64,000 nt of DNA from Octopus sinensis. Its lineage: Eukaryota. A program made the position numbers and the translations under genes. Shown here one piece after another: positions 1-64,000 of this stretch. The number at the start of each line of letters is the position of its first letter. Position 1 is the stretch's first letter. The stretch lies in NCBI RefSeq assembly GCF_006345805.1, contig NC_043005.1, positions 12,710,001 to 12,774,000 on the forward strand, given 5' to 3'. Under the pieces are notes generated by a model. It worked only from the letters and a program-made list of their open reading frames with translations. It ran no database searches and was not told where the DNA came from.

Positions 1-350
1 GACTGCGATCATGCTGGAGCACCGACTTGAAGGTTTTAAGTCGAACAAACCGACCCAAGGACTTATATCTTAAACCTAGTACTTATTCTATCGGTTCTCT
101 TTTCTCCGGACCGCTAACTTACGCAGACGTAAACACACCAACACCGGTTGTCAAGCGGTTATGGGGTCAAACACAGGCACAAAGATACCCCCAACACACA
201 CGCACACACATATATATATGTGTGTATTTGTGTGTGTGTGTGTGACAGGCTTTCAGTTTCCGTCTACCAAATCCACTCACAAGCCTGTGGTCAGTCCGTG
301 GCTATAGTAGAAGGTACTTGCCCAAGGTCCCACGCAATGGGACTGAATCC
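1..350 (-). mobile_element. tRNA-derived SINE family S1 (CORE-like, internal TA/TG microsatellite), partial
   Basis: Reverse complement of the S1 copies at 26851 and 27954; ACCTTGGGCAAGT resembles the MIR/CORE motif. Confidence 0.85.
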
Positions 351-472
351 AATGCATACGTGTATACGTGTGCGTGAGCATTGATATATGTGTATGTATA
401 TTCTGATTGAATCTACCATGTGTTAACATGTACCCCTTTGCGACAACATAAACTTTCATTTAATCAAGATAC

Positions 473-565
473 CCTTGGCCTGAAGAGTAGCCTGCGGTAA
501 AAGACATCGCTTGAATATTTACAACTTCTGAGGTTCCGCTCGCTAAGAAACATATGTATCCCGGA
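473..565 (+). ncRNA. Degenerate type I hammerhead
   Basis: CTGAAGA (480-486), GTAG..CTAa and GCGG/CCGC stem II remnants, GAAAC-ATAT-GTA (547-558); stem I decayed. Confidence 0.5.
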
Positions 566-804
566 CCTCATCTACTCCATTCCTTAATTCTTGTGTTCTT
601 ATTCGCAGAGCCAACAACCCTGGTCGCCTACCGGGATATATAAAAAGAACTTTTTCAGTTTATTCGAAACGAAAAATTCCACAACCTTCCCTATCAATAA
701 ACCGCTATTGTTCCTGAAAATTATTTTTTTTTAATATTTACTACGGATTGCGTGAAGCTAATTTTCTTCCCAAACCTCGATCCTTGGCTCTCATATTCAT
801 ATAC

Positions 805-836
<32 letters not shown>

Positions 837-889
837 ATGTGTGTGTGTGTGTGAGAAAGAGAGAGATATAGATAGATAGATAGATTGAT

Positions 890-958
<69 letters not shown>

Positions 959-1439
959 ACAAAGTGTACGTACGTCGCCATATGTATATAAAAAGGTGTA
1001 CAAAAATGGGACAAGAACGCAAAACATCCAGACAGATGATACAAAAGAGGGACAAGAAAAAACACGGACGGGTCATTCGAAGTTGCAAAGATAATTTGGA
1101 ACTCGACTGAGGAACGAAAACTTCCAATGGCCCGCCCGTGTTTTTTTGTGTCTTTTTATCTATCATCTGTCTGTATGTTTTGTTGTCCTTTTGTATCATC
1201 TAGCTGTATGAATGTTTCGCGTTCTTGTCCCTTTTTTGTATTCCTTTATATATACATATGACGACGTACGTACACTTTGTTCCCTTATATGTAAGTACAT
1301 ATGTATATATATATACATTTTGTACGACTCTCTTATTCTTTCATTCTTTCTTTCTATCAGCCCCTTCATACTTATTTCGTTTTTTCCACTCTTCTTTCTT
1401 TCGTTCCCCCTCTCTCACATTCCTTGGCTTTCTCTTCAT

Positions 1440-2030
1440 TTTCACTTAGCACTCACCCATTTTTTCTCGTCCTTCCCTAATTCTTCTGTCCCTCTGCATC
1501 TACCTCTCTTCTCTCTTGCCATGTGATCTGTGTTCGGCCAAGCCTGACCTTTCTTTCTTGGTGTGACTTCTATTAGTGCAACATCTATGTTCCTCCCCAT
1601 GCCAGTCATCTCTTATGTCCTTGCCGTAAGGTCTCACTTACACACACGCCAGCTTAATATAATTCGTCCTTAGTCGAGAGACAAGTGTTGTTTTATCCTG
1701 TTATTTGCATTGTATTTGTGTACCATTTCTCTGGTTTTTCCCCATCCTTGTTTTCGTATACATTCGCTGCTTTCTCCCAAGGAATTTAATGCTCTTTGCT
1801 TAGTTTTTTCCTTGAAGCTATCCAGATTGGAGCAATCTCGACTAAAACCAGCCGAAATTGCAAAGATAATCTGGAACTCGACTGAAGAAAGAAAACTTCG
1901 AATGACCCGTACATGTTTTTTTCTTGTCTCTCGTTTGTATCATCTGTCTGGATGTTTTGTTGTCCTTTTGTACCATCTAGGTATCTGGATGTTTTGCGTT
2001 CTTCTCCCATTTTTTCTATTCCTATATATA
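1440..2030 (+). repeat. ~600 bp dispersed repeat; second copy at 51680-52200 (-), partial fold-back copy at 957-1282
   Basis: Colinear similarity, e.g. TCTGGAACTCGACTGA..GAATGACCCGT and CCTTAGTCGA..; ends in (TA)n. Confidence 0.75.
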
Positions 2031-2034
2031 TATA

Positions 2035-3055
2035 CTAGTAGTATCGCCCGGCGTTGCTCGGTTTTGTAAGGGAAATAACTATATAAGCGTTTTTAGAGAG
2101 TTACTTCCCTTATAGATGCCAATTCGGGCTTTCTTAGCCATTTCTGTTTTGGTGTCTTCAAGTCATGAAGTCGTTGTTCTAAAAGAACGCTGGTCTCCTT
2201 GACAACGCTTTACGACGTTGATTTCCTTACACTCCCTTCCCCACAGCTTCCCGAGGGAGGGAAGAAGGGGGAGAAGCAAACAGGTGCAGGTGTGACCATG
2301 GACGCCAACTCCGCCGCCATCGACACACGAAAAATTATGCATTAAAATGGAATAAAAAATGATGTTAAATTATTTTTAAAATCGTAGACTCATTGTAGAC
2401 GCGCGCTAATACTCAGACGGGCTTGATATGAATCACGACTATAAGATACCCGAATTTGGTTAAACTGCACCGCAAAATGTAGGAGTAGTTAGGAATCTAA
2501 ATCGAAGGGGACAGACACTCGCACAACTACAGTTTTATATATACTAGCAGTATCACCTGGCGTTGCTCGGGTTTGTAAGGGAAATAACTATATAAGCATT
2601 TTTAGAGAGTTACTTCCCTTATAGATGCCAATTCGGGCTTTCTTAACCATTTCTGTTTTGGTGTCTTCAAGCCATGAAGTCGTTGTTCTAAAAGAACGCT
2701 GGTCTCCTTGCCAATGCTTTACGACGTTGATTTCCTTACACTCCCTTCCCCACAGCTTCACGAGGGAGGGAAGAAGGGGGAGAAGCAAACAGGTGCAGGT
2801 GTGACCATGGACGCCAGCTCCGCCGCCATCGACACACGAAAAATTATGCATTAAAATGGAATAAAAAAATGATGTTAAATTATTTTAAAAATCGTAGACT
2901 CATCTTAGACGCGCGCTAATACCCAGACGGGCTCGATATGAATTACGACTATAAGATACCCGAATTTGGTTAAACTGCACCGCAAAATGTAGGAGTAGTT
3001 AGGAATCTAAATCGAAGGGGACAGACACTCACACAACTACAGCTTTATATATATA
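2035..3055 (-). mobile_element. Two head-to-tail copies (~509 bp) of a non-autonomous Helitron
   Basis: Each copy ends (minus strand) in a CCG-AGCAACGC-CGG hairpin about 9 nt before CTAG (CTAG at 2035-2038 and 2544-2547); copies are near-identical. Confidence 0.85.
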
Positions 3056-3269
3056 TATATATATATATATGCATGCACAGATATAGATGTGGAATATATA
3101 CATATACAGTGCTGCCGGTGTTGGTGGTTCTCAGTCATTCCACTGAGAATCCACTTGTTCCATCAACTAAGTTACCTTGCAGCAGACATAAAGAATAAAT
3201 GGCTTCGCATTCCACAGACATCATTCTCGGGCAAAATCTTAGAACACAGTTTGTGTGACCATGTCATAT

Positions 3270-4270
3270 CTTTTGAATAAAATGGATGTGAATAGTTTAT
3301 ACTGCAAGGGAATAATAAGAAAATAGGTGGATGAGTGTTACCATGAATGCAGAATTTAAGAAAACGTATGCTTAAATTTCCATCTAGATTGAGAAAAGTT
3401 TTTCTTAAAGAATAGGTTACGCAAGACTCATTTACGAAATTGGTAGAACCCAAATGAGTGCAAGAGAGATGTGAAGAAAGAAAGATCAAATTTTAAAGGG
3501 CAGAAGCTCAATTCAGTGCTTTTTATAGAGACAAAAATGATAGGGGATAAGAGAAGGAAAGTAACTTCGGTTTAAGAATGGAGTACAGATGAAGAAGATT
3601 CAGGCTTTAACTTTAGCAACAGAGGAACACGTTCTAAAAGCAGATAGGAAATAATAAATATGCAACTATTGCTTACACAAATGTAGAATGTGCAACGAAG
3701 CAGATGATATCAAAGATGCATATTGCTTCAGAAGATCCTGAAATATGTCCGAAAATATAGACATAAAATAGCTGCAATCATTCACTAGAAAATTTGAAAG
3801 AGGTCCGGTAGTGTTTGCACGGAAAAGATGCACGATTATTTTCGAGAAACAAAGTTGAAACTCATTGAAAACAGTAAACTGAATTTGCTATAAATCGTTC
3901 ACCTACATACCGGTAAAAATAGTAGACAACAACCCTGATATTGGAGACGTCGATGAAAAGAATCTGTGTCATATGATGGATGTGACACACGCATTTGATG
4001 CCAGAACCAAGAAAAATATCAAAATAAATAATGGAGTATTATAGCGATTTGAACTATGATATTATCAAATGCTGGAGTAAACAAGCTGAGAAGGTCATGA
4101 TCTTGCCAATCATCATTGAGACCTTGGGGAGTGTAACGAAAAGCTTGAGAGTAATGTTTAGCAACCTCGATCTTAATCTGGGAGTGGCTGATATACAGTA
4201 ATTTCTTTTCTTGAATCAGCAAGAATTGTTAAGAAATTCCTTGGTACAAACAGCCTGAGAAGCCTTTAAT
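3270..4270 (+). mobile_element. Highly decayed R4-clade LINE 3' half
   Basis: Manual translation gives KCRMCNEADDI (CCHC start, ~3680), NNPDI..MMDVT and ILPIIIETLGSVTK (RLE), with many stops and frameshifts. Confidence 0.7.
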
Positions 4271-4384
4271 AGAAGCGATAAGAATAATTCTGATTCAAGA
4301 CTACTGATATGTAATGTAATTAAATCAGTTAAACATCAGTTCCACATAATACGGAATAGTAATGGTGGCCTGTTTTGCCAACAG

Positions 4385-4995
4385 CTATTATAATTTCTCG
4401 TATAGGCAAAAGACTAGAAAATTGGTGCGATGGGCAAGTATTGTACTTCGTTTCCAGCATTTGACTGATATTTTATTTTATGGCCTTTATAAGGATAAAA
4501 AGCAGGTTTGATCGTAGAGAATATTGGAATCAGAGCGTGATAAACTGTATCTAAATATCACTATTCTTGTTGTCCGTCGCTCTGACGTTTTCGCCAACCC
4601 AACTCCTTCATAAAAATAGTAAAAATGATTAAAATGGTTTCAAATTTTGGCACAATGCCGGCAGTTTTAGTGGAAGTGGACAAATCGATTACATCGACCA
4701 CAGTGCATGAATGGTAATTATTCCATCGATCCCTAAAACCAACATAAAGTGTCAGAAGTGGAGTCTAGCATTTTGTCAGATATCCTAACGATTCTTCTAG
4801 TTCGTCACCTTCGTAACAACAACAACAACAATAAGCCTTTCTATTTTAGACACAAGACCTGAAATTTTAGGGGAAGAGGTTTAATAGATTACATCGACCC
4901 AATGACCTTGGCGGAATTTAAAACTCAGAATGTAAAGACGGATGAAATGTCGCTAAGCATATTATCCGGTGTGCTAACGATTCTTCCAGCTCCTT
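4385..4995 (-). mobile_element. Cluster of three decayed SINE S2 (tail A) copies
   Basis: Repeated CTAGAAAATTGG / CCTGAAATTTT..ATCGATTACATCGACC..CTAACGATTCT segments at ~4385, ~4640 and ~4832. Confidence 0.65.
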
Positions 4996-5149
4996 TAGGA
5001 CAATACAAAGATAAAGGACAATGGGGATGTGCAGAAAAACAATAAAAACAATAACAAGAAAACTGCAACCAAAATATTTAACTTTGTTCTTATATTCTTT
5101 TGCTTTGATAGTATAATGAGTCTTTATGGGGTGGGGGCCTAAAAAATTT

Positions 5150-6502
5150 TATAATTCTTATTCTCTGGTTAGTTTTCATACGATTTCACACACACTCGGT
5201 TCAATAGTTCTACTGAGCATTCTATTCCGATTCCCTTTATATTGCTCTTAATGCCTTCTGTTACTGTTCCCAAGGACACAACAATAATTGATGCTATCTT
5301 CAATTTCTTCATTTTCCCCACCCGGGCTCTTTCGTGTTTTGTATCTATTTTATCGCCATTCTTCTTGATAATTTGTGGGTCAGTGGGGCACGCAGCATTA
5401 AGTATATAGCACACGTGGTGCACCTTATCCACCACCACCACCACTAGGTCCGACTTTTTATGCATTAAGGAACTTTCTTGTCTTCTTGTCGAACTCATTT
5501 ATTTCTTCCCCTGTCTACTTCAGAATTCAAGCGCCATACCGAACTACTGATCCTGCGCACAAGTTTATTGCAGAAATTATGTTTCTGGGATTCATCTTTG
5601 AAACCAATATTTTTCTCACTCGTCGCAGGTAATCTTTCTTTGTCTTGTCTTTTATATCATTGTGTTTACTTCTATTTGCCTCAAGTATTCCGAAGTATTT
5701 ATATTCAGAATCAGGTTCAGTTGCCTTCATAACTTCAACACTCGGAATACATAAGCCTTCTGTCCTGACTCGTTTTCCTCATCTCATCACCATCATAGCA
5801 CATTTTTAGAGTCCAAATTCCATCTTGATATCCGCACAGACTTGAGTAGGTTGTCCAGGTCTGCCTCCCGTTTTGTGAACAACCTCAAGTCATCCATGAA
5901 TAGTAGGTGGTTCAGTTTTCCCTTACCTCTTCCCATCTCAGACGCCAAATTTGTTGTTTGCAGTATTTCACTCAAGGGAAACATTCCCTGCACAAAGATC
6001 ATTGGGGTTACACTGTCACCCTAGAATATCCGCTCTTGATACCTGATACCTGATACCTGATACCTCTACTAATACCTGATTCCCTGCTGTCAATTCAGTT
6101 TTCCAGCATTTTATGCTGTTCCATATAAGACTTAGGATTTCTGCTACTCCATAAATTTCCATGGTTCTTGTTACCCAAGTGTGTCGTATCATATCGTATG
6201 TTTTACGATAATCATGCTCAGTTCTCTCTCCTCTCTTGCAATTTCTAATAACTAGTTTATCAATTAACAACTAATCCTTCGTTCCCTGGCTCCTCTTTTG
6301 GTACACTTTCTGTCCAATAGCTAGCAGCCCACTTTTTTTTCTAAGCATCCATACAGCTCACTAACCAAAGAACCTGGCAATATATTTCTACATTAACGTA
6401 AGACACATTATTGATCGAAAGTTGGATACAATATCACCCTTGTCATGATCCTAGGCACATAACAATGTCTTACTTTTTGCTATTCAGCTGGGTACAGCTG
6501 GG
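5150..6502 (-). mobile_element. Older, internally deleted R4-clade LINE remnant (RT plus RLE)
   Basis: ORF pieces DYRKTYDMIRHTW, NHLLFMDDLRLF, YKYFGILE..YLRRVRKIL..RYGA, joined directly to an RLE (KKSDLVVV..NAACP..IIVVSLGTV); the CCHC region between them is missing. Confidence 0.85.
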
Positions 6503-6537
6503 TTATTATTATTATTATTACTATTATTATTATTATT

Positions 6538-8114
6538 CTTCAGTAGTTTTATTTTTATTTTTATAGCGTGCTTTCACTTCACTACCGAGCGCAGCTCTGT
6601 GTGCCTTGGGTATGTGCTGTGATTTGTCGTGATGCTCTGATGGTTATTGTATGGAAAGTGTTCTGCGTAGGATGTGTGCAGTGCCTAGTAGTGCAATTTT
6701 CTGTATGTTATGTGTGTTTGTAAGTCCTGGTGTTTTTGTTATGTATTTGTCTGAATATTTTTTTATCATGCCTAATGCACCTACTATGATAGGAATTGTT
6801 TCTGTTTTCAGATTCCACATTCTAGTTACCTCTATTTCCAGGTCTTTGTATTTTGAGAGTTTCTCCTTTCTTTTAGAGACACGTTGTCATCTGCCGGTAT
6901 TGATACATCAATTAGAAAGCATTTTTTTTCTCGTGATCTCTGACAACTATATCTGGTCTGTTGGCCTTAATTTCTCTATCTGTGTGTATCGCATATCCCA
7001 GAGTATGGTTGCTTTCTCGTTTTCTGTGACCTTTTCTGGTGTGTGCCTATACCCTTTTTTCTGTTGTTATTCCATAATGTTGGCATAGCTTCCAATGTAT
7101 GTAAGTTCCAACTCTGTCATGTCTGTGAATATATTCCTTCTTAGCCAGGACTGGGCAGCTAGAGATAATATGATTTTTATTGTTTCTTGTCCATCTCCAC
7201 ATATTCTGCAGTTACTTGTAATATTTCTTTTCATTACATGTTTTGGTAATTTCTGGTGGGGAGGCTTGGTCTTGTGCTGCAATTAAAAATCCCTCTGTTT
7301 CTGCTTTGAGTCCTGAGATTCTCAACCATTGCTGGGATTTTTCTTTGTCTATTTCTTTTGCGTTTAGTTTAGTCCAGTATTTACCATGAAGGGGCTTTTC
7401 TTGCCATCGTTTTATCATGGTTCGTTGCTGTTCTATTTTTAGTTTGGATTCATTTTTTTTTAATAGCTTTTGTTGTTTCTTCATCTTCTTCTTCTTCTTC
7501 TTCATGTTTATTAGGTGGTATGATTTTTGTTTGTATTTGTCAGCTTCCTTAAATACTGAGAACAGTTTTTTGTTTTGCTCGTGTTTTGCCGCTATCTGGA
7601 TCAGTTTTCCTTCCTTCTGAAGTAGATATTTTTGCAGTCCTATGGTGGTTATTTTATAGTAGTTTTCCAGCTGTATAAGGCCTCTACCACCTTCTATACG
7701 TTGTATATATAGTCTTTCTATGTCAGATTTGGGGTGATGCATCCTAGATCCTGTCATTATTTTTCTTGTTTTCCTGTCTATTTTGGTCAGTTCATTTCGT
7801 GTCCAGTTAAGGATATTGTAGCTGTAACTTATAACGGACAGCTAAAGTGTGTTGATACCTATTATCTTGTTTTTAGCATTGAGCTCTGTGTTTAGTATTG
7901 ATCTAACTCGTCTATAATATTCTTTTTTTATTTTCTCTTTCCTTTGTGTGTGTTGTGTCTATCTAGTTCATGGATTCCTAAGTATTGTAAGTTTGGCTTT
8001 GGTCTAATTCTTTTATTTCATTGCTTCATCTAGTGTGATGTTGTTACTCTTAACTAGTTTTCCTCTTTTCATGGTTACTTTGGCGCATTTTTCTAATCCA
8101 AATTTCATATCTAT
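6538..8114 (-). mobile_element. 5'-truncated R4/Dong copy A, near-identical to 8190-9762
   Basis: Colinear with the 3' 1.57 kb of copy B, differing mostly by 1-2 nt indels; own (TAA)n tail at 6503-6537. Confidence 0.9.
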
Positions 8115-8189
8115 TATTATTATTATTATATTATTATTATTATTATTATATTATTATTATTATTAATTATTATTATTATTATTATTATT

Positions 8190-11100
8190 CAGTAGTTTTA
8201 TTTTTATAGCGTGCTTTCACTTCACTACCGAGCGCAGCTCTGTGTGCCTTGGGTATGTGCTGTGATTTGTTGTGATGCTCTGATGGTTATTGTATGGAAA
8301 GTGTTCTGCGTAGGATGTGTGCAGTGCCTAGTAGTGCAATTTTCTGTATGTTATATGTGTTTGTAAGTCCTGGTGTTTTTGTTATGTATTTGTCTGAATA
8401 TTTTTTTATCATGCCTAATGCACCTACTATGATAGGAATTGTTTCTGTTTTCAGATTCCACATTCTAGTTACCTCTATTTCCAGGTCTTTGTATTTTGAG
8501 AGTTTCTTCATTTCTTTTAGAGACACGTTGTCATCAGCCGGTATTGATACATCAATAGAAAGCATTTTTTTTCTTCGTGATCTCTGACAACTATATCTGG
8601 TCTGTGGCCTTAAGTTCTCTATCTGTGTGTGTATCGGCATATCCCAGAGTATGGTTGCTTTCTCGTTTTCTGTGACCTTTTCTGGTGTGTGCCTATACCA
8701 TCTTTTTTCTGTCGTTATTCCATAATGTTGGCATAGCTTCCAATGCATGTAGGTTCCAACTCTGTCATGTCTGTGAATATATTCCTTCTTAGCCAGGACT
8801 GGGCAGCTAGAGATAATATGATTTATTGTTTCTTGTCCATCTCCACATATTCTGCAGTTACTTGTAATATTTCTTTTCATTACATGTTTTGGTAATTTCT
8901 GGTGGGGAGGCTTTGGTCTTGTGCTGCAATTAAAAATCCCTCTGTTTCTGCTTTGAGTCCTGAGCTTCTCAACCATTGCTGGGATTTTTCTTTGTCTATT
9001 TCTTTTGCGTTTAGTTTAGTCCAGTATTTACCATGAAGGGGCTTTTCTTGCCATCGTTTTATCATGGTTCGTTGCTGTTCTATTTTTAGTTTGGATTTCA
9101 TTTGTTTTATAGCTTTTGTTGTTTCTTCATCTTCTTCTTCTTCTTCATGTTTATTAGGTGGTATGATTTCTTGTTTGTATTTGTCAGCTTCCTTAAATAC
9201 TGAGAACAGTTTTTTGTTTTGCTCGTGTTTTGCCGCTATCTGGATCAGTTTTCCTTCCTTCTGAAGTAGATATTTTTGCAGTCCTATGGTGGTTATTTTA
9301 TAGTAGTTTTCCAGCTGTATAAGGCCTCTACCACCTTCTATACGTTGTATATATAGTCTTTCTATGTCAGATTTTGGGTGATGCATCCTAGATCCTGTCA
9401 TTATTTTTCTTGTTTTCCTATCTATTTTGGTCAGTTCATTTCGTGTCCAGTTAAGGATATTGTAGCTGTAACTTATAACTGGGACAGCTAAAGTGTTGAT
9501 ACCTATTATCTTGTTTTTAGCATTGAGCTCTGTGTTTAGTATTGATCTAACTCGTCTATATATATTCTTTTTTTATTTTCTCTTTCATTTGTGTGTGTTG
9601 TGTCTTATCTAGTTCATGGATTCCTAAGTATTTGTAAGTTTGGCTTTGGTCTAATTCTTTTATTCATTGGTTTTATCTAGTGTGATGTTGTTGCTCTTAA
9701 CTAGTTTTCCTCTTTTCAGGGTTACTTTGGCGCATTTTTCTAATCCAAATTTCATATCTATTTCTTTGGTAAATCCATGAACTGTCTTTAATAGTGTTTC
9801 CAGCTGTTTGTCATTTGCAGCGTATAGTTTTAGGTCATCCATATATAAAAGGTGGCTGATCGTTTTGCCGTAACATTTATATCCGCATCCAGTTCTATTT
9901 AGCATATCAGATAGAGGTGACAGTGCCAAGCAGAAAAGGAGTGGAGAGAGCGTGTCTCCCTGGAATATTCCTCTTCTAATGGGGATGTCTTTGGTTTTCA
10001 TGAGTCCCTCTTTTGTTTGGAGGTGTAGGACTGTTTGCCATTTATTCATAGAGTGCTCTATGAATTTTTTGATTGTTGGTGCTACTTTGTTAATGGCTAG
10101 TGTTTCGAGGATCCATGTGTGGGGGATGCTATCAAACGCCTTTTTGTAGTCAATCCAGGCCATACTGAGGCCTTTCTTCTTTCTGTGGCTGTCTTCAGTT
10201 ATGGCTTTATTAATCATTAGTTGATCTTTACAGCCATATGAGCCTTTGCGGCATCCTTTCTGCTCTTCTGGGAACAGTTTGTTTTCGTCCAGGTGCTTGT
10301 TCAGCATTTGTGATATCACTGCAGTAAATGCCTTGAACATAGTAGGGAGGCAGGTCTGTAGTTTTCTGGTTTTTCTGTTTCATTTGAATTGGGAATTAAG
10401 ATGGTTTTCCCCTTCGTGAGCCATTCAGGCATTGTCTCTGGCTCTGCTAGTACGTTGTTAAAGTTTTCAGCCAGCTTTTTGTGCATTCCTGTTAGATATT
10501 TCAACCAGAAGTTGGGGATCTTGTCATGCCCAGGTGCCTTCCAGTTGCTTAGTCTTTGCAGTGCCTGGGTGACTTCTTCAGTTGTTATGGGGGTCCAAAG
10601 TTGTTCAGATGCCGAGTTTGTTATTTTGATACTCCTTTTTTTTGGTGGTTCGTTCGCCGACCATGTTTCTCTCCAGAATTCTTCCAATTCTTCTGCCGTT
10701 GGTGCTGCAGTGACTTCTATTTTATTTTTGCCCAGTTCTTGGTAGAACTTTTTGGGGTTGGAGTTGAACTTTTTGTTTTCTTCAAAGAAGCGTTGGCGTT
10801 TCTTGTACCAGCGGATCCTTTGTGCTTTGACAAGGATATCTTGCTTCAGCTTTTCTTTTATTTCAGGCAAATCTTTCTCTGTGATGTTATATTTGCGGAG
10901 TATTTTTGTTCTCTTTTTGTTGCTCAGTAGCGTTGATTGTTTGCTGATTTCATTAAGAATCGACAGGTCTTTTCTAATTTTTTTTATTTTGCTTTGGATG
11001 TTATTTATCCACAGGGTTTGTTTGGGTGGTGGTACTCCTGTTTGGGCGGGTTTGGGTGAGTATCCAGCTTCTTTTGTGGCTGCAGTGGCTGCTGCGTATA

Positions 11101-12141
11101 TCAAGTCATTTAGTTCAGTGATATCACTTTTTTTTGTTTCAGTGTGGCTAGTTCAGTGACGGCTAGGTTTATGCTGTTTATAATAGGTGTTGTTATTTCG
11201 TTTATTTTGATTCTTGGGAGGTATGGTCGGTGGTCCATTTTGAGCTCTGTGGTTTTCAGTTCTTTGATTATTTTATTTTTTATATTATCATAATCATTAG
11301 GCTCCCCTTCGTTGTTTACATCGTGTTTGTTGGGAATGTTGCGTTTGTCTTCGTGTTTTACAGTTTCAGTGTTTATATTATTGGGCATTGTTGTGTGGCT
11401 TCTATCTACATTTTCCTGGTGTATGTTTTCTTTTAGGTGTTCTATTTCTATTTCTGATATTTTTTTTGTGTTGAGAATGTATCTTCGTACGTTAGCTAAT
11501 TTATTAGGGTTCATTGCTGTATCCAAGTCTATATCTCTATTATTTTCCTTCCATATTTTATATGTATGTGTTGTTGTATTTTCATTTTTTGGGTAGAGTA
11601 CTGCTGTGAAGTATGCGTGTAAGATAGAAATGTATTCCTCACGTGTCCATTTACGTCTTTTGGGTTTTATTTGCGGGACATGAGGTACAACGTCCGGCCC
11701 ATTATTTTGACGGTCGTCATTTTCGTAGGGTACCGGTCCGTTTATTTCTGTTGTCACATTATTTCGCACGTGTAGTTTTTCGTACATTTTTTGTTGTAAG
11801 TTTAATGTACGTACCGCTCGATTGTTATTCTTGGGTTGAATAGTATCGGTGGCATTTAATTTCTTCGTAGTTCCTTTGTACATGGTGTTTGGGGTCGGGG
11901 ATGATCGTGATGTTCCACGCATGTTTACATGTGTTGCGTTAGAGGTGGAGATGATATCGAGTCAAAATACATCATTTTGTTTCGAAAATAGTAATAAATT
12001 TCAATTAGTATTACTTACTCGGATACAGTCCAATTCTTTGTTAGTAAAACTTTGGCTCCATAGGATGTCCTTGTTTTCGATGTTTGTGGATAGATTTCGG
12101 AGCTCTGAATTTTCCCTCTTACATCTTAAACGTCCCCCGGT

Positions 12142-12143
<2 letters not shown>
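8190..12143 (-). mobile_element. Near full-length R4/Dong-clade non-LTR retrotransposon (RLE type), copy B
   Basis: Single long ORF region with ~220 nt 5' UTR and ~100 nt 3' UTR; bounded by (TAA)n arrays on both sides (8113-8189 and 12144-12220). Confidence 0.93.
8287..11922 (-). pseudogene. R4/Dong ORF (~1200 aa): Myb-like, reverse transcriptase, CCHC knuckle, restriction-like endonuclease; broken by several frameshifts
   Basis: Myb-like KRRKWTREEY (ORF 11110-11922); RT motifs YGCKDQL, DYKKAFDSIPH, GIFQGDTLSPLLFCLAL, HLLYMDDLKLY (9660-10340); CRICGDGQETINHIISSC and RHD, then IDVSIP..KY RLE motifs (8287-8976). Confidence 0.92.
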
Positions 12144-12208
<65 letters not shown>

Positions 12209-12220
12209 CATTATTATTAT

Positions 12221-12712
12221 CGCCTTTGCACAACTTCTAACACTGGAGAAGTACTATGGTGTCAGCTGTTCACTACCAGTGAACTAAGGTAACACCTCTT
12301 ATTTTTCGATCACCTTCCGGAGCATTCGAGCGGTTCCATGCAGTGATGTTTTCTGCAAGTGCTCCAACTTTATTGAAGCCCGTATTTGTTTCACATACTT
12401 CTCGAGATTTTTGCTCACTGTTTCCAGGACTCCGAGAATTATTGGTACTACTACCACCTTTTTCATCAACCATAACTGCTTAACTTCCCAAGCTAACCTG
12501 TCATATCCCTCAACTTTTCTTTCTTCCTCATCACATTCCTTGGTGTCACCTGGGCATGCTATATCTATGACGTAGCAGAGTTTGTTTTCTTTCCCAATTA
12601 AGACTATGTCTGGTTTCCTATTCTCTATCTCATGGTTGTAATGAATCATAAAATCCCACAGGATCTTTGCTTTATCATTTTCGATGCTACTTTCGGGTTT
12701 GTGGTCGTACCA
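12221..12712 (-). mobile_element. R4-clade 3' fragment (RLE domain) of a divergent family
   Basis: WYDHKPE..ILWDF..RKPDIVLI..VIDIACPGD..LQKTSLHGTARMLRKV; flanked by (TAA)n at 12144-12220 and 12713-12758. Confidence 0.9.
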
Positions 12713-12769
12713 ATTATTATTCTTATTATTATCATTATTATTATTATTATTATTATTATAGAGAGAAAA

Positions 12770-12848
<79 letters not shown>

Positions 12849-12864
12849 TGTAGTAGTAGTAGTA

Positions 12865-13080
12865 GTATAATACTAAGGCGGTGACTTGGCAAAATCATTG
12901 GCACGATGGCCGAACTGCATAGCGGTATTTCGTCCGTCTTTTTTTCCTGAGTTCAAATTTCACTGAGGTCGACTTTGCCTTTCATCGTTTCGAGGCCTAT
13001 AAAATAAGTGCCAGTTTAGTGAGTAACCGACTAAATCTCTCCCCCAGATTTCAGGCAGTGTGTCTATAATAGAAAATATT
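12865..13080 (+). mobile_element. Older SINE S2 (tail A)
   Basis: Diverged head and GAGGTCGACTTTGCCTTTCATC core, ending ..TTTCAGG..CTATAATAGAAAA. Confidence 0.75.
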
Positions 13081-13817
13081 TGTTTCTTTATTACCCACAA
13101 GTGGGCTAAACATAGATGGGACAAACAAGGACAGACAAACGGATTAAGTCGATTACATCGACCCCAGTGCTTAACTGGTACTTAATTTATCGACCCCGAA
13201 AGGATGAAAGGCAAAGTCGACCTCGGCGTGATTTGAACTCTGAACATAACGGCAGACGAAATACGGCTACGCATTTCGCCCGGCGTGCTAACGTTTCTGC
13301 GAGCTCGCCGCCTTGTATGTATATATGTATATATATTTCTTTATTACCCACAAGGGGCTAAACATAGAGGGGACAAACAAGGACAGACAAACCGATTAAG
13401 TCGATTACATCGACCCCAGTGCGTAACTGGTACTTAATTTATCGACCCCGAAAGGATGAAAGGCAAAGTCGACCTCGGCGTGATTTGAACTCTGAACGTA
13501 ACGGCAGACGAAATACGGCTACGCATTTCGCCCGGCGTGCTAACATTTCTGCCAGCTCGCCGCCTTGTATGTATATATATATATATATTTCTTTATTACC
13601 CACAAGAGGCTAAACATAGAGGGGACAAACAAGGACAGACAAACGGATTAAGTCGATTACATCTACCCCAGTGCTTAACTGGTACTTAATTTATCGACCC
13701 CGAAAGGATGAAAAGGCAAAGTCGACCTCGGCGTGATTTGAACTCCTCTGAACGTAACGGCAGACGAAAAACGGCTACGCATTTCGCCCGGCGTGCTAAC
13801 GTTTCTGCCAGCTCGCC
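13081..13817 (-). mobile_element. Three tandem full-length copies of tRNA-derived SINE S2 (tail B)
   Basis: About 250 bp period; head GGCGAGCTGGCAGAAACGTTAGC, B box GAGTTCAAAT; one outer 17-bp direct repeat CTATAATAGAAAATATT at 13064-13080 and 13817-13833. Confidence 0.92.
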
Positions 13818-14355
13818 TATAATAGAAAATATTATTATTCATGGCGTAAGATGGTAAATAATAAAAATCATTTTGATCAGAACCTCTTTACCGGGTAACG
13901 GCAGCAAAATCAACGCCGGATGGATTACATTAAAATAGACAACGGACGAATTAAGAACGGGAAAAAAATGAACAAATAGTAATGTTAGATACTTAATACC
14001 GAGCATAAAGTCGTTGATGTTCATTTTATTCTTCTAAAACATTTAATTATTAAGGAGTAAAATCATACACATCCATTCATATGTTAACTGTAAAAAGCAA
14101 TTATTCTGCAATTGCAAAAAAAAAAAAAAAAACAATTTAAATACGATCAGCCATCTAGCTGGAAATATTTTTACATGGTTTTGTAATCCCATCTACAAAA
14201 TAGTTTTACTTACGTGTACGCAGGTTGGTATATATATGTATACATGCCTACGTATGTATACATATATATATATAATATATATATACATATATATATATAT
14301 ATAATATATATATATATATATAATTATATATATGTATATATATATATATATATAG

Positions 14356-14869
14356 TTATCCTTAATAATGAAGGGTGAAATTAATTAATTTGGAATAATT
14401 ATCAATTACACCAAGTAGTCTTTTGGCTACACGCGGGTGGGAAGGGGCTGGTGACACAATCTTTTCATTCACACTTTGAATTTGGTGATACTAGTTGCGG
14501 ATTCTAGCTCGCTCTGATACTGAGTTGAGTTGGTGCCTTCTAGTATCTCAAAATTCAATATATAATCATTTATGATTATAGTATTCTACGCTGAAGAGAA
14601 AAGAAGTTTGGGTAAGGTAGAATTATTTAATATTTAATTCTTATGCTTTCCTAAAAACTTGATTTCGAAACGTGCGTCCGTAGATAACTTGAAATTGTAT
14701 GATAGATTGCCGTCAATTCATTCTCTCTTACCTGTTTGTGTCTGCCTTCCAATTGCTGTTTTTACTGAGATCTCCCTTTTTAGTAGAAGAAATAGCTATA
14801 ACTCTTTGACTGCTATTTCTAAATTCGGTATGTGGTAAGGCAATTCGTTGCTAAACCCTTTATTGCTTA

Positions 14870-14870
<1 letters not shown>
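14356..14870 (+). repeat. ~510 bp hammerhead-bearing unit between (TA)n arrays
   Basis: (TA)-rich arrays at 14230-14352 and 14871-14930 bound the unit; no ORF. Confidence 0.6.
14585..14684 (+). ncRNA. Type I hammerhead ribozyme, canonical core
   Basis: Stem I TCTACG/CGTAGA; CTGAAGA (14591-14597); stem II GAAA/TTTC plus AAGTTT/AAACTT and AGAATTA/TAATTCT; GAAAC-GTGC-GTC, predicted cleavage after 14678. Confidence 0.9.
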
Positions 14871-14938
<68 letters not shown>

Positions 14939-15012
14939 AGTATATATATATATATGTATATATATGTATATCTATATCTATATCTATATCTATATATAAA
15001 TATATATGTGTG

Positions 15013-15075
<63 letters not shown>

Positions 15076-15193
15076 AAGTATATATATATATATATATATA
15101 TACATATATACATCAGAACGCCATTTTGGATCGTTAGCCCCTACACGCATTTTTTTTCTCTCCTTGTTTCTTTCTGTGTTTCTTTTTTGTGTA

Positions 15194-15231
15194 TCTTTCT
15201 GTCGAAGAGCGTAGGCTCGAAACGTAAAAGA
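15194..15231 (+). ncRNA. Atypical minimal hammerhead-like motif (CUGUNGAA core)
   Basis: TCTTT-CTGTCGA-A-GAGC/GCTC-GAAAC-GTA-AAAGA; further copies at 23120-23159(-), 29381-29420(+), 32349-32387(-), 36973-37009(-). Confidence 0.6.
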
Positions 15232-15327
15232 CTTGTTTTATTTATATTCCTGAGCGCCATACTAATACATTTGTTTGTTTGTACTCCACCTGCCTTCGTC
15301 TTTTGTTTATTTTCGTAAACCTTCCCG

Positions 15328-15365
<38 letters not shown>

Positions 15366-15828
15366 TTACATTTGTATATTTATAATCATATGTATATATT
15401 TATATATTTATATGAATTTATATATATACAAATATATATATATATATAAATATATGTGTATATATATATATATAAATATATATATATGTATGTTTATATA
15501 TGTATATGTATATATATACATACATGCACAATTACATGCATGCATACATTCATACATGTATGCATACATACATGCATCTATATCTATGTCTACGTATGTA
15601 CATACTTAGGTGTGTGCGTTCAGCCATCGCAAATCTGCCCTCAAAGCTATAGTTGACCTCAATGACCCCGGTATTCACCTCAGTTTATACACGTAAGTAC
15701 ATAGACGTAAATATACATATACATATGCACATAAATATGTCTATACATACAGGCATGCTTATACGCACACGCATAGTATAGACACTTGCATACGTATACG
15801 TACGTATATGTACATCCCCCAAAATATG

Positions 15829-15875
<47 letters not shown>

Positions 15876-15931
15876 GTAAATATATTTGTGTGTTTGTATG
15901 TAGGTATGTATTTATGCGTGCATACATACAT

Positions 15932-16014
<83 letters not shown>

Positions 16015-17065
16015 TATTGTCTTTGAGACAACTTTTTAATTGCTGTTTATTTTTTTTCTTTCGACAACCATTTTGCTCGTTAATTGTTTTCTTTTTTGCC
16101 GAAGTACGCTGAACTGCAGCAATAATTAGCTTTATTGCGACTTTCTAAACGTTGAGTATACACACACGCAGAGACTCACACTCACATGCAGACAGATGCT
16201 CGCACGCATGCGTGCATCTGTGCATATATGTGTGCGTGCGTGTCTACATACATACATAACATACATACATACGTACATACATACATACATAGAAAGTGAG
16301 AAAAAGAGAGAGAGAGAGAATGATATGTACATCACAGGAAGAATTGAAAAAGAAAAGGAAAATTTTAAATTTGTTATCAACAATCTTTTTACTCTCAAAT
16401 TTTGTTGTTTTTTTTGTGGTTAATAATTATTAGAAGGAAAGATAAAAATACGAACGAATATAGGCATGAAAGAAAAAAAAGGGGGTGAAAAGGAAATGAA
16501 TGGACGAAAGAAAGAAAGAAAGAATGATAAACGAAGGATAGAAAGAATGGTAGGGGAAAAAATATAGAATGAGAGAGAACGATAGGAAGAATTTTTACAA
16601 AGATAGACAGAATGAGAGGTAGGGAGAAAAATAGATAAAAAGAGTAATAGAGAGACAGAAAGAAAGAAAAATCAATGGTAGAAAGATGAAAAGAAAATGG
16701 AAGAAAATGGCAATTACGACTTCTCCTGAGGGAAAAGTGAAATTTATGAGATAATAAATGATTTATAGTAACTAATGTAACTCATTGGTTCACAGACTAA
16801 CACACATACAGTCTTTTCTCGTATTGCGGCATGTAATACTATAGAAATGTGAGCGCTCATTGGTCTCAGTATGCAGCTAGAGAACGCTTACGATTCGCTG
16901 TACATTATTGGTGCATTTCAACAATTAATCTTCTTAGTTTTCTATTATGATTCCATTGACATCAAGAATTCATTGCTTGGTACTTTATTTTACAGACTGC
17001 GAACGGATGAATAGCAAAGCTGATTTTTTGTGGGATGTAAACACAGAATGGGAAGGACCTTAACT

Positions 17066-17304
17066 AAATACCTATTTCTTTACTACCCACAAGGGGCTAA
17101 ACACAGAGAAGGCAAACAAGGACAGACAAACGGATTAAGGCGATTATATTGACCCCAGTGCGTAACTGGTACTTATTTAATCGACCCCGAAAGGATGAAA
17201 GGCAAAGTCGACCTCGGCGGAATTTGAACTCAGAACGTAACAGCAGACGAAATACGGCTACGCATTTCGCCCGGCGTGCTAACGTTTCTGCCAGCTCGCC
17301 GCCC
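17066..17304 (-). mobile_element. SINE S2 (tail B)
   Basis: Full head, core and tail, followed by GGTATTT, the start of a second unit. Confidence 0.9.
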
Positions 17305-18435
17305 TTTCTAAATACCACAAGGTATTTTGTCCAGTGCTGTAATCATTCAATCAATCCACTTTGTCCTTTGGATCCGCAATTTGTGGCTCTATTCAATAAT
17401 TCAGAATGGTTTTACGCCCTACTCGGTTGTGCTGAGTTACTCGACAAAAGACACTATTACTCTTGTTTTCCTTCTTTCTACTTCTCCCCTTACAGCTTCA
17501 TTTAAGTCTAGATTTGCGTCATCCTGTCAGATCATACGACCTATACTCAGTTAGAAATGTCTGGGAGGGATCATTTATGTACTCAAAAATCCTAAACAGT
17601 ATCAAATTAATAAGACATTCAACTTATCAATATAGACTTACACATCGACAGACTGCAGCAAATTTAAATACAAATACACCTTTTAATTTTTATCTTTATT
17701 TATTTACTATCTCATTCATATTTTTACCTTTTATGTTACCACAAAGGCTTTTTTACTTCGGGTGTATATTTACTCTATCACATCCTGCAAAAGCTCAAAC
17801 CAAATATATATACACATACACCTCTAAGTTGGTCGAATCTGTCACTATTTCTACAACCAGAAGCCTTCATTATTGACTGATGTTATATAACGGATTGTCA
17901 TCGTATGAACATTAATTGTACGTAAGATGGCGTAGCAGAATATCATATAAATAATTTCTTATATTGTGCTTTATTTTCAACATGTTCTCTGCAAAAGAAT
18001 ATCAAAATAGATTATACAAATACGAAAAACGAACAGGATCGCACATGGACTTCTAAATACCAGTTATTTGTTGCGCAAGGCATCTGATAGTTACACAACT
18101 ACGATGGTTTGACTGAGTATTGAGTTTGTAAATGGCCTCTTTTATCAAATAATCACCTTATGTTGAAACATACGTAAAGTGGTGGAGCTAGATATTCGGT
18201 ATACAATCTCACATATTTTGTTTTGGTTTTATGTGTATATCTGTATGCGCGTATGCATGTGTGTGTGTCTGTGAGCGTCTGTGTGTGTGTGTGTGTGCGT
18301 GTGAGTAGGTGCGCGCGAGTATCCTCGTGTGCGCAAGTATGTGAAGTCGTGTGGACTAATGGTTAGAGTAATGCATTCATGATCGCGAGATCGTTGTTTG
18401 GATTCTCAGACCAGCAGTGTGTGTATAAATATATA

Positions 18436-18497
<62 letters not shown>

Positions 18498-18681
18498 CAT
18501 ATACTTATAAAGTTAATCCAAATATGAAAACGCAATGAGAAAACACAACAACGCGAGGACGTGGAACAAGTATAGTGTTATTGGACGCTCAGGAAAGGAA
18601 AGAAAGGATCCAAGGAAGGGAAGACGGAGGAAGAAATCACCAACAGTACACACGCGGTCACATTTTGAATGACCGGAAGGG

Positions 18682-18715
<34 letters not shown>

Positions 18716-18737
18716 ATGTGTGTGTGTGTATAATATA

Positions 18738-18797
<60 letters not shown>

Positions 18798-18954
18798 CAC
18801 AAGTAATGAGAGAGAGTCCACATGTGGTCACTCTAACGTTAGATATAGATGCACGAAGGGAATCTACCACTAAAGAAATGTTCTCAAGAATTAATTCAAC
18901 GCACCAAGAATGTAAGCGAGCAGGAAAAATGAAAAATAACGAAAAAATAGATTA

Positions 18955-19030
18955 ACTCTATACAATTGTTTCACCGTTAATAGATTGTGTAATTTTACTT
19001 ACACAATCATTTTCGGATCTTCAGTAGAGT
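18955..19030 (-). ncRNA. Type I hammerhead ribozyme
   Basis: ACTCTA-CTGAAGA-[T CCG..GATTGTGTAA/TTACACAATC..CGG T]-GAAAC-AATT-GTA-TAGAGT; 6-bp stem I, palindromic ACAATTGT stem III, U.U at the base of stem II. Confidence 0.85.
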
Positions 19031-19482
19031 ATATCAAAAAAATATAATTTGCTGAGTCGAACGCCAACATCCACACGAAGCCGAATGAAGGCGAATGGCA
19101 CAGCCGATTATATCTGCAGTTATGTTCATCTATATCTTCATTCTCGCGCGTTGAAAAACCGGATGTAAATACCACCCCAGTAATTTACTGCCGGTTTGAG
19201 AACATATTAATTTATAATTAAAATCACAATAAGGGTGAAAAAAATTGAATATTGATTAATAACATCAATTTAAAACACCAAGTGGCCTAGCGTATAAAGA
19301 CTGGGATACAGTAAAAATTATTAATACAAGTAATGAGAGAGAGTCCACATGTGGTCACTCTAACGCTAGATATAGATGCACGAAGAGAATCCACGCTAGG
19401 CCACTTGGTGTTTTAAATTGATGTTATTAATCAATATTCAATTTTTTCCACCCTTATTGTGATTATATATATATATATATAT

Positions 19483-19626
19483 AGGTGCAGTTGAGACTGC
19501 GTTGTAAGTAGCCTGTTTACCAACCACATGGTTCTGGGTTCAGACCCACTGCGTGGTACTTCGGGCAAGTGCTGACCGAAGCCTTGTGAGTGGACTTGGT
19601 AGACGGAAAATGAAAGAAATCTATCG

Positions 19627-19672
<46 letters not shown>

Positions 19673-19932
19673 AGTGTGTGTGTATGTAGGTATGAATATG
19701 TGTGTTTGTGTGTGTATATATGTTTGTATGTTTGTGTGTCTGTGTTTGTATTTCCACCATCGCTTGACAAGCTATGGTGGTGTGTTTACCTCCCTGTAAC
19801 TTAGCGGTTGGGGAAAAAGACCGATAGAATAAGTACTATTTCTACAATGAATAAGTTCTGGGGTCAATTTGTTCAACTAAAGGCGATACTCCAGCATGGC
19901 CACAGTCAAATGACTGAAACAAGTAAAAGAAG
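19483..19932 (+). mobile_element. SINE S1
   Basis: Degenerate A box, B box GGTTCAGACCC, CORE-like block, internal (TA)(GA)(TG)n, tail CTCCAGCATGGCCACAGTCAAATGACTGAAACAAG. Confidence 0.85.
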
Positions 19933-19941
19933 AACGAAAGA

Positions 19942-19986
<45 letters not shown>

Positions 19987-20671
19987 TTAATCAATATAAG
20001 GGTAGCAAAAAATTCAAGAAAAATTATTCGCCACCAGCGGTCTAGTGAGAAAGAGATATAGTCACAGACTATATATATATATATATAAATTCAACAATAT
20101 TAAGGAATAGCCCTGATAGGCAATTCGACCCACTAGAAAGAGCAGCTAAACTCAAACCGCTAAATAGTTGTAATTCTGAAATCAAAGGAGAAATAAAAAC
20201 ATTTACCCTTATAATCTTTGGACTATGCATAGTTTCGACACTTTGATAAACCCATTTAATTAAATTAAATTAAATTTGTTTACATCTGGCCTGACTCGTC
20301 AGTAAAGAAGCCAAGGAAAATATACATCCACGAGGCGACACCAGCGACGCCTCGAGTTTATATACTCTAAATTTTCAAAATCCACCGTCACCGCGCTATT
20401 TTCTCATCAGTAAATATAAACTGCTGATATAATTTCAAAATTAGTCAAAAAGTCATCAATTAATCAATATGAGGGTAGCAAAAAATTCAAGAAAAATTAT
20501 TCGTCACCAGCGGTTTAGTGAGAAAGAGAAATAGTCACAGACTATATATATATAAATTCAACAATATTAAGGAATGGCCCTGATAGGCCATTCGACCCAC
20601 TAGAAAGAGCAGATAAACTCAAACCGCTAAATAGTTGTAATTCTGAAATCAAAGGAGAAATAAAAACATTT
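19987..20671 (-). repeat. Partial tandem (about 1.45-mer) of a ~470 bp hammerhead-bearing unit
   Basis: Direct repeats 19987-20204 and 20460-20671 flank the segment carrying the ribozyme. Confidence 0.85.
20214..20309 (-). ncRNA. Type I hammerhead ribozyme
   Basis: TCTTTA-CTGACGA-G..C-GAAAC-TATGCATA-GTC-CAAAGA; perfect 12-nt palindrome ACTATGCATAGT; single mismatches at the first stem I pair and in stem II. Confidence 0.85.
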
Positions 20672-20976
20672 TATTATCGGTAACCACTGCGGCTCAGTGG
20701 TTACCGATCATGTTGACTTGTTCTTCTTTTCGGATTATGGCTGCTATTGCTTAGTGAGTGGGATTGACTCAGTGCGCAGCCTTTCCTCACTTTAAAAAAT
20801 GTCTTCTTGCACAGGCATTGCACGATAACAACATTGATTAAGCTTCGTGCAATGGCCATACTCGATAAAGAGGGGGCAGCCACTATGTATATATGTATGT
20901 ATGCATGTATGTATACACGCACGCATGCACACACACGTACAAACACGCACACGTAGAAACACACAGGCACGCACAT

Positions 20977-21010
<34 letters not shown>

Positions 21011-21401
21011 ATATATGTCAATAAATGCAGAGGGTACACAAAAGGGTATGGATTCCAGTTTTGAAGATACTAGGTGTTTCAGTTTTTTAAGTCATTTGTA
21101 TTAATTTAGATAAAGACGAATAGCTCACCACAGAAAAGGTATATTTGAAACCAATTTGGTATAAATAATGTGGTAAACCCTGTTATAACACCTATTCAAA
21201 AATCTATCGTTAGAATTAGTGACTGTTTCAATGCGTGGTCGGGAGCTGTAACATACCCGAATGCGACGATCTTTATCATATTTGGACATAGTGCTGATAA
21301 TGGCAGACTAGAGAGATTGACTGGTATTCAAAAGATTTTGATTGACCTCTCCCTCAACAATGCCTCGCACGTAATAGTCTAGAGGACTGAGGTTTGATAA
21401 A

Positions 21402-21717
21402 CAACGAAGGTAAACGACATGGTACGCAACCCTTTCGGTTTTTTTTTTCCATTTTTTTTTACTACAGAAACCCATCTTTTCGACTACGGAGATTCCGAAT
21501 CAGCAAAAAAAATCGGCATTTCAAAATTTTAATTCACCCTCTCCCCCAGTGTTTCACATATTTTTGAAATTTTGGTGGGGGCGAGATACGTATAAAATTT
21601 TGAAATGCCGATTTTTTTACAGATTCGGAATCTCCTCAGTCAAAAAAGTGGGTTTCTGTAGAACATTTTTTTTGATAACTGAAAGGGAGTGCCGTCCATA
21701 TCCTTTACCTCCGCCTG
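21402..21717. mobile_element. Palindromic MITE-like element; partial second copy at 26088-26344
   Basis: Left and right ~140 bp arms are imperfect inverted repeats (e.g. CCGAATC..GGCATTTCAAAATTTT versus AAAATTTTGAAATGCCG..GATTCGG). Confidence 0.7.
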
Positions 21718-21769
21718 ATGAGCTACGAGGCCATGTGCCTCCGAGAACATACGAATATGGAGATTGACA

Positions 21770-22590
21770 CGCATCTACGCTTTGGAACTCCTAGCATTTT
21801 GAATTGATATAGACTCTCGTTACAAGAGTACAGTCTTCTGTTTCGTAGTCTGTCTATCCAGGATCTCACAACTTTCTTCAACATCCTGTGTAGACAGCCG
21901 CATTGACTCTCAAGTGATGAGGCATGACATTTCTCTCATTGTTGCAACTTCCAGAACAATCACAGTTACAAAGATCTTATTATGCGTGACTGTTGGAATC
22001 TCATTCGAGCGTTTGCATAGCCATCTGTCGTTCTTTATGTTTACCCTTTGGTCTTAATCGAGGTTTTTCTCATCGGAGAAAAACCAAAGCGTTCCAATCT
22101 TTTGGAGCTTTAAATTGTTTAAAAAGGACTTTGCACAGATCGAACGATTCTCTTTTTTCACCCTTCGCATCATATACACATTGTAACGATTGTCTTCATG
22201 CACAATTCTTCTGCTGGCACATTCTAAAATCTTCAGGTCTTTTGCAATGGTACTGATTCTTTCGATTCCTGTTGAAGAAAGTTGTGAAGCCCTGAATAGA
22301 CAGAGTACTCAACAGAAGACTGTACTCTTGAAACGAGACTCTACGCCAGCGAGTGCTTATCGATTATTTCTTGGACGTTTTGTAGAAGTTTGTATATTCT
22401 GACGGTATTAGGACCCTGCGCATGTGTTTTTCATTTAGCCACTGATGTTAGATCCCTGTCGGCAGCTTCTCGTTCCTTTTCAGTTTCACAATGAAGAACC
22501 TGGCGATTTTTCAGGAAGAGAGCTGTGTCCGTACCACTACACCGTGCTTGCCTTTTCATTTGCTGATTCAACCTGATGTCTGACATTATC
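21770..22590 (-). mobile_element. Decayed Tc1/mariner (maT-like) transposase with an internal inverted segment
   Basis: Minus-strand RRIVHEDNRY, WFFSDEKNLD*DQRVNIKNDRWLC, VMP..LRVNAAVY, LKKVVRSWIDR. Confidence 0.8.
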
Positions 22591-22694
22591 TATCTGCAAA
22601 GAAAGGTAAAAAAGTTAAAAGAAAGTTACAGCTCTTGAAAGAAGTGTCCTTAAAAAAACCTGCGCAGCATCTAGACGCGCGGCGGCATACGAAT

Positions 22695-22732
<38 letters not shown>

Positions 22733-22799
22733 ATATATATATATTGGCTAAACTGGCAAAATGACCATTCCGAAATACAACAACATATATATATATACA

Positions 22800-22916
22800 T
22801 GTACATTCACACATACATACATACATGAATACATAGATACATACATGCATACATACATACATACATACATGAATACATACATACATACATGCATACATAC
22901 ATACATACATACTACA

Positions 22917-22948
<32 letters not shown>

Positions 22949-23010
22949 CATACATACATACATACATACATACACATACATACACATACATACATACATA
23001 CATACATACA

Positions 23011-23042
<32 letters not shown>
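22800..23042. repeat. (CATA)n microsatellite
   Basis: Visible periodicity. Confidence 0.95.
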
Positions 23043-23353
23043 GCAGAAATTTACGGAAGACGACGACACGTGTATGAACAAGCAGATGTCTTAGTTTGAG
23101 GTTCGGGAAAGTGAGAAAGTCCTTTTTTGTTTCGAGTCTACGCTCTTCAACAGAAAGGAATGAGAAAATAAACAGGGAGGGAATTTAAATAAAAAACTTG
23201 TGGATTTAGCAATCAAGCATGGCGACTGGTTGAGATGGGTGCATGTGCATGTTGCGTCAGATTATACGTGTGTGTGTGAGTGTATGTATATATTTAAGCA
23301 CACACACATACATACATATACATATGTCTATATGTGTTGTGTTTGTGTGTTTG

Positions 23354-23387
<34 letters not shown>

Positions 23388-23389
<2 letters not shown>

Positions 23390-23515
23390 TACCAGGCTTT
23401 AAGGAAAGATAAAATATGTACTGGCGTCGATGAGTTCGACTAAAATCCTTCAAGGCGGTGCTCCAGCATGGCTGCAGTCTAATGACTGATACAAGTAGAA
23501 AAAAAAGGGTAGAGT
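23388..23515 (+). mobile_element. SINE S1 3' fragment
   Basis: AAGGCGGTGCTCCAGCATGGCTGCAGTC..ATGACTGA tail. Confidence 0.7.
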
Positions 23516-24689
23516 AAGTTAAAAACCCCAAAACGAGCCAATGACGTAATCATTACGTGTTTGCCTGAGCTACTACACCTAGAAGCCGAAACTCTCTCAA
23601 GTTACAACCAGACAGGAAAGTCAGTATCTATGACACAGTCACCTTTAAGAAGAAAAAAAAAACGTGGTGTTGGCGGTTAAGATGAATTTCATCAGAGATC
23701 TGCTCGATTAGTGTTGGTTCAAGAAAAACAAGAGCTTCAGTACTGAAAAGAAAAAATCAAAAACCAATCTACCCAGTTGTATAAATCAATGGACGTGTTG
23801 GTCATATATTCCAGTTTCTTTTGCCGTAAAACAACTTGGAATTTTCTTTTCGATTGCCTGATTAAATTTCTCTGCCCAGATCACGAATGTCCATAATTAC
23901 TTTCATAATAGTCTTTTGTTTTTAGTTACGCCACTTTAAACTTACAAACATTTACGAGACAACCACTTCTTTATCTTCTTACTGCGGTTTTGACTGTTCT
24001 ACTGGTTGTTAGTTTAGCTGTAATTGTTAGCGTCGTTGCTGTTGTTGTTGTTGTTGTTGTTGCCACCGTTGTTATTGTCATCGTTATTATCATCCTCCTT
24101 GATTTTGTTGTTGTTCATTTTTTATTGTGGTAGCTGTTGTTGTTGTTGTTGTTGTTTTTGTTGTTGCTGTGACAGTTCATTAATTTGTTGATTTTGCTAT
24201 TTTATTTTTTTTTCATTAATTTATATAATTGTTATTTATTATTTTGTTTTGTCGTTAGTCTGTGGTAATAATTAGTTTCGTTGTGATGAAATTTCAAAAG
24301 CAGAAGAGACAAAAATATAAATTAAATATATATAAAATATCAAAAAAAAAAAAAAATGAAAAGACAGAAAGAAAATAACGAAAAGAAAACAAACGAAGCA
24401 ACAAGAAAAATACATAACAAGTACAAAACAATAAACACCAACAGCTACAACAACAAAGCGGAACAACGTACAAAATACTCTACACACGACAACAAGAATC
24501 GCAACAATAATAAAAACAACAATTGTTTCTTATCGTCAATAATTTTTCAAATTATGTCTTGTTGATGATATTTATTGGAAAATAAAAAAAAAAACGTTTT
24601 ACATACTTATACAATCACATACATACGTATAAGCTCACGCACATATACATACATACATGCATACACGCACTCACACACACACAACACAC

Positions 24690-24728
<39 letters not shown>

Positions 24729-25249
24729 TATATATATTATATATATATATATATATATACATATATTATACATATAATACATATATATATGCATACACAT
24801 ACATATATATTTATACTTAGATGTACATAGAGTGTATTCATACGCACATCATACACGCACAGACACACCTTCCTAGATACACATACACATATATATACAT
24901 ATATATATACATACATGTATATATATATATATATATACATACACACATACATACATACATATACACACACACATACATGCATACATACACACATACGTAC
25001 ATACACATATATACAGAATATCTCAGACACGTATGTAGATAGAACAAAAATTACAATGTTTGTGGCATGGTAAAAAAATATATATATATATATATATAGC
25101 AGAGGAGCAGACATCACGTGACGTATGGGAAAATGTTAAAGAAGGAGGAGGGGAAGGGGAGGAGGAGGAGTGGAAGGGGATTAAGCTGATGTATGCGAAA
25201 AAGAAAGAAAAACAACAGCAGTACCAGCAACAGCAGCGGCGTTGGTAGC

Positions 25250-25325
<76 letters not shown>

Positions 25326-26725
25326 CAGCAGCAGCAGCAGCAAGAACAAGTTCTTGGAAGGGAATGAAAAGAAGAGGTCGGGGAAGGTGGAAAAGGGTCG
25401 GGATGAGAAGAAGTAAAGTGAGGACGACGACGACAACGAAAGGAAATAGGAGGTAAGCGGGGAGTGGGCGGCAGACGAAATGGAATTATAAGAGTGCTGG
25501 TAGGAGGATAAAGAATTGTGTAGGTGGAGGGATAATTAAAATGAAGCTCGTAGAAGTATAATTCTGTTTTATGATGAAAGACGTCGGTTTAGTAAAAAGA
25601 ATGACATGATGTATTGGCTTTATCTTTGACCTCACATATCAACTCCGAGCAGGACGGAAATTCATTAAAATACGTGACACATTTCTTAAGAATGGTTATT
25701 GAATAATTTTGTTCTTACTACACTTTGAAATTTGGGATAATGTAGCTGTTCTTGCTGTTACTGTTGATATGAACGTAGTGGATTGGCAGAATATTCAAAG
25801 CGTCGGTGATAATTCCTGGCCATATTTGATCAAGCTCTCTTCGTTCTGAGCTCAAAATCTTGCCGAGATAAACTTAAATTTTGCTTTGATTCACTTGGAC
25901 ATCCCTGATGGTTGAGCAGCAGAATCGTTAGAAGATTGGACGAAGTGTCTTGCATTGCTTGCTCGGGATCTTCGTGCTCTGATTTTAACAGTGAGACAAC
26001 TATGTTAGCTTTTGTCTTTACTTTGAATAACATTAATGTTATGGATCGAGGAGAACTTATTACAAGCAGAACTTGAAAATGCAAACATTTGGTCAATCCC
26101 TACATCATTTTGACCACGGATTCCGAATCAGCAAAAAAATTCGCATTTCAAAATTTTAATTCACCCCCTCCTCCAGTGTTTCACATATTTTTGAAATTTT
26201 GGTGGGGGGCGAGATACGTAGAAAGTTTTGAAATGCCGATATTTTTACAGATTCGGAATCTCCTCAGTCAAAAAAGTGGGTTTCTGTAGAACATTTTTTT
26301 TAATAACTGAAAGGGAGTGCGGTCCATGTCCTTTACCTCCGCCTGATGATCTTGGAAACAGCAGAATGCAGTTACTTAAATTCATTTCAATTCTCATCTT
26401 TATATCCTGATCATCCATTTCTTTTTTATCAGAGTCACATTATCCAATGTCACATTTCCTTTATGTATTTATTTATTTATTTATTTTAGATAGTGGGTTG
26501 CATTGTGAGTCAGATTTGATTGCTACTATCGGCGGTCGACCGACATAATAGAGACTAAAATAAGTCGAAAGGTAAGCTACTATAAATCGGCACGAACTTT
26601 CCGGACAACCCAATAGCCTCGTTATGGAGTGTGTACCCCAAATCCATAACCATTCGCTTCGATTAGAGAATGGTGTCTGCAATCGTTTGTAAACTGATAG
26701 AAATTCAGAAAGATGTCGCTCAATA

Positions 26726-27038
26726 CAATAATCCCGCGCCATATCGCGGTTCCCCTATCGCAGTTCACCTACACCTGTTTATTAAAGCTTAAGTCAATTC
26801 CTCCGTGGTGTTGTTTTGCATTTATATAATGACATAAATATATACAAATCAGGCGCAGGAGTGGCTGTGAGGTAAGTAGCTTGTTTACGAACCATATGGT
26901 TCCGGGTTCAGTCCCACTGCGTGACACCTTGGGCAAGTGCCTTCTACAATAGCCTCGGGTCGACCAAAGCCTTGTGAGTGGATTTGGTGGACGGAAACTG
27001 AAAGAAGTCCGTCGTGTATATATATATATATATATATG

Positions 27039-27110
<72 letters not shown>

Positions 27111-27431
27111 TGTGTTGTGTGTGTGTTTGTCCTCCGAACATCGCTTGACAACCGATGCTGGTGTGTTTATAACCCCCGTAACCTCGCGGTTCGGCAATAG
27201 AGACCGATAGAATAAGTACTAGGCTTACAAAGAATAAGTCCTGGGGTCGATTTTCTCAACTAAAGGCGGTGCTCCAGCATGGCCGCAGTCAACTGAGTGA
27301 AACAAGTAAAAGAGCAAATCACAAAAAAAAAAATTTTTTTTCAAATATACAGGGCTGTTCCTACTTCGTGGATTTTCACCTATCGCGGGGGATTTTGGAA
27401 CGTAACAACCGCGATAGTCGAGGGATTGCTG
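26726..27431. mobile_element. Tigger/pogo-like MITE with a SINE inserted
   Basis: TA|CAATAATCCCGCGCCATATCGCGG left end and CCGCGATAGTCGAGGGATTGCTG|TA right end are imperfect TIRs with a TA duplication. Confidence 0.65.
26851..27315 (+). mobile_element. SINE S1
   Basis: AGGCGCAGGAGTGGCTGTGAGGT A box, GGTTCAGTCCC B box, same body and tail as other S1 copies. Confidence 0.9.
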
Positions 27432-27497
27432 TATAACTAACTTTAAAAATACATTTCCAAGTGTTAGTGTACTTGGTATTATAACTTTGCTGAAAGA

Positions 27498-27725
27498 TGA
27501 CGGCGAGCTGGCAGAGCCGTTAGCACGCCGGGCAAAATGCTTATCCGCATTTCGTCTGTCGCTACGTTCTGAGTTCAAATTCCGCCGTTGTCGACTTTGC
27601 CTCTTATCCTTTCGGGGTCGATAGAATAAGAACCAGCTGAGCCCTGGGGGTCGATGTAGTCAACTAGCCTCCCCACCCCGATCCTTCTCAGAAATTTCAG
27701 GTTTTGTACCTATATTAGAAGCGAT
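27498..27725 (+). mobile_element. SINE S2 (tail A) with 17-bp TSD
   Basis: ATTATAACTTTGCTGAA at 27478-27494 and 27724-27740. Confidence 0.88.
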
Positions 27726-27953
27726 TATAACTTTGCTGAACACCTTAAAGATGTTCCCTTGTGGATGGGAAAAAATAAACTGTTTTTGTTCAGAAAGACA
27801 ACTTAGACTAACAAGAGGAAATAAAGGACTGCCATATGTTTACTGCTGTTGTGAAGATTACTTCATGTCATGAAATTTAGTCCTTCAAAGGGGTGAAATA
27901 CTTCTTTCCTTAGTGCAGCAGTGAGAATTTCCATTAATAAAATGTATGAATGT

Positions 27954-28352
27954 AGGCGTAGGAGTGGCTGTGTGGTAAATAGCTTGTTTACAAACCATAT
28001 GGTTCCGGGTTCAGTCCCACTGCGTGGCACCTTGGGCAAGTGCTTTCTACTATAGTCTCGGGTCGACCAAAGCCTTGTGAGTGGATTTGGTAGACGGAAA
28101 CTGAAAGAAGCCCGTCGTATATATGTATATATATATATATGTGTGTGTACATGTTTGTGTGTCTGTGTTTGTCGCCCCCAGCATCGCTTGACAACCGATG
28201 CTGGTGTGTTTACGTCACCGTAACTTAGCGGTTCGGCAAAAGCGACCGATAGAATAAGTACTAGGCTTACAAAGAATAAGTTCTGGGGTCGATTTGCTCG
28301 ACTAAGGGCGGTGTTCCAGCATGGTCACAGTCAAATGACTGAAACAAGTAAA
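27954..28352 (+). mobile_element. SINE S1
   Basis: Full-length copy colinear with 26851-27315. Confidence 0.9.
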
Positions 28353-28604
28353 ATTGTAAATAGTATAGTATTGGAAAAAGGAAAACCCGGAGAGAAACCC
28401 AACAACAGAAACAATCACCTATCTCACAATATTGTGCAGGATTTATTTTTTGATTTTAGAGGGTCAGAAAATATCAATGATAATAAATGTTCATGACCCA
28501 AGGATGGATTTTGACAGCATGAGTCAATATACTGCGTAAATATCAGAGTGAAACTGAGACGGATGCATTATAATCGACACTTCTGATTTTTAATTATTCA
28601 AATA

Positions 28605-28990
28605 CTAGCAGTATCGCCCGGCGTTGCTCAGGTTTGTAAGGGAAATAACTATAAAGCATTTTTAGAGAGTTATAGCCAAAAAATAGCAAAAAAATGGAAA
28701 ATAAATGATGGTAAATTTTTTTTTGATAGTTAAAAAAGGTGGAGTTGCGTCCCCTACACAGTTTGTGGTTTGTGTTCCTGATTCTCGACCCCATGTCGAA
28801 TTTATCGATTTTTTTCAGAACTGGGGGAACTTTTCAAAATTTTCGCTGCGTTAGTTTTGAATTATGACATTGGGCTATGTGTGAGTCAAGTTTCATCAGA
28901 ATCGGTTGAAAGCCGTGGTCAGGGTGAGGGCACAAGCAAACAGACACACAGAAACACGCACAGACAAACTGCCGTTTATATAGAGAGAGA
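28605..28990 (-). mobile_element. Non-autonomous Helitron, 386 bp
   Basis: Minus strand A|TC..TATATAAA start, subterminal hairpin and CTAG|T end: canonical Helitron ends in an AT target. Confidence 0.88.
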
Positions 28991-29450
28991 TTCTGCTTTA
29001 ATATGTCATGACAAGGAAAATGTAGGTACCGTCTAATCAGCTTCTTCAGTTTTGTCTTTTTTCATTCTTTTAGGAAATGGAATTTTTGATAGAAAATTCA
29101 GACAAAAAAAAAACCAAATAAAATAAATACAACTAGTTTTTTTTTTTATTAAACTAATTGGTTTGGCTTCCAAATCTGTTCAAATTTTCAAGTTTCGTTA
29201 TAAGGCTTCAAACTTCGTATCAAAAAATTTATGTACATGTGCTTCTCTCTATGTGTGTATAAGTGAATGTATATGTGCATATACATATACATGTATACAC
29301 ACACACGCACATATATATCGCTAAATCCACACGTTTCTTTTTGTTATTCTTTCTTTCTGCTTACTTTTTTTTCTCTTATTCCTTGGTGTTGAAGAGCGTA
29401 GGCTCGAAACGTAAAAGACTTTCTGACTTTCCCGAGCGTCAAGCAATTAC

Positions 29451-32147
29451 GTTAATTGTATGTATGTTAAGTCTGAGCACAAACCGTCCTGCGGTATTCT
29501 ACCCACAAATGCTCAACCTACAACAAAATTCGATGCCGTCTATTGCAAGCTGAGCCTATCTGAGTTTTGCCTGCCCGTGTTGGCTGTCTACAGGCCGCCT
29601 CTTGCCGACCCCCAGGACGATGCTTCATTACTCGAAGCGATAAGATTCGTTTCAGCTTCGCATGACTGCTTGGTACTAGGCGACTTCAACGCTCCCCACG
29701 ATCGATTGACCCGCATCAATTTGTACATCTTCCCGTTCGGCCAGCCCTTCTTGACGTGACTGAAGATTGTTTCTATCGCAACATTAATATCCGACAAGGC
29801 ATCGGTCTGGGCAGCAGCCATCTATGCTAGATCTGGTATTCTCCCTCCCGCTATCCAAGATCAGTGTCAGACGTATCTGTGTGCGCCCTCTTGCAAAGTG
29901 ATCATGCGGTCCTGAAGTTCGTCATGCAACAACTTTTTCTACGCCCCCCACGATTACTTCTTCGCTGCCACGTAGAGTCTTCTCTGCAATTAATCTTGAA
30001 ATTCTAACCGAGGCTTCCGCGCTTCTGGACTGGGCGATCCCTGATGACGTTGTCCTCAGTTGACGAACTATGGTCATCCCTCAAAGCATATGTAACCTGT
30101 TTGACTGACCAGGCAGTTCCCGGTAGGCTTCCTCAAGAGGAAGAAACACAAGCCCTGGTGACGAAGAAGGTTAAACGAGAACGTCGACTCAGAGATATTG
30201 CTTGGGCTGAATTAAAAAATCTGGATTCGAACTGCAGCTTTTGAGGTGTACAACAAAACTCAACGAGAACCGAGCCGTTAAAATTGAAAAGAAAGAACGC
30301 TTCAGTTATGAATACAAAATCGCGGCAAATGCCAGTAGCAATCCAAAACCTTCTTTGCCCATGTCCCAGCGGAATTTCCGCTTGAACAACCATATTGCAA
30401 ACGTTGGTGGACTCAACAGGGCGTATCGATTGAGGACCCTTATCAACAGAGTCAATTATTTGCCGAGGCTTTTTCAACTATTTTCAAACAAGATGATGGT
30501 CGTGAACCCCCTCCATTTGATAGATCGGTACCTCCAATGCTTCGATTGGTCTTCACGCGGGACGAAGTCCAACGTGTTATTCAAGGGCCTCGATGTCAAC
30601 AAGGGTCACGGCCCTGACGTGCATACACCCACGGGTTATCAAAGCGTTGGCTCCGGTCATCTGCGAGCCCTTAACCGACTATTCAATATGTCATTGGCGA
30701 CGGGTGTTAAATACCCTGCAGACTGAGACAGCGATAATCTGCCCATTTTCAAGAAAGGGAGCCGCGAAGACCCGCTTTAAACTACCGACCGGTTTCCCTT
30801 ACATCAATAATCAGCAAGATGTTCGAAACCATCCTTAGAAAAGTATGATGCTCCACCTCCTAAACACAGCCTCGATCACTGATTCCCAACACGGCTTCGT
30901 GCCGAAGAGATCATGCTTGACCACTTACTAGTAATGGAAGAATTGGTGACGCGCATCCTCGATGATAGTGATGCTGTTGACATCGTTTTAATTGGACTTT
31001 GCCAAAGCTTTTGACTCGGTAAACCACCGCCTACTACTTGTCAAGCTTCAAGCATATAGTTTCCATCCGGATATTGTACGATGGTTGGTGCCTTCCTCTC
31101 AGATCGCTCCTTCCAAGTTTCAAAGTTAATGGTTCGCGGTCCGACGTCTCCAGTGCGAGCAGTGGCGTGCCTCAAGTTCATGTGCTTGGGGCCCTTGTTG
31201 TTCTTAGTCTTCATAAATGACTTGCCCGACGACTCAACGCAACACACACCTTCTATTTGCCGACGATATCAACTGGTCGCTCCGCGCGGTAGTATAGAGG
31301 ATCTTCGTCGATGCCTCCACCAAATTTGGAAGTGGTCTAACGATTGGGACCTGTGTCTGAACGTGTTAAAGTGCTGTCATCTATGCCTGTCGGCTCTACT
31401 CCTGCAACTCAACTTGATTTCGAGCCGGGTCGTCTGCTGCTGGAGAGGACCGATCAGGTAAGGACCTGGGTATCTTGGTGGATTCTCCTTTTCCTGGTTC
31501 GCCTTCGGCCCCAGTGCGTCCATGCTGCCAACAAAGCGCGCGGAATTCTGTTTTTGATTCGACGGTCATTCGGAATGCTCACAGCAGCCATATTCCTACC
31601 ACTCTATGTCACGCTGGGGAGACCCATATTGGAGTATGGGATTCAACCCTCTTCTCCTATCTCCTCAAAGACATACAGCATCTCGAAGAGTCCAGAGGCT
31701 GGCTACCCGCATGGTTCATGGTCTCAAAATTTGTCCTACGAAGAAGGCTGAGGACGCTCGACCTTTATTCTCTTGAAAAACGCCGCCGCCGTGGTGATCT
31801 CATTCTCGCCCACACATCATCATAAGCGGGAAGTGTAACCTCTCGAAAGAGCTGGTCTTCACTTCACTCCTGCTCCGGAGCGTCGGCTGCTGGGTCATTC
31901 CGAAAAGCTCTACCTGCGACGATTTCATCTCAATCGAAGGAGAGGAGCTTTCTCCGTCCGGGTTGCGGATCGTGGAACAAGCTGCCCGACGAGATGGTGA
32001 AGATGCCGACGACCGCTTTGTTCAAAGCCTCCCTGGACCTCAAGTGGCCTGAACTCTTTACATGAACACCACCCTGTACTTAACTCCATGTCCCTCTACA
32101 TGGCCTTGCTATTTGCTTTTGAGCCAAATTAACTACTAAAACTAACT
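29451..32147 (+). mobile_element. CR1/L2-group LINE, 5'-truncated, heavily frameshifted ORF2 (APE plus RT)
   Basis: LAVYRPP, LGDFNAP (APE); KGHGPD, QHGFVPKRSCLT, DFAKAFDSVNH, SGVPQ..LGPLLFLVFINDLP (RT); stop ~32065; CTAA-type tail; 6-bp TSD AATTAC at 29445-29450 and 32148-32153. Confidence 0.9.
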
Positions 32148-32479
32148 AATTACAACCTGCTTTGTTGTTCATACACCTGTCTTCGTCTTCTGCTTTTTCG
32201 GTAAATTTCAACTATATATATATATATATTATATATATATTATATATATATAATATATATATATACACGAAAAATACACAAGAGACGAAGACAGGTTGTG
32301 CACAAAACAAACAGATGTACCAGTAAGAACGCTCGGGAATTGAAAAAGTCTTTTAACGTTTCGAGCCTACGCTCTTCTACAGAAAGGGACACAGAAAAAA
32401 AAGGAGAGAAACAAGCTATTGCTAGGCAGGTCCCAAATATAATATTGTACAGGATGTTAATGCCACATAAGTTCAAAAG

Positions 32480-32990
32480 TATAATCCCAAACTAGATTGT
32501 ATGAGTCAGTTCACAATCGCTGACATTAATGACGCTACTGACTATCCAATAGAGCTTCTCAGTTCTATTCAACCCATTGATAACCCTCTTCAAGAAGCAC
32601 CTAATATCTTACTATGAAATCTGGATTTACCAAAACTCTGAAACACGAGACAACCTGTCAAAACTTTTATGTGCCATGTGATCCAAATCACCTTATGAAT
32701 GATTGTGTCAAGAGAGAAAATATTTTAATTTCTCATGTTTCTCGCATTCCGTTATTTATATTACTTCAGTTCAAACGGTTTCAGTTTCCAGTGACACATT
32801 CCTTTTTCAAAGTCATTACTAAATCTCAGGTGCGGTCTTTCATGACTCTGGAGTTGAACCGAAGAGTCTATTTGTCTCTCATAGTTAGCTCCATGTTGAA
32901 CGCCCAGCTGTTGAGACAGAAGTCTTTTCATCAAAAACTCAAACTACAGTAAATGAACTGTTGTCTACATTAGAAATCTTACAGAATAAA
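32480..32990 (+). mobile_element. Helitron RepHel PIF1-type helicase C-terminal remnant
   Basis: YPIELL, NLDLPKL, SRIPL..FKRFQFPV..ITKSQ and SHS*LHV match the Helitron pattern YPxEFLN..RIPL..FKRxQFPV..TINKSQG..SHGQLYV. Confidence 0.8.
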
Positions 32991-33250
32991 GCACATTTCC
33001 GTCAGAGTTGCGTCTGTTTCATGTGTTATATATCAATTTATAAATAAAAGAAAATACATATAGTAAAATATAAAAATATATAGTAAAATACAAGAAAATA
33101 CATGTAGCAAAATATAAAGATTATAGTTCTTTGAGTCACATCATTAAAACTGTCCTTGAACACATCCTCGAAAGGTTCACACATCAAAGAAACATGGAGA
33201 TATTCAAATTTAGGCCTATATCTACATTACTGTAAAATAGTGTGCAAATA

Positions 33251-34335
33251 CAGGGTGTCACAAAATTATGGCAACCGAGGTTTTGGGCTTTGATAGCTAT
33301 CAATAAATGTGATAAGATATGAAAATTATACATCATTATAAATACAATCATAACCCTATACAAAGGAGGCGAAGGTAATACAGGTATAGCTGAAAGGCAT
33401 AAAATTAAATTAACAATAGTTTGGAAAATTGTCTAGAAATTTCAGGAGACTGATTCCACCGCTAATCGATCTGGACGTGGCTGAAAAAGAAGCCTTCAGG
33501 CCCCTCAGCTTATCAAAAGTACCAGAGAGAATATACAGCGAAATGCTCGTCGTTCCGTCAGAAATCTTACTGCCACAACAAAATTAAGCTGAACATCGAT
33601 GTATCGAGTGCTGAAGGAGGATCTTAGGACCCAGCCCTACAAGATGATCCGTCGTAATGAGCTCATGCAAATTTATAAGGCCATGATACTGGAGAGCGCT
33701 TGTTTTATCCTGCGTCAGATTGCTAAAGACACGCTGTCCTGCCTGGTGTCCACTGACGAAAATAAATTTGGCATCGAACAAACAGTAAACACCAGATTGA
33801 CCGACTTCGAAGTGTATCTGGGTTCGTCGAGGGAAGATTCATAAATTGACGTTACAATTTACAGTTATTGATGGTTTGGGCGGCTGTGACAGCCACTGGA
33901 AGGTCACCCTTCGCTTTTGTGCCCTCAGTTGTTAAAATTAACATCCAGCGACACAATAGCGACATTCTGGAAGCTGAACAGTTTCCATAGGTGAATGATC
34001 ATTTTCAAGGCGCATCTTGGAGCCTCCAACAGGACTCGGCACCATCCCACAACTCTAAACAGACACAACACTGGATTCAGAAAAACACTCCGTCGTTCAT
34101 AGGCAAGAATGTATGGCCCTCAAGAAACCTCGATCTCAACCCGTTGGAAGTTTCTGTTTGGTCCATTTTGAAGATGAATGTCTCCAGCACTCTTCTTACT
34201 TTGCTCGACGCTCCGAAGGCAAAACTGCGCCAGCAATGGGTGTCGATTCCGCAAGAGCAGCTGCGTACTGAGTGTGAAGCACTCACAGCTGGACTTAAGG
34301 CTGTAGTTCGAAACAAAAGTAGTCATTATTTACAT
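33251..34335 (+). mobile_element. Tc1/mariner transposase remnant (maT/DD37D-like spacing)
   Basis: TA|CAGGGTGTC left end; STDE, VMVWAAV, LQQDSAPSH, WPS..DLNPLE with 37 residues between the second D and the final acidic residue; right end lost. Confidence 0.88.
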
Positions 34336-34373
34336 TAATTACATTTGGCGGATATTTGTCCTCATCTTGTTTG

Positions 34374-34423
34374 ATAAGACAACGTTTCGGCTGGTATACC
34401 CTCCAGCCTTCATCAGGTGTCTT
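34374..34423 (-). ncRNA. Minimal hammerhead ribozyme, inverted copy of 34721-34766
   Basis: CTGATGA-A-GGCTGG/CCAGCC (6 bp)-GAAACGTT. Confidence 0.8.
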
Positions 34424-34500
34424 GGGAAAATTTCGATCTTGGGTTCATATTCCTAAGGTATTTTTCGATGTTATTATCATTATAACATCGAAAAAGCCCA

Positions 34501-34860
34501 CGGACATAAGGCGTAGTGGTTAAGAGCGCGGGCTACTAACCCCAAGATTCCGAGTCCAGTTCCAGGCATAAATCTGAAGAAGAAGAAGAAGAAGAAGAAG
34601 AAGAAGAAGAAGAAGAAGAAGAAGAAGAAGAAGAAGAAGAAGAAGAAGAAGAACAACAACAACAACAACAACAACAACATCGAAAAATACCCTAGGAATA
34701 ATAGGTCGATGTTTCCCCAAGACACCTGATGAAGGCAGGAGGTTATATCAGCCGAAACGTTGTGTTAATAACAAACAAGATGAGAACAAATCCTTCAAAT
34801 GTAAATAATATAAATAATGTACATAATTCGTTATCTCTAAATATAGAACTGTAGAGGTAG
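34501..34860 (+). mobile_element. tRNA-like head plus (GAA)n(CAA)n plus hammerhead-bearing tail (SINE-like composite)
   Basis: A box AGGCGTAGTGG (34509-34519), GGG-CTACTAA-CCC anticodon-like arm, B-box-like GAGTCCAGTTCC (34552-34563), hammerhead at 34721-34766. Confidence 0.7.
34721..34766 (+). ncRNA. Minimal (dimer-type) hammerhead ribozyme
   Basis: GACAC-CTGATGA-A-GGC..GCC-GAAACGTT-GTGTT; ACGT palindrome as stem III, GUU site. Confidence 0.8.
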
Positions 34861-35024
34861 TAATATCGAATAAATGCGGTAGTGTCATGATAGTGGGGAT
34901 TTTTTACTATTACATTGCAACGCTCGGACCCGAAATATAACAATATTTGCTTTGATAAAATTGAAAAAAGTTGGTTGCCTTAATTTTGGGAAACCCTGAG
35001 TAATTGATACCGAAAAACAAAACT

Positions 35025-35347
35025 GGCACTCCCTCGGTTACGACGACAATATTTGCAGTTGTTCCCATCAAAAGTGCAACCAGCCTGTTCGAGAAACCAG
35101 CGTGCAAGTGGCTAAACACTTCACAAATATGCGTACCTCTAGTGTAGTTCGCAAGGAAATTACGCGTGACAGAATGTGACAAGGATGACCATTTGACATA
35201 CAGGTACAAATACATTTTGCCAGCTGAGTTGAATGAAGCAGATTAAAGTGTCCTGCTCAAGGACACACAATGTGCCGGCGGGTATCGAGATCATGATGTT
35301 ACGATTATGAGCCGAACACCCCTAACCACTGTGCCACACGCCTTCAC
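35025..35347 (-). mobile_element. SINE with an S3-type tail but a different tRNA head and body
   Basis: Tail homologous to 59090-59290; head carries CCTTGAGCAGGACAC instead of the S3 body. Confidence 0.75.
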
Positions 35348-35602
35348 AGAAAGCACTTCTTTAAAAATGTTTTGTTAAATCATTTAAGTTTCGCAAAATG
35401 CTTCAAGGCATTCGGCAATTGGACATCAACGACTACTTTTCCTCTTTCTCTCCCCTCTTCCTCCTACTACTACTTCTACTACTACTACTACTCCATACAA
35501 CACAGGCATTTGTTATATATGTTTGTGGGTAAATATATACATATACATATATATGTATATATGCATGTATGTATATGTATATACATATATACACACACTA
35601 CT

Positions 35603-35641
<39 letters not shown>

Positions 35642-37089
35642 ATAAACCTATAAACCTATATAGGGTACGGTTTCATCACGTGCGGTTCCTGTGTGTAATA
35701 TCCCTATTGGCATAGAGTTTCATCCGTACTCCCTAATGCAATCAAGGTTATACTGATTAGGATGTGTAGGCTGGTTAGATAATTCGCAACTTCAACAAAA
35801 AGAAAAGAAGGTAAATTAAGCAAAAAAAACAACAACATAAAACAAGTAAAACTCGAAGGCGGAAAGCTATTCAGAAAATTTATCGCAGCAAGAAGCATCA
35901 GAATAATTCTTTATCTGAAACTGGTAAAAAAAATCTGCCTGGGGAGAGATAGATTAATATTATCAATCTCTCTATAATCAACAACAAAACGTACACAATC
36001 CCGCTGTGACAAACTTTAAAATTGCATTTTGGAAAGGCTAACTGAAAATCAACATGAGTCTAGGGAAATCTATTTGGACAACTGAAGGCAAAAAATAAAA
36101 GTTGGTGCGAATCGTGAGAGATGAGTGCAAGAATGGGCGTAGGTTTTTTTGGAGAGAGGAAGAACATTGTGTATCTTGAATGTTATAATAGAAACTACTT
36201 GGCGATAATGGTTTAAGATTTATAGAAATATATAAAAATGGTTGTAATATTTGTTGATAAGGCAAATCTGAACGACATGGAATCAACAGAAGCTATGAAA
36301 TTACTGCTCAAATGAGGATTGTCGAAGTGGCAAAACGCAGAGCGTTCATAACCAGAATTAAATTAGTTTTAGGATCAAGAGTTTTCACATGACAACCACA
36401 ATATTGGTCAGAGTTTGCGAGATAATTCCAAGAAATTTTAACAAAGACGCGGTCATTTGTAATTTAATATTGTTTCGTAACAGCGAAGAATGAAGGAGAA
36501 TGCCAACAGCTCTTCTGGCTAAAATTATATCTTCATACAAACGAGAGAGTTTCTACGTGTTCACCGAATTCTCGCAGCAAAATTCTCCCAAATAATATTT
36601 TCCTGCTGCTTAGAAAAATAAGAACATATGACATAATGTAGTTTTAGATATTTTTAAAAACAAACACACTAGGGCCCTACCCTAGAGCCGCAAAGTTACG
36701 AAGCAAACCTTTTAAACATACACTTATGGCTATTCCCTATTGGAAAGAGCTGAGGAGGCGGTGACATAAACACATACAGACAGTCACCATTCCAAGGGAA
36801 CGGATACTCGATCGGTTTGAACAAAATATCACACAGACTCGCTTCAGCCTTAAACCTACACGTGCTAACATTTTTCTAAACCTAATAAAATAGCATTTGT
36901 TTCTCGAAGTTGGTTCATATCGTACCACGTCCAACAGATGTATTAGTTTAACGCTCAGGAAGTGAAAAAGTATTTAACGTTTCGAGCCTACGCTCTTCCA
37001 CAGAAAGGAACACAGAAAGAAACATGGAGAGAGAAATAAAGAATGTATCGTGGCTAGCGATCTATCCTGACCAATGCCGATACATTTAC

Positions 37090-37376
37090 ATAGTGGTTAG
37101 GGCAGCGGAATCGCGGTCGTAGGATCGCGGTTTCGAGTCCCAGACCGGGCGTTGTGAGTGTTTATTGATCGAAAGCACCTAAAGCTCCACGAGGCTCCGG
37201 CAGGGGGTGGTGGCGATCCCTGCTGTACTCTTTTGCCACAACTTTTTCTCATTCTTTCTTCTGTTGGCCTGCTTGCTTAGCCAGCGGGGTGGCGTCATTT
37301 GAAGGCTAAAACAATGCGAAGCGCATTGTGATCAGCGATGTGTAACAGCATCTGATGGTCTGGTCGATCACGTGAT

Positions 37377-37385
<9 letters not shown>
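37090..37385 (+). mobile_element. S3-headed SINE with a different tail ending GATCACGTGA then (TA)n
   Basis: First ~170 bp match S3; the remainder is unrelated to the S3 tail. Confidence 0.8.
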
Positions 37386-37423
<38 letters not shown>

Positions 37424-37440
37424 TCACGGTGATCACGGTG

Positions 37441-37532
<92 letters not shown>
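37383..37532. repeat. (TA)n array interrupted by GATCACGGTGATCACGGTGA
   Basis: Visible periodicity. Confidence 0.95.
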
Positions 37533-37534
<2 letters not shown>

Positions 37535-37587
37535 AGTGAATTGAAGATGGAGTTGAACGAAGATTGAACAGGAATCGTTTTATTGCA

Positions 37588-37668
37588 TTCTACACGTGTT
37601 TCGAAAGTCACAATTTACTCAAATTCCGATTGAATAATGAGACCATATTGTGTCTTTCTCTTCAGGAA
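37588..37668 (-). ncRNA. Type I hammerhead ribozyme
   Basis: TTC-CTGAAGA-GAAAG.CACAA..TTGTG.CTTTC-GAAAC-ACGT-GTA-GAA; palindromic ACACGTGT; stem I only 3 bp. Confidence 0.8.
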
Positions 37669-38490
37669 GAAATAGAAATCCGTTGGAAAAAACAAAAACA
37701 GAACAGAGGCGGAGCAAAACAAATCGAACGAGGCTCCTAAGAGCCCATGGCCAAACTGTTTATCAATGTATGTTGAAAACGGGTGGTGGGTGCGTTGAAG
37801 ATTTTAACAGGTCAGGCAGCGGTCATTCCGGTGGGTGAGAGCACGGGGTGCTTAGATGTTCTTTGTGACCGAGACTAAAGTTCTGACTATTTAAAGAATA
37901 TTAGGTGTATATATAGAGATATATATATAATATATATATATAGATATATATAACATTTGTACATGTTGATTTCCACAAATTTAAGTAAAACATTCATATC
38001 ATCACTATCGCTGTTCTTGGACAGTCTGCAAAGAGCCTGTGCACTGCTCATTGCTGCAGATCCAACAAGGAAAAACAAAAAACTTACAACTTAATCTACA
38101 CTACGTAAACGTTGATGAATTCTCGAGAATAGTAGACTATGTGTGCACTTGATATATAATTGTTACAGTAATACCTAGAGAAGAGAAAAGAAGAAGGAAA
38201 AGAAAAGAAGAAGCAAGAAGAAGAAGAATAAGAAGAAGAAGAAGAAGAAGAGAAGAACAAGAGAGAAGAAAAGAAGAAGAAGAAGAATAGAAGAGAAGAA
38301 GAAGAAAGAAGAAGAAGAAGCGAAAAGAAGAAGAAGAAGAAGAAGAAGAAGAAGAAGAAGAAGAAGAATTCAAATCTAAGCAAAAACTGGAGCAACAGAA
38401 TACCATGATAACACGATGGCCAGAAGAACCTTGACATGGCAAATCCTGGGATAAGCTAAACAGAAAATATATAAACAAATAGAAATATAT

Positions 38491-38722
38491 ATGGCGGCGA
38501 GCTGGCAGAAACGTTAGCAGGCCAGGCGAAATGCTTAGTGGTATTTCGTCTGTCGCTACGTTATGAGTTCAAATTCCGCCGAGGTCGATTTTGCTTTCAT
38601 CTCTTTCGGGGTCGATTAAATAAGTACCAGTTTCGCACTGAGGTCGTTATAAACGAATTAATCCGTTTGTCTGTCGTTGTTTGTCCCCTCTATGTGTAGC
38701 CCCTTGTGGGAAATAAAGAAAT
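38491..38722 (+). mobile_element. SINE S2 (tail B) inside the decayed R4 copy
   Basis: Full head, core and tail. Confidence 0.88.
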
Positions 38723-38855
38723 AAGAAAATATATTAACAAAGTAAAATCCGAACAATGTTTGAGAAGGTAGGACTCTCAGCAGGGACTGAAGGATTTTAT
38801 TTGTAGCACAATATCAAAGCCTCCTCACCAGAAGCCACCAAAAACCACCAGAAAC

Positions 38856-39242
38856 TGGTGGAAGCACTCCGTCGGTTACGACGATGAGGGTTCCGGTTGA
38901 TCCGAATCAACGGAACAGCCTGCTCGTGAAATTAACGTGTAAGTGGCTGAGCACTCCACAGACACGTGCACCCTTAACGTAGTTCTCGGGGATATTCAGC
39001 GTGACACAGAGAGTGACAAGGCCGGCCCCTTGAAATACAGGTACAACAGAAACAGGAAGTAAGAGTGAGAGAAAGTTGTGGTGAAAGAGTACAGCAGGGA
39101 TCACCACCATCCCCTACCGGAGTCTCGTGGAGCTTTTAGGTGTTTTCGCTCAATAAAAACTCACAACGCCCGGTCTGGGAATCGAAACCGCGGTCCTATG
39201 ACCGCGATTCCGCTGCCCTAACCACTGGGCCATTGCGCCTCC
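38856..39242 (-). mobile_element. SINE S3 inside the decayed R4 copy
   Basis: Near-identical to 58913-59297; possible TSD CACCAGAAAC (38846-38855 and 39247-39256). Confidence 0.9.
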
Positions 39243-39536
39243 ACTTCACCAGAAACACATAATGTAGAAAAATACTTGTAACTGCAGAGTATGTGGTGAT
39301 GGTGAAGAAATAGTAGGTCATATTGTGTTTGGCGACCCAATCCTAGCCTAGAAGGAAAATATCCTTAGACATGACTGAGTTGGGACCTATATATATTGGA
39401 AGCATCTATGCAAACACTATGGAATGACAACAGAAAGGAGATGGTATAGACATACCTCACAAAAGGCCTCAGAAAATGACAAGGCAACCATATTCTGATA
39501 TATGCCAATACGCAGAGAAATATAGGTTAATAGACA

Positions 39537-39740
39537 CTTTATTTCAGTCATTTGACTGTGGCCATGCTGGAGCACCGCCTTTAGTGGAGGAAATCGACCC
39601 GAAGACTTATTCTTTGTAAGCCTAGTACTTATTCCATCGGTCTCTATTGCCGGATCGCTAAGTTACGGGGACATAAACACACCAGCATCGGTGGACAAGC
39701 GATGTTGGGGGACAAACACAGACACATAAACATGCACACC

Positions 39741-39776
<36 letters not shown>

Positions 39777-39948
39777 CATATACACGACGAGCTTCTTTCG
39801 GCTTCTCTCTACCAAATCCACTCACAAGGTTTGGGTCGGACCAAGGCTATAGTAGAAGACACTTGCCCAAGCTGGCACGCAGTGGGACTGAACGCGGAAC
39901 CATTCGGTTGGTAAGCAAGCTACTTGCCACACAGCCACTCCTGCGCCT
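39537..39948 (-). mobile_element. SINE S1 inside the decayed R4 copy
   Basis: Full-length reverse copy splitting the RLE domain. Confidence 0.9.
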
Positions 39949-40632
39949 GCTGGATATAGATGTCAGAGATCATCAGGAGAAAAAAGTGCCTTCTAATCGA
40001 TGTATCAATCCCAACACATGACGATCTATCTCTAGAAGAAACAGAAAATCTGTCATATTGCAAAGATCTGGAAATAGAGATAACTCGAATGTGGAGCCTA
40101 AAAACAAAAACAATCCCTATAATAATAGGTGCATTAAAAAAGATTAAAAATTATCCAGACAAATGCTTAAACAACACTCTAAGGCAGGCAGCTCACCCCC
40201 TTTAGACACCTCCTGCCTACAAGCGCCTATTCCGAGTACGTCTTTTCACACGAGCCGTCTTCGCCACGCTCGAGGCAGCACTTCCATGTCCATCCTCCGT
40301 TTCCTCCACTTCAATAACATCGACAAACATGAGAGGAAAGTTTACAAAAATGAAGATTAGTGATGCGTTAAGGATCGCAGTAAATACATCTGGTATCTAT
40401 TAATATGCATTACATCGTATTATCTCTACGAAATATGATTATTTAAATTAAACATAAGCACACCCACCCAACCACCCACACGTATATATATAATTTAGGG
40501 TATCTAAGAGATACCACCACGCTGGAAATAGCAGTCAAAACTTGAATCTAAAACCACATTAAATGTTCATAAAGCACCAGGAGAGTAGACAAAGACACAA
40601 AATAAACTAGCAAAAAAAAAAATTACTGGATA

Positions 40633-40691
40633 ATTCCAGATCCCGGATTTCTGACTCTACATAAGAAATGCTCTGCCTTCATCAGTGGAAT
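40633..40691 (-). ncRNA. Type I hammerhead ribozyme, imperfect stem II
   Basis: ATTCCA-CTGATGA-A GGC..GTC A-GAAA-TCCGGG-ATC-TGGAAT; 6-bp stem I. Confidence 0.7.
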
Positions 40692-40737
40692 ATACTCAGA
40701 ACGCACATAAATACAAATATATATATACATACATACG

Positions 40738-40787
<50 letters not shown>

Positions 40788-41415
40788 CACACACACACAT
40801 AGGAAATACTTACATATACGAACGTATACATACATATATATGCACGTATGCACACCGCCAGTTTAAATTGCCCGCCCAAAAATTATATATATATTTAATA
40901 ATATAATATATACACACACACACACACACACACAACACACACACATATGAGTAATAGCGAAGAAGTGAGTAATAGCAAAACAAAACGAAACGCACTTTGA
41001 TAAACCAAAAAGCTTTTTTTTTCAAAACAGTTCAACTATGTCCATTAATAAATCAAACAGCTGAATAGAAAACACAATCGACCAGGTCAGAATTTATAAG
41101 GAATTTTGCAATGTAATGATTTTAATGCGAGCTAAATACGGAAGTAATATAATCGAGTGTTTCAGAAATGGTCTCCTTTGAAAATATTAAATCCGAACGG
41201 AAAGGCTCGTCTCTTATTGCTAACGTCAAAAAAGGGGAAAAAAAAGGAAAAATGGAAAGAAAGAAAAGAAAAAGAAAAACAATCAGAATTAAAAGCGAGC
41301 TTTACACCAATGAATAATACATTGAAGTGTTACATTCCCTTTATAAATCAACAGAATATCTAACACACATGGGTATTATAAAACAGATGTATGAGATGTA
41401 GAACTACAAGGTAGA

Positions 41416-41528
<113 letters not shown>

Positions 41529-41641
41529 GATAGATAGACAAACAGACAGACAAACATACAGACAGATTGTTAGACAGACAGACGACAGACAGCAGCAGCC
41601 AGACAGACAGACAGACAGACAGAACAGACAGACAGACAGAC

Positions 41642-41692
<51 letters not shown>

Positions 41693-41694
<2 letters not shown>

Positions 41695-42078
41695 TGTTTC
41701 TTTATTAGCCACACAGGGCTGCACACGATAGAACAAATTACAAGGTAGAGCTTTTCTTTTGAAGGTATTAAAAAAAAAAAAAAAAAAAAAAAAAGGAAGG
41801 GGGAGGTTCGATCAAAAGGGATCGTAAAAGGAGAGAAGAGGACAAAAATAAGGGGGGTTAAAAAAAAAAAAAAGGGGGGGGGGAGAGGAAAAAAAATGAT
41901 CAATAGGGATCGTTATCACAGAAATGTCAATATGAAGTGTAAAGGGGAGGACAGGTGAGGTTTACCCGTGGAAAGAAAAGCCTGCCGAAAAGACCACGGT
42001 AACCTCGGTCAATGAAGTCACATTTTATATTTCTTTTTTTTTTTTTTTTTTTTTTTGCAAATAAGCAACTCTCAAGCA
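41693..42078 (-). mobile_element. Tx1 3' UTR-only copy
   Basis: Near-identical to 43204-43590; tail continues into (GATA/GACA)n at 41460-41692. Confidence 0.9.
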
Positions 42079-42131
42079 AATAGATAGATAGATACATAGA
42101 TAGATACATAGATAGATACATAGATAGATAG

Positions 42132-42906
42132 ATTTCTCTATTCGCCACGTTGGTGCATTCGAGTGGTCGACTCGGTACCTGTCAGACAGCTGAAAGCGTC
42201 TGAGCAGGTCTCTGAGGCATTTGCATTCCCGTCTATTCCTTTTTCTGCCCACGTAGTCTACACGTATGTCCAAGGTTGCACCCCCCCCCCTAATAGCAAA
42301 GGACGAGAGGTTCCTAGGAATAGTTCTAGACTCGAAAGAAATCCGCCCGACCTGTTAAAGGCGGTGCGTACAATGACATGAGTCGTAAAGTGCACCCATT
42401 GCTACCGTCGACATCTAGGATAGCCAGTCTACCCTCCGGGTCTACGAATATTGTCATTACTTTGAGATCCAGACTCTTGCGAAAAAGTACCGTGGTGCCA
42501 CTACCGCCCATTCTCGGCAGATAGGGAGAAAATAAATGTTAAACTGTCCGCCAAACATGGACTTTAGGGCTCGTGGATTATGGAGAGTGGTCTCACTTAT
42601 GGCTATGATTTCGAACTTGCGTGACATTTAAGAGGTACCCTTGTTTCCAAGGGAACCCCATCCACGCGCATTTCACACAACCAATCTTGATCATAATCCT
42701 AGTTAATTAAAAGCCAAACGAAAGGAACAGAGGGTTAGTTACTGCTCGAAAGTTTTTGCTTTCTCCTCCTTTGGTTTGTCGTCGAGGAGATCCCAATACA
42801 GTTTCTTTGTAAGATATTTTTTGGCATTTACCAACCGCACTGAGGAGAATGCCTTTTAGTGTGTGGTGCCGATTTTGTGAGATGTGTAGTATTTGAATGT
42901 GATCCG
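42132..42906 (-). mobile_element. Internal Tx1 fragment (ORF1 end and ORF2 start)
   Basis: Homologous to ~46490-47230 (RLAILDVDGSNGCTLRLMSLYAPPLTGRADFF); (GATA)n on both sides. Confidence 0.88.
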
Positions 42907-42969
<63 letters not shown>

Positions 42970-43010
42970 GGATGGATGGATGGATGGATGGATGGATGGA
43001 TGGATGGATG

Positions 43011-43049
<39 letters not shown>

Positions 43050-43091
43050 GGATGGATGGATGGATGGATGGATTGATGGATGGATGGAATG

Positions 43092-43130
<39 letters not shown>

Positions 43131-43165
43131 GGATGATGGATGGATAGAGGATGGATGGATAGATA

Positions 43166-43204
<39 letters not shown>

Positions 43205-43542
43205 TGTTTCTTTATTAGCCACACAGGGCTGCACACAGATAGAACAAATTACAAGGTAGAGCTTTTCTTTTGAAGGTATTAAAAAAAAAAAAAAAAAAAG
43301 GAAGGGGGAGTTCGATCAAAAGGGATCGTAAAAGGAGAGAAAGAGGACAAAAATAAGGGGGTTAAAAAAAAAAAAAAAAAAAAAAGGGGGGTGGGGGAGA
43401 GGAAAAAAAAAATGATCAATAGGATCGTTATCACAGAAATGTCAATATGAAGTGTAAAGGGGAGGACAGGTGAGGTTTACCCGTGGAAAGAAAAGCCTGC
43501 GGAAAAGACCACGGTAACCTCGGTCAATGAAGTCACATTTTA

Positions 43543-43577
<35 letters not shown>

Positions 43578-43611
43578 CAAATAAGCAACTCTCTGTTTTC
43601 GATTTCTGGGT

Positions 43612-46600
43612 TCATAGGACTATGCTCAAGGTGGCTTCGTCATTCATACGTGCCATTCTTGCTACATTCACCCATCTTTTTTTAAACATTCGCTAGACAA
43701 AACTTGCCTCTCTACTCTCACTTCCTTTTCAAGTGGTACTTGAAGAAGTTGATGAGAGATTGACCAGAGAGGAAAGTGTTTTGTCTCCAATCCTTTCAGA
43801 CGCGTCCACCAGATACATTCTTTCGCCATAGCCACAAGGATGATGAAAATAGCTCTTCCTTCCCGTTTGAAGGAAGGAGGCGTGACAATATTGACGATAG
43901 ACTCAGCTGATAAACCGACTCGTCCCACACGTGACAGCAGTTGTTCGACATAAGCCCACAGGTCGGAAATTGTTGGACACTGAACGAGTGCGTGCAGAAC
44001 GGTTTCGTCGCTCTGACCGCATCTCGGGCAGGTCGGCCCCGTGTTTCTCGAGCCGTGTCTGTAGAGCTTATCCCGAACGGTAGCGCTTCTCGGTAGCACT
44101 GCCAGGCCAGGGATCTCTGGAAGTTGTCCATGGGCCCTGGCCCGAAAGTCGTCCCGAACAGGCGGGTCAGGTACTCCTCGTCGACGTCCAGGTTCGCCCC
44201 GAGCTCGTCGTCGTACCCTCCTCCACTAAACCCCTATAGAATGCTTTGGTTGTGTTGAAGTCACTTAAGGTCGACCCAGGACGGCAGAGTTGCTTGAGAG
44301 CAACGCGACACTCGCGGTGCCATTCGCCCTTCCTCGGCCTCTTTTTGATCCACGACTGCAGTTCGGTCATGGAGACGAGCTGCGGGAAAGCGTGCCTCAC
44401 AAACGGCGACCACACCTGTTCACCGTCGTCTACATAGAGCCAGAGATGTCGCAGTCTCAGCGCGTGTCTGCGCATCATCAACCACGGCATGCCCAGCCCT
44501 CCTTTTAACGGGTGTTGACAGCAAATGGATCGCCTGACCATCGGGACGCATCCTTTCCACAAGAAGCGAAAGAGGATGCGTTGTAGTTTGGTGATGGTAG
44601 GGTCGGGACAAGGTACGACGGTCAGGCGGTAGTAGATGACGGACGCGATGTACGTGTTCGCCACCTCCGCTCGACCTTTTAGGGACAGTTTCCTCTCGGC
44701 CCATTGCCGGGCGAGAGTGACCACCCTACTCGTTATCTCGTTCCAGTTCTTCTCCACTTGGAGGTCCGGACCAAACCAGACCCCGAGCAACTCAACCGGG
44801 CCGTCGGTCCAGCGTCCCACGACGGAGGCGCTGGTGGACGGCATGGCTTGCTTCTCTTCTCCAGGTGCCTAGTCGCAAGCCCACTGACTTTTCCCGGTTG
44901 ATTTTCGCTCCTGTCACCGCTTCGTAGTTTTTCAGTGTCTCGCCGACCAGCTCGATGTGCTCGTGGCTAGACACTATGACGGTGACGTCGTCCGCGTATG
45001 CAGACACGCTCGTCCCGCATCCCAATTCTCGCGGGATGCCCCTTAGAGTCGCCAGCTTCCGCAGTAGTGGCTCAAGAGTCAATACGTATAGAAGCGCCGA
45101 GAGGGGGCATCCCTGACGGACCGAACGTGCAATGTCGAAAGGTCTCGATAGATGTCCATTTACGCGAATTACCGAACGGATGCCTCTGTACAAGGCAGCT
45201 ATCCAGCCGCGGAAGACGGGACCGAAACCAGCCGCTCTCAGGACTGCCTCCAAGTATCGATGGTCTACCCTATCAAAGGCTTTTGATTGATCCAAGTTGA
45301 TCAGGGCCCCACCCATGCCAGGTTCGTTAACTACCCTGTCTATGATGTAGCGCATCAGATGGAGGTTGTCATGGATGGTCCGGCCTGGCACGGCGCATGT
45401 TTGCGCCTTGTCGACCAGTTTCTCGATGACAAGCGCCAACCTCTTGGCTAGCACCTTGGCCAAAATTTTCAAGTCTGCATTAAGCAGAGTGATGGGCCTA
45501 AAGTTATCTATTACATTTCCCTTGTTTAGATCTTTCTTCAGCAGTGTTACGGCTCCTCGGCTCACAAAACCAGGAATGCTCCCGTTTTGCTGCCAGTTGC
45601 AGTACACCGCCGCCAAGAGATCTCCAAACAAGTCTGGCATACAATTGTAAAGCTCGTAGGGTAGACCATCCAAACCCGGTGATTTGTCCCTCGAGCATTC
45701 TGCCATCGCTTCCCGCACTTCCGCCGCCGTGATGGCACCTTCGCAGCACCCTGCCTTTCTTGTCGAGAGTCGTGGTAGGCTATGTAGGTAGGCACTGAAG
45801 TCCACCCTACGTTCTTGCCCTCCACTCGTTCCGAACAGTCGGGCAAAATGCTGCTGAAAGGCCTCACACATTTTACTTGGCTCGAGCAATTCGCGCCCCT
45901 GTTCATCTACCAGTGACCGAATGGTGGCTTTGTTGCCCTGTTGCGCCTCTGCCACCCGGGCCTCTCTCGCGGCTCCAACACCTTCGTTCCTTAGAGCACG
46001 CATCCTAGCTCTGACAGCACATCCTTCGTGTTTGGCGTTGAAGTGTTGGTCGAGGGCCAACCTCGCCGCCAAAACGTCGGATGCGATGCCGCTTCTAATT
46101 GCCTCTTCTAGCTTCTTAACTAGCTCACCCTCTACTCTATTTCTATCTATGGCTAGTGCTTTGCTGTACCTAATCGCTTCTGCTTTTACTGCTCTCTTGA
46201 GGGCAAACCACCATTTGTTGTTGTTGATGATGGCTCCCGTCAAAGCCCTCTTTACTAGTGTGCTAATCCGGTCTCTGAAAACTTGTCTCGATGGGAAAGA
46301 CGCGTTTAGTTTCCAGTATCCGGGACCCTGCCTAAGTGTCTTACCTAAGTCTAGCGTACATGTCACAAGTTTGTGATCCGTGTAGCTGACTATGTGGAAT
46401 TGTGGACATCCTATGCTATCTCTATCTACTGTCCTACACAGTATCCTATCTAGATACGATCTCGACGACCCGATGCGGTTGCTCCATGTCCACGTTGGCG
46501 CATTCGGGTGGTCTAGTCGAAACCTGTCAGACAGTTGAAAGCGTCTGAGCAGGTCTCTGAGGCATTTGCATCCCCGTCTATTCCTATCTCTACCCACGTA

Positions 46601-47051
46601 GTCTACATGCGTGTCCAAGGTAGCATTCCAATCCCCCACTAAGAGTAAAGGACGAGACGTTCCCAAGAAAACTTCTAGACGTTGAAAGAAATCCGCCCGA
46701 CCTGTTAAGGGCGGTGCGTAAACTGATACGAGTCGAAAAGCGCACCCATTGCTGCCGTCGACATCCAGGACGACCAGTCTACCCTCCGGGTCTACGAATA
46801 TTGTCCTTACATTGAGATCCAGACTCTTGTGAAAAAGTACCGCGGTGCCACTACCGCCCATTCTCGGCAGACAGGGGGAAAAATAAATGTTGAACTGTCC
46901 GCCAAACATGGTCTTTAGGGCCCGCGGATTGTGGAGTCTGGTCTCGCTTATGCTATGATTTCTAACTTATGTGACTTTATGTCATTTAAGAGGTACCCTT
47001 GTTTCCAAGGGGACCCAAGCCACGCGCATTTACACAACCAATCTTGATCAT
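43612..47051 (-). pseudogene. Tx1/L1 ORF2 (~1140 aa): AP endonuclease, RT, C-terminal Zn finger; a few frameshifts
   Basis: MIKIGCVNARGL start at 47051; VSVYAP, LVGDWNA, SYLDRIL, YTDHK (APE); DKSPGLDGL, NFRPITLLNAD, DQSKAFDRVDH, VRQGCPLS, AYADD (RT); CPRCGQSDETVLHALVQC. Confidence 0.92.
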
Positions 47052-47082
47052 AGTTCTAATGAATTAGAATACAGAGGGTTAC

Positions 47083-47982
47083 TTACTGCTCGAAAGTTTT
47101 TGCTTTCTCTCCTCCGTTGGTTTGTCCTCGAGAAGATCCCAGTACAGTTTCTTTGTGAGATATTTTTTGGCATTTACCAACCGCACTGGGGAAAATGCCT
47201 TTGAGTGTGTGGTGCAGACTTTTGGAGATGTGTATTATTTTGATGTGGTCTGGTGGTGTTGTGTATGGGTGGTTGTTTGTTTTTATGTCATCTTCTGTTA
47301 TGTTTGTTTTTGATTGGATGTATTCCATCAAATTTGTGTTTTGGTGTCTATGGCTGTGAGCATGTTTGCTGTATATGTTTTTGTGGTGTTGGTGTGGCTG
47401 TTGTTTGCGTGGGTTTTGAAATGTCTTCGGGAGATGTATTTCCCCTGCTTTGTTTCGTGTTTGCATTTGGTTTGGTTGTGTTTCTCTGCTCTTTATTTTC
47501 CTTCTTTTGTAGCTATTTGCCATTCCTCACTGGTTTCGTCTTCCGACGAAATTTCTGAGGAATCAGAAGGGGGTAGGGGTATGTTGTGGGCTTCTATGTA
47601 TGTCTGTGTAAGTGGTTGTGTTGTTGTTTTTTTCGTTGTTGTTGGTTGTTGAGTGTTTATGTGTGTTGATGCGGTATAAGGGATGGGGGATCAGTTTGTG
47701 TGTGTTTTCTTTGTTTTTTTGTTTTCTGTTCCTTTGGGTTTTGCTGTTGATGGTAGTGTTGGTATTTTTCCAGGTGTCGAGTGGTTTTTGGTTGATGACG
47801 GATTAGCTTGGTGTGCTTCTCTTGTCCTTCTGTGTTGATGGTGGTGGTGGGGTAGTAGAGCTTTTTTTCCGGAGTGCTTTGGTTGTGGTAGTGGTTTGTT
47901 GTTTTGCTCTTGGTGTGCAGTGGTTGGGCACGTCTTTTTCAAGTGTGTTTTCGCTTCCACACAAATAGCAGCGTGGTCGCCT
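47083..47982 (-). pseudogene. Tx1 ORF1 C-terminal remnant: CCHC zinc knuckle plus T/K/Q/P-rich linker
   Basis: The first bases read RPRCYLCGSE(fs)HLKKTCP = CX2CX4HX4C; C-terminal [25 protein letters not shown] is conserved in the copy at 42750-42870. Confidence 0.75.
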
Positions 47983-48067
47983 AGATAGATAGGTTGGTAG
48001 GTAGTTGTAGGTAGGTGGTATGTATGTATGTAGTAGTAGGTAGGTAGGTAGGTATTAGGTAGGTAAG

Positions 48068-48142
<75 letters not shown>

Positions 48143-48251
48143 GTTGGTAGGTAGGTTGGTAAGGGTTAGGTAAGGTATGTATGTGTAGAGTAGGTAGGTA
48201 GGTAGGTAGTAGGTAAGTAGGTAGGTAAGTAGATAGATAGATAGAATAGAT

Positions 48252-48310
<59 letters not shown>
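47983..48310. repeat. (GATA)n/(GGTA)n compound microsatellite
   Basis: Visible periodicity; 5' flank of the Tx1 element. Confidence 0.95.
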
Positions 48311-48319
<9 letters not shown>

Positions 48320-49006
48320 TAAATCTCTGGCAAGTTTATAATAAACAATAACGAAATCTGCAAATTGAAACAGTATAACTCACCAAAAATAAACATAGAA
48401 CAAAATCGTAGTTGGTTACACATCCAAAAGATAACAACGTGAAACAGATCGATGAAAAGCATCGCACTTGCAGCAAGAGATGATGATGATGATGATGAGG
48501 AGGAGGAGGAGGAGGAGGAGGAGGAGGAGATAGACTACGACGATGACGAGGAGAATGAGGAGGAGTAAGAGGAGGAGGAGTTGGAGGGGGATGACGACGA
48601 CGACGATGTGGTGGTGGTTATCATAATTATGATGATGAATATGATGCTGGTGATGCTGGTGATGATGATGACGGTGATCATGATGATGATGATGCTGCTG
48701 ATGATGATGATGATGATGATGATGATTTGAGAGAGGTAGTAATGGTGGGTGTAATTATTACGATGATGCTATGGAAATATTGATGATCACGACTGAAGGG
48801 ATGGTCATGACGGGATTGTTTGGAAAGCCAGTTATAATTGTAATGGGACTAATGGTGATGGCGGTGGCAAAGATGTTTTTGATGGTGTTAGGAAGGTAGT
48901 GATGCTGATGGTGATGGTGTTGTCGATGATGGTCGTAGTGTTGGTGGGAGGTAATTGGTGTTTTGTGTAAGGATACAAGAGGACAGAAGAAGAGAAAAGA
49001 AGAAAA

Positions 49007-49007
<1 letters not shown>

Positions 49008-49077
<70 letters not shown>

Positions 49078-49085
49078 GGTGGTGG

Positions 49086-49129
<44 letters not shown>

Positions 49130-49278
49130 AAGGGGGGTGAAGAAGAAGAAGAAGAAGAAGAAGAAGAAGAAGAAGAAGAAGAAGAAGAAGAAGAAGAAGA
49201 AGAAGAAGAAGAAGAAGAAGAAGAAGAAGAAGAAGAAGAAGAAGAAGAAGAAGAAGAAAAAAGAAGAAGAAGAAGAAG
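49008..49278. repeat. (GAT)n(GGT)n(GAT)n(GAA)n compound microsatellite
   Basis: Visible periodicity. Confidence 0.95.
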
Positions 49279-51169
49279 ATATGGTCGATTTGTGTGTTTT
49301 GTTGCCGAAATAAGGGAGAGGCTCGAATCCCAGCGTGGCAATGCCTACGGTGTAATGGTTTTTAACGGATACCCGACCATAAAATAGTTTGAAGGAGATT
49401 ATTTACCACAATAACAGGAATGTGTTTTGTTACTGATTTGGGGATGACTATTACAAACATGAACATATCTTGATAGTAGGACTTAGCAGAAAACACGACG
49501 ATATTGTTCCTTAATAAAAACAATGCGAGATAATACATGCAGCTTTGCAAAGTGTTTCCAACGTGCTGCCATACCGTTTAGATGAAACGAATACTAAATT
49601 CAATAAATCAATTACGACCGTAACCAAAGCTATTAAACGGACTATTGGTATGACAGCAAAGTTATTTCATGTGGAAGGAGTTAAACGGAATTAATCATAG
49701 GTTACATGACTAGAATCACAGTAGTGTCAATTCTCAGAACGCCGTCACGTCTTCCCAAATTTATCGAGATTATGCCAGCGTTTTTACAAAAACTAAAACA
49801 CTAAAAAAATATTGAAAATTTCTTATTAGAGATTACAGCTTGTAAGGGAAAGAATAATTGCAGGGAGAATTTCAGAGCAGCCGATTGTCAGAAGAACAAT
49901 TAGAATGTGTAGATATAGAAAAAAGGAATTAGAGTTTCATAGGGAATTCGTATTCTTTTAAAGCTTATGACGATAACTACAGGTTGTAAACTGTTTAACA
50001 TTTGAGGAATTATAAATAAACAAGCAGCGGTTAGATAAATTACTATTAGGAAAAAAATTATGCTAAGAAAAACTAGCTTCAGAAAATATAACGTTTAAAT
50101 GCTGCAAATTAATGAGTAACATTTTGTTTATTGAAGGTGAAAATGATCTCTAGCGCAAAATGAATGTTACAAAGCAGTCAAGTGATTTGAGAACAAATAA
50201 TTTATTGTGAGCGCATAATGGAGGGAATATCAGATCAGGTTTATTACGGATGGATAGAAGAGCTTAGAAGTTGGAAACAAATGAAAATTCTCGAATGCGG
50301 TAGAGACTCCTTAGAAACGGAAATCTTGATCTGTATAAGATTTTGGTGAGTGAAAGTAAGCTCTGCTTGAAAATCAATGAGCATCGTAACACTGTATCGT
50401 TATACTTAATCCCATACCAGACTGGAATGGTTAGTTTTTTTTTTTGTTTTGTTTTTTTATAGTGGAAAACGCGAATATAAAGGATAAATAATTATAGATC
50501 ATCCTTTTGCTGAAGCTGTTCAAATGATGTTTTTTCTTTTCTTATAAGTTAAAAAGGGATTTCAGGGATCATGGTAATCACGATGTTATATGGGAAAGAG
50601 TTACACGATACTTCGTATTGAAAGCCAACTGTTGCTAATTGTTAATCCTATAAAATTGTTATACATAATGAAGTTTAAATCTACTGATCAAAGGTTTTAT
50701 GTGAAAACTTTATTTAACTAGTAAAAAAAAAGTCATTTGTTGTCACATCAATGGTTAATATGGGCAAAAAAGAGATCAGATGTACTAAAGCATGATGGAT
50801 AGAGCGAAGTGTTTCTTGAGATATTTCAAAGGGATTTCTGCTTGAGAAGGGTTTAGGCTCTGGTAAGGTATTATTTCAGCAAAAACGGATTATTGTTCTC
50901 TTTGAAGGAAAAATTGGTTTTTGAGCATGGAAGCTCCTTATAAAGAAAGTGTATTCCGAGGACACACATTTTGTCATTGATAACTCTTGATAGAAATTCA
51001 AACCAGTTTAGATACTTGGCCAGTGATTTTACAGGATGGGCATAGATGTTATAACATCAAGATGCTATCCAGATTAAGAAAATATAATGGAATAAACCAA
51101 AGACAGAGACTTGCTACACGTAAATAATTGAATAGTTTAATACTGAAGAATATGTATACACACACACAC

Positions 51170-51215
<46 letters not shown>

Positions 51216-51296
51216 TCAGTATTAAATTATTTGCACACATATATAAACTAATGTATGTATGTATGTGTGTATGTATGTATATATATATATATAAAG

Positions 51297-51345
<49 letters not shown>

Positions 51346-51604
51346 CAACTAATAAGGGTGAGAAAATTGGATACTAATTTAATAGTATCATCAATTTAAC
51401 ACCAAGTGGCTTAGTGCATAAAAACACGGAATACAATAAATTGTATATGTAAATATAAGAATTAATCTGCATTTTTGTTATTTTTATTTGCCCTGTTTGT
51501 TTACGCTAATAGTTGTGCTAACATTCATCGGAAACAATTCTTCGTGGCTGAAACCCTAGCGGATCTATTTTTAGTGCTAGAGTAGACCACATAGTGGTCA
51601 CTCT

Positions 51605-51671
<67 letters not shown>

Positions 51672-52365
51672 TTTTTTATATATAAAAATACAAAAATGGG
51701 ACAAGGACGCAAAACATCCAGACAGTTAGGTTATAAAAAAAAGGGACAACAAAACATCCAGACAGACGATACAAAGAAAATAAGGACGGGTCATTCGGAG
51801 TTCTCTATTCTCAGTCGAGTTCCAGATCAATTTTGCAATTCCTGCTGGTTATACTCAAGATTGCTCCAATCTGGCCAGCCCCAAGAAAAATCTATGCTAA
51901 GAGCATTAGATTCCTTGGAAGAAAACAGCGAAGGTATAGGAAAACAAGGACAGGAAAAACGGAGAATGTTATACAAATGCAAATAACAGGGCATAACAAC
52001 AGGTGTCTTTCGACTAAGGACGATTTAAATTAAGCTGGCGTGTGTAGCAGTAAAGCCTTACGGCAGGGACATAAGATTAGATAGGAACAGGGGAAAATAT
52101 AGATGTTGCACAGATAGTAGTCGAACCAAGAAAGAAAGGGCAGACTTGGCTGAACAACGGTCACGTGGGGAGAGATGAGAGAGAGGCAGAGGCAGATGTG
52201 TGTGTGTATAAATATATATATATATATATACCTATGAGTGGGTGTGAGTATGTGTGTGTCACTCAATTGTAATCACAATTAAAATGTAATCCAGCAAAAT
52301 TATAATTTAACATGAAATCAATATCTGATCAGGTGGGTAGACATTAGAGAAATTCCATATACATA

Positions 52366-52824
52366 AGGCGGAATTTGAACTCGGAACGTAGCGGTAGACG
52401 AAATACCTATCTCTTTACTACCCACAAGGGACTAAGCACAGAGAGGACAAACAAGGACAGACAAACGAGTTAAGTCGATTATATCGACCCCAGTGGGTAA
52501 CTGGTACTTAATTTATCGACCCCGAAAGGATGAAAGGCAAAGTCGACACCGGCGGAATTTGAACTCAGAACGTAACGGCAGACGAAATACCTATTTCTTT
52601 ACTACCCACAAGGGACTAAACACAGAAAGGACAAACAAAGACAGACAAACGGGTTAAGTCGATTATATCGACCCCAATGGGTAACTGGTACTTAATATAC
52701 CGACAACGAAACGATGAAAGGCAAAGTCGACCTCGGCGGAATTTGAACTCAGAACGTAACGACAAACGAAATACCACTAAGCATTTCGCCCGGCGTGCTA
52801 GCATTTCTGCCAGCTCGCTGCCTC
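52366..52824 (-). mobile_element. Multimeric SINE S2 (head plus about 2.2 units)
   Basis: Units joined by AAAGAAATA|GGTATTTCGTC. Confidence 0.88.
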
Positions 52825-54352
52825 GTCAAAAGCGTATATTATAAATAGAAAGTCGTACTCACTCAACTGAGTTTGAGACAGGAACTTATTTTATTAGTAT
52901 AGCACCATTACGGACTGTCGAGCATAGTATATGATTTTATAAAAACTGTAGCATATTTCGATAATTAAATTTTTGAGGTGAATGGTATAAATAGTAAGAC
53001 AATTCCCTTGAGAAGATTAATAGCAAGACAGTGTTTCGTTTGCTTTTAATACAAATTTCTCTGGCAAAATAATAAATATTGGTTTCTTTACATTCAGCAC
53101 AAAGATTGACCTGCTATTTAGCAGAGGCATAAATAGGGATATTGCAATGTGTATACATTATCCAAAGTTATGATTGGTTTCTATGTGAACTGACATTGTT
53201 TTAGCCAGAGATTGAAATCACAGTTCCATCGTGTCAGATAATTACCAACCGCTTTGTTGCATTCGCAAAAATAGAAATTGATACAGAAAGAAAGAATTTA
53301 AGAATTGCTCTTAATTTTAATTTACAATTTGTTCATCTGTAGGGCTTCTCATAGGACCACAATCATTTGTAACCTCTTTCTAATGTTATAATTGAGATTC
53401 AATATACAGTTTTAGTTATCCATTACTCAAGTTCCTCTTCTGATAATATTTTAATTTGCATTTCAATCTGGTAGAATAAACGAAAGTTACCAATTCATTG
53501 ATAGGAATCCTTTCTTTGTTACGTTTTCCTAATTGATACACCTGAAACAGTTCGCAGAGTATATGACTTTTGACATAGAAAAGAAAACCTAGAAACTCTT
53601 CATTTGAATAACCATTGTGGGAATTCTTAGAGACAGTATCCTTCTATGCAGAAAATTATATGATGAAAGGTTATATACAACCATGCAGGGTTGTACGAAG
53701 ATTTCAGATGTAGGAATCAGGAGAAACTTATATGATAAGTCAGAATTGCAGGAATCAAAGGATCAGATACGAATATAGCATGAAAGGGAATGTAAAAGAA
53801 GCCATATTCGAACTAAAAGTTTTAGAGTTTGGAAACTGAAAGATGAAATCAACGCTGAAAGACAGAATCAAGTTTTGTGTTATATTTGGAGAGGAAGGCA
53901 ACCATTCTGTTTTTCAGACCAGGCATAATTATGATGAATCAGTGTTTATATCTTCCTCAGAGTCACGAGTGTTCTATGTGAATCAAATTTGTTTTAAAGA
54001 GAAGTCGAAACCAAGTTGAGCAAAATGCGCCTTAAAAGCTACACATATTTTCATAGAATCAAGGAGTACTCTCTCATCCCAGTTCCTCAGATAGAAAACT
54101 GTAATTTTCTTATTCCATTGCTCCCCTACCAAAAGGTCCTAGAATGGTTACCCTTATTTCGTGCTTTAGAAAGTGTATTTTAACTATTACAAGCCAGCCT
54201 TCATATTTCGGCCCTACTTCCTTCCCTAATTATTGTTTCTAATTTGTTCATTACCTTCCCACTCTACTGTATTTTTCTTAATCCTTATTTACTAAACATT
54301 ATCGACCATTCAGAGCACCCCACTAGTGGCTATCGACAATATTCTGGTCATC

Positions 54353-54755
54353 AAGACGGCGAGCTGGCAGAAACGTTAGCACGCGGGGCGAAATGCGTAG
54401 CCGTATTTCGTCTGCCGTTACGTTCTGAGTTCAAATTCCGCCGAGGTCGACTTTGCCTTTCATCCTTTCGGGGTCGATTAAATAAGTACCAGTTACGCAC
54501 TGGGGTCGGTGTAATCGACTTAATCCGTTTTTCTGTCCTTGTTTGTCCCCTCTATGTTTAGCCCCTTGTGGGTAGTAAAGAAATAGGTATTTCGTCTGTC
54601 TTTATGTTCTGAGTTCAAATTCCGCCGGTGTCGACTTTGCCTTTCATCATTTCGGGGTCGATAAATTAAGTACCAGTTACGTATTGCGATCGATCTAATC
54701 GACTAGTTCACCTCCCAAAAAATTTCTGGCCTTGAGCCTAGAGTAGAAAAGAACA
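54353..54755 (+). mobile_element. Composite SINE S2: tail-B unit joined to a headless tail-A unit
   Basis: Junction AAAGAAATA|GGTATTTCGTC at ~54580-54597. Confidence 0.85.
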
Positions 54756-55354
54756 TTCTGCTCAACAGCTACCTAAATAATTCATTATTCCGGACGCTGT
54801 AGGCATCTTGCGAGTAAAGAAGTATGAAGACTACAGTAGAGGGTTACTTTTTATGAGTTATTTCTTACTCGATAGTTGAGAACACACTTTGTGGGTTCTG
54901 TTAGCGATGGGTTGGAATTGTTGATACCTTAACATCGACCTAACAAGTACTTTATCACCAGATGGTGGATGTTTTTTGTCGATATCAGCGCATTTGGGAA
55001 AACCAGTGGGTATCTGTTATTTGGAAATGTGCAAAACGTTTTTATAAAACCTCTCATATTAACATATCCACACAGTTGAAACATGCGTTTAAAATGCCAT
55101 TTCAGTCTCCCACTGGCGCTAAAGAGCCGGACGTTTTCAAGCATCGTTGTTGGCGCTTGAAGGCATCCAATCGCCAGTCCCGGATGAAGCATAGTGGGCC
55201 ACTAGTCTAAAATCGCTGCCCATTTCCAGAGACTTACCCCCTCGACCTCAGTATATCGTTTGTACTTCGAGGCCCAAACGATTTGGGAAACAACACGACC
55301 ATCCTGCAGCCTGAGCTTAGGAGATACGTACAAATCCTAATTATTGAAGATTAG

Positions 55355-55690
55355 CCTCCTTACGAGAGCTCAAAATCTCTCGTGGAAGCGCCATCCAACC
55401 AAAACGCAAATATATGGGAAACTACCACCTGTGTCATCTCTTGTGAAAGGTAGAGAGTCCAGTTTGCTGGACATTGTTGTAGAGCTGAAAAAGAAGTAAT
55501 TTCTACTCTTCTCCTCTGGAAGCCATCTACTCGCAATACCAGAGGACACACACTCTCCTACCCTGATGTAATCTCCAGGGATACAGGCATCCAGCAACAG
55601 GACCTCCGTAATGCCATGATGGACCGTGAAGTCTGGCGTAGCATGGTAAATTCCATTGTCTCGACCACGGTCGAACAATGATGATGATGA
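55355..55690 (+). mobile_element. RTE-clade LINE 3' end
   Basis: Manual translation LLTRAQNLSWKRHPT..RVQFAGHCCRAEKEVISTLLLW..AMMDREVWRSMV..VEQ* followed by a (TGA)n tail. Confidence 0.85.
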
Positions 55691-55699
55691 AGAGCTTTA

Positions 55700-57140
55700 A
55701 TATCGCACCTGTCACGGGAGCTACGGTCTCACTGATGACTACAATATTCATATCAACTAACCTGCAGTCATTGGGCAATTTACCTTTTTTCCGAATTGAT
55801 CCCTGCTTGCCTGCTACTACAATGATACGCTCTTTCAACTCTCCTATTACTGTCCCAAATCCTTTCTATTTGACTAAGTATCTTTTCTGGAGGGAAGATT
55901 TGCATCTTGAGCTTCCTAATTTGTTTGTTTTCCAGGCTTCTATTCTACTGTCTTCAACTTTTGTCATTTCCTTTCCACATTTGCTCTTTTTTCATCTTTC
56001 TTTGTGAGATATCTAATCTTTCTCCTGACTTCTATCCCTCCTGCATAGATAAATAAGTTAACATCTTCTATATTTTTACTATCTATCCTACTGATAACAG
56101 AATCTACTTTCCTAGATATTTCTAGCAGTTTCTTTCTATTAGTAGTGCCTCTTACTGCTGGCAATCTATTTCCTGCAACTCCTCTAAAATCTTCTGATCT
56201 TCCTCACTTAAACCACTTAAGTCGTTGGTGCTAGTTGTCCCTTTCTTATTGGTAGTTCAATTATTATTATTTTTTTTTCTTTAGGTTCTTCTTTGGTTTG
56301 AGCTGTATCTCTTTTGCAGTTGTTTGCCTTTCCTACTGCCTGATCTTTCTTCTCCAGTTCTCTTGTCATCTCTTCTGCTTCCAATTTTCTGTCGTCTACT
56401 TTCTTCTCCTAATAGCATTACCTTGATCAACTAATCCCTGCTCAATCACTTTAAACATACTCAAAGTGTGAACATCCGTTTTCTATACACTCCCTCTTTT
56501 ACTCTTTTACTTGTTTCAGTCATTTGACTGCGGCCATGCTGGAGCACCGCCTTTGATCGAGCAACTCGACCCTGGGACTTATTCTTTTGTATGCCCAGTA
56601 CTTATTCTATCGGTCTGTTTTGCCGAACCGCTAAGTAACGGGGACGTAAACACACTAGCATCGGTTGTCAAGCAATGCTAGGGGGACAAACACTGACACA
56701 CAAACACACACACATACACATATATATATATATATATACATATATACGACAGGCTTCTTTCAGTTTCCGTCTACCAAATCCACTCACAATGCATTGGTCG
56801 GCCTGGGACTATAGCAGAAGACACTTGCCCAAGGTGCCACGCAGTGGGACTGAACCCGGAACCATGTGGTTGGTATGCAAGCTACTTACCACACAGCCAC
56901 TCCTGCGCCTTCGTTTTTCTAAGTAGCACTGCATCACTATCCTCTATCCTGTTTTCTTCGCTGGTCCACTTCCTCATCCTTATTCTATTGTTTGCTGATG
57001 ATGTATTAGGATAACAGCTGCGTTCAGTCTGCATCTTCACTGAACCACTGCCGAACGAGAGGCCTTCTCTCAAAGGTCCAGCTTCATTTTCGCCACTACA
57101 ACCAGAGTTTCTTAGGAAATTCCTCTCTCATAAACTGACG
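55700..57140 (-). mobile_element. Decayed R4-clade 5' portion (Myb and pre-RT region), interrupted by a SINE
   Basis: RKWTSEENRI Myb-like motif (~56990); PAVRG..RKKLLEISRKVDSV..NLFIYAG (55964-56164) resembles the pre-RT region of copy B; 5' side abuts (TAA)n at 57166. Confidence 0.7.
56495..56910 (-). mobile_element. SINE S1 inside the decayed R4 5' region
   Basis: Full-length reverse copy. Confidence 0.9.
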
Positions 57141-57165
57141 TAAAGTAACGTTCCTCTCGATCGTT

Positions 57166-57167
57166 AC

Positions 57168-57237
<70 letters not shown>

Positions 57238-57289
57238 AGTAGTTGTAGTAGTAGTTGTAGCAGTAGTAGTAGTGGTGGTGGTGATGGTG

Positions 57290-57352
<63 letters not shown>

Positions 57353-57390
57353 TTATTGTTATGAAGAAGAAGAAGAAGAAGAAGAAGAAA
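57166..57390. repeat. (TAT)n(TGT)n(TAG)n(TGG)n(GAA)n compound microsatellite
   Basis: Visible periodicity. Confidence 0.95.
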
Positions 57391-57711
57391 AGCTTCTAAT
57401 TTGGCAAAAGGTTAACCAATTTTGAGAGTAGAGTCGTTCACGATAACATCTACTTCAGTAGTTTGACCTACAATTTTATTATCGACCTCATAAGATTGAA
57501 GTGACCGCAAAGAGCCGGAACATATGCTGGAAGTCTTTTTGTCCGAATTACTAAATATTCTGTGAAATAATAATGAGCGTTAACCCAAGGCGAGACTACA
57601 AACACTGATGGTATATCTGAGAATCCCATTATTTTAAGAGTATCGTTGATTTTGTTAAAAACACAAGAATAAAATGGCACCAATTTGCTGATGGCCCTAC
57701 AATGCAAATAT

Positions 57712-58680
57712 CTATTTATTTACTACCCACAAGGAGCTAAACACAGAGAGAACAAACAAGGACAGACAAACGTAACGGGTACTTAATTTATCAACCCCGA
57801 AAGGATGAAAGGCAAAGTCAACCTCGGCGGAATTTGCACTCAGAGCGTAAAGACACACGAAATAGCTATTTCTTTACTACCCACAAGGGGCTAAACACAG
57901 GGGAGACAAACAAGGACAGACAAACGGATTAAGTCGATTATATCGATACCAGTGCGTAACTGGTACTTAATTTATCGACCCCGAAAGTATGAAAAGCAAA
58001 GTCGACCTCGGCGGAATTTGAACTCAGAAGGTAACGGCAGACGAAGTACCTATTTCTTTACTACCCACAAGGGGGTAAACACAGAGGGGGACAAATAAGC
58101 ACAGACAAACGGATTAAGTCGATTACATCGAACCCAGTGCGTAACTGGTACTTATTTAATCGACCCCGAAAGGATGAAAGGCAAAGTCGACCTCGGCGGA
58201 ATTTGAAGTCAGAACGTAACGGCAGACGAAATACCGTAAGGCATTTCGCCCGACGAAGTACCTATTTCTTTACTACCCACAAGGGGGTAAGCATAGAGGG
58301 GGACAAACAAGCACAGACAAACGGATTAAGTCGATTACATCGACCCAGTGCGACACTGGTACTTATTTAATCGACCCCGAAAGGAGGAAAGGCAAAGTCG
58401 ACCTCGGCGGAATTTGAACTCAGAACGTAACGACAGAGGAAATACCTATTTCTTTAGTACCCACAAGGGGGTAAACATAGAGGGGGACAAACAAGGACAG
58501 ACATAGGTATTAAGTCGATTACATTGACCCCCAGTGCGCAACTGGTACTTAATTTATCGACCCCGAAAGGATGAAAGGCAAAGTCGACCTCGGCGGAATT
58601 TGAAGTCAGAACGTAACGGCAGACGAAATACCGTAAGGCATTTCGCCCGGCGTGCTTAAAATTCTGCCAGCTCGTCGCCT
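57712..58680 (-). mobile_element. Five-unit tandem SINE S2 array (about 190-230 bp units)
   Basis: One full head at 58680, then four headless or partly headed units sharing the same junction. Confidence 0.9.
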
Positions 58681-58912
58681 TTAGCCAGATATATAAATAT
58701 CTATAACTAAATACTCTGAAGAATCTATTCTAGCACGCAACTGATTTTAGCATAGAACCGTTCTTAATGTTTGCGTGTTTGCTTGTATACATGCATTTAC
58801 GCACTTATACATGTGCACATGACACATAAAAATATAACTGTATGTATGTATATATTTGCATGTGTACATATGTGCGCTATCATTATATTAGGGAAGCTGT
58901 ATTGTCTGATTC

Positions 58913-59297
58913 GGAGGCGCAATGGCCCAGTGGTTAGGGCAGCGGACTCGCGGTCATAGGATCGCGGTTTCGATTCCCAGACCGGGCGTAGTGAGTGTTT
59001 ATTGAGCGAAAACACTTAAAGCTCCACGAGGCTCCGGCAGGGGATGGTGGTGATCCCTGCTGTACTCTTTCACCACAACTTTCTCTCACTCTTACTTCCT
59101 GTTTCTGTTGTACCTGTATTTCAAAGATCCGGCCTTGTCACTTTCTGTGTCACGCTGAATATCCCCGACAACTACGTTAAGGGTGCACGTGTCTGTGGAG
59201 TGCTCAGCCACTTACACGTTAATTTCACGAGCAGGCTGTTCCGTTGATTCGGATCAACCGGAACCCTCATCGTCGTAACTGACGGAGTGCTTCCCAC
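58913..59297 (+). mobile_element. tRNA-derived SINE S3
   Basis: GGAGGCGCAATGGCCCAGTGGTTAGG A box, GGTTTCGATTCCC B box, 385 bp, tail ..GACGGAGTGCTTCC. Confidence 0.9.
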
Positions 59298-60519
59298 CTA
59301 TGATCTGATTTATCTATATGTATTCATATGTATATTTGCATGTCTACAGGTCTGTATCTGCTCACTTTACATGCTTAAATGTCTGGAATGTTTAACATTT
59401 TTTCACAGCACCTATAAAAGTTTGTAACTGCAATTTCTATTTTCATATTAACCATGCTCTATAGTATGGCGATAACTATTAATTTCCAGTAACGCTGCCG
59501 TAATCTTCTTTAGAGAGACTTAGTAATTTTAATATTTCCATACATGCTCTATTTGTTTGTTATTTGTTAGTTTATTATATTGTCATCTCTTCAAGATTGG
59601 GTCTGAGACAATTAGTTACGTAACTAAACTAATAATCTAGTTGGAGAAAATGCAAATTTCTCATAGTTCAGTATATATGTTTTCCTTTCTTTTCTCTAAT
59701 CTTTTGCATTACATTTATATCTGCTGGGCAACTTATTTTCACAACAACACATAATTTCTTTCCTTGTCCTCAATTATTATGTCTGATTCCATTTGCTTGC
59801 AGTTTACTGAGATCTTCGTAGGAACATTTTCCAATTTCATTTCAGAAGTGATTATAACCTCTGTAAGTTTTTATATTTATAGCCACGGGATTATCTTTTC
59901 ATCTGTTGCACCATGTTATATTAAGATACTGACTTGAATGTATATAACGAGATCACAGCTGCTGATGATGTGGGTGATACTTTCAGTGCTAACGCCACAT
60001 AATCTGTTTCAGTTAAAGCACAAAATGGATTACCTACATATTTACTCCTTCCAACGATCAAGCATTTCATTACAAATTTTTCATCTTCGAACTAATGAAC
60101 TATATAAGAAAATTCTACTTTGTTTTACTGATCATCCCCTTAAACAAGGACAGGTAAAACAACATGGATGAGTCATAGCTTCAGAATACAAATATACACA
60201 ACTAGATACAATAACTAGATACGTTCTAGCGATTTTTGCACCTTACCGTTTTATCAAATAAGTATTTCTTACAAAGGTGGGGAGATAATAAATTCTGGAG
60301 AAAGAGAAAGCTAAAGAGTTCGTTTAATATTAAATTATCATTTCATTTTATCGATCGAGACCTAAACGGTGAATCACTTGTGCCTGCCACATCACGATTA
60401 GAACATAGTTTCCAAAGAGTTAACTACAAACCTAATAGATTTTCTCGGATACGCTACCGATACGGCTGTTAATCGTTCTTCTGATAATACTTTCTAACAC
60501 AGACCACAAATTTCTAACA

Positions 60520-60665
60520 CAAGGCCACAAATTATGGACGAAAATTTATGGTGGGTTATAAAAAAACAAAGTCTACCTCGGCGAGATTTAAACTCAGAAC
60601 ATAAAAGGACGTAATTAATTACTCCAACACATATCTTAGCAGAGGTCTAACGATTCTGCGATCAC
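60520..60665 (-). mobile_element. Decayed SINE S2 (tail A)
   Basis: GTCTACCTCGGCG..TTTAAACTCAGAAC core and CACAAGGCC tail remnant. Confidence 0.6.
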
Positions 60666-61249
60666 GCGTCGTGCCCTTGCCATAAAAATGCAAATAATAA
60701 CAGGTGATATTGTGACAAAAAACACCAACATCGTAGTACATAATTTTTGGTATATAAAAATATGATCGAATCAGATGCAATAGGTGAAAGCTGGATGTAT
60801 TGATATTTCATATCGATAGATTTTGGTAGGATATAAAATCAATAATCTTATGAGGCGAATACATGATCGTTCTGTATTTCTCCAGCAGTCTCTAACGTAC
60901 ACTTCATTTAGCTTCACTTCAAAAACCTACATCTCAAATGCTACACACAAACACACAAACATATTTACAATACATACATAATATATTAATATACTGGAAA
61001 CTTTCGCATAGGTAATATATTGAATTCAAATACTCAAAAGCTATACATTTATGTGTGTGTGTGTGTATGCATGTATATGCAAGGAGATAGTTATATGCAT
61101 ACACATGCGTATATACGCATATGTATAATATATATATATATATGTACACATAAATACGTATATAAATATATATGCGTACATATACACGCGTATAAATATG
61201 TATGTATATGTATATAAACATATACGTGTCTAAGTTAACTGTTTTTTAG

Positions 61250-61527
61250 CTTAAGTGTATGAATGTATATTTATGTATGTATATATGCATGCATGTATGT
61301 ATGCATGTATGTATGTATGTATGTATGTATGTATATATGTATGCATGTATGTATGCATGTATGTATGTATGTATGTATGTATGTATATATGTATGTATGT
61401 ATGTATGCATGTATGTATGTATGTATGTATGCATGTATGTATGCATGTATGTATGTATGTATGTATGTATGTATGTATGTATGCATGTATGTATGCATGT
61501 ATGTATGTATGTATGTATGTATGTATG

Positions 61528-61561
<34 letters not shown>

Positions 61562-61890
61562 TGCATGTATGTATGCATGTATGCATGTATGTATGTATGT
61601 ATGTTTGTATGTATGTATGTATGTATGCATGTATGCATGTATGTATGTATGTATGTTTGTATGTATGTATGTATGTATGTATGTATGTATGCATGTATGT
61701 ATGCATGTATGCATGTATGTATGTATGTATGTTTGTATGTATGTATGTATGTATGTATGTATGCATGTATGTATGTATGTATGTTTGTATGTATGTATGT
61801 ATGTATGTATGTATGTATGTATGTATATATGTATGTATGAATGCATGCATACATGTATGGATAGATGGATGGATGGATGGATGGATGGAT
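61250..61890. repeat. (TATG)n microsatellite with GCAT/TTTG variants
   Basis: Visible tetranucleotide periodicity; source of the spurious MYVC/HTYI ORFs. Confidence 0.97.
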
Positions 61891-62446
61891 GACTGTGTGC
61901 CTGCATATTACTTCCAGCTATGTGTACGTATATAGGCATTTATGCATAAAGTCATATATGTATATCTATGTTCCTACATGTATGTGCATGTGTATTTCTG
62001 TGTGCATGTGTGTCTACATGTTTATATGTTTCAGTTATATGTGTATTTATATATAGAGATAGATATATACATATATACATATATATATATATATTGATAT
62101 AGATATAGATATATATACATATATATACATATATATGTAGACATAGATATGCCTATATATGTATATATATATATACATACATACATACATACACACACAT
62201 ACAAACATACATACACACACACATACATACATACATACATACATATATAGAGAAACGCGCACACAGACACATGCACACATACATATATATACTTGTGTAT
62301 ATGCATGCATACACACACGTACACACATTCATACATACATATATATTTGTATATACATGCATACACATACACACACAGATATTTATTTATGTGTGTGTGT
62401 GTGTGAGTCCATATTAATATATATATATAATATATATATATATAAC

Positions 62447-62540
<94 letters not shown>

Positions 62541-63149
62541 TGTGTGTGTGTATGAGTGTATATATATGTGTGTGTATATATATATGCACACACACCCACA
62601 CACATATTTGCCCTTGTGACTCATGACAGTTGCTACATTTAACTTCAGCTGAATTGTTGAACATCAATATTCTCAACAGATTTGCAAAAACCTAGTGATA
62701 ATGTTTTTGTTTTTGTTTTTTGTTGTTTTTTTTCTGTATGTGTCTCTTGTGTTTTTTTCTTTTCATCTTTTATATTATTTGTATTTTTTTTTATTTTCCA
62801 GAAACTTCTGCTGCATATATAGCAAAATGAATTCATACTACTTTTCTGCACACATTTTATATATTTTCAGATTTGTCTTCCTTGAAAATCCCAGCAGAAA
62901 CTCATTAAAGACTCGCCAGAAACATTTTTTTTTTTTTTTTTTTTTTTTTGCTGATTCTGTTAAAAGATCAATCAAGTTTTGAATCTAATTCTTTCTTTTT
63001 TTTTCTTTATATATTACTTGATTTTTCACATATATTTATCCGTATTTTTTTTCTATTTTTTTTTGGTATTTTTACATTTCATATGAAGTGATATTCTTTC
63101 TTGCAAGTTTCTCATATTTAGCATTTCCTCGACTTTTTTTCTCCCCTTG

Positions 63150-63186
<37 letters not shown>

Positions 63187-64000
63187 ATCTTCTTTCTTTC
63201 TTACTCTCTCTCTCTCTTTATCTTCTTTCTTTCTTACTCTCTCGCTCTCACTCTCCCTCTCACACACACACTCTCTCTATCTATCTATCTATCTATCTCT
63301 GAGGTACTATGTGGTACACTTGTACTCAAAAGCATATACACCTATACACCTACACAATTATAGACTGCATCTCATTATTTCCCGCCTAAATGAATCTCTG
63401 TTTTTCTTCATCGCCGCCTATCATTTAAAAAAAATAAAGCAATAGCTTGCTACGTGTAAAATACAACATTCTTCCATAAGACGTGTCCATTGCCATTTTT
63501 CATTCGCAATGACAAATGCAGAATTTATCTCAGCTCGACGTGGAGTAACAGAAGCCAAACCAGTATCTGGAGTGAAATACACGTATCTTCATTGATTATT
63601 GAGGGCAAAATGGGGCTGAGTCCATCGTTATTTGCAGATTCTCTCACTTTGGTGTTATGTTTGCCTAGCCCGAGTATCTGTAGGTTAATATACACAAGAA
63701 AATGTCGGCGGGGAGCAAAAGTGTGGTCTGGTTCAAATGTAATTGTGTGAATTCAGCTAAAGAAAAACTACGAAAAAGTAAGTTGTTAAACTGGGAATTA
63801 TATTAGATCTACCACACAACTTATGAGAAAGTTAGTAATAAACTAATCGCAAGACAGAGTGAGGAGTATCCCGTAATCAAAGCCATGACGGAGATGGGGC
63901 GAATTGCCTCTATCGAGGCAGATTTTTCTTATTTTCTTTTTGATATAATTTGTCGCGCTGGACAGAACAAGCTGAGGACTCCATCAGGGAAAGGTCTATA

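What the first reader, a model, noticed from the sequence alone, without database searches (positions are those of the whole stretch)
43204..43265. SINE S2 tail B matches the 3' end of the Tx1 LINE: candidate stringent SINE/LINE pair
LINE end (minus strand): CCTTGTAATTTGTTCTATCTGTGTGCAGCCCTGTGTGGCTAATAAAGAAACA. S2 tail B: CCTTGTTTGTCCCCTCTATGTTTAGCCCCTTGTGGGTAATAAAGAAA(T/C)A. They are colinear over ~50 nt and both keep a small hairpin (AGCC..GGCT versus GCCC..GGGT) just before AATAAAG; the copy at 13081 even ends GAAACA. Older S2 copies have a different tail, so tail B was acquired. Established: shared 3' tails indicate stringent LINE recognition, common for L2/CR1/RTE but unusual for the poly(A)-reading L1/Tx1 group. 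Inference: a Tx1-family machine drives this abundant SINE through a 3' stem-loop.
Basis: partly seen in the sequence, partly recalled or inferred. Interest (0 to 1): 0.8.

Follow-up and report, generated by a model that had tools for sequence, protein, structure and literature searches.

The report
Octopus SINE carries a LINE's tail
An abundant octopus SINE ends in a roughly 45-60-base tail copied from the conserved 3' end of an L1/Tx1-like LINE lineage, which makes that lineage its likely driver; SINE/LINE pairs of this kind are well known but rare for L1-type LINEs.

Summary
The last ~50 nt of the minus-strand LINE ending at 43205 align with tail B of SINE S2 at 76% identity. The alignment score is 40, against 14±2.4 for dinucleotide shuffles (0 of 20,000 reach it).

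Related LINEs fetched from Octopus sinensis and Argonauta hians have the same 3' end and match tail B better, at 89% and 83%. The last 26 nt are 78-92% identical among five LINE families, while the rest of their 3' UTRs is at background (45-54%). Tail B therefore comes from a conserved LINE terminal module. The donor is more likely a sister family than the window's own copy.

S2 insertions end exactly at AAAGAAA(T/C)A, with target-site duplications (TSDs) and no poly(A). Argonauta SINEs carry the matching local tail.

Three cautions apply:
- The 'Tx1' label is only partly tested. L1-superfamily membership is shown, and microsatellite targeting, tandem arrays and a CCHC-type ORF1 fit Tx1, but I ran no reference phylogeny.
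- The hairpin is only 3-4 bp with one compensatory swap, and its folding energies are no better than shuffles.
- The window LINE sits in (TATC)n microsatellite, whereas S2 does not.

Verdict: a genuine SINE/LINE common-tail pair, a new member of a known kind, of moderate interest.

The parts
43204..43265 (-). 3' terminal tail of LINE-A: ...CCTTGTAATTTGTTCTATCTGTGTGCAGCCCTGTGTGGCTAATAAAGAAACA, with the first T of (TATC)n at 43204
   Evidence: aligns with S2 tail B at 76% over 50 nt, 0 of 20,000 shuffles reach the score
43205..47980 (-). LINE-A, a near full-length L1/Tx1-like non-LTR retrotransposon. The copy is degenerate: ORF2 is broken into three reading-frame pieces, the first ~66 aa of the endonuclease are not recognisable, and there is no clear ORF1
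   Evidence: tblastn with P0003 aligns aa 67-1108 to 46849-43710; Pfam finds Exo_endo_phos, RVT_1 and zf-RVT
43668..46909 (-). ORF2 pieces of LINE-A (46909-44792, 44844-44167, 44099-43668), carrying AP-endonuclease, reverse transcriptase and C-terminal zf-RVT domains
43205..43667 (-). 3' UTR of LINE-A (about 463 nt, rich in low-complexity A/T/C runs)
   Evidence: homologous to the 3' UTR in locus L132
42907..43204 (.). (GATA)n/(GGAT)n microsatellite abutting the 3' end of LINE-A; it reads (TATC)n on the LINE strand
47982..48319 (.). (TAGA)n/(TAGG)n microsatellite abutting the 5' end of LINE-A
41695..42075 (-). 5'-truncated second copy of LINE-A (3' UTR only, 92% identical to LINE-A) with the same tail at 41695-41745, flanked on both sides by (ATAG)n
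   Evidence: (D13)
41418..41694 (.). (ATAG)n microsatellite 3' of the truncated LINE-A copy
42134..42906 (-). 5' part (5' UTR plus endonuclease aa ~56-187) of another LINE of the same group, lying between two (ATAG)n blocks and ending ...GTGGCGAATAGAGAAA(TCTA)n
13076..13817 (-). Three head-to-tail S2 tail-B units (13076-13326, 13329-13580, 13581-13817), flanked as one block by a 17-bp TSD AATATTTTCTATTATAG. The last unit ends ...GGGTAATAAAGAAACA directly at the TSD
17073..17303 (-). S2 tail-B copy (AGTAAAG variant)
38479..38723 (+). S2 tail-B copy ending ...AATAAAGAAATA directly at an 18-bp TSD AGAAAATATAT(A/T)AACAAA
52367..52826 (-). S2 tail-B array: one nearly full unit, one 184-bp unit and a partial unit
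54352..54585 (+). S2 tail-B unit, joined at S2 position ~65 to a tail-A unit (54587-54760)
57708..58681 (-). Array of five S2 tail-B units (mostly 184-bp units covering S2 positions 65-247)
12866..13076 (+). Older S2 copy with tail A (78% identical to the S2 query); the 13076-13817 trimer is inserted in its tail
27501..27720 (+). Older S2 copy with tail A

Best explanation
Tail B of SINE S2 (the last ~45-60 nt, ...TGTCCCCTCTATGTTTAGCCCCTTGTGGGTAATAAAGAAATA) was copied from the 3' end of an octopod lineage of L1-superfamily, Tx1-like LINEs. It replaced an older tail A.

These LINEs carry a conserved ~26-nt terminal module, GCCCTTGTGGCYAATAAA(A)GAAAT. The module is followed, depending on the family, by nothing, by (ATT)n, or by (TCTA)n/(TATC)n.

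The most likely mechanism is classical common-tail parasitism. The ORF2 protein of a LINE of this lineage binds the terminal module on S2 RNA. The closest tail I found is in the O. sinensis family at locus L129, not in the microsatellite-resident copy in the window. The protein then starts target-primed reverse transcription exactly at ...AAAGAAA(U/C)A, giving poly(A)-less SINE copies with 8-18-bp TSDs.

Status of each step:
- Shown: the homology, its significance, conservation of the LINE tail, precise 3' ends with TSDs, and the direction of transfer (LINE to SINE).
- Inferred: that this LINE lineage mobilises S2, and that recognition is sequence-specific ('stringent').
- Weakly supported: that a small stem-loop (G.U/GC-CG-CG stem, loop CUUGU) just 5' of UAAUAAAG is the recognised feature.
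For: 1. Significance of the match. The window LINE tail against S2 tail B scores 40, against 14±2.4 for shuffles (0 of 20,000). The only non-S2 blastn hits of S2 in the window are the two LINE-A tails.

2. Independent LINE copies have the same end after their ORF2:
- O. sinensis L129: ...TATTGTCCCCCTCTATGTTTGGGCCCTTGTGGCTAATAAAGAAAT
- Argonauta L128: ...CGTCCCCTCTATGTTTTTGCCCTTGTGGCTAATAAAAGAAATA(ATT)n
- Argonauta L002: ...GCGCCCATGTGGCTAATAAAGAAA(TCTA)n
- JGI L131: ...GGGCCCTTGTGGCCAATAAAAGAAATC(ATT)n
The scores of S2 tail B against L129, L128, L131 and L002 are 65, 59, 36 and 34; none of 5,000 shuffles reaches any of them.

3. Selective constraint. The last 26 nt are 78-92% identical between the five LINE families, against 45-54% for positions -61 to -230 of the UTR. 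The ORF2 C-termini of these families are only about 47-71% identical.

4. Direction of transfer. Only the S2 tail (positions ~205-247) matches the LINEs; the S2 body does not. Tail-A S2 copies are more diverged than tail-B copies.

5. Precise poly(A)-less ends. At 13081 and 38723 the TSD starts directly after AAAGAAA(C/T)A.

6. Parallel case. Two Argonauta SINEs with an S2-like body end ...GGCCCTTGTGGCTAATAGAGAAATCTAT, which matches the Argonauta LINE end including the start of its (TCTA)n.

7. Stem. 90.8% of cells are paired, against 24-53% when partners are slid. Pair 22-33 is GC in the LINEs and Argonauta SINEs and CG in S2. L131 turns the closing G.U pair into G-C.

8. LINE identity. Pfam finds APE, RVT_1 and zf-RVT. 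The relative P0003 hits human L1 ORF2p at 9e-63, against 1e-27 for R2.
Against: - The window's own LINE-A is flanked on both sides by (TATC)n and ends in it, as does its truncated copy. No S2 copy in the window lies in or ends in that repeat, so LINE-A and S2 do not share a target pattern.
- The better-matching LINE families were seen only as single copies in other species' assemblies. I could not show that an active copy exists in the genome the window comes from.
- The stem is only 3-4 bp. RNAalifold gives -2.84 kcal/mol. Single-sequence z-scores range from +0.45 to -2.0, and a longer UCUAUGUUU/AAUAAAGA helix is no better than shuffled 5' arms.
- The invariant AATAAAGAAA could also be conserved as a polyadenylation signal for the LINE's own transcript.
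- No experiment or genome-wide census was possible with these tools.
Confidence: 0.7

Rival explanations
1. Historical capture without present function. Tail B was picked up from a LINE RNA by template switching, but S2 tail-B copies are mobilised by another LINE (octopus genomes hold active RTE, CR1 and Dong-R4 families), or recognition does not depend on the tail.
For: Recently active insertions are reported for LINEs of several clades in O. vulgaris (PMC13282606). S2 targets differ from those of the window LINE. No functional data exist.
Against: The terminal 26 nt are selectively conserved across LINE families. All 15 tail-B units in the window keep the module. S2 ends exactly at the LINE-type terminus. 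Argonauta SINEs track the local LINE tail. S2 had another tail before, so the swap coincides with the younger, more numerous subfamily.
Confidence: 0.17
2. Reverse direction. The LINEs acquired their terminal module from the SINE, or the LINE ends are merely S2 fragments inserted downstream of the LINEs.
For: In principle, recombination between SINE and LINE RNAs can go either way.
Against: The module sits at the same place, at the end of the 3' UTR, in five LINE families from at least two genera. It appears without any S2 body sequence and is followed by family-specific terminal repeats. The S2 tail nests within LINE tail diversity. Older S2 copies lack it.
Confidence: 0.05
3. Chance or convergence. 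The two ends look alike only because both contain a poly(A)-signal-like AATAAAG in T/C-rich sequence.
For: About a quarter of the identities fall in AATAAAGAAA.
Against: None of 20,000 dinucleotide shuffles reaches the score. Similarity extends about 35-45 nt upstream of AATAAA in L129 and L128. The other L1-like LINE in the window, which has AATAAA near its end, shows no match. A 17-mer from the tail found only unrelated chance sites in metagenomes, none with upstream similarity.
Confidence: 0.02

Closest known systems
[quoted passage not shown] 2014, PMC4176376)
   Same: A tRNA-derived SINE shares the last tens of nucleotides with a LINE. The LINE tail is conserved, there is no poly(A), short terminal repeats follow the tail in some LINE families, and a stem-loop lies next to the end.
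   Different: Those LINEs belong to the L2 clade and have a well-defined, experimentally required stem-loop. Here the LINE is L1/Tx1-like, the stem is only 3-4 bp, and nothing has been tested experimentally.
Maize/sorghum ZmSINE2 and ZmSINE3 with LINE1-1_ZM, and a green-algal pair (Ohshima 2012, PMC3472496; PMC3747384)
   Same: An L1-clade LINE has a conserved 3'-end sequence shared with SINEs, which argues for specific recognition within the L1 group. [quoted passage not shown]
   Different: Those are plant and algal L1 lineages with a 'solid' RNA structure. This case is in an animal (octopod), in a Tx1-like branch, with a weak structure.
Tx1-Mar LINEs and SINEU in crocodilians (Kojima 2015, PMC4494074)
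   Same: A Tx1-clade LINE is proposed as the driver of a SINE family.
   Different: That link rests on a shared target (the Mariner-N4_AMi transposon) and shared snRNA-derived 5' heads, and SINEU ends in poly(A). Here the link is a shared unique 3' tail, and the targets are not shared with the window LINE.
Microsatellite-specific Tx1-clade LINEs: Kibi (TC)n, Koshi (TTC)n, and crocodilian Tx1 in (TTCC)n/(TTTC)n (Kojima and Fujiwara 2004, as cited in PMC4494074)
   Same: LINE-A, its truncated copy and a third LINE fragment all sit in one orientation inside the same tetranucleotide microsatellite. A 45%-identical relative forms perfect head-to-tail arrays (L003).
   Different: The repeat here is (TATC)n/(TCTA)n. 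Sister families end in (ATT)n or in no repeat at all. Clade membership was not tested by phylogeny.

Membership tests
SINE/LINE common-tail ('stringent') partnership | SINE and LINE share a non-poly(A) 3'-terminal sequence beyond chance | tested here: met
   76% identity to the window LINE, 89% to O. sinensis L129 and 83% to Argonauta L128; no shuffle reaches the observed scores.
SINE/LINE common-tail ('stringent') partnership | The tail is conserved within the LINE lineage relative to the rest of the 3' UTR | tested here: met
   the last 26 nt are 78-92% identical between five families, against 45-54% upstream.
SINE/LINE common-tail ('stringent') partnership | SINE copies end precisely at the tail, without poly(A), and are flanked by TSDs | tested here: met
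   a 17-bp TSD follows ...AAAGAAACA at 13081 and an 18-bp TSD follows ...AAAGAAATA at 38723. None of the 15 units has a poly(A) tract.
SINE/LINE common-tail ('stringent') partnership | A conserved RNA stem-loop in the tail, supported by covariation | tested here: inconclusive
   a 3-4 bp stem, 90.8% of cells paired, and one GC to CG swap (a single event); energies are no better than shuffles.
SINE/LINE common-tail ('stringent') partnership | The LINE protein mobilises the SINE in trans, dependent on the tail | not testable with these tools
   Requires a retrotransposition assay.
L1 superfamily (L1/Tx1 group) of non-LTR retrotransposons | ORF2 with an N-terminal AP-endonuclease, an RT and a C-terminal Cys-rich zinc domain, and closest similarity to L1 ORF2p | tested here: met
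   One search finds Exo_endo_phos, RVT_1 and zf-RVT. In one search the relative P0003 hits human L1 ORF2p at 9e-63 over aa 3-856, against 1e-27 for R2.
Tx1 clade | RT-domain phylogeny places the element with Tx1 references rather than L1 proper | not tested
   No Tx1 reference sequence could be obtained. The three homologue searches returned no Tx1-named protein. Supporting context only: L1-Tx1 is the only L1-type group among the LINE groups listed in the two octopus/cephalopod repeat papers consulted (PMC13282606, PMC8967140).
Tx1 clade | Target-specific insertion (repeats, multicopy genes, microsatellites), often giving arrays | tested here: met
   three LINE pieces in one orientation are separated and flanked by (GATA)n; the relative at L003 forms a head-to-tail array with a 6484-bp period. 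Caveat: L129 lies in a minisatellite without (TATC)n.
Tx1 clade | ORF1 of the RRM/zf-CCHC type, not the Transposase_22 type of vertebrate L1 | tested here: inconclusive
   the 732-aa ORF1 of the relative at L003 has a sub-threshold zf-CCHC hit (19.6 bits, cut-off 20.8) and no Transposase_22 hit. The window copy has no recognisable ORF1.

The most novel reading that the evidence does not exclude
A 26-nt terminal RNA module defines a sequence-specific ('stringent') branch of Tx1-like LINEs in octopods, and this branch powered the octopus-specific SINE expansion. Within the branch, the short repeats that follow the module ((TATC)n, (ATT)n or none) would set where an element lands, either homing to a microsatellite or inserting dispersed. 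A SINE that took the module without the repeats would have escaped homing and spread genome-wide. Its frequent head-to-tail arrays, joined at a fixed internal site, could be a further by-product of this machinery.
Probability: 0.3. Interest if true: 0.7.

Novelty: new member of a known kind. Interest (0 to 1): 0.5.

Why it matters
SINEs are among the largest repeat classes in octopus genomes (11.6% of the O. vulgaris genome, PMC13282606; about 40% of repeat content, PMC8967140). In the papers I could search, their LINE partners are not described. Naming a partner lineage gives a concrete, testable account of how that expansion was driven.

[quoted passage not shown] That bears on whether specific recognition was the ancestral state of the L1/Tx1 group.

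Tried and rejected
1. Metagenome scan. I searched JGI metagenome contigs for TGTGGSTAATAAAGAAA. It returned at least 120 loci, all chance matches with no upstream similarity to the tail, so it added no cephalopod copies.

2. Tx1 or L1 label from database names. Three homologue searches, one with a 16-sequence profile, returned almost no names and none mentioning Tx1 or LINE-1. The supplements of two papers held no reference sequences. Clade assignment therefore rests on features, not on a tree.

3. A longer stem pairing UCUAUGUUU with AAUAAAGA looked attractive in minimum-free-energy folds. Shuffled 5' arms pair just as well in seven of the nine tails tested, so I dropped it as evidence.

4. 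The end of the fragment at 42134 (...GTGGCGAATAGAGAAA(TCTA)n) looked like another tail. However, it lies inside endonuclease coding sequence, so I do not count it as a tail.

5. More distant relatives (45% identity; L003, L005) do not carry the module, so the module is specific to the octopod sub-lineage.

6. L130 has a diverged end, and the contigs of L126 and L132 stop before the tail. One lookup (P0079) found nothing.

7. ARAGORN calls no tRNA in the window. The tRNA-like origin of the S2 head rests on box A and box B-like motifs read by eye.

Full report
**What is at the coordinates**

It is followed by (TATC)n, which is the (GATA)n block at 42907-43204 on the plus strand.

Upstream on the same strand lies a degenerate but nearly full-length non-LTR retrotransposon, which I call LINE-A.
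- Three reading-frame pieces (46909-44792, 44844-44167, 44099-43668) carry AP-endonuclease, RVT_1 and zf-RVT domains.
- They align with aa 67-1108 of a 1143-aa relative.
- A 463-nt 3' UTR follows. The element starts at about 47980, directly after another (TAGA/TAGG)n block at 47982-48319.
- A second, 5'-truncated copy (41695-42075, 92% identical) has the same tail and is again flanked on both sides by (ATAG)n.

So the quoted sequence really is the 3' end of a LINE, not an accident of this one copy.

**The SINE**

S2 has a tRNA-like head (GGCGGCGAGCTGGCAGAA...GAGTTCAAATC), a body, and one of two tails. Blastn with one copy finds 15 tail-B units at six loci, plus four more diverged copies or partial units with tail A. 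The quoted tail B is exact for the copy at 13329-13580, and the copy at 13076-13326 ends GAAACA.

**Is the similarity more than chance?**

Yes.
- The local alignment covers 50 columns with 38 identities. It scores 40, against 13.9±2.3 (LINE tail shuffled) and 14.8±2.6 (SINE tail shuffled), and none of 20,000 dinucleotide shuffles reaches it.
- In the 64-kb window, the only non-S2 blastn hits of S2 are the two LINE-A tails.
- A second L1-like LINE in the window (about 8112-12300, ending in (AAT)n) shows nothing.

**Evidence from elsewhere**

Protein searches with LINE-A's ORF2 and with the C-terminus of its closest relative found octopod homologues. I fetched the DNA around them. Four independent LINE loci show the same terminal module after their ORF2.

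| Locus | Source | 3' end |
|---|---|---|
| L129 | Octopus sinensis CM016876.1 | ...TATTGTCCCCCTCTATGTTTGGGCCCTTGTGGCTAATAAAGAAAT |
| L128 | Argonauta hians | ...CGTCCCCTCTATGTTTTTGCCCTTGTGGCTAATAAAAGAAATA(ATT)n |
| L002 | Argonauta hians | ...GCGCCCATGTGGCTAATAAAGAAA(TCTA)n |
| L131 | JGI sample | ...GGGCCCTTGTGGCCAATAAAAGAAATC(ATT)n |

S2 tail B matches L129 at 89% over 47 nt (score 65) and L128 at 83% over 54 nt (score 59). Both are clearly better than LINE-A at 76% (score 40). No shuffle reaches any of these scores.

Only the S2 tail matches these loci, never the S2 body.

Between the five LINE families, the last 26 nt are 78-92% identical. Positions -27 to -60 are 45-74% identical, and the rest of the UTR is 45-54%, which is the background for this kind of alignment. 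The ORF2 C-termini of these families are only about 47-71% identical. The terminal module is therefore under constraint in the LINEs, and S2's tail nests within their diversity.

Tail-A S2 copies are older than tail-B copies (78-88% against 87-96% identity to the query). Together with the points above, this fixes the direction of transfer: S2 replaced its tail with a LINE tail.

**A parallel case**

The Argonauta locus L128 also holds two SINEs with an S2-like body. Their tails end ...GGCCCTTGTGGCTAATAGAGAAATCTAT. That is the LINE module plus the first unit of the (TCTA)n that ends the Argonauta LINE at L002. The partnership is thus not peculiar to one genome.

**How S2 copies end**

Two insertions have clear TSDs: a 17-bp AATATTTTCTATTATAG around 13076-13817, and an 18-bp AGAAAATATAT(A/T)AACAAA around 38479-38723. 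In both, the duplication starts directly after AAAGAAA(C/T)A. No unit has a poly(A) tract. Reverse transcription beginning at a fixed nucleotide of a unique tail is what is expected of specific recognition, not of poly(A) reading.

**What kind of LINE**

The full-length relative P0003 matches human L1 ORF2p at E=9e-63 over both the endonuclease and the RT, against 1e-27 for R2 proteins. With the zf-RVT domain, this places the group in the L1 superfamily.

Several traits fit the Tx1 branch:
- Three LINE pieces lie in one orientation inside a single tetranucleotide microsatellite at 41418-48319.
- A relative forms a perfect head-to-tail array with a 6484-bp period.
- That relative's 732-aa ORF1 has a sub-threshold CCHC knuckle hit and no Transposase_22 domain. 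This is the pattern the literature associates with Tx1 (PMC5203782; PMC4494074).
- L1-Tx1 is the only L1-type group named in the two octopus/cephalopod repeat papers consulted, with 13 recently active families in O. vulgaris (PMC13282606; PMC8967140).

I could not obtain Tx1 reference proteins, so the label is plausible but not tested by phylogeny.

**The hairpin**

All tails can form a small stem just 5' of UAAUAAAG. It is G.U/G-C/C-G/C-G around the loop CUUGU in L129 and G.U/C-G/C-G/C-G in S2.
- On a 19-sequence alignment, 90.8% of cells pair, against 24-53% when partners are slid. One pair is GC in the LINEs and Argonauta SINEs but CG in S2. That swap is a single event inherited by all S2 copies.
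- L131 converts the closing G.U pair to G-C.
- LINE-A itself forms the stem only in a register shifted by one base.
- RNAalifold keeps only 3 pairs at -2.84 kcal/mol. Single-sequence z-scores run from +0.45 to -2.0. A longer helix with AAUAAAGA is no better than shuffled 5' arms, except in the Argonauta SINEs.

The hairpin is compatible with the data but is not established. Recognition of primary sequence, or a role of AAUAAA in 3'-end formation of the LINE transcript, would explain the conservation equally well.

**A discrepancy to keep in view**

LINE-A and its truncated copy live in (TATC)n and end in it, whereas no S2 copy does. The sister families end in (ATT)n or in no repeat, and L129 lies in a 31-bp minisatellite. 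So the likely driver of S2 is a family other than LINE-A. The repeat after the module may be what steers each family to its target; that last point is inference only.

**Comparison with what is known**

Common-tail SINE/LINE pairs are classical for the L2, CR1 and RTE clades. For the L1 group they are rare but described, in maize, sorghum and a green alga (PMC3472496). A Tx1-clade LINE has been proposed as the driver of the crocodilian SINEU, but on the basis of shared targets and heads, and SINEU has poly(A) tails (PMC4494074). Microsatellite-homing Tx1 elements (Kibi, Koshi) are also known.

In the papers I could search, I found no description of an octopus SINE sharing its tail with an L1/Tx1-like LINE. 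Repbase and Dfam entries could not be checked.

**Verdict**

This is a real and well-supported SINE/LINE common-tail pair, and a new member of a known kind, in an unusual LINE group and in a genome where SINEs matter. The specific claims 'Tx1', 'this LINE' and 'through a stem-loop' are, respectively, plausible, probably wrong in detail, and unproven.

Noticed in passing
window 13076-13817; 52367-52826; 54352-54760; 57708-58681: S2 tail-B units often sit in head-to-tail arrays. One is a trimer of full units (252-bp period) bounded as a single block by one 17-bp TSD. The others are arrays of 184-bp units (S2 positions 65-247) joined at ...AAAGAAATAG|GTATTTCGTC, a junction that reads as a palindrome (GAAATA GG TATTTC). 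Identity within an array (89-96%) is barely above identity between arrays (83-95%), so these are not recent local duplications. One possibility is repeated insertion at a fixed internal site with homology-mediated 5' joining.
   Followed up: partly
window 54352-54760: A tail-B unit is joined, at the same internal point (S2 position ~65), to a unit carrying the older tail A. It looks as if a tail-B S2 had inserted into a resident tail-A S2.
   Followed up: no
window 41418-48319: Three LINE pieces lie on the minus strand, each separated and flanked by (GATA)n-type microsatellite: 41695-42075, 42134-42906 and 43205-47980. This is the layout expected for a microsatellite-homing LINE, here in (TATC)n.
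   Followed up: partly
window 42134-42906: A LINE fragment holds only the 5' UTR and the first half of the endonuclease. It stops inside coding sequence at ...GTGGCGAATAGAGAAA(TCTA)n. That end differs at two of 22 positions from the Argonauta L002 LINE terminus (GTGGCTAATAAAGAAATCTATC) and shares the AATAGAGAAATCTAT ending of the Argonauta SINE tails. I could not tell whether it is a broken LINE, an internal-deletion derivative or a coincidence.
   Followed up: partly
window 8112-12300 (minus strand): A second L1-like LINE (RVT_1 and zf-RVT; only 23% identical to P0003 in the RT) ends ...CTATAAAAATAAAACTACTG(AAT)n. A piece of an unrelated RT-coding element lies just downstream, at about 7000-8100.
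   Followed up: partly
L003 (ENA ERZ25071366 ctg14421c): A relative 45% identical in protein forms a perfect head-to-tail tandem array with a 6484-bp period (ORF1 732 aa, ORF2 1143 aa). Its 3' end lacks the octopod module.
   Followed up: partly
L128 4700-5170 (Argonauta hians): Two SINEs have an S2-like body and LINE-type tails ending AATAGAGAAATCTAT. Their tails fold into a notably more stable stem (-11 and -14 kcal/mol) than the Octopus ones.
   Followed up: partly
protein P0079: A protein labelled 'MAG: zinc-binding domain-containing protein [Herbaspirillum sp.]' is 71% identical to this octopod LINE ORF2 C-terminus. It is probably host DNA binned into a bacterial MAG.
   Followed up: no
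window 27949-28347, 56511-56910, 39539-39948, 26851-27305: Another abundant SINE (CORE-like, with an internal TA/TG microsatellite) shares a body module with S2 (...GTCGAT..AATAAGTAC.AG...GGGGTCGAT...TCGACTAA) but has a different tail.
   Followed up: no
window 13081, 17073, 57708 and array junctions: The sequence immediately 3' of several S2 tail-B insertions begins (R)TATTT (AATATTTT, GGTATTT, GATATTT). This may be a nick-site preference. There are too few independent events to judge.
   Followed up: no
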